Of a stretch of 64,000 bases of DNA, positions 1 to 64,000 are shown piece by piece (position 1 is the stretch's first letter; every line of letters starts with the position of its first letter). The notes beneath the pieces are model-generated. The model had not been told where the DNA came from, ran no database searches, and was given only the letters and a program-made list of their open reading frames with translations. The position numbers were made by a program, and so were the translations under genes. The DNA lies in the NCBI GenBank assembly GCA_044892505.1, contig CM097882.1, positions 555,458,001-555,522,000 on the forward strand, given 5' to 3'. This stretch comes from Schmidtea nova (Eukaryota).

Positions 1-2122
1 TGTGACCATAAATTCTAAGAATCAATACCCAAATTATAAAATGCAAATCATATCCTCAAGTATGGTTTAAATAAATTCGATAAATGGAATATAAGTTGTA
101 TTCCTACTACAAGTGAAAAGTTTTTGACTTTATATGCAAGAGTCAATAGTTTAACTATTAAATTTATCGATTCTTGCCAATTTGTAAGCTGCAGCTTAAA
201 CGATGCTGTAAAGACTTTAACAGATTTTCCTCTTACTTTATCCGAATTTATAGGAACTATTATTACTTCAAAAGGCATATTCTCATATAATTTTGCAACG
301 TCTTTAGAGGTTTTACAAAATACATACGAGTTGCCACCGATTTGGGAGGGAGTTAATATTAACGAGCATGAAAAAGCTCAACAGAAATGGGATGAATTTA
401 ATTGTGAAACATTGTTTGATTACATGATGCTATATCTGAAATTGGATGTTTTCTTACTTGCCGACTTTTTTCAGCAATTTAGGGCAAAATCCATTACACA
501 TAACCGACTTGAGCCTCTTAATTTCTTGGGAATTCCAAGCATGTCATGTAATTCCGCTTTGATTACTTTGAAATCTCCAATTGAATTGCTTCAAGATATG
601 GAGATGTATAATTTTTTCGAAGGGGGGATCCGCGGTAGGTTAACATTTGTTAACAAACACCATTTAGTATCCTCCGACGACACTGAGCTTCTTTATATAG
701 ATATAAATAATTTATATGGGTGGGCCTTAAGCCAAAAACTACCTTATAAAGAATTTAAATGGGTAACTGATAGGGAAAAATTAAATAAAATAATTTATTA
801 CTGTGAATCTGCTGATTTAGAAGTATTAACATTTGGGTTTACAATCGAAGTCAATTTAAAAATTCCTGATTCGATTCACGATAAGCTGGATGATTTGCCA
901 GTTGCCGCTGAAAATATGTGTCCACCTGGCTCAAAGGTTGAGAAGTTGATGCTTACGCATTATCCCAAGAAGAACTATGTTCTTCATTGGAGACTTCTCA
1001 AACTTTTTCTTTCTCTTGGAGTAAAAATAACTCATGTCCATAGGGCAATTAAATTTAAACAAGCATGTATTTTTAAGGATTACATCGATACCAATACCAG
1101 ACTTAGAGCAGAATCAAGTAATGCTTTGGGTAAAAATTATTATAAATTATTAAATAAAAGTCTCTACGGTAAAACCGTAGAGAATCTTAAAAAGCGCATA
1201 AATTTAAGATTATGTAATTCGGCTTCTAGGCTGATTGCATATACTTCTCAGCCAACTTTTAAAGGGACTTTCGAAATTGACGATGATTTGGTTGCAGTGT
1301 TGCTGAATCAGGAATTGGTGTGATTGGATAGACCCAGTTACATTGGTCAAACTGTACTGGATCTATCTAAACTTAGAATGTACCAGCTGCAGTATGAAGA
1401 GTTATAAAAATATCGTAACGAATTCAACTTCGAAATCAACATCGTAGCTGGTGACACCGATTCATTTTTCCTTGAGATTAGAAATTGTAAGCTTGATATT
1501 CTTTTACCGGCCATGGTAAGAGATAACTTACTTGACGCTTCTAATTATGATCCGAATCACCCATTATACAGTAGGAACCTTGATTCTGTCATTGGTAAGT
1601 TCAAAGACGAGAATAAAGGGCTTAAATACGAGGAGTGGGTGTTTCTTAGACCTAAATGTTATAGTCTTTTAGGTGACGAGGAAACTAATAAAGCTAAGGG
1701 GGCAACATTGGCGGGTACTGACATAAAAATCAGTCGTACCTGGACTGTTTTAATAATAACCAAATATTTTCTGTTCCCCAAACCAGAATCACAAGTAAAA
1801 ATCATCAACATTTTACTATTAAAAATGAAAAGACTGCACTGACAAACGCAAATGATAAAAGGAAATGGGTTGCGAAAAATAAAAGCTTGGCATATGGCCA
1901 TTATATGGGAGGTGACTTGGTTATATTTCAACATACCGATCCAAGAATCAATACCGATCAACAACTCCAAGATCCACCTGAAGATATCCAAGATGAAAGT
2001 TTTATTTGAATAAATTTTGTTGAAAAACTTTATTGTTTTCATTTATTTAGTTATATATTGTACAGATTAGTTTCAGTCTGTTTTTATAATTTGGGTACTG
2101 ATTCTTAGAATTTATGGTCACA
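1..2122. mobile_element. PolB cassette bounded by 41-bp inverted repeats (1-41 and 2082-2122)
   Basis: TGTGACCATAAATTCTAAGAATCAATACCCAAATTATAAAA (1-41) matches the reverse complement of 2082-2122 with 1 mismatch. The left arm may extend beyond the window. Confidence 0.7.
40..2009 (+). pseudogene. Family B DNA polymerase of Polinton/Maverick type (probably protein-primed), 5'-truncated pseudogene
   Basis: Motifs YLKLDVFLLADFF (exonuclease III), IDINNLYG (700-720), KLLNKSLYGKT, GDTDS (1450-1464) and C-terminal DKRKWVAKNKSLAYGHY. In-frame stops at 1321-1323 and 1405-1407, frameshift near 1725, final TGA at 2007-2009 overlapping AATAAA. Confidence 0.88.
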
Positions 2123-2670
2123 TCATAGAAATAATAATAATATTAATAATAAAATAATAATAGTTTAATATTTATCGTATTTGACCATGTAATTTTATGT
2201 TGTGCATAATCGTCTCATTTTGTTATATGTCTATATTATTTTTATAAGTGTTTTCATTGAACGTTTATCATTGAAGTGGTTCAAAAATTATAATAACAAT
2301 AATAAATAATACTAACAAAAAAAACTAATTAAAAAAAAAGAAAATAAATATAAGTTAAAAAAAGAAATAAATAATTAAAAAAGAAAAATTAATTAATAAA
2401 AAAAAAAATAAAAAAAAAATAATAAAAAATAAATAAATAAATGGCGCCAAAAAACGCGCGATAACTCATACGGATCGAGACAGGACACGTCCTCCTATTA
2501 TTGATATTGAGTCAGTTGAGTTAAACACAATAACTAATATTTATAATAGATAAATAATTATAATAAATTTATATTTCAGTATTTTTTATTTCAGAAATTT
2601 TTATTTATTTTTTAATCAGACTAGATAAATTATTCTTTTAAAAATTAAAATATTATACTATACTATGCCT

Positions 2671-2927
2671 ATTGGATGTAGATAAAAATAGATTTCAATA
2701 ATAATTAATTTTCCATAAAATATTTTATCTATTAATATGATCCTGAAGATTGATAATGTTCAGTTTTATACTATACTATGCCTATAATAGGCATAGTATA
2801 GTATAAAACTGAATTGGAGTTAGTTAATAATTGGATGTAGATAAAAATAAATTTTCAATAATAATTAATTTTCCATAAAATATTTTATCTATTAATGTGA
2901 TCCTGAAGATTGATAATGTTCAGTTTT
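2671..2927. repeat. Two ~97-bp direct repeats (2671-2767, 2830-2927) with a 55-bp palindrome (2759-2813) between them
   Basis: Direct reading: TTCAGTTTTATACTATACTATGCCTAT-A-ATAGGCATAGTATAGTATAAAACTGAA has perfect 27-bp arms. Confidence 0.9.
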
Positions 2928-3560
2928 CATTTAATAGTGTTTTATATTTTAATTATTAAATATTTAATATAAAGTTTATAGTGTGATATTCAATACATTT
3001 TCTATTGGCGGACACGTTTTGTACTTACTTGTCTTATATCAATACCATGTTAGAAACTCAACCCACACAAAATCGAACTCAGTGACTTTATGGCCACCGC
3101 TCAACCCAATCACGTAAAATATCAATTTTTGAATATCTTACAAACTAAGCGTATGAGCAATTCATATCATCACTGTATCACACCAAATAGTTTTAAAAAC
3201 AATTAAAGTTTGTAATAGTATCCGGCTGCGGTAAATAATCAAATAAAATCAAATCGTTTTTGGTTTTCGGATGACTGACTGATTAAAATTGTTTCTATTG
3301 TAATATTCAATGATTTGCATTAAACTTTTATTAAAGATTAATTATGTGTCAATTAATTGTTTGATTTTTTGCATAACAAATAAATAAAAATTAAAAGATG
3401 AAAGTAACATCAAATTAAAATAAAATCCTATTAAGCGCCAATGTTTACATAAATAAATGAAAAACAAAATTTAATTTAAAATTTATTATTTCAATATTTT
3501 CTATTTTTATTAGCACTGAATTTTTCAAGTGTTAGGAAATAACACGGAAATAAATTATTT

Positions 3561-3604
3561 AAATAAATAAATAAATAAATATATATATATATATATATAT
3601 ATAT
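3561..3604. repeat. (AAAT)n followed by (AT)n microsatellite
   Basis: Direct reading. Confidence 0.9.
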
Positions 3605-3713
3605 TTATTTATTTATATTTTAAATAATTTTAAGATGTATAACTTATATATAATTAAATTAAAAATATCAACTTATTTATAAACAATTATTTGAATAATG
3701 GAAAAAAATGGCA

Positions 3714-3848
3714 GAATACGAATTTAGATAAATGCAAGCAGAACCAAGTATATAAAGAGAATATGAATTTAGATAAAAGCAAGCAGCACCAAGTATATAA
3801 AGAGAATATGAATTTAGATAAATGCAAGCAGCATCAAGTATATAAAAA
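3714..3848 (+). repeat. Three tandem 45-bp repeats
   Basis: Unit GAATATGAATTTAGATAAATGCAAGCAGCACCAAGTATATAAAGA starts at 3714, 3759 and 3804 with few substitutions. Confidence 0.9.
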
Positions 3849-4337
3849 GAAATCGTAAAAGAAGATGTTAATGAAATGCAGCATCCAACAACTACCCATT
3901 ATATTTTTAATAAAAACTTTTGGTTGTTTATGTTTATTTATTTAGCCACGATGTTCACAATTTAATATCATGATTAATGAATGGAATAGAAGAACGTCTG
4001 ATGAAAATTGAAAAGAATAAAATAACAAAATATATATTCTACGGGACCCGTAAAATTAAATTTTCCCCCAATTTTCGTCATCATTTAACGATAGTTCAAA
4101 AAAAATCTTAAATATTATCTCAATTTTTCTGCGCAATCCTTATCAAGCGTCAGTCAACCTTAACTAACAATTGATAACTTCCGCTGTGAAAATGTGTGGA
4201 ATATTTCCGTTTCTTATTGACTTGATAACAAAATGTTTTATTTTTGATCAATTGTGAAAATGAAAATTATTTACCAATTAACATAAACCTAACATAAATA
4301 TTGCCATATTAAAATTAACTCAAAAACAATTCGTTAC

Positions 4338-7300
4338 CTTCTGTTGTGGATTTAACAAAATATTTGTCGATTCTATCTGGAATAACTTCATTTCGGACCC
4401 GATAATATGATGGAAAGTCCATTTCGTTGGTAATTTTAGGCCTGGATTTGTCTTCGAATTTAAGTGACACCCATTCTCGAGTTTCTGGAATCCATTTTTC
4501 GATGAATTTTGAGTCAGTCAACGTCGATCTTCTACCCAGTGGCCTAGTTTGCTCAATGTTCACATATGGTGTCAACGTATAGGACGGAATGCTGATGTGA
4601 TTACTGGGAACCGATACACCAGGAATGCCATGTTTCAACCGAGGAACCATTTGGAATTGATAGACTGCATCTGGTTCTATGTCATAATATACAAATCTCT
4701 GATTTGTTGATGGCAGAATTGAAATTGTGCTCCAATATGGCGAATAATTCGATTTTTTTTGGACGGCATAGTCAATGATTTCATCACCACCAATATGAGC
4801 TTGAGGCCATGTTAATTCTATGGCTTTTAGTTTTGGAATGAACTCTGTCCTGATAAACGAAGTGTCATAAGTCGAAATCGGTCTTTTTGCTAGACTATCA
4901 GTTCGGAAAACTTCAGTCAATGGTGCACTGAACACATCACCAAATCTGGATCTTAAACGATAATACGAATCGAAGTTCGGTCTCGGTACAATAGTATGAT
5001 AGGTAAATGGCTCTAATTCAGTCTGTGTTACCCAAGCATCATTTGAATCAACAGGACGAGTTTCTACGATATAAGAAGCTGGTGTTTGGGTTTTCTCGTA
5101 TCGATACTGATAAGGTTGCCAAGTTAATTGAAGCTGATTATCGTCAAACGGAATGACTTGGAGGGGACCGATAGGTGCTCTTGGAATTAAGTGATGACTA
5201 AAAGCTTCCTTCTCACTCAAAGTTGGAATATCATACTCCAAAGGTAGTCTGTAATGTAAATAATCTTCAGTAGGCTTAATTGAACTGCTAAATAGCGATG
5301 GAGATCTGAGGAGATCTGAATGGAGATCTAGTTTGCAATCAGGATACCATTCAGAATTATTAAAAACTTTCGGTCTATAATTGTCGCTAACGAAATATGG
5401 TGTATCATAATCACTTTGTATTGGTTTTCTGATCAGATCGCCAGGTAATTGTACATAGTTACTGATGGGAATATATTTACATTCATTCTCAATTTTCGAA
5501 ATCCTTAATTTTGTATCATGTGTACATGGAATGTACTTTGGTAACTGGAAACTTGTCATTTCTGGCATTATATTTCCTACACTCATCCAGTATTTATTTT
5601 CAGGAATGTACATATCTATGGAATAGTTGCTTCTGTCTATTGCATCGAACTTTAATGGTTTCTCCCAAAACACTTCAATAGGTTTATCCGCACTAATCGG
5701 CCGTAGACCTAACGAAACGGGCTGTATTGCTTTTAAAATTTCTGGTTTATAATAACTCGATATTGGCTCTAAAATACTGGATATTTTGCCTATCCTATCT
5801 CCAATGACATCAGCAACCCCATAGAAATATTTCTGATTTGCTGGTCTATCAGTTAGAATAACTTTGTCAATGGGCAAATCAAATCTGCCAATCTCTCTCC
5901 AATCGGGACTTGAATCTTCTCTTTCATACAACGAAATTTTCTTAAACGGTAAACCTTTTTTAGGTACATTCCAATGGATGTTAATTTCTCCATTATCCAA
6001 AGGTTCAGCAATAATTGGTCTTGGTATGTTTTCCACTGGTTCATAATTGGGAGCGGCATAAGCCATTGGTTCTGCAAAGTAATCTCTATTAGTTTTGCTG
6101 ACTGGCTTCAATCGGAAAACAGCTTCTGGCATTGAATAGTCACTAAAGTTTTCTATGGTGTAGGAAGTATCAAAAGGACTTATTCTTGCTATAGGATACC
6201 ATTCCTTTTGTGATGGTTGTCGCATTTCGATATGATAGAAATCAACATCCTCTGGAACGTAATGAGGCATGTTTAAATTCAAAACTTCGGGCTTGAAGTT
6301 TGGTGATGATTTTGCTTCATGTTGAATTTCTAATTTAAATGGCGTCACTGGTTTAACAACCCACTTATTTGGTTCATAATTGAGATCTATCACAGCCTCT
6401 ATAGGTTTACTTTTGCCGTAATCTATGACTGACGAAATGCGATATTTAGCGTCTTCGGTTGGATAGTTTACACTGAACGAAGTCGTGTGACTCGGCACGG
6501 AAGTTAAATATTCCCAATCATCGGGTCTTGAAGGGATTTGTCTTTGAATAATGTATTCGTCTATTGGTATATTGTTAAATGGAGTTTCCCAAATTAAGTC
6601 AACTCTTTTGTTTAAATTGTCGTCTAATTGTCTTACATTAACAGGTGCAGGAACATTATCTATTGACTTTGGCAAAATGACATTTGAATATAATGGTTGA
6701 CTAGTTTTATAGGGATTATGAGAATATATTCTGAATCTATTTTCAATAGACAAATCTATGTCAGGAACTTCGAATTCCATCACATTTCCAGGAAGGTGAA
6801 CAATCGGTAGCCAATCTTTTGTTTTTGATGTCCACTTCTCTAGAACGAATGTTTCCTCTGGTCTGTATATATAATTTTCTGGCATTTCCCATTTTACTTT
6901 AAATGGTTTTGAAATTTTCAATGGATAAATTGTAATTGGTCGAATCGGTAATTCAAACTCATTCTTAGGAATATCTATGAGACCAGATTTCGTTGGTGAA
7001 CCATAGCCTTCCGCATTGAATGGTGTCACTTGCACTGCCCAGTTATGATCTGGATTCAATTGAGGAAGAACACATTCATTGTGATTTGCATCAATAACTG
7101 CAATATTTGTTTCCTCTCCTGTTGTTAGGTCTAAAAGAGTTATTTTATAGCCTTGTATTGGTGAGCCCCCATCCTCGACTGGTTTGAACCATCTTGCAAA
7201 TAATCCGAATTCTTCCGGCTCCACTCTCACATTGGCAACCGGCATCGGTTTGGAACGTTTAATTTGAGGTTTCACTGCTCGATCCATTAACAAAGGTGGA

Positions 7301-9032
7301 AGAGCTTTACCAAATCTGTCATAAGGTACTACTCGTATCCAAACTGGGACATCTGCATTCAATCCATACATAACATAATTTTTCTTATTGCCCTTTACTT
7401 CACTTTCATATTCCCATTGCTTAAGATCAGGATTCCATTTTTCAATTCTAAATCTTTCAATATCTCTCGGAGGAACATAATCATTCCAAGAGGCCTCTAA
7501 ACTGGCGGACGTCAATGGTTTCACAATTAAAGGATTCTGACTTTTACGAATAAATTCATTGAACTCTGTGGGTTTTGAGTATAAACGGTCTGGTTGTGGT
7601 AAACCGTAATTTCCATAAAGATAGTCTTTCTCTAACATTGAAGATTCGCTCAATTTTACAATATACTCTCCATCAGGAAGATAGTTATTCGGTTTGAACT
7701 TTGGTTCTTGAAAGTGGTCCACATTATCTCTTTCTAGGTTTGTTGGTTTGAATTGCAAGGTATTTCTTTCCTTTATATATTCATAGTCGTCATCATTTTC
7801 ATCATACAATTTGGGCAATCTAAAATTCATTGGCATACTTTTAAGATCATCACTTTTATTAAAAACTGTCAACTTATAATCTCTTGGTGTTGTATCCTTT
7901 AATGAATACCGGGGAACACTATACGATCCTAATGATTCAGGAAGATCAACTACTGGCCTCCAGCGATTATTTTCATAATCTCTTTCTTCAATTAAAATAT
8001 GTCGATCTTTAGAATTTGCATCTTTGGGTAGATCCCATTTTAGGTCAATGAAATCATGGTCTTTATTGATATTCAACTTTAAATCTTTAACTGGTGCAAT
8101 AGGAGCTTGACTTGAAGTTAGAATTGGTGTTGATAAATTCTTTGGTTCGCTAATGCCATCGAGATATAACGCTGACACTCGGAAATCATAGTAAGTATTT
8201 GGGTTCAATTTATTTGTCGTATATTTGATTGGTTGTGATTTGTCTTCCCATTCCGGTTTGTAATCGAATTCTATTGGCTGCCAATCATCAAATGGAGAAC
8301 TCAGATTTTTCTTTTCAATTTTGTATGATTTAACGTCATTGGACAATGGTGGAATCCATGATAAAGTTACTTGATCGCTAATAGGTTTATCAGTAATAAC
8401 CTTTATGTTTTTGATTGGTTCTGGTTTCGCAATTTTAACATAACTTTCGTCGCTCATTAGAGGTTTGCTTAGTCCGTTTGCATTCCTTGCAAATACTCTA
8501 AAAAAGTATTCTTCATTCGGTGTAATATCATTAAAATCAAATTCAGTATCCTCTGTTTTTAAATATGGCTTCCAAGGTCTTCCTCGTCTTTTGACTTCGA
8601 TTTCATAATTAATAATTGGAGATCCCCCATCCTCTACAGGTGGTTTCCATGAAACTTTAATGCTGTCCTTATTATTAGATTTTATTTTAATCGGTCCTTT
8701 CGGTTGATTCGGAACAGTAGAAAGATTTTTTGGTTGGATAGAAAATTGACTTTCTAAAGGCTCAGAAAGGCCGTTTTTATTTTCAGCAACGACTCTTAAG
8801 TCGAATTGTGTTCCTTCCAATAAATAAAGTGCATTAAACTCCAAAGGTTGACCAATTATATTCTGTATCTTTCCGATTTCTTGCCAGCTTGTTCTGAAAT
8901 GTTCTCGTTTGTAAATACGGTAAGCAATAATTGGAGATCCTCCGTCAAAGAGCGGTTTTTTCCAGGTTAGAACACAACTATTTTTAGTTATGTCACTTAT
9001 TTGAAGTGGTCCATGAGGAGCAGTTGGCACGG
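4338..9032 (-). CDS. Titin-like exon 39 (4,695 nt): FN3 array that becomes increasingly degenerate, with Tyr/Pro-rich linkers
   Basis: ORF 4315..9069. Acceptor TTTTTCAG (9034-9033) and donor GTAACG (4337). The first FN3 domains are canonical; later ones keep only the W and Y anchor residues. Confidence 0.88.
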
Positions 9033-12000
9033 CTGAAAAATTAAAATAAATAATAAATAAAATAATCAATTTAAATATTTTTATAACAAAAATTCAAGGA
9101 GGAAAAATAATTTTTAAAATATTACAAATATTGAAATTATAGAGCTAGTATAAGCTATAATTATTCTAGAATCTAGATACCAAAGTAAAATTATTGACTA
9201 ATTTGATTAGTGTAATCAGCGCCGCCGTAGCAAGCTTTTCTAGTGCTATGTGCAAGATTTCATTTTTGGGCCCTAACCTAATACTAACGTTTCTAGTTAA
9301 TAATTTTCTATTGGTCACTAGATATCGTGATTTCATTCATGATAAACATAAATATATTCGCGTCAATTTAGAATTGGAATTGAATATGGAATATCTGAAA
9401 TTGAAAAAAAATGAAAAATTTGCCTGCACTAGCAGAATTTTTGGATCACCTATAAATGTAAATTTTCCCTGAGATCCGAATTTTTTATTTATAAAAATTT
9501 TTATTTTCGATTAATTTTTTTGGTTTATCATTTCACGGCCCCCTCAGATCTCTGTATCTATCGGGCCCTGTGTGCGTGCACCTGTCTAGGTACGGGGCTG
9601 ATTATCCACTATTAACGCATATTATCGTGTCATTCACGGCTGCCGCTTACTTGCACAATTTATTATCGTTGTATATGTAACGTTCAATGAAATTTTTGAC
9701 AAAAAAAATATTTTAAAGACGAAAATAATGCTAATGAAATAAAATATTAGTTTATATAAATATACTGTAGATTTATTTTGTCTACTGGATCAAATTGTTT
9801 TTGCTTAGTTGTTTAGTTTAGTTAACCCGTTATAGCCCAGCGTCCTATTTATAAGACGCCAGGATTTTATTTTTTTAAGCAATTAAATAATGTTCAAATT
9901 CAATATAAAAAATATTATTTTGTCCTTTAGTCTACACTGAACTAAGGATGATTTTTTTTATCTCAGTTCTTAAAATAGATTTTGAGAAAAAAATTATTTA
10001 ATTTGACATCATTTATCGCAATCCATTTCAAAGATAATATTTTACTGTAAATAATACCAAGCTTTATTTTTCTTTCGTTTTATAATTTATTCTAATTGAA
10101 AAAGGTTTGTTTTAACTTATAGTCATATATTTTTAAAGTAAACATTTATTGCTCGTTTGTTATGGTAAGGATAAAGTGGCTGTCATATAAATATGACGAT
10201 GGGCGTTCATGTTATCAAATACAGCACACGTCTACGGTTTTTGTCTATCGTTGATAGAGCGCGACTTGTGTGCGCACACTTTACTTATTCGTTGAGATCA
10301 GTTTATAAGTTATTTTTCTGAGTGGACAACGTGATTTTTATGTTTAAAAATTTTATTTTCCAATATTCGTGGAAGATATTTTATTTACGGTAAGTAACTA
10401 TATTTCAATGTTTGTTTTATATCATATTTTATTTTTATAAAGTAATAATTTAAAATATAAAATTCATAAATAATTTCCTTTTTATTATATTATTTTAACC
10501 TTTACAGATGTATCGAAAAGCATTAACATTACAAGAGTTAGAAGATATTATAAATGATCCGAACTTTATGGAAGCTGATGACGTAGATGTAATAGTTGTA
10601 CCAACAGATCCTGATGCGCTAACAGATGAAGATGAAGCAGATGATAATTTATTGGGGGTAGTAGATGTAAATGATGTTCCAGGGGAACTTGTGGTACATT
10701 ATAAAACATCAAAAAATTTAAAAGAAAGTAACACTGGTGATTTTGAATATGTCAATGAAGCTGGACCGTCAAATGTCAATCCGAATGTCGCAGAACAAAA
10801 ATTAAAGAAAAAAAGACGTTACCTCTCTGATGACACATTCTTATGGCGAAAAATGTCACCAATTTACACAAAACTTCCTTCAGAAGGAACAACAGCTACA
10901 ATAAATTCTGAAAAATTAATAAATACTCTATATGGAAAATCACCACTTGAGATTTTTGAAGAATTTTGAAAAATAGGACACATCAAAACACTAATTTTAG
11001 AAAAGTTAAAAAATATTTTATTAATAATTTCTTATTTAGAAGTCTGTTTCTGAGTAATGTATGTTGATAAAACATAAATTATCAGAAAATTTTTAAATTG
11101 GGCGTTAACGGGTTAATATACCATTTGTACCCAAATATAAGTAGATCTATAATTTTTATAGTAAAATATACAAACACATGGGACCATCTTGAAAGCTTAA
11201 AGTTCATATATTTGATTTATTCAAAAGTTAGGGGTTCAATTATAAGGCGATGAATTTTTGTAATAAAACCGTCGTAAACGGTATTGAAATAATCTTTTAA
11301 TGTAATTTTCTAACTTTTCAAAATAAAAGAAATGTTTTACCAAAAATTTCAAATTGTGTGATAAGTGGTTAATGCAATAATGTTTTTCTAAAGGTTATAT
11401 TCTCAAAGAATAGTACAAATTTAGAAAGATTGTCTGACGTTTATTCATAACATGCCTCAATCTTAAATATAGATTTCAGACATATATTTTCGGCCCGGCA
11501 TCTGTAAAAGCTGATATTGTCAGACATATACGGTTGAGGTGGTGATCAAAGTGTTAGGTTTTATAATAAACCGGTATAAAAATATGATATGAAAGTATTT
11601 TCAATTAAATATTAAAAACTAACTTGTTACTGATTCAGGAGAGACAGGTTCAAGTGTTGATACAATATCCCCTATTCCATATTGGTTTACTCCAGCTACT
11701 CCGAAATAATATTTCTTATCAGGCGACAAATTTCCAATTGTAATTTTATCAAGAAAATGATCAACATTAGTTATTTGAGTCCATTGAGCATCAGGTTTGT
11801 CTTCTTTTTGATAGATTAAATAACTGTCGACGTGATGCTGGTGTTTTTGTCCATGTTTGCATTCATTTGGTATAATCCATTGTATCGTTGCACTCGAAGA
11901 GCCCTTTCCAATCACTTTTACCCAAGCAGGAGCATCAGGAGCAAAGTGAGCTTCCTCAACCGAGAAATCATCAGATTTTAATAATTCTCCAGTTCCGTAC

Positions 12001-15000
12001 TGATTTGTTGCTGAAACACAGAAATTGTAGATTTTCCCCGGAAGAAGATTTTTAGCACGTATAGAATTTTCTCCAAAGGGAACTTTGCCTATTTTATACA
12101 TAACCGGACTATCTTTGTATTTGATGAAACAATTGAAATGTGAAATTGGTGCATCCCCTTCATCATCGGGATTTTTCCAAGAGATATTAACGGCTGAATC
12201 GGTAAAGTCATTGAAAGTTATAGGCAAGTTAGGTTTGTCTGGAGTTCGGAATGGGTTGACACAGACAATTGGTTTATCTGATGTTAATGGAGAACTCTGT
12301 CCTTGATCATTTTCTGCAATAATTCTATATAAATATTCATTTCCTGGTTTGAGGTTTTTTGCAGTATATTTGCAATCTTTTGAACGGCCTGCGTATTTCC
12401 AATTTTTGCCATCTGTACTCTGTTCTATCACATAACTCGTTGGATTTCCCGACAAAGAAGGATTCCAATTCAGTGCAATACTATTATGTGAGTCGCATAT
12501 TCCGATTAGTGGTCCGACTGGAGGTGAAGGTATTATCGGATGGGTTTGCAAATTGAAAGGATTAGAATACAAGAATGGACCTGATCCCAAGGAATTGTGA
12601 GCTGAAACACGGAATGAATAGATTTTATCATTATTTATAACTGGAGTATTGCAGAACAGTTGATTAGCATCACAAGCTTTAATTTTCTCCCAGTCTTTGT
12701 CATTAGTTTTCATTTCAACATCAAATTTATCAATTAATAGTCCCCCATCATCAAGCGGTAAATTCCAAGACAACCGTAAATTGTTTTCCGGTGTCAGTAA
12801 AGTTTTTATTGGGCCTTCGGGAACCGATGGAACTTTCTTCGCTTTGTTGAAAGCAATAGATTTATCGGTTTCTAACCAATCACTAGGACCAACTTCATTT
12901 ACAGCTTGGACTCGAAATTTATATGAATATCCATCTTTTAGGCCACTGACATCGTATTCAAGGCAATTATTTTTTAAACGAGCTAAAGGTATCCATTCGT
13001 TGTCTCCTCCAATTTCTTTAAGTTGCACTTTATAACATTCAATAGGCTTACCGCCATCAGTTTCAGGTGTTTTCCATTGTAATTTGACAGAAGAATTGTC
13101 TACTATAATTGGTTCCAATGGACCTATGGGCATTGATGGACAATCTAAATAAAAATTAAAATGATTTTAATAAACCAAGAAAGAATTCTTACCAAATGGA
13201 CTCTTCAAAATAATAGGAGTTTTTGAAATCAATTGTTGACTTTCACCATTTGCATTGTAAGCACAAACTCTGAATCTGTATGGGACTCCAGGAACCAATC
13301 CTTCAACCACGCAAGACGTACTGTTAGGATTCACGCTAATCGGTTGACTAAATTTATTGCGCTTTTCATCTTTATATTCTAATAGATATCCTTTGATTGG
13401 TTCTCCATTATCCGAAATCGGAACTTTCCAATCTACCTCTACGGAGTTCGGTGAGCGTTGACTAGCTTCTAACAGGCCTTCGGGCATGTCTGGAACATCT
13501 GTCACAACTAAATTCACAGAAACTTGGTTTTTTCCAGCCTTATTTGATGCGATTATTGAAAATGTTCCCGTTGAATCGGGACTGACATTCAACAGATTAA
13601 CATAGTAATTATTTCCGTACTGCTCAATCTTCAACTTTTCAATTGGTACCGGTATTGTGGATTTTTTGTTCACTTCTAAAACTGGTTTGACATCTGATAA
13701 AATAAGAAGTGGAATTCTCATATTTGATCTAGGTCGAAGTTTAAAATCTGCTGGTCCAATTAAAGATATCTCTGGTGGACCTGTTGGATAGANNNNNNNN
13801 NNNNNNNNNNNNNNNNNNNNNNNNNNNNNNNNNNNNNNNNNNNNNNNNNNNNNNNNNNNNNNNNNNNNNNNNNNNNNNNNNNNNNNNNNNNNNNNNNNNN
13901 NNNNNNNNNNNNNNNNNNNNNNNNNNNNNNNNNNNNNNNNNNNNNNNNNNNNNNNNNNNNNNNNNNNNNNNNNNNNNNNNNNNNNNNNNNNNNNNNNNNN
14001 NNNNNNNNNNNNNNNNNNNNNNNNNNNNNNNNNNNNNNNNNNNNNNNNNNNNNNNNNNNNNNNNNNNNNNNNNNNNNNNNNNNNNNNNNNNNNNNNNNNN
14101 NNNNNNNNNNNNNNNNNNNNNNNNNNNNNNNNNNNNNNNNNNNNNNNNNNNNNNAGCATTTATCCGCAATGTTTATTTCGAAGAAATATTTCGATTTTAA
14201 AAAAGATTCTGATCACTCCAATACAAATTTCTTCCAAATGACTTATCACATTTTCCTGTGTATTTTCTTTTCCTGAAATCGGATTAAGATATATTTTTTT
14301 AACAAATTTAAATCAATTTTCGAGACAAATAATTTTTAAATACTTTTTAAAATAGTCTTTAAAACATATTTTAAATTGCTATTATTATTATTATTATTAT
14401 TATTACTTACTATAAATCGTTAAAAATGATAGACGTTTGTTAAAATATTAATTAAGTTACACAATTCTATGATGCATTTAAAATTCATTTTTCTTCTTTT
14501 TTGTTCAAATTCATATTCAACAACTCCCAATGACAATATTTATATTGGACACTGAGCCCGAACGAAAACTGTTTATACTTCGAGCAATCGAAGCACCATC
14601 TTCTGGCGTTACATACACAGATCTAATTTTTTAATACAACATTATTTTTAATGATAATAAATTATTTAAATAAAATTTATATATTACTTATGATAATCAA
14701 TACACCGTTACTGAATCTCTNNNNNNNNNNNNNNNNNNNNNNNNNNNNNNNNNNNNNNNNNNNNNNNNNNNNNNNNNNNNNNNNNNNNNNNNNNNNNNNN
14801 NNNNNNNNNNNNNNNNNNNNNNNNNNNNNNNNNNNNNNNNNNNNNNNNNNNNNNNNNNNNNNNNNNNNNNNNNNNNNNNNNNNNNNNNNNNNNNNNNNNN
14901 NNNNNNNNNNTTGTGCTCCGTGGTATATAATAAAGGCAACGCGAAATATTAGCATTTTCGGAAATATTTTATGAATTACTCGTAATCATAATTTTTCGAG

Positions 15001-18000
15001 TTTTTTCAATTAGAATAAAATCTTTATACAAAGTCAAAGCAAATATTTCGTCACGTTTTTAGTGTTTATGAAACTAGTTTCGTAATTATACAGTGGATTA
15101 TTTCAAAGAAAACATCTGCTATTTTATAGTTGTCAATATCGTCTGATTTTCAGGTGATAAAAAGGGCTCCTTTGCTAAAAATGTTNNNNNNNNNNNNNNN
15201 NNNNNNNNNNNNNNNNNNNNNNNNNNNNNNNNNNNNNNNNNNNNNNNNNNNNNNNNNNNNNNNNNNNNNNNNNNNNNNNNNNNNNNNNNNNNNNNNNNNN
15301 NNNNNNNNNNNNNNNNNNNNNNNNNNNNNNNNNNNNNNNNNNNNNNNNNNNNNNNNNNNNNNNNNNNNNNNNNNNNNNNNNNNNNNNNNNNNNNNNNATA
15401 AAAACTCACTTAGTGCAATCGGTACGATCTCTCGAATGGCATCTTTATATTCTCTTAGTTGTTCAATTAAATCTTTCGAATCTTTCACGAATTTTGGGAC
15501 TTCTGAATCAGTCTTCTTTGGTTTGACTTCTAAATATGTAATTCAAGCATATATTCATCATTAATTACACCGATTACCTTGTTTTAAAGTAATCCACTCT
15601 GTCGGTAAAGATGGCACACTTTTACCATTTGTATTTCTAGCCAATACTCTGAATTGATATTTGCATTCATTATTCAAATTTGACACATGAATTATTGGTG
15701 TTTTTATTGGTTGGCTTGTAATTGTAGTCCAAAGATCCGATAAATTGTCCTTTTGTTGAACGATATACGTTACAGGTGACGAAGTTGACGTCGAAATAGG
15801 ATTCCATTGCAATTGCAGTTTGTCATAACCGATATCTTTCACGATTAAATTTGTCGGTGTTTGTGGAATATCTATTTTGGTTAGAAAAAAAATTTCAACA
15901 ATACCCAACCAAGAAATCTCATACCGATTATTTGCTGCAGAGTAATCGGCTGTTCAATTTCAACAAATTCACTTTTTCCAATTGAATTTTCTGCTGCTAC
16001 TCGGAAACTGAACGTTCCATTTGGTGTTAAGTTGAAAACATTTAATGAATTTTTCCCATCTCCCGAACTTGTTCCGCACCGAGTCCAGTTGTCGGGTTTT
16101 GAACTTGTCAATTCTCGTTTCTCGATGACGTAATTGGTGATTTTCGCTCCACCATCATCAACCGGAGGGCTCCATTGAATGGTTGCACAGTCAGACATTT
16201 CAGAAATAGCATTAACATTTTCTGGCGGTTGCGGCACTGTGAGCACTTTCAGCCGTATCAATGCTGAACATCGGCCAGCGGGATTTTCCGCCACAATCTC
16301 ATATTCACCGGCTTCATTTGGTGTCGTTGAATCGAGTATCAAGTTATACTTATTTAATGTTTTCTCATTTTTGAAATGTTTCTTATTCGATTCTTCAATG
16401 ATTTTGTTGTTCTTTATCCATTGTATCTTACATTCAGGATAACCCGTTATGGTAGCCGACAATACAGCCTTCTGCAATTCAGAAACCGATAATCCCATTG
16501 CCATTTTGTTGTCAAGTTTGATTTCAGGCTTCTCTATATTTGAAACAAATATTTTTCGTTAATAGAATACAATTTGTCTAACAAAACGCTAACCTTCAAC
16601 CATGACTTTGCAAGATGTTTCCGCTTTTCCAAATTCATTTTCCAACTTGCAAACATATTTACCTTCATCCTCAATTTTGCTTTTTTCTAGAATCAATGAA
16701 CTTTGTGTTTTTCCGGAACTGATTTTCGTCTTTGTTGAACTTCTTATAATTTTGTCGTTTTTCATCCTATTAAAAATTATAATTTAAATAATATAATTGT
16801 TAAAATTTGTTTTCATGTAACAATATAAACCTAGTGTGTGTACCAGATGGGATGTATGTGAAGTATATAAGAAGCTTGGATGGTTACTTTGAGAGCAAAG
16901 TGAATTTACAAAGCAGCCTTGGATTTTTGTGTTTATGGGACTACAGAAATAGACAAAATCACTACGTGTTCAAAATATGGCCACCAAATGATGTTATGAA
17001 ACCCGGTGTTTATGTTGCGCAGAAAGCTAGTCTTATGACTGCGATATAAATTGTCCTTTCCCTGCTTCGTGATACAGTAAGATTTATCAACCAGTTTGTC
17101 ACAATAATATATTCCAAGAGATGCTATCTATGTTATCTAGCCTCCCAGGACTCAAAAAACAGTGATGTGCTCATTAAATCCAGTTAGAACAATTGCTTGC
17201 ATAGGAATATTTAGAAAGCTAAAAGGGTAGAGCTACAAATGTAAACTTGAAATGCGTTCATAAATATTGCTACTGATTTTCAGAATCAGCATTATTAACT
17301 TAATAAAGAAAAATAAAAATGTAAGAAAACAGAATGCAAATATTTATTACCAACATTAGCGTGATCAAAATTTTTTGTTACTACGGCGTAGATCTAAGAA
17401 ATAATTTTTGAAATAAAATTTTTAGCGACAACCTTTAAAAAGGTGTGCTCACTGAGGTTTGATAAAAGCTCATTTGTTAGAGTAACTGACAATGGGCAGT
17501 TTATATAAACGAATATTAAATATCAAGACATATTTATTTCATATATACCACTTACAAATTCACATTTTACATCAGGGGTGCTCAAAGCTTTATGTATGGG
17601 AGGCATGTAAAAAAATCGTAAAACACTGTAGAACCGCAAGATTTTCAATGTAAACTTAAATTTAAATTAACTTTTATCACCATAATTAATTAATGACTAA
17701 ATGCATCTTTTTTAAAATATTTATTTTAAATTATTTATGAAAAATTTAAGTTTACTTACATTAACGTAGGCGTTGTGAAAAAAATTCTTAAAATTTCAGT
17801 TAAAACTTACTAAACTTTTGAGCCGCAGAATTGAGTTGAAAAAAAAGTGCCGCAGTTTGAGCACCCCTGGCCTATTTGACAATAATGATTTTCATCTATG
17901 AATGTGACCTTGAAATTGTTTAGTTTAATCATAATTTTATTCTTTTATTATTAATAATTTGTATCATAATTATCTTTTTGTTTCACCATTGATCTTTTTT

Positions 18001-21000
18001 TTAATATTAATATCAATAATTCCCATAATGGTAAGACTATAGATCAAAATTTATTTAAACAAGTAAACAATATTTCAGCACAGCCTTTATCAAGTGCCGA
18101 AATATTGTGTACTGGTTTAAAGAAATTTTGATCTATAGTCTTACCATTATGGGAATTATTGATATTGATATTAATAATTTGATTTTGAAAATGTTAATTA
18201 AATGATGTGTAACAAGCTCTAACCCAATTTTATGTTAATAAAATATAAAATAAACATAATCAAATTAAAATAAAACACTATTAAAATAAAAATTAAGACT
18301 TAGATAAAAAACTAAAACAATTCAATTTCAAGGTCATCTTAATAAATTAAAAATTATTTTGTGCCATAACTAAGGATTTCGTGAAATTTCTTGGTAATTA
18401 AATTATGGAATATTTTATTATTTGATGTAGAATTCTCATAATGAGAAAATTTTAAAAATTAGAGAAGGAAAAAGCACTTGCAGCATTTCAAAGTAGAAGA
18501 AAATAAAGCACTTTAAGAAAATGTATTCATATATAGATTTGCAACTTGCTATTGTTGTAGCGCTACAAAAACTTAGAAATTTTCTCACGGATACTAAAAA
18601 AAACAAGCAATGTTACTTAAAATTAAATATCCTGTTAGTGTTTATTTTGTATTTTATCTTTTACCCGATTAAGACAAATACAGAACGGGGTACAGAAAAC
18701 CAGAGCCCCACAATTTTAAAACCCTAACCCATTATAATAGAATAACAATTATTTCATAGAATAATGNNNNNNNNNNNNNNNNNNNNNNNNNNNNNNNNNN
18801 NNNNNNNNNNNNNNNNNNNNNNNNNNNNNNNNNNNNNNNNNNNNNNNNNNNNNNNNNNNNNNNNNNNNNNNNNNNNNNNNNNNNNNNNNNNNNNNNNNNN
18901 NTCATTTTTACCAAATAATTGACGCTTCCGGTTGTCCCAATAGGTAGTCACAGCTAAGTGTAACATTATTATTAACTAAAACTTTCGAGTCATCGAGAGA
19001 TTTAGTAATTTTTGGTTTGCTTATTTCTAAACATAATTTGTGATTTAAAAAATAAAATGAGTTTATTTCATACCAGAATGTTTTTCCATTGAAAACGGTT
19101 CTTCTAGATGGCAAAATTCACTGATACCAACCTTATTCACGGCTGCAACGCGGAATTTACAGAGATCAGCTTTAATCAGTTGATTTGGGATTTTCAATTT
19201 GTTTTGATAGATCGAATCCGAAGTGACATTTGCAAATTCATTCTCGGTATCGTTTTGCAGTTGCACAACATAATTCTGAATTTCAGACCCGCCATCTGAT
19301 TTAGGTTTATCCCACTTCAAAGTAATATTTTTATCAGAAACCGCTTCAATTCTTAAATTTGAAGGTGGAGATGGAACGTGAAGTTCTTTTGGAAATTTAA
19401 CAACATTGCTAGGAGCACTGAATGGCCCGATTAGTTCGGCTTCATTTTCGGCGGCAATAATTAAAGTAAACGGTTCACACAATTCATTTGTCATGAGATA
19501 GGTTGTAGAATCCGGAGAAAATAATTCTTCAATTACTGGTACCCATTTATTCGGTGATGATAATAAGCTTTTCATTAATTTAAATCCTTTTAAAGGACAA
19601 CCGCCATTGCTCGATGGACTGGACCAACTTACTTCAAATGTCTTATTTTCTTTATATTTTACTAACGGAGAATTCATTTTAGAAGGAGGATCTAAAAATT
19701 AATATATTATTTTAAATTATGAAATAAAAAAAATTTTTACTCATTTTAGGCGGTAGAATCGAAGGCTTGTCCGTTTCTGCAGCCTCGCTTATTCCAATTT
19801 GATTTTGCGCCATGACTCGGAAAAAATACGGAACTTGGCGATTTATATTAGCCGTTGACAATTCCAACTTTCCACCTTCGACTGAACCAATATTTTGCCA
19901 AATTCTTTTATCACTTTCTCGCTTTTCAATTATATAAGACAAAATAGGTTGACCACCATCGAATTTAGGAGGTTGCCATTGGATTAATGTTTCATTCGGT
20001 GACAAGTTTGAGGCAACTACGGATTGAGGTTTGTCAGGTTTGTCAAGAACAGTAATTTCGATTGTCATTGTACAATTTCCGAAATCGTTTTCAACAAGAC
20101 AAATATACTTTCCTTGTTGTTTCAGTTTTGCCTTCTCGATTTTAAAGGTTGTCATGTTAGGTTCTTTTGTTATTTTGATATTTTCATGATCTACGGGCCC
20201 GCCATTGACTGACCAATTCACCGAAGCAAGTGGACATGACAAAATCGGTAATTCAACAAAAGCATGTCTTCCTGCCTTTATTGTTAAATGATTTTCAAAA
20301 TTGTCTGGTAAAATCCACCTTGGAGGAGCTTCTATAATCAAGCAGCCGTTGGATGTTAAATTATAAATACAAGCGGTATAAATAGCCTCATCATTTTCTG
20401 AAAGATTTTTGATGCATAACTGATGGACTCTATCAATGATATCGTATCGTAATTTCGACGCCATTGGTACTGGGACTCCATTCTTTAACCACGTCAAATA
20501 AAGACCCGAATCACTCATTTCACATTCAAAAATAGCATCGGATGGCAATTCTGTGATGTGGATATTCTCTAATTCTTTGACAAATGAAACGACTCGAGTA
20601 ATATTTGATTTGTCGGATATGTCAGATGGCAAACTTGTTCCGTACTTGTTCAGAGCGACAATTCTAAACAGTTCATCGTTGTCAACAATCAAAGCAACCG
20701 GACAGTACTGTTCAACACAAGGAGTATCATTAATGGTTGTCCATTGGTCATTAGCTCTGCAACTCTTTTCAATATTGTAACCAATAAATGGAGGTTTTCC
20801 TAAATATTTCGGCGCCTCCCATTTAAGAATCATTCCTTCAATAGACCTTTCAAGATATGGTTTTCCAGGTTTGTCTGGCAGATCATTTACGGTGTCAATT
20901 TTAATTTTAGCAATCGATGAAGGTCGACTTGTTCCGATTTTGTTTTCAGCTGACACTCTAAAAGAATACTCGTCACTTTTCAGATTTTCTAACACAGAAT

Positions 21001-24000
21001 TTGTATTTGGAACATTATCCGTTATGACAGGAATCCATTTTCCAAGTAGAGATGTTTTGGGAAGTTTCTCTACAACATAATTTAAAATTGGAGATCCTCC
21101 ATCGTATTTTGGTGCCTTCCAATTGAGAGATATATTTTTCGGACTCGTCAATTCGATACTAAGATCAGTTGGTTGATCGGGAACTGTTAATTGTATTTTC
21201 TTTTTTGTTTGAAACTTTATAGTATTGGACTTACCAACTCCTACATCGTTCACGGCTTGAATAGAGGCGTTGTAAGCAGTGTCAGGTTTTAAGTCAGGAA
21301 TTAATATTTCTGTAACAGAAATAGATTTAGAGATTTTGGTAGGTATAGATATTCGGGAGGCTTCCTCGAGAGAAAATAAATAGTTTATTACTGGATTACC
21401 TCCGTCATCTTTCGGTTCTAGCCACTTCAATTTTACATCTGATGGTTGTTCATGCAATTCGTATTCCAATTCCTCCACAGGCCCAGGTACATCTATCACT
21501 GTTAAAGTAACCTCTAATTTGGCAACACCGTAATCATTTTCTATCTTGATTTCATAAACTCCGGAATCTAATCTTTGTAACTTATTCATTTGCAAGTCAA
21601 TGGAATTTTTGCTTATGTTCGTTTTGAAGCGCATTTTATCTGGTACTTGAATTGGACTGGCGCAAGTCCAGTTTACTTTTGGTATAGGCCAAGCTTTAAA
21701 TGGTAAAGTGATAGATTTGTTTGATCCAACTGGTACAACAAATGCTTTTACGAAATCAGTGGATGAAATGAATGAAGGAGGTACTGAAAACAATACAATT
21801 TATATAATTTAAAAAATATTTTAAAAAGATAATATTAAACCTCTTAAATCAAAATCAGCCGTTGCTTCCAAATTCTCGACCGTAATTCTGTATTTGTCAA
21901 CATCTTCTGGCGATACGTTGATTATTTCTAGTTTTGGTTGCCTTTCATTTTCGTTTGTTAATAAAAACTTTGTTTTATTAGGGAAAATTCTCTTGGACCC
22001 TTTAAACCATTTAATATCATCACTTTTACGAGAAAGTTCAGCAATAAAAGTTATTGTTTCTGGAATTTTTTCACAAACAATATCTTTCGGTTCTTCTATA
22101 AATTTGAGTGGTATATCTATAATAACAATAATNNNNNNNNNNNNNNNNNNNNNNNNNNNNNNNNNNNNNNNNNNNNNNNNNNNNNNNNNNNNNNNNNNNN
22201 NNNNNNNNNNNNNNNNNNNNNNNNNNNNNNNNNNNNNNNNNNNNNNNNNNNNNNNNNNNNNNNNNNNNNNNNNNNNNNNNNNNNNNNNNNNNNNNNNNNN
22301 NNNNNNNNNNNNNNNNNNNNNNNNNNNNNNNNNNNNNNNNNNNNNNNNNNNNNNNNNNNNNNNNNNNNNNNNNNNNNNNNNNNNNNNNNNNNNNNNNNNN
22401 NNNNNNNNNNNNNNNNNNNNNNNNNNNNNNNNNNNNNNNNNNNNNNNNNNNNNNNNNNNNNNNNNNNNNNNNNNNNNNNNNNNNNNNNNNNNNNNNNNNN
22501 NNNNNNNNNNNNNNNNNNNNNNNNNNNNNNNNTCCAATTTAATAGGTTTTGATGGTTTAGAATATTCACCGGGTCCAGCTTTATTAATAGCTCTAACATG
22601 GAATATTAGATTGCTAGAAGATGGCAAGTTTTCCAGAATTGTTGATAATTGAGAAGTTTGTAAGACCGGTTTCCATTCAGTTTGAGAAGACTCCTTCATT
22701 TCAATTTCATAATATTCTACCGGACCATGAAAATCAGATTTTTCAGGGGCGGCCCACGAAAGATTTGCACTTGTTAGACCAATTGGAACGACTGATTGTA
22801 TTTCGGGTACACCTGGAATTAATTTGTCTTTTGTTATTGGTAAAAGATACTCTGTTGGTAAACTAAATGGGCTCTGGCCAGCTTTATTAATCGCAGCAAC
22901 TCGAAATTGAACTTTGATTGTAGGCTTCAAAGATTTCACAAGACAAGAGTTAGAGGTTGGTTTATCATTTGTCATTTCAATAGGAATGGAAGTCCATTTT
23001 GAACCAGATGTTTCTGATTTCTTATCTACTACATATTTTAAAATCTCAGAACCTCCATCCTTTGCGGGAGGAATCCAAGAAAGTGAAACCTCTCCCAAAT
23101 TACTTGGTTGTACAGCTAAATCTGTAGGAGCATCTGGAACATTAAATGGATATTTTGTTTCAACAGTTCCAGTTTCCACGTAATTCGATACACCAAAATT
23201 ATTTTTCGCCGCCACACAAAAGACATATTTAGTATTTACTGTAAGATTTGATATGTCATATGTGGGCACCAATGAATCCCCTAGATCGTTGTCTTTTCTC
23301 TTTGCAATTTCTCTCATTTTTATTTTATATGTAACTGGTCCCGTTTCTTTGACTTGATATTCGGGTCTATTGAGTTCACTAACTGGTGGTTTCCAAGCAA
23401 TCGAAACTTTATCTCCTTTATTATCCGCCACTTTCAAATCAACTGGTTCACTGGGCTTATCCAAAATAACAACTTCTACGGACAAATCTAACTTTCCATG
23501 TTCATTAGATATGTTTACATTATAAATTCCTTCATCGTCAGGCTTGACTTTAGATAAAGTCAAGCATGCTAAACCCCCTAAAGCATCCTCTGAACGAAAT
23601 CTGGGCGTACTAACACTTTTACTGATCAATGATTTGAAAGTCCAAGATATTTTAGGCTTAGGAAATGCCATAAATGGAATCTCAATGACAGACGAGCTGT
23701 TGACTTTCATTATTAATCTTTCTTTGAAGTTCTTATTTTCAAGAAGATGAGGAGGAACTAATTACAAAATTAACACAACAAAAATATTAAAAACCCTTTA
23801 CCTTGCATATCAACACGACCTTCGGTAGTTAATTTTCCCAAACTAAATTTATACAAACCAATATCCTCTTTTGTTACATTTTTTATTGTTAAACTGTATT
23901 CGTTATCATTAACTACGAATTCAATATTCTTATTCGAAAGCAGAGGTAGCCCGTCCTTGAGCCAGGTGTATTTTTCAACGGGTTTCGACAACTCACAAGT

Positions 24001-27000
24001 CAAGACAAGCTTTTCAGACATATTTTTAACCACAATATTTTCCAATGGTTTTATAATTTTTGGTGGTCGTTCTAAACAATATTAATACGAAATAAATAAT
24101 GAGAGAGAAAATCCTAACCTAATGATAAAACATTGGAAGGATTTGATGGTTGACTTCGGCCGAATGTATTTGCCACGATTAAACGAAATTCATAAGACAA
24201 ATTTTCTGATAATAATTCCACGGGTAGAGTGCAAATATTTTTGTTTAGGTTCATTTCTGAATGAACAGTTTGCCATTCTGTATCATTATTTGATTTGATT
24301 TCTAATATGGCATCGGTAATTATTCCTTGGTTTTCCTTTGGCATTTTCCATGCTACCACAACAGTTTCACGCGTTCCGTTGCCTGTTTGATTCTTATCCA
24401 ACATTGCTGATACATTCATCGGCGCTGACGGTATTTTTATGGTCTTTTCGGCTTCAATACTTGTCGTTTCGTAATCNNNNNNNNNNNNNNNNNNNNNNNN
24501 NNNNNNNNNNNNNNNNNNNNNNNNNNNNNNNNNNNNNNNNNNNNNNNNNNNNNNNNNNNNNNNNNNNNNNNNNNNNNNNNNNNNNNNNNNNNNNNNNNNN
24601 NNNNNNNNNNAAATACACACTTGATGAAATCTGTGCCGAAATATTGTGTACGTGTTTAAAAAAAAATTTGATCTATAGTCTTACCATTATAAGAAATATT
24701 GATATTAATAATATTACAGTTTAATAAATGTAATGACCTAAACAAATTTAGACACCATTTTAAACCTAACCTGACTAACATCTATGCATTAATTATTATT
24801 ATTTAAATAAGAAAATAATTATTTTGTCTCATATTGCAGGAAATTACTACTGCACAATTACAGTCATAACATGACACTTTGACATGACCTGCCCCTTACT
24901 GCAATATAAAAATAATATAAAAAATAAATTAATCAAATTGCGTGACGCCATTTGTAAATATATTCTTTATGAAAATGTTGGGTCTTATTTTATTAAATAT
25001 GTTTATTTATGTTTGCAGTATTTTTATGTGTCAAGTGCTACATGTGACACACAATTAGTTTTATGAATAAGAAAAAGTAATGAATGACCAAAATTTTAGT
25101 TATTAACCCGTAAATAACAGTTTTAGGTAGAAAACGAATCTATTATTTATGAATAACAAGAATATGAAAAATATTTTTATTTGACTTTTTCATAAAATTT
25201 GAAATGGGGCGAATATAAAGTTGCTTTTATTAATATTAATTATAAAATTTTAAACAAACGTTTTTCGAATAAAATTCAATTTAATTAATTAAGTAATTTT
25301 TAAATATCACAACTAATTTTTGCGTTCAAAATTCATAAAAATACAACTTTACAAAAAACACAAAGACCAATTTTATTAGTCCAAAGAAAATTCCAATTTG
25401 ACACACACACACACACAATTAATTTAATTTAAGTCTCCAAATCTCAAAAATCAGTTTTTTATTGAATGCACACTAGAAAAAGACAAGAATGAGCTCCAAA
25501 ATTCCACAACAAATATATTAGTAAAAATTTTATATTTTGTAAAATGTTTCATATTTCATACGTTACGCAATGTAAGGTTAAATCAATTAATATATAACAT
25601 TAGTTCTCAACATTTTACGATGACGGCACCCTTACAAAAAAATTTAAGGCCCCCGACCCCTATTTTAAAATTTCAGCAATGAAAATAACAACGAGTTTTG
25701 TGATTTCAATATTTAATAAAAAATAAAAAAATATTTTCATAACATTATATTAATGTGAAATTTGAGCTTGATATTTTTTGCATATCTCCTTAATATTAGA
25801 TCGCGTATTTGACAAACATACTCTTAACTCATTCTCAATTAAGTTCAGTTTTGGTCTTTTCTTGCTCTTAATATTTACCAGTGCAGGAAATTCTGACTCT
25901 CACAAATAGGATGTTGAAAATTGTAACAAAATTTTAATTGCCTTTTCACAGCTATTTGGATATTCCTGGTTAATTAATATCCAAAAAGAATCAAGGGAAA
26001 TTTTTGAATGATTTAGTTTTAATCTGCGGTCATTACGGATTTCTATTAATTCTTCTTCGGTAAGATTTAAATTAATTTTATCTGAAGAATATTCTATACT
26101 AAACTTGTAAATGCAAAACTTTTTAAACTTACAATTTAATCTGAAATAAATATTTATGTAAGATCACCGGTAGAATATTAGTTTTAACAGATAAAAGGTT
26201 GCTCAAATTGTACCACTTGAATTTGGAACGAACAACGGCAACAAGATATACATCTGAGTAAACTTCTTAGGTATGACATAGGAAACCGGTTGCCTTAGTC
26301 GTACCGATGTAGCTTTTTAAACATTTAGCTTATTTCACATGAAAGCACAAAGATTTTCTAATTTCGTTATAATAAATAACAACAATATTAACACAAGTTT
26401 TGAACAACACATTTAATTTACATTTTTTTGATAAATCCCAAGTTTTATACGATTCTTTTCTTCAGGGGTACGACTTAAGCATTCTTACCCTATATACATA
26501 CAGCGCCGTAACTAGCTTTTTTTTAGTTTTTTTTGGAAAATTAATCAGAAGAAATGAACATAGTACATAAAATGTAAAGAAATATTTATTTATTATTATT
26601 TTTTTATAAATGTTTTTATTTGAATCGCACTTTTTTGGCTTTCATTTCCTTGAATTCGTTTATAACATCGTCATAACTAATATTTTTTTTCAATTGCGAT
26701 ATAGTATGAAATTCGGAATTGAATATGAAATATCTATGAAATAAAAAAACGAAACATTTGACTGCACTAGAAGAATTTTTGAATCACCTATAAGTGTAAA
26801 TTTTCCCCGAAATCGGAATTTTATTATTTATAAAAAATTTTATTTTCGATTAATTTTTTTGGTTTATCTTTTAACGGCCCCTTTAGATCTCTGTGTCTAT
26901 CGGGCCCTGTGCGCTTGCATCTTTTGCACCTGTCTAGTNNNNNNNNNNNNNNNNNNNNNNNNNNNNNNNNNNNNNNNNNNNNNNNNNNNNNNNNNNNNNN

Positions 27001-30000
27001 NNNNNNNNNNNNNNNNNNNNNNNNNNNNNNNNNNNNNNNNNNNNNNNNNNNNNNNNNNNNNNNNNNNNNNNNNNNNNNNNNNNNNNNNNNNNNNNNNNNN
27101 NNNNNNNNNNNNNNNNNNNNNNNNNNNNNNNNNNNNNNNNNNNNNNNTGTTTTTAATAAAATTTATTATGCATCGTCATTTACTCAAGTTCCCCTCGGAA
27201 TTTTATTTATTAGATAAGTAATTATTTCTACTAAAAACACCGAGTAATCTTGAAATGTCCAACAAATATTCCCGTATACTAAATTATTGTAAAATGACAA
27301 AAAATATTTTACTTGTATCATCAAGCTCCAAGTTGAAATCTACATCCACAGATTCCGTTTCTGGAAGATTTTTAGATTTTGCTTCATAAACTGCCTCAAT
27401 AGCATCTGTGGTAAACTGTTGTTCGTCATCCAGCTTCAACAAAAAGTCATTTGAATTTTCTTCAGATATCTTTTCAGGTAATTTAGATTCAACTTTCGGT
27501 TTTTCAACAGCGAGACCCTCTGGCAAAACTCGAACATTTGTGTCAGTTTGAATTGACGAAAACGGATTTTCTATTTTACAACAATAATGTCCTTCGTCTT
27601 CTGGGAAAACTTCATTGACAATCAATTGGCATACACCGTCAGGTGTATTAATAATTTCATAAATTTCCGAATTTTCTAGTAAATCTCCATCCAAATACCA
27701 GCTGACATTGTTTTTAGGGTTTTGTACGATTACGCACCGAAGAGTTAATATGTCACGTTCCGCAATTGACATTTCATTCGGTAACGGTTCCTTGATGATT
27801 GGTTGAAGAGAAAACTCTGATTTTACGTCGTCAGTGGTTTGTTTAGTGTCCTCATCAATCTCAAATGAAGCATCAATAGTTTCTTCATCACTCTCTTTTG
27901 TTTCTGAAGTATCGTCTAAATTTTAAGAAATAAAAATTTAAAAGATAAATACAATCTGATTACTTTTCACAGTAACATTGCTGGATGTAGAAATGCTACG
28001 CTCTCGAGAAGAAGCTTTACACATGTAATTCCCGGAGTCTTCTTCTTCGACTTCAGCTATCATCAAAATACATTTTCCGAGATCATACGTGATTGCAATA
28101 TGCTCATTGGATATCACAGGCGTTAGATTCTATAAAGATAATAATAATATTATTATTATTATAAATAGTAATAGTATAACCTTAAACCATTCTACGACAA
28201 CATCAACCGTTGGTGTAATCTCGCATTCAAGTAGGAGGGATTTTCCTACAGGCAAAGTCGTATCTGTCAATTCTTTGACGAAGAAAACTTCTTGACTTGA
28301 CTTAGCTAATTGTAAAACATCGGAATCTAGCTCGAGTTCGACGATTTCAGCGATGTCACTGTCATATAATTCATTCGTGTCGGAAATGATTTCTTCAACA
28401 ATTCTTTCATTAATAATATCAACGTGACTCTGTTGTTTGCTCAACAGTGCAGTATCAAACCCATATTCAGATGCCTTTGATTCTTTCAATTCCATAAAGT
28501 TACTATCGTCAAAGTCTTCATATTCCAAACTTTCAGTAAACGAATCATAACTTCCCGTTAGGACGTCCTCTTCAACAACATATGTACTTTCTTGGAGTGA
28601 TAATTTCTTTCCCAGTTGTAATTCATGGCGATCGTCTAAATAGGAATCTCCCAGTCCATCATCGTCATCCATTTCTTCAACTTCTTCAAGTTTACTTTGA
28701 CTATCAACAGATTCAGTTGTATTTTCTCTAGAAATTTTCCCTGAAACTTTCTTCAAACTGAAATCAGCATCTACGTCATCGGTTTTACTGTCAGGAATTT
28801 CCAATTCGAATTCTGTAGCAGAATCTTCCAACAATATTTCGGGTTGGAATTCAGAAACTTTCTCTTCAAGTAAGTCGGTAATCGGAGTACTTTCAATGGT
28901 CTCTTTCGTAATAAGATCCTTTATATCATGCTCAATGTCTTCTGAGGCATTTTCTATTTGCTCTACTGGAATAATGACGGCCTTGTCAATAGCTTGATCT
29001 TTAATGATAAATTCTGTCGCTTTTTCATCTGACATCTCAACATTTAAATCTTCAAGTTTTATAAAATCAAGCATTTCACGTTGCTCCACTATGACCGACA
29101 TGATTTTATTAACTTCCTCTCCAACAACATTCATGGCCGTAACAAATTTAGCTACATCTTCTGCTATGTCTTTCACAAAACTTTCTTCAGCTAATATCTG
29201 TTGTTCAGAGACGCCTGCGATGATATTTTTATCGCAGACATCTTCTACAATTCTCTCTTCGACTGTTATACCGGAAAAGATCTCATTAATTTCCTCGAGG
29301 TCATCCTCTTCAATTGTTGGAAAGACTTCAGATATTTCTTGGAGAGTACATTGCTTTTGAACTTGGAATTCATTTTTAACATCACTTTTTTCTGTATTCT
29401 CTAAATCCAGATCAATTTCAAATGACTCTTCCAATAATTCACTTTCAATGTTTACTTTGAATGCTTCAGCTTTTGTTTCATTTACAGATTCGAAAATCTT
29501 TGAAATAGCTTTATCTTCTTCGGTTTCCAAATGCATATTTTCAATTTCACCCCTTTCAAGTTTTTCATCTTGTTCAACTGCTTCAGATAAAACGAGTGAC
29601 TGCTCTTCCGGTTTAACTATTGTTGCTTCGACAGTATTGGTCTCTATCTCAGCAATATCTTCATTTATCGATGCTTCTAATACTTGTGGATGTTCTTCAA
29701 TTACTGTCGTTTCGAAGACACTCTTTTCGGCTTTACTTTCTAAATTAACCTCATTCAATTCTTCTTTGATGACTTCAGTTTCATAGTTCTCTCGATTCTC
29801 AACATTTTCAGAAAGAACTTGAAGTTCTTGATTGTCTTTAGTCTTAAAATCCGCGTTGACATCTCCAATTTCAGCATCTGATAACTCCATTTCTACTTCG
29901 AATGAACCCTCTATAGGTTCTTCTTCTTCAATTTTTATCTTGGCAATCTCTTCAGTTTTTACAATTTCCTTTTTCGTTTTTGCTTCCTCCAAAATATTTA

Positions 30001-33000
30001 CTTCTGGTTTTTCTGATTTATATTCACAAACCGTATCCTCTAGTATATCTCTGACAAGACCTGATGAAGCTGTTATTAGCTTTATTTCTGCAATCTCCTT
30101 TTTAATTTTGTCCTCATCAAGTTTTTGTTTTTGTTCAACTGCTTGAGATAAAACGAGTGACTGCTCTTCCGGTTTAACTATTGTCGCTTCGACAGTATTT
30201 GTTTCTATCTCCGCACTATCTTCAATTATTAATGCCTCTAATACTTGTGGATGTTCTTCAATTACTTTCGCTTGGAACACATTTTTTTCAGCTTTACTTT
30301 CTAAAGTGACTTCATCCAGTTCTTCTTGGCATGTTTCGGTTTCATATTCGTCTTGAGTCTCAACATTTTCAGAAAGAACTTGAAGTTCTTGATTGTCTTT
30401 TGTCTTAAACTCCGCTTTCACGTCCTCATTTTCAATATCTGACAATTCCATTTCTATTTCAAATGAGTCTTCGATTGATTCTTCCTTTACGAGAATGTCT
30501 TCAAGAATCGCTTCACTTTCCATAGTTTCCTCAACTTCTAAATTCTCTAAAACGTTGACAACTAATAATTCTGACTTATTTTCAGGTATCTTTTCAACAA
30601 CTGCTGTGGAAGCTGTTGTTTCATTAATTTCAAAAACGTCGTCCTTAATTCCAATCTGTTCCAGTTGTTCTATTTGCTCAACAGCCTCAGAAAATGTCGA
30701 TACCTTTTCGTTGGGTTTCACAATTGTTGCTTCAATAATATTTATTTCTTCTTCGACAATATCCTCAGTAACCATTGTTTCAAAAGCTTTTGGGTGTTCG
30801 AGAACTCCTATAACATCAAACACATTGACTTCAATTTTCTTTTCCAAACGCTCTTCATTTAATTCTTCGTCACTTAATTGAACTGCATAATCGTAAATAC
30901 TCTCCACATTTTCAGAAACATTTTGGAGTTTTACATTGTCTTTTTGCTTGAAATCCGCTTCGACGTCTTCATTTTCAACATCCGATAACTCTATTTCTAT
31001 TTCAAATGAATCTTCTAACGATTCTTCTTTCTCACTTATTTCCGTTTCTATTTCCGATTCCTCTAACATTTTTAATTCAGATTTTTCTAATTCAATGGCT
31101 TTGTTATCAAATGCGTTTTCTACAACAGATTCAGAAGTTATGGCATGCTCTATTTCTGCTATATCATCTTTAATTTCACCTTGTTCAAGTCTTTCCATTT
31201 GTTCAGCTACTTCAGATAAAACTGGAACCTTTGTATTTGATGTATCAACCGATGCTTCACCAGTAATTATTTCTTCTTCTACAATATTTACAATAGCTTC
31301 AGAAACTTTGTCTTCAAGTATATTTTCAACAACTGTTATCGAAGATGGTGTTTGGTTGATTTCCAAATCTTCGTCTTTAATTTCACTTTGTTCCACCATT
31401 TCTATTTGTTCGACAACTTTAGATAGAGCCGACAACTTCTCTTTTGGTTTTACAATTATTGCTTCAACAGTATTTATTTCTTCTTCAACAATATCCTTGG
31501 CTGTTGATGCTTCTGGAGCTTGTGGATATTCTTCAATTACACTAGTCTCGAAAACATTTTCTACCTTACCTTCTAAAGATTCTGCTTGAAGACCTTCTTC
31601 GCATGTTTCAGCTTCATGCTCATCAAAAATCTCTACATTTTCACGAACAATTTGAAGTTCTTTATTCTCTTTTGTTTTGAAGTCAGCTTCAACATTTTCA
31701 TTTTCTACATCTGATAGTTCCAATTCTATTTCGAATGAACCTCCTATCGATTCTTCCTTTTCAATAATTTCTATCATAACGTCTTCATTTGTAACAGTTT
31801 CCTCTTCAATTTTGATTTTCTCCAAAACATTTACTTCTGGCTTTTCCAATTTCATTTCAGAAACTTGGTCTTCAAGTATATTTTCAACAACTGTTATCGA
31901 AGATGGTGTTTGCTTGATTTCAAAATCCTCATCTTTAACTTGGCCCTGTTCCAACTTTTTTATTTGTTCAACAGCTTCACATAGAGCTGACAACTTCTCT
32001 TTTGGTTTTACAATTATGGCTTCAACAGTATTTATTTCTTCCTCTAAAATATCCTCGACTGTTGATGCTTCTGGAGCTTGTGGATATTCTTCAATTACAC
32101 TAGTCTCGAAAACATTTTCTACCTTACCTTCTAAAGATTCTGCTTGAAGACTTTCTTCGCATGTTTCAGCTTCATGTTCATCAATAATCTCAAAATTCTC
32201 ACGAACAAGTTGAAGTTCTTGATTGTCTTTTGCCTTGAAATCTGCTTCCACATTTTTATTTTCTACATCTGAAAGTTCCATTTCTATTTCAAATGAGTCT
32301 TCCAGAAACTCGGACTTTTCTACTACATCTTCTTTAACTTCAGCTTTTATAACTTCATCTTGTTTGTCAGATTCCTTTAAATCGGGTACCTCTAACTCTT
32401 TTGGTTTTTGTTCTAAAACACTTTCTTCAAGATCACTTTTGATAACTAATGCAGAAGCTGCCATTGGTTTGATTTCTGCCATCTCCTCTATTTCACTCGA
32501 TTTGACGTTTTGTATTTGTTCAATTGCTTCGACTAAAATTTGAATTTTCTCTTCTGGTTTTACAGTGATAGCTTCCACAGATTTCACTTCCTCCTCTATT
32601 ATATCATTCGCTACTAAAGTTTCTGTAAATTGTGGAATTTCTTCAATTACTTTGGTCTCGAATAGATTTGGTTCTACTTTGTTTTCTAAACAAACCTCAT
32701 CCATCGCCCCTTCATATATTTGGGCACCATGTTCATCAATGACCTCAATTTGTTCAGAAACATCCTGAAGTTCAACTTTGTCTTTAACCTTAAATTCCGA
32801 TTCTACATCTTCATTTTCTTCTTCGGAAAACTCCATTTCTATTTCAAATATATCTTCTGTCGATTCTTCTTTCTCAAAGGTGTCGTCCACAACGGCTTCT
32901 GTTTTCAAAGTTTCCATTTCTATTTTAGCTTCAACTAAAACGTATTCATCTGGCTTTTCCGATTTAGTTTCTAAAACTTTGTCTTCAAGTACATTTTCAA

Positions 33001-36000
33001 CAACTGCTATAGAAGATGGTGCTGATTTAATTTCCAAGGCTTCGATTTTAGTGTAACCCTGTTCCGCCTTGTCTATTTGTTCGACAACTTCAGATAATGC
33101 ATCTATCTTTTCTTCTGGTTTGACAATTATAGCTTCGACGGTTTCTATTTCTTCCTCAACAACAGTGCCTGTTCTTAATGCATCCAATAATTGTGGCTGT
33201 TCTTTTATTACTTCAGTTTGGAACACATTTATTTCCGTTACATTTTCCAACTGTACTTCATCCAAAGCTTCTTCGAATATTTTCGTTTCTTGCTTGTCTA
33301 AATTCTCAACGTTTTCACAAACATTCTGAAGGTCTGCAATGCTTTCCGACATCACGTATTCGTTTGTCACTTTGAACGAAACTTCTATCGATTCTTCGTT
33401 TTCGTTTGAGCCTTCCGTTAATGATTCATTTTTCATCATTTCAATTTGTACTTTTGCCACTTCCAGAATAATTATTTCTGGTTTTTCGCTCTTTAGTTCA
33501 GTGATCTTTTCTTCGAGAACACATTCTACAGCAGCCTGAATAACTGTAGGTTGCGTTACGTCGTCTTTAATTTCGCCTTGTTCCATCTTTTCTATTTGTT
33601 CGACAGCTTCATATAGACTATGCTTCGCTTCATCAGGTCCCATAATTATTGTTTCAGAACTCACTAATTCTTCTTCAGCAATATCGTCGGTTGTTGCTCT
33701 TTCTAAATACATTGGATGTTTTTCAATTATTTTAGTTCTGAACACATTTTCTTCTATTTTATTTTCCAAGCTAACTTCTTCCAAAGCTTCTTTCCATGTT
33801 TCAGCTTCATGTTCATCAACAATCTCAACACTTTCAGGAACAATTTGAAGTTCTTTATTCTCTTTTGTTTTGAAGTCAGCTTCAACATTTTCATTTTCTA
33901 CATCTGATAGTTCCATTTCTATTTCGAATGAACCTTCTATCGATTCTTCCTTTTCAGTAATTTCTATCATAACGTCTTCATTTGTAACAGTTTCCTCTTC
34001 AATTTCGATTTTCTCCAAAACATTTACTTCTGGCTTTTCCAATTTCATTTTAGAAACTTGGTCTTCAAGTATATTTTCAACAACTGTTATCGAAGATGGC
34101 GCTTGCTTTATTTCAAAATCCTCATCTTTAACTTGGCCCTGTTCCAACTTTTCTATTTGTTCAACAGCTTCACATAGAGCTGACAACTCTTTTGGTTTTA
34201 CAATTATGGCTTCAACAGTATTTATTTTTTCCTCTACAATATCCTCGGCTGTTGATGCTTCTGGAGCTTGTGAATATTCTTCAATTACATTAGTTTCGAA
34301 AACTTTTTCTACTTTACTTTCTAAAGATTCTTCTTGAAGACCTTCTTCGTATGTTTCAGCTTCATGTTCATCAACAATCTCTACACTCTCACGAACAAGT
34401 TGCAGATCTTTATTCTCTTTTGCTTTGAAGTCAGCTTCAACATTTTCATTTTCTACATCTGATAGTTCCATTTCTATTTCGAATGAACCTTCTATCGATT
34501 CTTCCTTTTCAGTAATTTCTATCATAACGTCTTCATTTGTAACAGTTTCCTCTTCAATTTCGATTTTCTCCAAAACATTTACTTCTGGCTTTTCCAATTT
34601 CATTTTAGAAACTTGGTCTTCAAGTATATTTTCAACAACTGTTATCGAAGATGGCGCTTGCTTTATTTCAAAATCCTCATCTTTAACTTGACCCTGTTCC
34701 AACTTTTCTATTTGTTCAACAGCTTCACATAGAGCTGACAACTTCTCTTCCGGTTTTACAATTATGGCTTCAACAGTATGTATTTTTTCCTCTACAATAT
34801 CCTCGGCTGTTGATGCTTCTGGAGCTTGTGGATATTCTTCAATTACATTAGTTTCGAAAACTTTTTCTACTTTACTTTCTAAAGATTCTTCTTGAAGACC
34901 TTCTTCGTATGTTTCAGCTTCATGTTCATCAACAATCTCTACACTCTCACGAACAAGTTGCAGATCTTTATTCTCTTTTGCTTTGAAGTCAGCTTCAACA
35001 TTTTCATTTTCTACATCTGATAGTTCCATTTCTATTTCGAATGAACCTTCCATCGATTCTTCCTTTTCAGTAATTTCTATCATAATGTCTTCATTTGTAA
35101 CAGTTTCCTCTTCAATTTCAATTTTCTCCAAAACATTTACTTCTGGCTTTTCCAATTTCATTTCAGAAACTTGGTCTTCAAGTATATTTTCAACAACTGT
35201 TATCGAAGATGGCGCTTGCTTTATTTCAAAATCCTCATCTTTAACTTGGCCCTGTTCCACCTTTTCTATTTGTTCAACAGCTTCACATAGAGCTGACAAC
35301 TTTTCTTCCGGTTTTAAAATTATGGCTTCAACAGTATGTATTTTTTCCTCTACAATATCCTCGGCTGTTGATGCTTCTGGAGCTTGTGGATATTCTTCAA
35401 TTACATTAGTTTCGAAAACATTTTCTACTTTACTTTCTAAAGATTCCTCTTGAAGACCTTCTTCGCATGTTTCAGCTTCATGTTCATCAACAACCTCTAC
35501 ATTCTCAGCAACACTTTGTAATGCTATATTTTCCGCCGTTTCGAAATCTGTTTTTACATTCTTTTTCTCAACTTCTGGTATTATTATCGCCTCTGTCGTG
35601 AAATTTATTTCAGGTTTGTCTGCCTTCTCATCAGTGGTTTGAATGTTAATTACATTTATTTCTTCAATGTTATTTATCTCGTCTTCTACAACCTTTTCTA
35701 TTTCTTCAATTTCTTCAGTAAGAACAGTTGTCTGTTCTTCTGGTTTCACAATTACTAATTCAATAGAATTAATTTCTTCCTCAACAATATTATCAGTAAC
35801 CAGTACTTCTAAAAATTCGGACTCTTCTTTGATTACTCTAGTTTCAAGTATATTACCTTCAATTTGATTTTTCAAACTTACTTCTTCTGGTGTCTCTTCG
35901 TCCATGTCGGCTTCGTGTTCATCTATCGTGTCAGTAAATTGTTCATTTACTTTAAAATGTTCCTGTTCTTTTAGAATTAAACTTTCATCATTTTCTTCAA

Positions 36001-39000
36001 CAGACTCATTTAATTCATGTTCATCAAAACTAATTGCCATCTCTATTACCTTAATGTCTTCAATATGCTCCATTTGTTCGACAACTTCAATTTTCAAAGA
36101 ATTTATAAATTTACCATCGTCTATAACTTCATTACTGACATACTCTTCTATTTCCGACATAAAGTCTTCGGTTGAGTTCTCCTCTAAATGTTCACCTTGT
36201 TCAACTAATTCTGTTTGTAATTTACCTTCAATTAAAGGTTCAGTTGTGATTTCTTTACCAATGTCTTCTTCCACTTCATCAAGATTTTCGGTAATATTTT
36301 GGACTAAATGTTCAATCTGTTCAACGATTTCAGACTTGGAAAATTCACTTATATTTTCATCTTCTGTCGACTCTTCTGCTTTTAATTCATGCTTTTCAAT
36401 TGGAATTTCTATTGTTTCTATTTCTTGGACGTGTTCCATTTGTTCTAGAACTTGGGTTTTGAAATTATTTTCTATTTGAGATTCAACTGTCGATTCAGCA
36501 AGCAAATCTTCTTTAATTTCAATATTCAATTCTTCAACGAACTTTCCCTCCAAATGTTCTCCCTGCTCAACTAATCCAGTTTGTGCTTTATTTTCCAAAG
36601 GAAATTCAACTTGAAATTTCTCAACTTGGGTTTCTTCGACTTCTTTTATTTCTATTTCAATGACACTTTCTTCGATATGCTCAATCTGTTCTTGAACTTC
36701 TAAGTTCGACTGTTTTTCGAAGTAGGCTTCTTCCAAGGATTCTTTTAACTGTTCCTCTTTCAATTCACATTTCATTTGATTACTGGTTAATTCTTCAACA
36801 TCATCGGTCTGTTCAACAGCCTCAAATCTTGCGGCATTCTCAATTGAATCTTCTGTGCTTGATTTTTCAATAGTTCTTACTTCGAAATCTATATTCAATT
36901 CTTCCACAGTCTTTTCTTCTAAATGCTCTCCATGTTCCAAAACTTCGAATTCCGGTTGGAAATGTAAAGTATTCTCCTGCAAATTTTCATTTAATTTCAT
37001 TTCATTCCATTCCTGTTGTGTTTCATCGATTTTCACCTCTTCAACATGTTCCATTTGTTCAGGAACTTCATTTTTCGAAGAATTTAACTCTATATTTTCT
37101 GTAAATAATTCATTTGAAATACTTTCTTCGGTGACAATATTAAGTTCATAAGCAACCCTTTCTTCCAAATCCTCACTTTGTTCTAATACATTTATATTCA
37201 ATTGTAATTGTAGAATGTTTTCCTTTTGTTCATTTAAATCCGTTGGTTGATCCTCAACAATAGATCCATCAATGATTTCAACTTGTTCCATTATTTCAGA
37301 AGATTCGATCATTTCCGATGCTCTCAATGCTTCTTTTAACGGTTTAAATGACTGGATTTCTAAAGCTTTCTCTGTACATCGTTCAGACGAAGCTAAATTC
37401 AGAAGTTCATCTTCATTTATATCCTCAGTTTTTAATTCTGGTTTTAGAATTTCAATGGTCTTTCCAAGAGAATGAATTTTCTCGTCTTTGATTTCTTTAT
37501 CTATTTCAAAGGTTATTTTCTTCATTGACTTAACAATCTCGACTGCATCGGGTCTTTGAATGGTCAATTCTTCTGGGATTTCTATTTCCAATATTTCCGG
37601 ATGATCGATCATGGTATAGTCTTCCAAACCGGTTTCAGAAATTGAAAGTTCTTCCATTTCACTGATAGCGTCTGAATCCTTTATTTTGATGGCATTCATG
37701 TCTTCTCCATCAATTACATAGATGTCTTCAAAGATTGAAGTCACGGAACTCCTTGGAGAATAAATTTCAAATATAACTGATTCAGCAAAGGTGACCTTGT
37801 GTCCTGACTTGGAAAAATCAACCAATTCATATTCTTCCAATTCCACGATTTCAGCAGGTAATTGCATTTCTTCTACGTCTTGAGTTATGATGTTTTCAGC
37901 ATTAATTTCCTCCTCGAATTGAACGGCTAGTGATCGAATTGGTTTGTTTTCAGGAATAATATAATTTGTTTCAATGTTCACTTGTTTCACAAAGGATTCT
38001 TCGGTTGGTTTAATTTCAATTAAAACTTCCTCATTCTCATCATTAGAAATATATTCGATTTCCTCAACAATAACTTCCGTTTCCGTTTCTGCCATTCCAT
38101 AATCGTTTCGTGCAACACATTTATAGAGTCCTGCATCTTCGGGAAATACTTCGGCAATAACTAATTCACTTTTTCCATCCTCAGTCGAAAAGGTAATTTT
38201 CAATTCATCATTGGATTCAATAACTTCATTATTATGGTACCAGATCGTTTTCTGGGGCATTGGAGTAGCTTTGACAATGCATGACAGATAAAGCTTTTCA
38301 CCATCCATTACTGTAACTGGATACAAATCGGAAATGAAATTAGGAGCTTCTGCTAGTTCAACTGCAATTTCATATCCTTCTTCTTTCTCTTTCTCCTTTT
38401 CATTTTTAGTATCCTTAGTATTTTTCTCAATAAATGTGAAAGAGACTTCTGAATCATCATTTGCTGTTGAATCAAGCTTTATTATTTCTACATCCGATTT
38501 GGATGAAGAAGTGACCGTTGCCGTTTGTTGATTTTGATCTTTTTCTACAACATTATAAAATTTGTAATTAGTTTTCTTTCGAAACATACCTGGCTGTACA
38601 ATTGTTACAAATGTTCCTGTTTCAACTTGATTTTCATCCGTTGTAATGGTACACATGTATTCACCAGTGTCGTCTTCATTGAGGTTCACTACGGTTAAAG
38701 AGCAAAGTTGAACTTCAGATATCAACGCAAGATTAACTCTAGGAGATTCTGTTAACTCAACATCATCAAGGGTCCATTTGACTGAGACCGGGCTGTCACT
38801 TTCATAACAGCATTCCAAACTGAAAAATATAATTGTATAAAGAAGAATAATCTAAGATGATGATTATTAAAGAATAGAAAGTTGTTTAAATAAATAGATT
38901 TATTGGATGAATAAAGATTTGAATTATCTTATTATCACACAAGCTATCCGGGCATGATAAAAGATATATTAAGTGCAATTGAATGTTTTGACGGCGGAAA

Positions 39001-42000
39001 TATGAAAATCGATGAATGGCTCGATAAGTTTGAATTAATATGCAAACTTCACAAGTTCCATGGAAAAAAGGAAATTTTACCTGCTATCATGAAGGAGAAG
39101 GCATTTAACACTTTGAAGGAAGCACAGAAGAACGAAGGTATTAGTTATGAAGAAATTAAAAGATCATCGATACGAGCTTTCAGCGATCCCCCAGAAGCAT
39201 GTTTCTCCAAGTTGTTAAACAAGAGATTCCATATCGGGGACAATATTAACATTCATTTATCAGAAATGAAGAATCTGGCTTTTAACGCTGGAAATCTACT
39301 AATAAACATTGTAATCAACTCCTTGCCAGTAGAAATCGCAGCTGAGGTGAAAGGACAAATATCAACGAAGATCGACGCAATTGGTGATATCATTTCACGA
39401 CTGAATCTAGTGCATGGACATTAGTATGCCTTTGTAGCGAAGATAAAGAAGATACAATGTTTCATTTGTAACGAAAACCATTTTGCCCGTAACTGTCCAA
39501 ACAAAAAAAATCAATATTCCAGATGTGAAATGCTTGGACCACAATCCCGATATTGTAAATCGGGAAAATAAAAAAGGATCGAGAATATTCAGGAGTCTCT
39601 CTCAATCCCAAAAAATATGTTAAAAGAAGGACTCCTTTCCATAAATGGATCAAAACGGCTATGTCTTATAGATTCTGGCTGCTGGACAACGATTATACGC
39701 GGAGAATCCATCACATCACCCAACGCTCAAGTGTTTCTAGCAGATAGATCGATATAAAGCAGAAATAAAGCAGTATAAAGCAGAAATCTTTATCATTGAC
39801 TGTTTCATTTCTAGAAAAATGATAGCGGGATAATGACGTCATATTAGGTATGAATGCCATTATTGTACTAGGAGGCGTGACAATCAGTGAAGATGTCAGA
39901 TTTGGATGTGAATTGAAATGTTTGATGGCTGTAAACGGAAACGAAGCTCAGAGTTTGATAATTCAAAAGAAGAACTTCGAAGCAAAGTTCAACAAAGGAT
40001 GGATGGTATCCTGGAATTGGAACACAGAACCCCCAGTATCAATGTCACATCGATACTCCAAGTTAGATCCAGATAAGCCCAAAGCAGGCCAGGCACTCAA
40101 AGTCATTGAGCAGTGGGTCAAAAACGGATGGTTAGTCGAATATGACGAAAACCGGTTCGGTGAGCCTGTTGGAGCAGTAACTTTATTTCCGGTTATGCAA
40201 AAGAACAAGAGCAAAATACGGTAAGTGTTCGATTTTAGAGCTTTATATCATTATTTAGACGTCTATGGTGGAGAAGCAGTAGTTTGCAATGGAACAATAA
40301 GGGATTGAGAAAGAAGGGAAACAAATAGCGATTTTGGATTTATCTGATGCGTACATGCAAATCCGGATTGATGAGAGTATGTGGAAGTACTAGTCATGCA
40401 TTGTAAACGGAAGGTGATATCTATTGAAAAGACTAGGCTTCGGAATCAATATCGCTCCCGGTATTATGACAGAGATCGTTAATTACGTGTTGGGTTTAAA
40501 TGGCAGAATAAAACAAGGAGCCAATGCATACATAGATGATATTTTTATATACGAAGAAGTTGTCCCAGCTGAAGAAGTAAAAGCCTAGCTAGGTATATTC
40601 AACTTGATGTCGAAAGAAATTGAACGCCCTTCGTCAACAAAAGCTCTAAGAATACTCAGATTATCAGTTCATATTAAGGATAACGTATTAAAATGTAACC
40701 GAGCCAATGTCATCCGGTACGAATTTGAAGAAAAGAGAATGGATAGACGAGAACTGTATTCATTATGCAATCAAATAACCGGAATTCTTCCAGTTGCAGG
40801 TTGGTTGCGACCCGCGTGCTCTTATTTCAAACGATTAAGCGAAGGAGAATGGGACCGGCCAATCCACGTACAATTACTAGACAAAGTTAAATGGTTAAAA
40901 AAGGAGGTTGAAAAGAATGATCCAGCTCATGGTATATGGAAAGCACCAATGGACAGAGGAAATATTTTATGGTGTGATGCCAGCTCTATCGCTATAGGAG
41001 CAGCGTTAGAAATCAACGGAAATATCATGGAAGACGCATGATGTTTGAGAAAGGAGAAGGACTTTAGGCAGATTAACCTGTGCGAACTTGAGGCGATCGC
41101 TAAAAATGCATCAATTTATGCATCAAATGGAATTTAAAGACCGTAAAGATCATGTCAGATAACAACTCCTTGGTAAGTTGGGTGCATAATGTCTTGACAT
41201 CCGATAGAAAGGTCTCAACGAAAGCTTCTTCAGAAATGTTAGTAAAAAGAAGGCTCAACATTATTAAAGAACTTATTATTGAATATGAGATAAAGGATGA
41301 AATAGAATACGTTCCAACAGACAAAAATAAATCCGACATATTAACCAGAATTCCCTTATATTGGATTACGAAGCATACGTAACACGGCATTACCAGGCCC
41401 GGGTGAAAATCTCATCAAGAACACAGTTTAAATACACAAATTAAGCCATTTCGAAGGAGACCGGTTGAGGTTCTTCGCCGAGGAAGCAGGATTTAATATT
41501 TCTCAAAATGAGTTAAAAGTGATTGCCGAGAAGTGTGACAAATGTCAATCAATAGACCCTCATCCGGTTAAGATCAGCAAAGGGCAATTAGAGGTAAAAG
41601 ATTCTTGTAAACGATTAGCAATCGATGTGACGAAATTACACCAAAGAAAGTTTTTAACAATCATAGATTGCGGGCCTCCTCGATTTGCGATTTGGCGAGA
41701 AATACGAAACGAAAGCGCAGACGAAATTTGCAAGCAGTTGAAACAGGTATTTTATGAAAGAGGGCCTCCTGACGAGATTCTGTTGGACAATTACTTATCG
41801 TTTAAGTCAGAAACTTTCACTTCTCTAATGAAAAAGTGGAGAATTAGAACTGAATTCAGATCCGCTAATAGACCAGCAGGCAATGGCATTATTGAGAGGA
41901 ACCATAAAACAATAAAAGCAGCAGTCACGCGAACGGAATGCTCAGTGCAAGAAGCAATTTACTGGTACAATAATACACCAGTATGTGGTTCTTTCAGACC

Positions 42001-45000
42001 CCCAATAAAAGGCATTTACACTTATGACCTAAGACTTCGATTTAATTAAACAAACAAAACGGCTCAACAAATAGACAATGGCTTTCAGGTTAACGACAAG
42101 GTGTGGGTGAAACCCGCGCAAAATCAACCATGTACATCTTCCTGGATGAGAGGAAGAATCCTGAAGTTGCTGTCTCCGCATATAGCGATCGTCGATTATT
42201 GAACCGTGGCAATGCCACGTCATGTAGCTAACCTAAGACACAGGAATGAAGATTTGTCAGAATCTCGGGGAGATGTATAAAGAATAATCTAAAATAATGA
42301 TTATTAAAGAAAAGAAAGTTGTTTAAATAAGTAGATTTATTGGAGGAATAAAGATTTGAATTATCTTATTATCACAGTAATAATTTAATCTTAATCTTCT
42401 ATAAAATTAGAACATCTTTAATTTCTTATTTATTTCCATTTAAGTAACTTATTTACTTTTCATAATTTAGGTTTTTGTTAGATGCAAATAAATCATTTAC
42501 TTTCATTTTTTTCAAATCAAAGAATTTCTTTTCTATTTAGCACAAATTTTTGGCACTGACTTTTTAAATGTTATTTGAAAAAAACAGGACTTTCAAAATT
42601 TAATCTATTTTCTGTAAAAATTCAAAATAAACGAAATTGTAAAAAAAATCAAAAAGGAAAAAGATTAAAATTTTTAATGAAAATAGATCAATAAATTCTT
42701 AAGAATAACCAAAATTTTAGACAATCTTTATAGCATTTAATTTGAATTTACTTTAAAAAAAGTTAAACTCAAATTTCCGTTTATAGATTATCAAACAAAA
42801 GTTCAATAAAATTTTCACTTTTTTCACTTTTGCTCTTTTTTATTTCAATTATTATCATATTTTCAGACAATAAATAAAAAATATTTTCTCCAGTTCAATA
42901 CAAAATTTTAACATGGTCTATTTCCAATATTATTTATAAAAGGTAGTACCGAAAATTTGTATTGGATAGAAGAAAAACCTTTTTTGATCAATTATATGAA
43001 AAAATGATAATAATTGAAATTGATAAAATACCAAAGGAAAAGAAGATTAAATATTAATATTATATTTAAATCCGCAATATGACAGCTTAGTGTAAGTTAC
43101 AATTTGAGTTTAAACCGTAAGCGGCCCAAAGAAAAACTAGAGAGTAAACCTAATTTCTTGACACCATTACCATTGGATAAATTCTATAAATGACGTTTTA
43201 ATTAAATTTTAAATTAAATTTTTTTAAATTTTTTAAATTATTTAAATTTAAATTAAATTTTTTTAAATAACGTTTTGATTAAATTTTAAAATTTTTTGTT
43301 TTGCTTAAATATTATTGTGAATTTGTTAGTTTGGGTAAAAATTTGAAATTAATAATTCTTGAATAATTCTTATTTGTTATTTTAAATTTAAATTTGATAA
43401 ATGTCTTCTGATCCTGAAAATTTAAATATTTATTTGACGATGATAATTTTGGATATTGGGCTACTCGCTCATTTGGTTATTGAAGATTGGAATAAAAACG
43501 TATCAAACGATATTTTTGTTGACGAATTTATATACAGACATATGAGATTCGTAGTAAAGAATTAGATGCATTAGAGCCTCATTACCCAACCTGTGGTCCT
43601 CAGAGCTGATTTGTGCGGACCTTGAGGCATTAGAGAAATTTTGTTAATTAAGATACAAGTTTTATGTAAATTTCTTAATACAACAACATTCTTCTTTGAA
43701 ATATAATAATAAATTATAGAAGAGAAGTATAGCTTATATAAGCTATTTTTAAACAATGCTCTTCAGATCTTTCCGACGTTAATTATATTTTTTATAAAAA
43801 TCGAAAGTAGCGGTCCGCGGCGACGACATACTTCATCCAAAAGGTCCGCGGCTACAAGGAAGTTGGGAAGCACTGCATTAGAGGACTTATTTATCCATCA
43901 TGGAGTTCCAAATTTATCTGAAAAGGCAATAGTAATTGATGCTTAGGAATGAAGAAATAATGATGACGATGTCTGAATTGTATATCTTACGTCTAAGCGT
44001 AAAAGTTCACTGATATCTATGGAAATTAATATCAGTAGATCTAGCAATCAAACCATTTTGAAAAAGCTGGAAATCTGTTCACATATTTTATGTTAGATAT
44101 TAAAACAACTTTTATCTATAATTTTATTAAAAGTAAAAAAATATTGACTTACTTTAATGTTTCTCCCACTAGTTTCGTGATTTCTGGCTCCAATTCCGAT
44201 TTGAATTTGATTGCCTTAATGATCTCATTTGACTCGAGCTTCTTTTCGTTTTCAACTGTCATTTCCGGCCGTTGCTCATTTTCTTTGTCGGAAATTATTG
44301 TAAATTCCTCTTCCAGTTCCTGATTTTCCACAAATACCATTTCCGACTCAATATTTTCAACACTGTCAAAAGTGTTATCAGCATCTTTGTTGATTAATTC
44401 AAAGTTTTCGTTCGAGGTTTCCATTGCGTCCGTTTTGTCCACAATTTCCGTTTCCGATTCGATTGATTTTTCCGTACTTAATTCTACAGTTTCCTGAGAA
44501 ACTTTCATGATTTCATCTGATAGCCTTTCACGGTCAAGGTTTTCTTTAACACTAAGCTTGGCGACAGATTGAGCTTTTCCGTGAACATTCGACGCTACAC
44601 ATCTATACAATCCATCATCATCGGGGAATACTTCCTTTATTATTAGAGTTGCCAATTTCTGATCTTGATCGAATTGAATTTTGAAGTCTTCAGCATGAGT
44701 GACATTTTCTTCATCGTGATACCACGTAATTGATAAAGGCATTTGACCATCGACTTGACATGACAATTCTGCAGTTTGGCCGTCGACAACTTCAATATCC
44801 GACAAGTGTGAAACAATAATCGGTTTGATCTGATCAGCTACTCTAACGCTTTCCGTTGGCTGGATCATTTTCTCTATTAAATCTTTTCGCGGTGAGCAAA
44901 TATTTGCAATTGAAACTGCTGCCAAAGTTGGTTTATTTTCCAACGACTCAACCGATACTTCCACACGAACTTCCTTATCGTTTTCAAATTCCTGCAAAAC

Positions 45001-48000
45001 CAGTTGACTTTTGTTGATATAATTTATAATGCCGACATTCTCATTCGATTCAACTTTCTTCCCGTCAATGATCCAGTCAATGTGAGCCGGTAAGTAACTA
45101 GTCACCCAACACTCCAGCATTGTTGCATGGTTTTCCGGTACATGGATAAATTTGTCCAAAGATCTCACGAAAGATACCGATGTTAAATGATCATCGGCTT
45201 TGTCTTCGTCAACTTCCGGTTGAATTGCAATTTCAGAAATACTACTAATAGTCATCTGAGGATAGCAGGCTTCCACTTTGATTTCTTTGACCGATTCTAA
45301 CAATGGTCCGGCGACGGTTAATTGAGACTGGTTTTCTTTGGATTCCACAGTGACTTTATTGTTTCTCACCAAATCTTTATCATCGGCGTACCATTTGAAT
45401 TCAACGGTTTCATTGCACTCTTCCACTTTACATTCAAATGTTTGTAGGACATCTTTTAACAAAAGCGTTTTCTTCGGTAGTCCTTTGGTGAAATGTGGAT
45501 TGGATTGTAGAGTTTCTTGATAGGAAGGTCTAATAACTATGTCACATGAGGATTTGATTGTCTCGGTTTCGGTGTTAACTTCAACTTGAATTGTTGAATT
45601 GTTAATTAAGTCAGTGTTGTGAATGACCAATTCTGATCGGAACAGATCAGGATTTGTAAGAATTTCAATTTCAAATGGCTTATTGAAAAGTTTCTCTTCA
45701 TTTCTGTACCAATTCACTTTTATTGGTTGATCTGTAGGTGCGATTTCACATTCAAATACGACAACAGAATCCTTTTCGATTGTTTGTTTTACTGGTAAAG
45801 GTTTTGTGAATGCTAAACTCTCGGATTGCTTAAGTGACGGTTGAGTGATTTTGTTTTGATGAAGAGGAATCAAATCAATTTTCGTAGACGTCAAAATTCG
45901 TTTACCAGTATCGGTAACCGCTTCACATGTGTATATTGCTATATCATTACTGTCTAAGAGGTCCACGATTAATTCTGAATGAAATTGGTCCGGAATCTCA
46001 ATGTGATACTTATCATTGGATTCGATTTCTACCCCATTGACATACCATTTGAATATGACAGGTTCTTCTGATTGCAGTTCTACACTCAATTCAGCTTGTT
46101 CTTTTGGTTTGTAGACTTGTTGAGGCTTCAACGGTTTAATGAAGATCGGCGATGTTTCATTCTTAACAAAGTTCGTTTCTTCAACTTCAAACGGTATCAT
46201 TTCCAATATGCACGTTGAGACGAGTTTACCGAATTGACTGTCAACCTCAACACTAATTTCTCCCAAATGGTTTTCATTGATCTCTTGGATGAATAACTGA
46301 GAATAGAACTGGCCCATAGTTAGTTCATAGGTCTTTTCTGTTGATTTTAAACGAATTCCATTTACATACCAAGTAAAGGAAACCGGCTCGTCTATCGGTT
46401 GAATCTCACAGAGCATTTTAAGAGATTCCTTTAATTTGACATTTAATTTCTCAGGAAGCGATTTCTTGAATTCGAGAACGACAGGTTTGTCATATTTTAA
46501 CGTTGTCCGGGTCATGGCCACTCCGACATCGTTATCTGCACGCAAAATGTAATCTCCACAATCCGACTCGTTAGGGTTGCTGATTGTCAATGCAGCAAAA
46601 CCTTCTTCTTCCTCATCAATCGTATACTTTTTACTAGGGTTGATAATTTGCCCATTAAAATACCAGATGAGGTTCGGTTTTGGAGATCCGACTACTTGGC
46701 AAGTTAATCTAAAAGAACAAAGATTTATTATTGAAATACAATTGAAAAATTTGCAAAGTTCTTCGTTTAATAAATAAAAACTAGCAATCTTGAAAATTAT
46801 TTTATATATCAACCACTTTTAAAATAAATATTGTTTAATAAAGAAAATTATATCTTAAATTATTTTAACCCTCAATTAGTTTCATGTGGTCAATGTGACC
46901 CCCGGCTATTGGATAGCGGTTGCCTCTGCCAAAAGACATAGTCCCATGACCAACGTTCCTTCTAAGCTGAGCGGCTGAGCGGCCGCTCACCTAAAATTAT
47001 ATTTCTACCCAGCCAAAGTGATTTTCCGCACACCTGAAATTTTTTCAATTTTTTTTCTCCAAATTTTTAGAACTTTTTACTTTTTGTTCTTTGAAAATCA
47101 GATTTTGCGATTGCGAATTTGGGAATTTTTTCTGGGAATTTCATTTTATACAGTGAAGTTGGCAATGCTGTGAGTTTATTGCCAAATATTTTCCAGTTTG
47201 AAAGTTATAAAAAATATTTTCAAAAAATTTGGCAGTTTTTCTTTTACTAACAAATAATTGCCCACATAAATTTTCTGCCGCTCATGTTGTGAAAAAATAG
47301 ATGGAACGTTACCAATGACCCACGCCACTAGTTAGGGAAGTTAAATTTCGCAGCTAATTGAGGGTTTAAATATTAAGAATTTTTATAGGACAAAAAATTA
47401 GAAGTACTTGGAACTACTGGTTGACTTTCTGGGAATACAACAGAAGGCGGCGTATATCTTATATAAAAGCAATATTAATATAACGCAGACCGACAAGCAA
47501 TTATCTAGTTATAGGCATTTAAGTCCAGTCTATAACATGTTATACGTTCGCAAATTATCCCAAATGAAGGAGAAATAAATAATGTTTTATCACAGCATAA
47601 TTGTCTAAATTTAGGCAGATATGTAGAGCCATGCCTTCTCTACGAACTAGTTTCAGTGATTTTACAATTTTATAAACTCATTTTTGTAGAAACTGGAATT
47701 ATTGCTGTCCAAGAAATACCGACGTTTTTCTTTCAAATTTCCATCTTCTAATCTTCTTCCTATTTGATCCATAGTGCATCTGCAACTTTATTACTAAAAG
47801 GCAATACACGAGTCTATCGTAAAAAGTAAATATTCGTTTTGTCCACCAAAAGGAGCAATGGCGAAAATGTAGTAAAAAATGTGGAAAATAATTTATCTTT
47901 TTAACTTTCTTTTGTAATCGTTTATATAACCCCGGCCAAAACTAACCGGAGACCAAAAGAAAATCAGTTTATGAATACCTAAAACATATTAAACCTACTA

Positions 48001-49579
48001 CCTCTCCATATTAAGGATATGAGAACGTTCAGGTGACATATATATATACGTGTGTGTGTTTGCAATGGTTTACGGCATGTTAAAATCCTTGTGATTATAC
48101 CGGTGATGACTGTATGTGCCGATTTTAACATATTTTTCTCTATTTAAAGTGAAATAAATCAGAAGGGTCGGCTAATAAAATGTGCAGTATTAAAAGTTAC
48201 GACAAGATGTATGTGCTCTCACACCCTTCCAAACACTAATAAACTTGAACATTGCAAGGACAAAGAGCAGAGCGATAGACAGTCAGTGACTGTCATTCTG
48301 TTGTGACTTGCGACTCATGAACGTGTTGAATTTGTATTTCTAGTGTGTATTTTTATATTAAAGCATAATTTTGGAAATATAGGGTAAATTATATTAAAAA
48401 TTGTGAGGTATGTAGTTATTTTTGGCAGGAGTTGCATTTAAAATTAAAATTTAAGATGTCAATTTTAAAATCTTACACAGTCGATATTGTATCAGGACAT
48501 ATTGGTAACTTTTCGGGAAGTTGCTTCAATATTTTTGGCGCCTTCATTTCGATATCCTCAATTACCGTAACAGAACTTCTTGTTGAAGACGTATAGTCAT
48601 CTAAAAAAATTCGAAAGGAATTATTTCCAAAGACACTTTTAAAAAGCAATACTTGTTACAACCAAATCAGTTTCACATTGAACGGTGCCATTTGGATTGT
48701 TTGCGATAACAATATATTTCCCAGAATCATCTTGGAATAGTTCTTTGATATAGAGAGTGTGGACATTGCCGTCATGAAAAAGCTTTAGAAGACATCATAA
48801 TATATGGACACCGAAATACATTGTATTACTTGATAATCGGGCATATTGTCGATCAGAACTCCATTTCTATACCATTCAAGTTTTGGATTTGGATTACCCA
48901 TCACGTCGACTAATAGTTTGCACGGTTCTCCTTCTTTGGCAGTCATATTTGGCTCGAGGGATCGAATAAATTTCGGCGCTTCGGTTTTTGGAAGTTTTTT
49001 CGGTACATCGATTGTCAATGATGTGCTAAATTGAGCTTCACCGACACTGTTAATGGCTTTGATTGTATATGTTCCGGCATCGGTCTCATTCACCGAATGG
49101 ATAATGAGCTTCGTATATTCATTGTTTTCGTAGATTAAAGACACTTTTTCCGATTCCTCAATGGATATGTCATTGTGATACCAACTGACTTCCGGCACTA
49201 AATATTAATTTGGCTTTAATTATTCTCAAAACATTTCTGCTGTAACGCAAAAATAAATGTTTAGGGGTCTGACAAGTCTCAAAAGCATACAGTGAGTTTG
49301 GTGAAATTTCGAAGAAGTACCTCGTTTTTGCTTTATAAGTCGCGGCTTATTAGTCCATATGACAGTTTTCAAATGACGCCACTTCGATAATTAATAGTAT
49401 TTAAGTACAAATTTTTCACAATACATTATGCGGCTTTTTCGAGGTAGTGAAAACGTTTTTTTGTAAAAATATCAGTTAGTAGAGTGCGTCTTAAGAGAAA
49501 GGTCCAATTTAGACTTTGATCCTAGCAGCCGGGTTATTAATTTTGAACTTCATTTTGTCTAACTGGAAATAGTTTAAGT

Positions 49580-49650
<71 letters not shown>

Positions 49651-52600
49651 TATGGATAATAAATAGTTAATTTTTTAACACAATTAGTAACTCTCTGGAA
49701 ATGTTTTTTCATTGTCCTTTTGACTTCATTGTTAAGTACTGAACAATACCATTCTGAGTTCATAGATTGGCCGACCTCCAAAATTCTTAGTTCACTTATC
49801 CCTTTACAGCTGAAGCATCCCCGCGCAATTAAATGTAAGCTATGTTTTACAGTGGGACATAAAAATTATGGCAAATCTCTGTCACATGAATGAAACTTTA
49901 AACGAGTTCTAATCAATAAGTGCATATACTTAATTCAGATAAACAAATGTTGTTGAAAAAATGCAGATGTCCTTATGTTTTTGTCTGTACTTGTATATAT
50001 TTGATCAAAGTGATACAAAGTTGTGATATTCAATGCAGAGTAAGGCAGGAGTGGCCAGCATTTTGTGGCCTGGTCATAAAGTCACTGGTCTCAATTTAGG
50101 TTGGAATCGAGTTTTTAACATGGTACTGACGATAGTCAAGCAATATCGAAACTAATCTACCTTCAACATTTTCATCTAATATCACATTAAAAACACTTTA
50201 TAGTAATATTGTAAATTAAATTTTAATTTCTCAAAAAGACTTACCAGGATATCCAATAACTCTGGCTTCAAAAATTGCTTTTTTATTCAAACTAACTTTG
50301 ACACTCTTTGGTTCTTGAATTATTCTTGGACTCTGTGACGATTGAGGCACACTATCAGCGCTTTCTGGTGCCACTTAAAGTAAACAGAAATAAATTAGAA
50401 AAAATTCTAAATAAAATTGTACTTGTAACAGAAAGATGAATTGTAGACTTAACGCTACCAAATGGATTCCTAGCAATCAAGTTATATTCACCTGTATCAT
50501 CTGTAAAGGTCTCATGGATGTACAATGAGACAACATTTCCATCTCGGAATAACTATAAATTTTTTTATAAATTAACAATTGCCAAAATTTAAAATAAATT
50601 ACTTTGTAATCGGGATTCTTTTCTATCACTATTCCGTTTTTATACCATTCGACTACTGGGGTCGGGTAACCATCAACTTCAGCGAGCAATTTCACAGAAT
50701 CTCCTTCTTTCACTTGAATGGATTTTTCTAACTCTCTCACGAACCTCGGTGGATAAGAGGTCTTTGTTTCATCCAATGATATTATAGCCGCACAAGAATC
50801 TTCTCCTGCATTATTTGAGATTTTAAACTTATAAACTCCAGCGTTTGTATTCTTCATTTTTTCAATGGATAAAGTGTGAATATTTAGTTTCGATGAAATG
50901 TTCAAAGCGTTGTTTGGTTTCAGTTCTTGATCATTAAGGAACCATTTTGTTGAATAATCTGAACCAATTCAATATTTAAATCCTTAGGACTCAGAAATGG
51001 ATAAAATTGTTTGCCAATTTCTTTGAAAAATCAAACTGTTTTTTAGAAAGATAATTTTACAAAAATTCATAATATCAGTAACAATTAACGCGGCAGTGCC
51101 AAAAATTTGTATTGAATAAGAGAAAAAAATAATTTTCATCGATTATTTGAAAAGAAAAATAACTAAGTCTTTTATCTACCAACAATTGACAAAGGTAGTT
51201 ATTATTTACCATATCTTTTACATTTTTTGAAAATTAAATGAATAGCATGGCTCCTGTGGCCGTCATCATTAGTCAACAGTACTAAACTGTCCTTAATCTC
51301 TTATAGCAGTGATAAGCAACCTCAACTTTCCCTGGCGTAACAAAAAGTCAAATACCTGGTTGGCCCACATAAAAAATTTGTATTTTTTTTCTTTTTAGTA
51401 TTGACGAAATCGCATTTAGTTTCTGTTATCTATGTTTATTTTAATTTTTTATCATAAAAAATTTACACTTATAACATATTTTTTAACTGTAATGTAAAGA
51501 TATTTGAAATAGTGACATCGCATCACATATATCACAGTGGCTGAATGCTAGGAACACAAGAAAGTATTCCAGAAACATAATGATTTATAAATCGGGAGAA
51601 TGGAACTGAAACTACAGCACAAAGTATGTGAAATATCGGCAGAGACGGCAGCAATTATTATTTGATGTAACACTGTTTTGTTGCCGATCAATACCGATAT
51701 ACCGGTGCCAAAAAAGAACATGAGATGACCACACGTATGCCTTGGGCCGCGGGTTGCTCATAAATGTTCTATAAGAAAAAGATAATGGTACAACAATATT
51801 ATGACTCAATAAATCAAATAAATATTCTTATTACATTTGTTATTGATTGAATAATTAATATAGACAATTGGCAATTTATTATCAATACTTCACAAAAATT
51901 TTATTATTAGGAAAATATTTTTGTGACTGAAGCAAAGTGTCAATCCACTTTGCTAAATATCCGAATAACAACAAATTTATGTGTGTTCTTATTTGACTTA
52001 TTGAATAATAATACTATTTCATTATTGCCTTTAATTTTATCTATACCTTTATTAGGCAAAAATAATTTAATCCATGACTGACTAGGATGACCATGTCGTT
52101 AAAATGTATTCCTTTTTAATTTAAATTTTTTATTTAAATTGGCTTGTTGTTTGCCTCCAAATATTGCAATCGATTTTTCGTCCACTTTCGATTATCCAAN
52201 NNNNNNNNNNNNNNNNNNNNNNNNNNNNNNNNNNNNNNNNNNNNNNNNNNNNNNNNNNNNNNNNNNNNNNNNNNNNNNNNNNNNNNNNNNNNNNNNNNNN
52301 NNNNNNNNNNNNNNNNNNNNNNNNNNNNNNNNNNNNNNNNNNNNNNNNNNNNNNNNNNNNNNNNNNNNNNNNNNNNNNNTTCTGTGTATAATCCAAAAAT
52401 TAGCCCCCGCTGATGGTGATACAGTCTACTGCGAAATATGAAATTATGTGAATATTGAACATTTATTTTTTAATATAAGGCTATTGATTTGGTTTTCTGG
52501 TATAATAATAATTTTCATTTAATAGTAATTAAAAAATTGATACAAATATTTAAAAAATTTGATAAAATAAAATAAATTTATTTAAGAGAAATCTATAAAA

Positions 52601-55600
52601 CCATTTTCTTCAAAATCTTTGAATGGTACTTGCTTAGCCATAGAAAACATGACTTTCAAGTTATATTTTTATTTTATTAATATTCTAATTATATGCAACG
52701 ATAATATTAATCAAATTATTTTTTAACAATCAAGTACTTATCCAATTAGTAATTTAGAATCAAATAATATACATTTCCATAGAAAAGAGATTGTTACCTA
52801 AAACTAAATTGGACCACTCTGGTCACTTCCATGTTTTCTAGGGTTAATTTATGTTTAAGTTTGCTTTGGAAATAATTTTGATATTTAAAAATATTTATCA
52901 TTTGCTTTTCTTATGATCTTAAGAAGGGTTGCCAGACGTCACGGTTTTCAAGTCAATGTCCCGGAGTCCCGAAAGAGGATTTTGAGACGCTCATTCGTCC
53001 CAGTTTAAATTTTTAAAATGAAATTTGAAAACGTCGCGCTTTTCTTTTACAATTTTAATTTCTTCATCGATGTTCTTTGCAGGGATATATTTTTTTGTTG
53101 GGTTTTATAAATAACACGTAAAAAATTTTGATTCAACGTTTGGCTGGGCATAATTGTAAAATTAGCGATGTCATGTGTTACTTTGTTGATTGAGATTAAT
53201 ATTTATGTACATTTTTTAGTTTTATAAATAAAACAATGTATGCGACTAGAAATAATTTAGTATACTTGTGTTGCTGCTTAATAATGATAATAAATTTTCA
53301 ATTACTGTGATTATAAAATATATAAATATAAAAATAATATTTCAAAATTGGTGCTTATTACAGGTAACCCTCGTTTAACGCAGTTTACTGGTTCCGTGTT
53401 ATCTAAAACCGGGTTAAATAAAACTAAAAATTTACACATAATAAGAAAATTATAATAAGAAAAGAAGTTAAAAATTTAATTATATTTTGAAAAAAATTAC
53501 AATGCTATACAAATCCGCGTTCTCAAAGTACCGCGTTAAACGAGGGTTACCTGCATAACATACATAAATAATTTAAATAGTTTTAAGTAGGGTTGCCAGA
53601 CGTCCCGGTTCATCGTGGTAAAAATCTGGCAATCCTATCTTAAAAAAGATACGAATTCTCGTACTTTTCAAATGAATGAGGTTCAAATTTATCGACTTTA
53701 CTTTCATTTTTATAATACAATATATTTGTGGATAATTTGAATTTATTGATCTATATATCGTCTCATGAGAAAAAGAAGAGAAAATAAATATTTTAAAATG
53801 TACATTTTATTTATATATTTTTTAACAAATAAATTATCAATTTACCCTTATTGATATTCGTTTGAGCTATGAGTACTAATTTTTGATTTTCCTTGAAAAT
53901 GACATTTGAGAATGGTTTGACGATTGATGGTTTTTGGAGAATTTCTTTCGGTTTAACTAAATTTCAAATACCATATAAACAATACCGTTCTCATAAAATT
54001 TAACTACCAGGCAGAACCGTTAGTCGACCTTTTGTGATGGCTGTTCCGAGAAAGTTCGTTGCTCGTACAGAAAATACTCCATTATCTCTTTCCAAAGTTT
54101 GCGGAATTTCGAGTGAAGCAATCAAATTAGATGTGACAATCTTGAAATTTTAATTACGGTTACTAGTTAGAGACAATTGGTATCATACTTTCATATTTGG
54201 AGAGGATACGATTTCTTGCTCATCTTTGTACCATTTGATGTCGGGTTTTGGATTGCCTGTAAATTCAACGCGAAATCTAATTTATTAAATGAATCAATTT
54301 TTGATAAAAATAAATTTATTTTTACATAGCTGGTTTGCCTTCATCGACTTTTGCTGATTGTAAAATGGCTTTAAAAAGAGGAGGTTTACCGTCAATAGAA
54401 GACGGTTTTGATTCAACACTTTCGGACCGTGACATTGAATTTGCTAAAAAGATAAAATTTAATAAAAATTCTTTTGAAATAGAATTTTTTCTCTTACATT
54501 GTTGACTTAACCGACGTTCCGGTTTGGCAACAACAATTAGACTTGTATCCGCTCTATCGGTTCCGTTGCAATTTTGAGCGATTACGTCAATTCTAGTGCT
54601 ATCATAGATTTTACAGTTTTTAATCGTCAAACTATGATGTAAATTGTTAGATTCGACAATGCATTTCTCGTAAAAAGGGTTTTCTTTTGCTAATTGTTTC
54701 CCAGCCAATAACCATGAAACTTGGGGAATGGGAAACCCGGTTAATTCCGCAGTGAAAATCGCAGTTCCTCCGGGTTCAATTTTACACGCAGTTGGACACT
54801 TGGTGAAACAAGGCATCGTTCCTTCAGCATTTTCAGGAATATTTACAGCTGATAAACTAAAAATTTCCATTTTAATTAAAATCGAACACTAGAAATATTG
54901 TTTGGTACTTTGTTGATTTCTTCTGCTTTGGAACTGCTTTCATCCACTCTGGAGGATTTATTGTGGACTCGATTTTCACTAAATGTTTTATTGTCAAATT
55001 TTTCAATTGTGAAATGCAAATAAAAATAGTTCAGAATCATTGACAAAAGAATTCGCTGACATTTTCCAAAGCATTTAATTAAACGGCAACCATTTCGGAA
55101 ATACCCTTTCCCTGACTCCAAAAATTCAATATTTAGAAAAAGAGGACTTTTGTAAAAAATTACAGAAATTTATAAAGGTAATGAATTTTGAAGAAATAAA
55201 TGAACATTAAAATTGGCACTTATAAAATTAAATAGAGTTTAGGTGTATGATTTCCCTAAGATCAACTGCTTTTAACCCATTAAGCGGTTTGATGCGTTGT
55301 ACTAAATGGTTTCGCTGGTGGCCACGTATATCAGGTTAATGTGTTGAAGAACAAAACTAGAATAAAATACACGTTATGTTTTCCAAATCATTAATAGCAA
55401 CGGCACATAAACAAGTTGAAGCTTGCAATGTGTACATCCCTTCTCTATTATTAGGAACGATAACGCGTATATATTCGACATAATTATTAAGAATACAAAG
55501 CAAATTCAAGCACTACACAATACAATAGGCCATGAAAAATACATGGTGCGGTCAAAATGTTTCCGGCCTACCCTACTTAATAAATTGATTTTTTAATGGA

Positions 55601-58600
55601 AATAGGTTTATTTTATTGGAAATTTATTGACAAGTTCATGTTAAAAATCTTATTGACCTAATCCATTTACTTTATCTGTTGCAGATGGAAATGTCGTTGC
55701 AAGTGCATTCGCTGGAAAAAATTGAGTATCGCAGTGCTATTCGCTTTTGTGTTCTTCTCAGCCAAACCAACCAGGAAATCATGGCAAATCTGAATCGAGC
55801 CTATGGTGAAAAGTGTCCCTCTCAGTCTACCATCAAGTTTTGGATTGCTGAATTCAAACGGGGTTGGCAAAGTGTGTCAGATGAGGAACGAGAGGGTCGA
55901 CCAACGACTTCGAGAAATGAAGATGTGAAGGAAAAATTGGAGAAAATGGTACTGGAAGATCGCCGTATAACTACCAGGAAGCTAGAAGAATCCCTACAAA
56001 TATCACACGGCACCGTAGTGAAATTATTGAAAGACCTTAACTTCAACAAGGTGGTGTCTCGCTTTGTGCCTCACTTTTTGACAACTGAGATGTGCAATAA
56101 CCGAAAGAATGCGTGTCTCATGAACCTCGCCATTTACCGCAAGTATGGAGAAAGATTTATCCAAAACATCCTCACTGTTGATGAGACACTGTTGCCCATA
56201 AATCAGTCTGGATCAAAGCGGGAGTCTATGGAATGGAGAAAGCCGTAAGAAGGAAAAGTTTGGAAGTCTCGTTCTTGAATGTCGCACAGACGAGAACTCA
56301 TGTTGACTGTGTTTTGGAGTCATAAGGGAGTGATCCTCACCGACTTTCTTGAGAAGGGACGGACAATCAGCGGAGAATATTACGGTAATCTCGTTGAACA
56401 AGCTCGTAGAAAGTGCCGAAAACCATATGGTCTCCTTCACTGGTTTCAACATGACACCAGCCGCATTGCCCAAGCAAAACTCAATGACTGTGGCTTCGAG
56501 ATCATTAGCCAATCTCCATACAGCCCTGATCTGGCTCCCTCAGATTACTGCCTATTTACGGAATTGAAGAAGCAACTGTGGGGACAGTATTTCATGGATG
56601 CAGGCAGGATGGGGCATTCGAAGCCCTCCCTGGTCGTTGGCAGAAGTTAGTCGATGCTGGAGATAATTGGTTCGAGAAGTAATGGTATTGGTGTTGATAA
56701 AAATATAGTTGTGGTTTCTTGCTTTTACTTTTTTCTGGGGTAGGCCGGAAACTTTTTGACCGCACCACGTCTATGCGACATTTTTTCAAAATTATCCCAG
56801 ACATTTTTGTAATGAGTTAGTTTTAAATGGGCTAAAACTAAAACAGTAAAAAATGTGTAACAGTAAAAATAAGAGGTTTCCTAGCGGGGCCTTGAAAGAA
56901 ATTTTATACAAGAAATAAAATTTTATTGAAAATTTATTTATTACGTTAGGAATATTAAGAAAACATTTAAATTAATAAAAATTAAATTAAAATTTCAAAT
57001 AAAAACTAAAAAAATCTTTATCATAAAAATATTGTCATAAGTCGAATCAGAAATCGTTGTTTTGGTTTTACTATATACATATATTAATATTACACTAGAA
57101 AAACTTTAATTAATATAATTAATTATGTTTTAAATTATTATAAAGTTATTTATGGAAATTTTTTTAAAAAACAAAAGATAAAAATAATTTATTAATAACA
57201 TTTTATTTAAAAACAGGAACGACACGGGGCCTTGTGCGGTCGCACGGTTTGCACCGGCATCCGGCAAGCCCTGGGTAAAGTATTTACATTAAAACATATT
57301 TTCTTATTTTATTTTTAATATATAAAATATAATATTATTTAAGTGTTAAAATTTTAAAATAACTAAATTTGTTATATTATTAACTAATAATATTATTTAA
57401 GCAACGACTTCCTAATTTCAAATTCATAAAAATCACGACAGCAGTGTGAAATATAGGCTGTTGAAAACTAAATTTACAAATATCAAACATTATGCCCAGT
57501 AAGCAAAAATGGAATTAATAGTAAGAAGAAAATTGTTTCCACGTAGTTAAGGAAGTTCTAATTTTTCAGTCAGAAATAATTAAATTAATTATTGATTTTC
57601 TTTCGAGAATTTAATTGAATTTTCTCGAGAATGGAAATCCTCGAGATTATAATTCCGTTGATTAACTCAAATTGAGATCAATCCACAATAAATTGTAAAT
57701 TAATCAAAATTTCAAGTTTCCATGAAGGTGTACTTGTGCACACTATCAACTTAAAATGGCTTTCTCGATAAAGTATAACCAAAATTGAACCTCTCAAAAC
57801 ATTACTATTAGAACGTAATGATAAATATAATGTCAATCCTCAGACTAATGTGGTTAATGGCTTGGTAGAGTTAAGAAACATTCCAGGCTAAAAAATAGTC
57901 GTGCAATTTCTTGAATCACTGCGATATCCGGGCTTGTGATTTGCAATTTTATCACCAACTATTTCTGATTACGTTACTGTTGTTTATAAAAACTACCCAC
58001 TGCTAGTAACCTCTTAACGCACCAATAAAAACTTAGAAAGTGGTAGTTTTTCTGCCGATTTTTTATTCTTTTTTTTTATTTTTACACACAAAAACATTAG
58101 CAATATCTGTAAAAAAAATTACCAAAATATCTCATTTGCAAAAAAAAGTTGACTAAACTTCGTATACTTTGCCGAACTGGGTTAACTCGGGTAACAAAGA
58201 AATCTTGGTAATATTCGGCTTAATTCATATGTGAAACCAGAGTTCAAACTTTCACGTATTAACAATCTCGTTTGAGTGAGATAAGAGGTAATGATAGGGG
58301 GTTGCTGGATTCTCATCTAAGAAATAGCAAACTTTTTTATGAAGGATAAGAAACATTGAAACTTAATAATTTAGAACAGGGCGAAAAACAGGCGAAAAAG
58401 GGATTTATAATTAAATTCATTTTAAATTGTATTTTAATGTCATTAAATTTTATAATGAAAGGGAACTCTTTAAAAATAAATTACTACTGCATTTGTTTGT
58501 CTTACAATATCTACCGCAACCAATTCAACCTTTGAGCGACTAATTCCATATACAGAAATTAAGTGGTCAAGGTCAATGAAACTAATAATATTAAAGAACG

Positions 58601-61282
58601 ACTACAATAAATCTAAATAGTATAAAAATGTTGACTAAAGAATGGACAAGTAGTAACTTATAGAATCAGGGGTCCCAATCGTAGGGGACCTTTGGTCTTT
58701 TAAAGGTTAAATAGATGAGGAAATGGAATCTTTTTACATCAAGATCATTGTGTTGTTGAAATATTCTTAGTTTTTCATAATAATAAATAAACTAACCTGC
58801 TTTAAAAGACAATCTTGCATTACAATTTATGCTTCCTGCAGGATTACTTGCAACGCATTGGTACCATCCTGAATCCGAACTTTCAGTATTTTCTATCGCC
58901 AAAGTACTCGAATAATCTTCATTGTCAATAATGAGTTTTTCATTTTCCTTGATTGTTCTAAATGCAAGTCTTAATTAACTTATGATAATGTTATGCATTT
59001 ACTTTCCATCTTTCTGCCATGCAAATGACACTGGCAAAGATCCTTCGACAACGCATAAAAATGTCACTGGAGTTCCTACTTGAACACATACTGTGCTTAA
59101 TCTTTTCAAAAATTTTAAGGGAGTTATTTTTTGAACTGGCGCCACCAATATTGTCGTTGAAAAAGAATCAGTACCAAGTTTATTTTGAGCAACACATTGA
59201 TATTGACCATTATCCTCTAATTCCAGTGGACAGAATACAAGAGAGTGGATACCATTTTCATTAATTACCGACTACATTTTATGTTAACAAATTTATACAT
59301 TTTTACAAATTAACTTACTTTGACACGAGAGTCATAAACCAAAGGATAACCGTCCTTGATCCAATTAACTTTCGGATATGGATAGCCATCTATTTTAAAA
59401 TCGAGTCTTGAGATATTTTTTTCAGTTGTTTCCACATTTGACAATGGAATTAATAAAAACTTTGCTGGTCTTTCTTTAACCTTTAATAATTATATTTATT
59501 TTNNNNNNNNNNNNNNNNNNNNNNNNNNNNNNNNNNNNNNNNNNNNNNNNNNNNNNNNNNNNNNNNNNNNNNNNNNNNNNNNNNNNNNNNNNNNNNNNNN
59601 NNNNNNNNNNNNNNNNNNNNNNNNNNNNNNNNNNNNNNNNNNNNNNNNNNNNNNNNNNNNNNNNNNNNNNNNNNNNNNNNNNNNNNNNNNNNNNNNNNNN
59701 NNNNNNNNNNNNNNNNNNNNNNNNNNNNNNNNNNNNNNNNNNNNNNNNNNNNNNNNNNNNNNNNNNNNNNNNNNNNNNNNNNNNNNNNNNNNNNNNNNNN
59801 NNNNNNNNNNNNNNNNNNNNNNNNNNNNNNNNNNNNNNNNNNNNNNNNNNNNNNNNNNNNNNNNNNNNNNNNNNNNNNNNNNNNNNNNNNNNNNNNNNNN
59901 NNNNNNNNNNNNNNNNNNNNNNNNNNNNNNNNNNNNNNNNNNNNNNNNNNNNNNNNNTTTTTCTGCATCACTTGAAACACTTGATCGAATACTTGATCTT
60001 TTCCTCTCAAACATGCTTTCCATTTCACTTATTACTGTTTTCTTTTCATCAACATTTTTTACAAAACTACCGTAAATAAAAAGTGAAATCTCATACGTTT
60101 ATAAAGACTTACATTTGACTCGTAGCAAATGTTTTCCCAATTGGATTCTGTGCCATTATTTTAAAAGTTCCAGTGTTTTCCCATCTACATGAAGATATGA
60201 TAAAGCACGTTTCTCCCGTTTTTTCGTTCCGATTCAGATAATAATTTTTATTGTCGATTATTATTTCTTTTTCTAAATTTGATGCATAATGACAATTAAT
60301 AAATATTTCATAACAATTTCGAAAAAAATTAATTTTTTCAAAGCATTTAATAAACAACTGAAGTAGGGGTAGTTTATTACCGTTTTGATAAATTTTAATT
60401 TCCGGCTTAGAATTTGGCTTTATGATGCAGCTTAACTTGGAAGGTTGATTGACAAACACATTGACATATTTTTCGGGAAACGTTTCGAAAATTGGCGCCA
60501 TTTGTTCGCCTTTCGTTTCTACAAATGAAAAGTTTTTTAGACTTTTCAGAGAAATATAAACCGTTACTGTCTGTTCCCACTGACAGTTTCGTAATGGATT
60601 CTATTCGGCCTGCTTTATTCTCCAACCGACAAGTAAATTTCCCAGCGTCATCTTTAAAGACTTCTGCAATCACCAATTGGCTGAATCCCAGTTTCGTAGT
60701 TATTTGATAGTCTGGGCAATTTTCCAGCTGCAATCCTTCCCTTAGCCAAACGGTGACTGGTTCCGGGTTTCCTTTGTATTCTACAGTGAAAACTGCCTTT
60801 TTGCCTTCTTTAATTTTCAATGGTTCTAATATCTAAAATGAAAGAATTTATTTATTATTTATTAATTATATTTATTTAATTTAATAATCAACTTTAATAA
60901 ATTCTGGTGGCTGTATTTTTTCTTTCTTCCTTTTCGGTGAAAATACTTTTGATGATTGAGGCAGTCTGTTCTCGAATTCTGGCATTAAGATGTCTACTTG
61001 GACGTCAGTTTTCTTCTTTTCTGTTACACTCGTTTGTTCTGATAGTTTATTTTCTATCAATTTATATTAAATCCGATATAATAATTCAAAATATATTTCC
61101 CCTTACCAGCAACGATCAAATTGCCCATCGTAAAAGCTTCGCCAGCCTTATTTTTAGCTGACACACAATATTTCCCTTGGTCCATCGGTTTAACATTCTC
61201 AATTAACAATGAGAATATATTATCATCTTCAACGACCAATTTGAAATTCGGCGAACTGCTAATAACTTGCCCATCTTTATAC
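4338..61282 (-). CDS. Giant multi-exon titin/twitchin-family muscle protein (Ig, Glu-rich repeats, Ig/FN3, degenerate FN3); partial at both ends
   Basis: Dozens of I-set Ig motifs (W..NG, D.G.Y.C.A.N..G) and FN3 motifs (L.W..P..DGG..I..Y, Y.FRV.A.N..G) on the minus strand. 39 exon pieces join through GT-AG introns with consistent phases where not interrupted by N gaps. First visible exon is 61107-61282; last visible exon ends at a GTAACG donor (4337), so the gene continues beyond both ends. Orthology not determined, so no symbol. Confidence 0.92.
9217..9600. mobile_element. Non-autonomous TIR element (MITE family A, hAT-like ends), copy 1
   Basis: Ends CAGCGCCG... and ...CTAGGTACGGGGCTG are degenerate inverted repeats. 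The interior aligns by eye with 26501-26938. No clear TSD. Confidence 0.6.
9826..11112 (+). mobile_element. Internally deleted piggyBac transposon (1,287 bp)
   Basis: TTAA target duplications at 9822-9825 and 11113-11116. 14-bp TIRs CCCGTTATAGCCCA / TGGGCGTTAACGGG (2 mismatches). Contains an acidic transposase N-terminus. Confidence 0.88.
10508..10969 (+). pseudogene. Truncated piggyBac transposase N-terminal region (153 aa)
   Basis: LTLQELEDII...DVIVVPTDPDALTDEDE acidic leader, typical of piggyBac transposases, ending at SPLEIFEEF. The DDD catalytic core is absent. Confidence 0.7.
11624..13792 (-). CDS. Titin-like exons 37-38 (Ig plus about 6 FN3): 13193-13792 (partial), 11624-13144
   Basis: ORFs 13167..14159 and 11619..13133 carry canonical FN3 motifs. 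48-nt intron at 13145-13192. Donor GTTAGT at 11623. Confidence 0.9.
15410..16766 (-). CDS. Titin-like exons 33-36: 16594-16766, 15925-16533, 15578-15871, 15410-15529
   Basis: Exon 32 to 33 join restores IW-MKND of an Ig domain, followed by Ig and FN3 domains. Exon 36 is non-Ig/FN3 sequence ending at a probable GTGAGT donor next to a gap. Confidence 0.8.
17573..17869. mobile_element. hAT-type MITE (297 bp)
   Basis: Perfect 14-bp TIRs CAGGGGTGCTCAAA / TTTGAGCACCCCTG. An 8-bp TSD is not recognisable. Confidence 0.75.
17905..18336. repeat. Foldback (nested inverted repeat) element
   Basis: 58-bp inner arms 18003-18060 and 18115-18172 (2 mismatches, 54-bp spacer) and perfect 14-bp outer arms 17905-17918 and 18323-18336. 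Confidence 0.8.
18912..24476 (-). CDS. Titin-like exons 26-32 (Ig/FN3 super-repeat region): 24119-24476 (partial), 23802-24071, 22533-23757 (partial), 21841-22116, 19741-21783, 19074-19691, 18912-19026
   Basis: Alternating Ig (IPFMAFPKPKISW, LPFKAWPIPKVNW) and FN3 (LNWKAPKYDGGSPILNYVVEK, YSFRVSAENKIG) domains as in twitchin/projectin/A-band titin. Introns of 44-57 nt. Gaps at 22133-22532 and 24477-24610. Confidence 0.88.
24633..24710 (+). repeat. Partial second copy of the foldback element at 18094-18172
   Basis: GTGCCGAAATATTGTGTAC...TTTGATCTATAGTCTTACCATTAT is shared with 18094-18150. Lies next to an N gap. Confidence 0.75.
25598..26360 (-). mobile_element. hAT (Buster/Charlie-like) transposase 3' remnant with terminal repeat
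   Basis: Minus-strand translation (with lesions) EEELIEIRNDRRLK...SFWILINQEYP...KAIKILLQFSTSYL...LVNIKSKKR...ELRVCLSN...QAQISH* (stop at 25752-25750) matches the hAT dimerisation region. hAT-like end CATTAGTTCTCAAC at 25598. The other boundary is uncertain. Confidence 0.75.
26501..26938. mobile_element. MITE family A, copy 2 (right end lost in N gap)
   Basis: Starts CAGCGCCGTAACTAG and ends ...CACCTGTCTAGT at the gap. About 220 bp aligns with 9370-9590. Confidence 0.65.
27313..28129 (-). CDS. Titin-like exons 24-25 (Ig domains and acidic linkers): 27964-28129, 27313-27915
   Basis: Exon 24 completes the Ig begun in exon 23 (EDSGNYMCKAS). Exon 25 has EVFPEDEGHYCCKIEN. Introns of 51 and 48 nt. 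Confidence 0.85.
28181..38819 (-). CDS. Titin-like exon 23: giant 10,639-nt exon with Ig domains at the start, about 3,200 aa of Glu-rich repeats, and the start of an Ig at the end
   Basis: ORF 28130..38818 (3,562 aa, no stops). Acceptor TTTTTCAG (38821-38820) and donor GT (28180). Phase 2 in and phase 0 out, matching neighbouring exons. Confidence 0.92.
28780..35560 (-). repeat. Coding tandem repeat array, ~558 nt (186 aa) unit, about 12 copies
   Basis: Anchor motif ES.E.SFEIEMELSD.EN..V.A.FK recurs near 35040, 34480, 33925, 33380 (degenerate), 32845, 32290, 31735, 31005, 30460, 29900, 29420 and 28805. DEHEAET anchors at 35469, 34911, 34353 and 33798 are 558, 558 and 555 nt apart. Confidence 0.9.
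38834..38939 (+). repeat. 5' LTR (106 bp)
   Basis: Matches 42274-42376 with 5 substitutions and one 3-bp indel. Confidence 0.92.
38942..38953 (+). promoter_or_regulatory. Putative non-canonical primer-binding site complementary to tRNA-Lys(UUU) nt 1-12
   Basis: AGCTATCCGGGC starts 2 nt after the 5' LTR and ends immediately before the gag ATG. Its reverse complement GCCCGGATAGCT is the 5' end of metazoan tRNA-Lys(UUU), recalled from human/Drosophila sequences; the host tRNA was not checked. Confidence 0.6.
38954..42230 (+). pseudogene. gag-pol pseudogene of the Gypsy element
   Basis: Gag CCHC knuckle CFICNENHFARNC (39458-39496), protease LIDSG (DSG 39671-39679), RT LDLSDAY and YIDD (40529-40540), RNase H WCDAS, integrase LAIDV...ILLDN...GNGIIERNHKTIK. 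Many stops and frameshifts. Confidence 0.88.
42274..42376 (+). repeat. 3' LTR (103 bp)
   Basis: Direct repeat of 38834-38939, preceded by the polypurine tract. Confidence 0.92.
43577..43875. mobile_element. hAT-type MITE (299 bp)
   Basis: Perfect 8-bp TSD CATTAGAG (43569-43576 and 43876-43883). Right end TTGGGAAGCACTG; left end degenerate (...CCCAACCTGTGGTCC). Confidence 0.75.
44153..46708 (-). CDS. Titin-like exon 22: about 7 tandem Ig domains plus acidic linker (2,556 nt)
   Basis: Part of ORF 44149..46812. Acceptor CTTTTAG (AG at 46710-46709) and donor GTAAGT (44152). Phases match exons 21 and 23. Confidence 0.9.
46869..47364. mobile_element. piggyBac-like MITE (496 bp)
   Basis: TIRs CCCTCAATTAG / CTAATTGAGGG. 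TTAA on the left and TTTA(A) on the right. No ORF. Confidence 0.6.
48477..50958 (-). CDS. Titin-like exons 16-21 (Ig domains): 50603-50958, 50423-50552, 50245-50373, 48830-49197, 48653-48782, 48477-48600
   Basis: Ig motifs PRFVRELEKSIQVKEGDSVKLLAEVDGYPTPVVEWYKNG and DAGTYTIKAINSVG; phase-consistent GT-AG joins. Confidence 0.85.
49584..49648. repeat. (AT)n microsatellite, about 32 units
   Basis: Direct reading. Confidence 0.95.
49670..49930 (-). pseudogene. Tc1-family transposase fragment
   Basis: Minus-strand translation ...PTVKH...ARGCFSCKGISELRILEVGQSMNSEWYCSVL resembles the Tc1 PTVKH...WGCFS..G.G.L...MN...Y..IL segment. Confidence 0.6.
51307..51766. mobile_element. Degenerate hAT-type MITE
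   Basis: Ends CAGTGATAAGCAACC and GGTTGCTCATAAATG are imperfect inverted repeats, with a GGCCGCGG subterminal motif. TSD match is poor. Confidence 0.45.
52924..53637. mobile_element. hAT-type MITE with (T)AGGGTTGCCAGA ends and a duplicated left end
   Basis: AGGGTTGCCAGACGTC at 52925 and 53589; right end TCTGGCAATCCTA at 53625-53637. Both flanks contain TCTTAA. Confidence 0.6.
53361..53553. mobile_element. Tc1/mariner (pogo/Tigger-like) MITE (193 bp) nested in the previous element
   Basis: Perfect 21-bp TIRs CAGGTAACCCTCGTTTAACGC. TA on the left and CA on the right. Confidence 0.8.
53846..54978 (-). CDS. Titin-like exons 10-15 (Ig domains): 54909-54978, 54498-54856, 54326-54443, 54189-54276, 54008-54140, 53846-53956
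   Basis: Spliced translation includes GKPPLFKAILQSAKVDEGKPAIFRVEFTGNPKPDIKWYKD...DNGVFSVRATNFLG. Introns of 48-54 nt with consistent phases. Confidence 0.8.
55542..56769 (+). mobile_element. mariner transposon (1,228 bp) with degraded transposase, possibly irritans-like
   Basis: 32-bp TIRs (55542-55573 and 56738-56769, 2 mismatches), TA on the left. Transposase motifs EKIEYRSAIRF, TIKFWIAEFKRG, ILTVDET, FQHD and YSPDLAPSDY, with stops and deletions. Confidence 0.92.
58797..61282 (-). CDS. Titin-like exons 1-9 (Ig domains): 61107-61282, 60893-61038, 60568-60832, 60381-60518, 60113-60272, 59958-60066 (runs into gap), 59319-59480, 59003-59271, 58797-58957
   Basis: Spliced translation gives Ig domains, e.g. 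ILEPLKIKEGKKAVFTVEYKGNPEPVTVWLREG...DAGKFTCRLENKAG and DSGWYQCVASNPAG. AG/GT sites and phases checked by hand. Confidence 0.8.
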
Positions 61283-61480
61283 CTATAACACAAGAATATC
61301 GAATAAGTTTCAATGACAAATATCACAAGCATTCAAAAGGGTCCCTTGAAAGGCTTGGTACGACAAGTAGCATTTAAAAGAAATTCATATGTTTGAGAAG
61401 CGTTAATGGTTTGTTAAAAAGGAGTTTAAGTTAATTTCCCAGTATTCTAAGAAAACCTGCAACTAAATATACATTATATC

Positions 61481-61938
61481 CAGGGCTTAGGGGAACCAGA
61501 AAAATTGAGGCGCTTTACAATTAATATCATTCGTTCATCGGACTTCCGCCCCTGAGCCGTTCAGGCGTTAAAGAAACTAAAAATTCACAATTCGTTTATT
61601 TACCGGTCGAATTTCGAGTTTTCTTTACTTTCGAAGAGGGCTGCACTGAATGTACATGTCGTTCGCTGTGACGATACCGTCGTCATCCATTTATGTATTA
61701 TTAAGTATGTTAATGAAGTATTGATGCTTAAAAAGAGTTAATGAAAATTATTGTAAAAACTTCCTTTTTTCGTACAATTTAAATACCTTTTTGTTAACTC
61801 AATTTTTTTAAATTAAATTAATTTATATTTGTCTTCTTATGTTTGGCTATGCATGTCCATATGCAAGTATACGTATTGATAAGGGGCGCATGAATTTTCC
61901 TTTGCCTAGGGGCGCCAGGTACCCTTGCACCGGCCCTG
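61481..61938. mobile_element. hAT-like MITE (458 bp)
   Basis: Ends CAGGGC...GGCCCTG with a GC-rich subterminal GGGGCGCC. Flanks ATTATATC / GTTCTATC look like an 8-bp TSD with 2 mismatches. Confidence 0.5.
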
Positions 61939-62339
61939 GTTCTATCTTAAAGATGATAAATATCAAATTGGTTAATTTAATATGTTTGTCTGCATTTCTT
62001 TTCAAACTATAGATCAATATTGGTTTTAGTATTTAAACCAGCGGCACACACAGAGGAAGTGGGTATGTATATTAAACATTGAGGTTTATTCGGATTCCGT
62101 ATGCATATCTTGAAAAAAATATGATTGGCTGATTTTTTTAAAATTAATAAATAAAGAGATGAGTAAGTTAGAACATCAAAATGAAGAAAGAAAATTAGAA
62201 AAATACTCATAATGGCATCAAATTTTTAATGTAATTTGTAAAAAGTAATTTTTAATATTTTTCTAAAAATGTAGATTGCAAACCGAAAAAAAGTTAAAAG
62301 ACGAATGTCTATCAATACAAGTGCGGATTTCTTTTAAGC

Positions 62340-63200
62340 TATGGTATACAAACTGGAAAAGATCAACCATTATCATGATCTATTTATGGCGTCCACCCGT
62401 CAAGTTGGTGATATTTTAAATATTTTTAATTTGTGTCTGGATTATTCGTTTTAATCGTCCGTTGCAGCACTTCGTTCCTTTGAGCTCATTAAAAAAATAC
62501 ATAACATTTTCCACAATGCCTAAATAGTTTCTACCAAACTGTATGTTAATTGCCCTTCCTATGGCTAAATTCAAGCTATGTGCGGAACACTGTACATATA
62601 ATGCCTTTAAAATGAGTGACGATATTTAGATTAATATCTGTTTACATATTGCAGTTTTTGATTATAATATAATTTGGAAATAGCGTGTTATATTTAATGA
62701 TTATTAATAGAAATGTTACTAAAAGAATTTTGGATCAGCGCTCGTGCTTCATTTAATTTTCAATTCATCATAGCTGCACCATCATAACCTTGGCCACATA
62801 GATAATGAAGTTCAATTTCAAATATATTTAAATTTTCTATTAGCACATCCGGAATGCTTGACTTAAAGTTCAGTGTAAGAAGTGTTTGTGAATTTTCATT
62901 TAGTTTTCACTATAATATCTAATATAGAGAAAAAACTGATCAATGTAAGAAATGTCTTTTGTTTCGTTGGTCAAAATTGAAAAACATTTCACTGCATTAA
63001 CATTATTCCCCAATTTAGTTAAAACGAGAAAACAGAGTCAACTTCTGAAAGTACTTGAAACGCACCGACGACCTTCAGAATTTCCCCTACTTGTTAGTAA
63101 AGATCATAAAACTGTTAAAATCGAGCAAGAAAAGAATGCTTCATGTTCGCAGCTTGAAGGGCTCGTAACAAATAAACGAACCTTCAAGCATGTTTAAAAA
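62340..63200 (-). pseudogene. hAT transposase remnant (Tip100/ZMYM1-like)
   Basis: Minus-strand translation KCFSILTNETKDISYIDQFFLYIRY, CGQGYDGAAMM and ALYVQCSAHSLNLAI matches the hAT FSI..DE..D, GQ.YDGA and HC.AH.LNL motifs. Many lesions. Confidence 0.8.
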
Positions 63201-63577
63201 ATTGTTTCTCGGAATTTTTGTCCTTTCAATCAACGGAATAGTAAACAGTTAAATAAGGAACTAATTTTATAAACATTACATAATTGTTTAAATTAAAGCA
63301 AGTGTTCATATTTTATATAAACTTGTTTGAATTGTATTTTTTTTTCAATTTTTATTTAATTATAGATTTCATAATATGGAAAACCTTGGGGATGGTAGGT
63401 GTAGCTCGCTAGTTCCCCCTTGGGCGCGTCACTGATTTAACACAAATTTTTGGTACTGTCTTCTTTAAGTGTTTTTAATGAAAAACAATTCAAATGATTT
63501 AATAAATGAAATGGAAAAAAAGAATCAAAATTAACGAAAATTAAGGATTTTAAAACACATAAGAATATTTTAATATA

Positions 63578-63720
63578 CAGTCGATTCCGCTTAATTGGGA
63601 CACCGCTTAATTGGGGCAGCCGCTTATTTGGGACAAATCTCAAAGACCCGAAACCAAACCCTATAAACAATAGTAAAATTATATCTTTAATTGGGACAAC
63701 ATTCCGCTTAATTGGGACAG
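63578..63720 (+). mobile_element. Left end of a pogo/Tigger-like element with repeated CCGCTTAATTGGGACA boxes
   Basis: TA then CAGTCGATTCCGCTTAATTGGGACA, with the subterminal box repeated 4-5 times. The right end is not seen in the window. Confidence 0.6.
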
Positions 63721-64000
63721 TAAATTTAAGATATGTGCACATACATTTTTTAAGGTTAGTTCTTTATTAACAAAAAATTTTATGTTAATTTATTTTAACG
63801 ACTAATCAACATAATAGAAAATATTGAGGCTTACCGGTTAAAGTAATTATGATAATAAAGTAATTTAGATGATGATAAAGTAATTTTAATTTTTTAAAAG
63901 TAATTTTAATAATTTTAAAGTAAAATAAAATAATTATAAAGATTTATTCCATTGTTTAAATATTCTCAAGAAAAAAATTTATACAAAAAAATTTTATATT

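Follow-up and report, generated by a model that had tools for sequence, protein, structure and literature searches.

The 12 bases that follow the 5′ LTR of a decayed element in Schmidtea nova are likely its primer-binding site, and the primer that they predict is a 12-nt fragment from the 5′ end of a host tRNA. Sequence comparison gives strong support for pairing with tRNA nt 1–12 at the priming position across the whole lineage to which the element belongs. Our fuller reading is tentative, and we hold its chance to be somewhat below even: in an unnamed, deep-branching lineage marked by DUF7047, the reverse transcriptase (RT) would capture the 5′ strand of a tRNA and the RNase H would cut from it a 12-nt primer, a CCA-independent and undescribed route.

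The window, meaning the whole 64,000-nt stretch of DNA that was analysed (GCA_044892505.1, contig CM097882.1, positions 555,458,001 to 555,522,000 of the forward strand), holds a 3.54 kb LTR element at 38834–42376 (+), in an intron of a titin-like gene encoded by the opposite strand. This copy is 92% identical to young copies, its own LTR pair is 95% alike, and both gag and pol are disrupted by stops and frameshifts. The following features were assigned:

38829..38833: target site duplication, left copy, 5 bp; the right copy is at or just after 42377 and is imperfect or 3-shifted
38834..38941, (+) strand: 5′ LTR, 108 bp, TG...CA
38942..38953, (+) strand: predicted primer-binding site, 12 nt, exact complement of host tRNA-Lys(TTT) nt 1–12, abutting the LTR
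38954..39613, (+) strand: gag, with 2 stops here; two CCHC knuckles in relatives with open frames
39559..42277, (+) strand: pol, encoding protease, RT, DUF7047, RNase H and integrase, in −1 frame overlap with gag; frameshifts and 12 stops here, counted over four aligned pieces
42267..42273, (+) strand: short polypurine tract preceding the 3′ LTR
42274..42376, (+) strand: 3′ LTR, 95% identity to the 5′ LTR, with a damaged right end

The surrounding host gene is of titin/twitchin type and occupies 4315–38851 and 44149–60600 of the window on the minus strand, with Ig and fibronectin-like repeats (labels read from the translation) and a glutamate-rich exon of ~3500 codons made of ~558-bp repeats. 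Remains of other mobile elements lie at 55631–56248 (+), 10499–10969 (+) and 40–1323 (+), and from their translations are listed as a mariner-like transposase piece, a piggyBac-like piece and a Polinton-type DNA polymerase piece.

A sequence-only reading of this DNA had counted 14 nt between the 5′ LTR and the gag ATG. The spacer is really 12 nt (38942–38953), and the CA at 38940–38941 is the end of the LTR; the miscount arose because the window copy's own 3′ LTR end is damaged. In other copies the boundary can be set by the 3′ LTR and the 5-bp target duplication, and there the LTR-terminal CA stands directly against the 12-mer in 24 of 40, the remaining copies comprising 15 without a 3′ LTR in the stretch examined and 1 with an altered terminal base. 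When the window copy is counted, the site abuts the LTR end in 24/26 Lys-type elements with both LTRs. The same reading had proposed a primer of 12–14 nt, exactly complementary to tRNA-Lys over nt 1–12. The exact complementarity is borne out by the host tRNA-Lys(TTT) genes called with ARAGORN, which start with the complement of the 12-mer. A length of 12 is likewise upheld, and the two additional bases fall away, tRNA nt 13–14 being unpaired with the LTR end. Three observations had been named in advance as counting against a tRNA 5′-end site: a differing host tRNA-Lys(TTT) 5′ end, a TGG-type site or variable sequence in other copies, and a better partner within the element itself. We found that the host 5′ end matches, that other copies keep the site and carry no TGG-type site, and that the element offers no self-priming partner.

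Genome-wide, the 12-mer has 1127 matches and its reversed control has 1. The tRNA-type base comes next in 690 of these 1127, and the first 100 listed of the 690 fall mostly in one tandem array that ARAGORN calls tRNA-Lys(TTT), the gene starting exactly at the match. The 70 dispersed matches that we examined belong to three element families (36, 22 and 11) plus 1 singleton; CA precedes the 12-mer in 69 of them, and the three Lys-type families have unrelated LTRs. Of the best 30 DNA matches to the window copy, a set in which that copy is counted, the site is exact in 24 and carries one or two substitutions in 6, with a TGG site in none. The predicted duplex energy of the window site is −23.5 kcal/mol with Lys(TTT) nt 1–12, compared with −14.6 with Phe. 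The primer site is covered in four contig sets, with little variation. Separately, an isolated fragment of a tRNA-Lys(TTT) gene, comprising its 5′ part and the flank upstream of it, was seen outside the array (G000:C1:256592990, L063).

Other priming or pairing routes were considered and rejected. For canonical 3′-CCA priming, there is no TGG-starting site near the LTR that pairs with a tRNA 3′ end; a TGG further on in 4/6 elements is the start of gag, with no 3′-end complement to the cognate tRNA. For Tf1-type self-priming, the longest self-complement is 6 nt and lies outside the LTR, and duplexes with the LTR reach −6.2 and −2.7 kcal/mol. Half-tRNA priming is at odds both with pairing to nt 1–12 rather than to the anticodon stem-loop and with a domain order that is not that of Ty1/copia. 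Pairing with a pre-tRNA leader was set aside because the site is followed by a base that varies.

Pairing with the tRNA 5′ strand might also serve something other than priming, such as packaging, RNA dimer formation or control of gag translation, with priming taking place elsewhere or through a second, 3′-end site in a bipartite, Ty3-like arrangement. The gag ATG lies a few bases past the site in most families, and this adjacency makes a role in translation possible. Minus-strand priming in LTR elements must begin at the LTR edge, though, and nothing else is there to host it; no second site for tRNA nt 13–76 rises above shuffle level in 6/6 elements, and the variants matching tRNA-Lys(CTT), described below, also count against a non-priming role. 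We consider it very improbable.

Covariation with host tRNA 5′ ends, which the sequence-only reading had named as possible support, was found within the host itself, where the second partner is tRNA-Phe. A looser site pattern gave 1286 matches in the host genome against 434 for its control, and one further 12-mer accounts for 60 of the first 100 looser-pattern matches listed. This second 12-mer is the complement of host tRNA-Phe(GAA) nt 1–12, and the tRNA genes again form a tandem array. Phe-type sites head at least 7 further families that are related to the Lys-type elements in gag and pol. Phe is no less common a partner than Lys. In 15 longer stretches with Phe-type sites, the site abuts the LTR end in 9, the 3′ LTR is damaged in 1 and none is in range in 5, so that 9/10 Phe-type elements with both LTRs have the site against the LTR end. 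Lys-type and Phe-type sites are distinguished by two bases, exactly those by which the tRNAs are distinguished, and no cross-conversion between Lys and Phe was found among 120 sites examined. Host tRNA-Thr is not used as a partner (2 matches), despite having the same nt 7–15, and the 5′-fragment model does not explain why it is skipped.

These comparisons bear on whether the site could be a conserved binding motif for Gag or integrase whose likeness to tRNA 5′ ends is fortuitous. Within the lineage the outer 8 bases hardly vary, which would suit a protein motif, but these outer bases are common to the tRNAs too, and the variable middle tracks two host tRNAs exactly. Within-host covariation thus largely refutes a protein motif, which we regard as scarcely credible.

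A third apparent host site type (middle TGAC, 5 loci) was dropped, having no LTR pair, gag, pol or matching tRNA. Its loci lie in a repeated fragment that, from reading its sequence, we take to be ribosomal protein-like. A dispersed repeat carrying what, on the same kind of reading, seems to be a ribosomal-protein pseudogene fragment (L282, L283, L285, G000 C1) makes up about one-fifth of the first 100 looser-pattern matches listed. The host genes for tRNA-Lys(TTT), Phe(GAA), Thr and Lys(CTT) stand in very large single-type tandem arrays, with units of 419, 240, about 230–420 and 739 or more bases, respectively; the arrays are placed at C3 ~72.78 Mb, C1 ~566.9 Mb and 20.7 Mb, and C2 ~333.4 Mb. 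We also observed a tandem pair of elements with one common LTR (L293, G000:C1:4056900-4062900), in which a further primer site follows the middle LTR.

Every one of the 120 relatives listed (pol proteins) has DUF7047 between RT and RNase H, at pol residues 401–457 in an open-frame relative, and this domain may serve as a marker of the lineage. Named relatives are from nematode, barnacle, leafhopper and bryozoan records (Trichuris, Amphibalanus, Macrosteles and Watersipora), and lineage proteins also occur in many environmental assemblies; no relatives were found in the viral contigs set. Among 75 metagenome loci, some of them near-duplicates, the pattern CA-AGCTA-n4-GGC is present on the sense strand in 46 and on the antisense strand in 0, with 0.18 in shuffles. 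Three further loci have the 12-mer after another dinucleotide and five have a near form, bringing sites of this type to 54/75; in the remaining 21 the region is missing or lost, and none of the 75 has a canonical primer site. Where both LTRs are complete (n = 3), the site abuts the LTR. The site is thus kept across unrelated LTRs and across pol proteins that are ~35–45% identical.

Seven different middles occur among the metagenome sites, and we compared them with the tRNAs of Schmidtea nova and with a published Drosophila probe. The commonest middle (14 loci) equals the 3′ end of a Drosophila tRNA-Phe 5′ probe, as that probe is printed in PMC7038984. Middles equal to the Schmidtea nova types are found at 11 loci for the Phe type and 1 for the Lys type, whereas one other variant (11 loci, mostly from one clade) and the five near forms have no tRNA assigned to them. 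The match between site and tRNA always ends at tRNA nt 1 and nt 12. Some site variants are also found at phage tRNA 5′ ends, which is uninformative on the hosts of the loci. On a tree, site types are clustered and the host Lys-type family C is separate from A and B; this was a quick method applied to 70 of 91 rows with no outgroup, from which the order of events is not readable. In the gag of one metagenome relative (L204:628-660), a sense tRNA-Lys(CTT) 3′ end overlaps the complement of a tRNA-Lys(TTT) 3′ end; the overlap runs through the palindromic acceptor end, as if one tRNA had primed on another and been captured, and it is present in a single copy.

A primer that is copied back into element DNA would be expected to leave a trace where host tRNAs differ. 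Within their first 16 nt, host tRNA-Lys(CTT) and Lys(TTT) differ only at nt 7. We found that, genome-wide, 7/9 element copies changed at the base facing nt 7 carry the G that matches CTT, a count from which two further variant matches were left out as not being elements. With a background share of 0.25 for that change, the binomial p is 0.0012, while a control T of the site shows the same change in 0/4 independent copies (Fisher p 0.021); this test is post hoc, the pattern having been noticed first and then tested on overlapping data, and the numbers are small (7 copies). The seven CTT-type copies are scattered over two families, none of them that of the window copy. In one of the seven the two LTRs are identical, and its 383 flanking bases show 0 differences from those of its nearest neighbour. 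This pattern modestly suggests that the tRNA was copied into element DNA as primer. The survival of primable mutants could be an alternative source of the CTT pattern, and it also requires pairing with the tRNA 5′ end. Retroviruses are described as copying the primer into the site, and Ty1 and Ty3 as not doing so (PMC7472051). As a candidate for a 13-nt primer, we looked at the LTR-terminal base, which changed to the tRNA-matching G in 9/18 changed copies against a background of 0.37; this gave no signal.

The mechanism that we favour would begin with element RNA invading the tRNA at its acceptor and D stems; the resulting RNA duplex, of 12 bp, would stop at the LTR edge. U12 of the tRNA faces that edge, and the primer 3′-OH would therefore have to be at nt 12. 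RNase H may then cut between U12 and C13 to leave this 3′-OH, a step with about as much for it as against it, and comparable to the Tf1 cut after nt 11. RT would extend from nt 12 into U5, for which there is modest genetic support, and plus-strand synthesis would then copy the fragment back into the site, running off the tRNA 5′ end. The 12/13 position falls within the D stem of the folded tRNA and the length is constant across tRNAs and hosts, making a cut after annealing more plausible than a free-floating fragment.

The most likely cutter of the tRNA is the element's own RNase H, acting as in Tf1 but in trans; by analogy with Tf1, we give this roughly an even chance. Tf1 RNase H is reported to cut the first 11 nt off the element's own transcript as its primer (PMC7175516). 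Four acidic residues of RNase H are invariant in 53/53 proteins of the lineage, and such conservation, expected in any LTR element, permits but does not show RNA:RNA cutting. At tRNA position 9, the base opposite almost every site is an A. In human cytoplasmic tRNAs methylation is frequent on G9 and rare on A9, as given in PMC10275265, and the narrow choice of tRNAs may reflect this rarity of A9 methylation, an explanation that does not cover the skipping of Thr.

Alternatively, the primer could be made by the host, if a longer 5′ fragment or half anneals and is trimmed to nt 12 by a host nuclease or 3′ exonuclease, or if the 12-mer is made directly. All of the sequence results fit this equally well, the element has no extra nuclease gene, and the half-tRNA primers of copia-type elements, as surveyed in PMC6317226, show that cut tRNAs can prime. 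Even so, position 12/13, inside the D stem, is an unlikely place to cut a free tRNA, and a single length for different tRNAs and hosts better suits a ruler set by the element. Cuts of the RNase A and T2 type, moreover, leave ends that are unable to prime unless repaired. On balance, a host-made primer appears unlikely, though with an appreciable share of the probability.

Nor need the tRNA be cut at all if RT were to prime from the 2′-OH of U12, giving a branched RNA-DNA molecule in the style of retrons, which prime from a 2′-OH. This would account for the fixed position and for the invariant pairing with tRNA nt 8–12, and no RNA:RNA nuclease would be required. We know of no LTR-element RT that primes in this way, however, and copying tRNA nt 7 into the site would need passage of the 2′-5′ link, making 2′-OH priming very improbable.

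Three primer types are distinguished for plant LTR elements in the survey PMC6317226: the whole tRNA, a half tRNA produced by a cut in the anticodon stem, and a self-primer. A 12-nt 5′ tRNA fragment, if it is indeed the primer, would add a fourth. Our literature search, in which the site sequences were included, found no precedent for priming by tRNA nt 1–12; Repbase, GyDB, Dfam and most subscription papers lay outside that search. Two invertebrate surveys (PMC5408684 and PMC6238403), searched by term, returned no statement on primer sites. We think it unlikely, though with a chance far from negligible, that such priming has already been described elsewhere. In annotation pipelines that check only tRNA 3′ ends, these elements would come out as lacking a primer site, and the site may have been overlooked for this reason. 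The fourth primer type would mark a whole widespread lineage rather than a one-off, and very short 5′ tRNA fragments would have a direct role in replication, as primers. It would also link tRNA priming to the RNase H priming of Tf1, and elements using it are predicted to escape silencing by 3′ tRFs and to be exposed to 5′ tRFs instead.

The sequence-only reading had called the element Gypsy, a label that holds only at the level of domain order. The pol order of protease, RT, RNase H and integrase is of Ty3/gypsy type, and TG...CA LTRs, a target duplication and a polypurine tract are present as in that group. Profile and fold matches are about equally distant and weak to Ty3, foamy virus, MMTV and HIV proteins. 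Pfam RT_RNaseH models gave no match at E 0.1, the RNase H is missed by the usual Ty3/gypsy Pfam models, and Protein Atlas, PDB and fold searches returned no clade name.

Among flatworm Ty3/gypsy elements, Saci-2/lennie and CsRn1 are similarly compact invertebrate elements, and TGT...ACA LTRs are shared with the Saci-2 type. Those groups are described as having CCCH or CHCC Gag motifs and 4-bp duplications, with a tRNA-Trp site in CsRn1 (PMC2582038, PMC12471100), whereas the elements here have CCHC knuckles, 5-bp duplications and DUF7047. We rejected membership in Saci-2/lennie on finding neither the CCCH motif, the 4-bp duplication nor a fused Gag-Pol, the gag and pol frames overlapping instead; membership in CsRn1 was rejected on the lack of the CHCC Gag motif, the tRNA-Trp site and the 4-bp duplication.

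With canonical 3′-CCA priming the elements share the identity of the tRNAs (Lys-UUU for HIV and ETn/MusD, Phe-GAA for IAP) and a site beside the 5′ LTR; they differ in using the opposite end of the tRNA, with no TGG, no spacer and 12 rather than ~18 nt. The copying of the primer back into the site that is suggested here is a further likeness to retroviruses, as these are portrayed in PMC7472051. The half-tRNA elements of Ty1/copia (copia, Ty5, Osser, Bryco, Bianca and fungal Copia/Helenus) resemble them in having a 3′-truncated tRNA primer. Half-tRNA systems, as presented in PMC6317226 and PMC10886601, use an anticodon stem-loop site and belong to Ty1/copia lineages only, and truncated tRNA primers are reported for Copia lineages only in PMC10886601; in the Schmidtea nova element, by contrast, the site pairs with nt 1–12 and integrase comes after RT. 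The closest parallel in the form of the primer is with Tf1/sushi (Schizosaccharomyces pombe Tf1), where it is likewise the extreme 5′ end of an RNA, set at the LTR edge, with 11 nt in Tf1 and 12 nt here. Pfam found no chromodomain in the lineage's element. Release of the primer by RNase H has been shown for Tf1, according to PMC7175516, and is the step that we infer here. Tf1 draws that primer from its own transcript, whereas the elements described here, having no self-complement, would take it in trans from a host tRNA.
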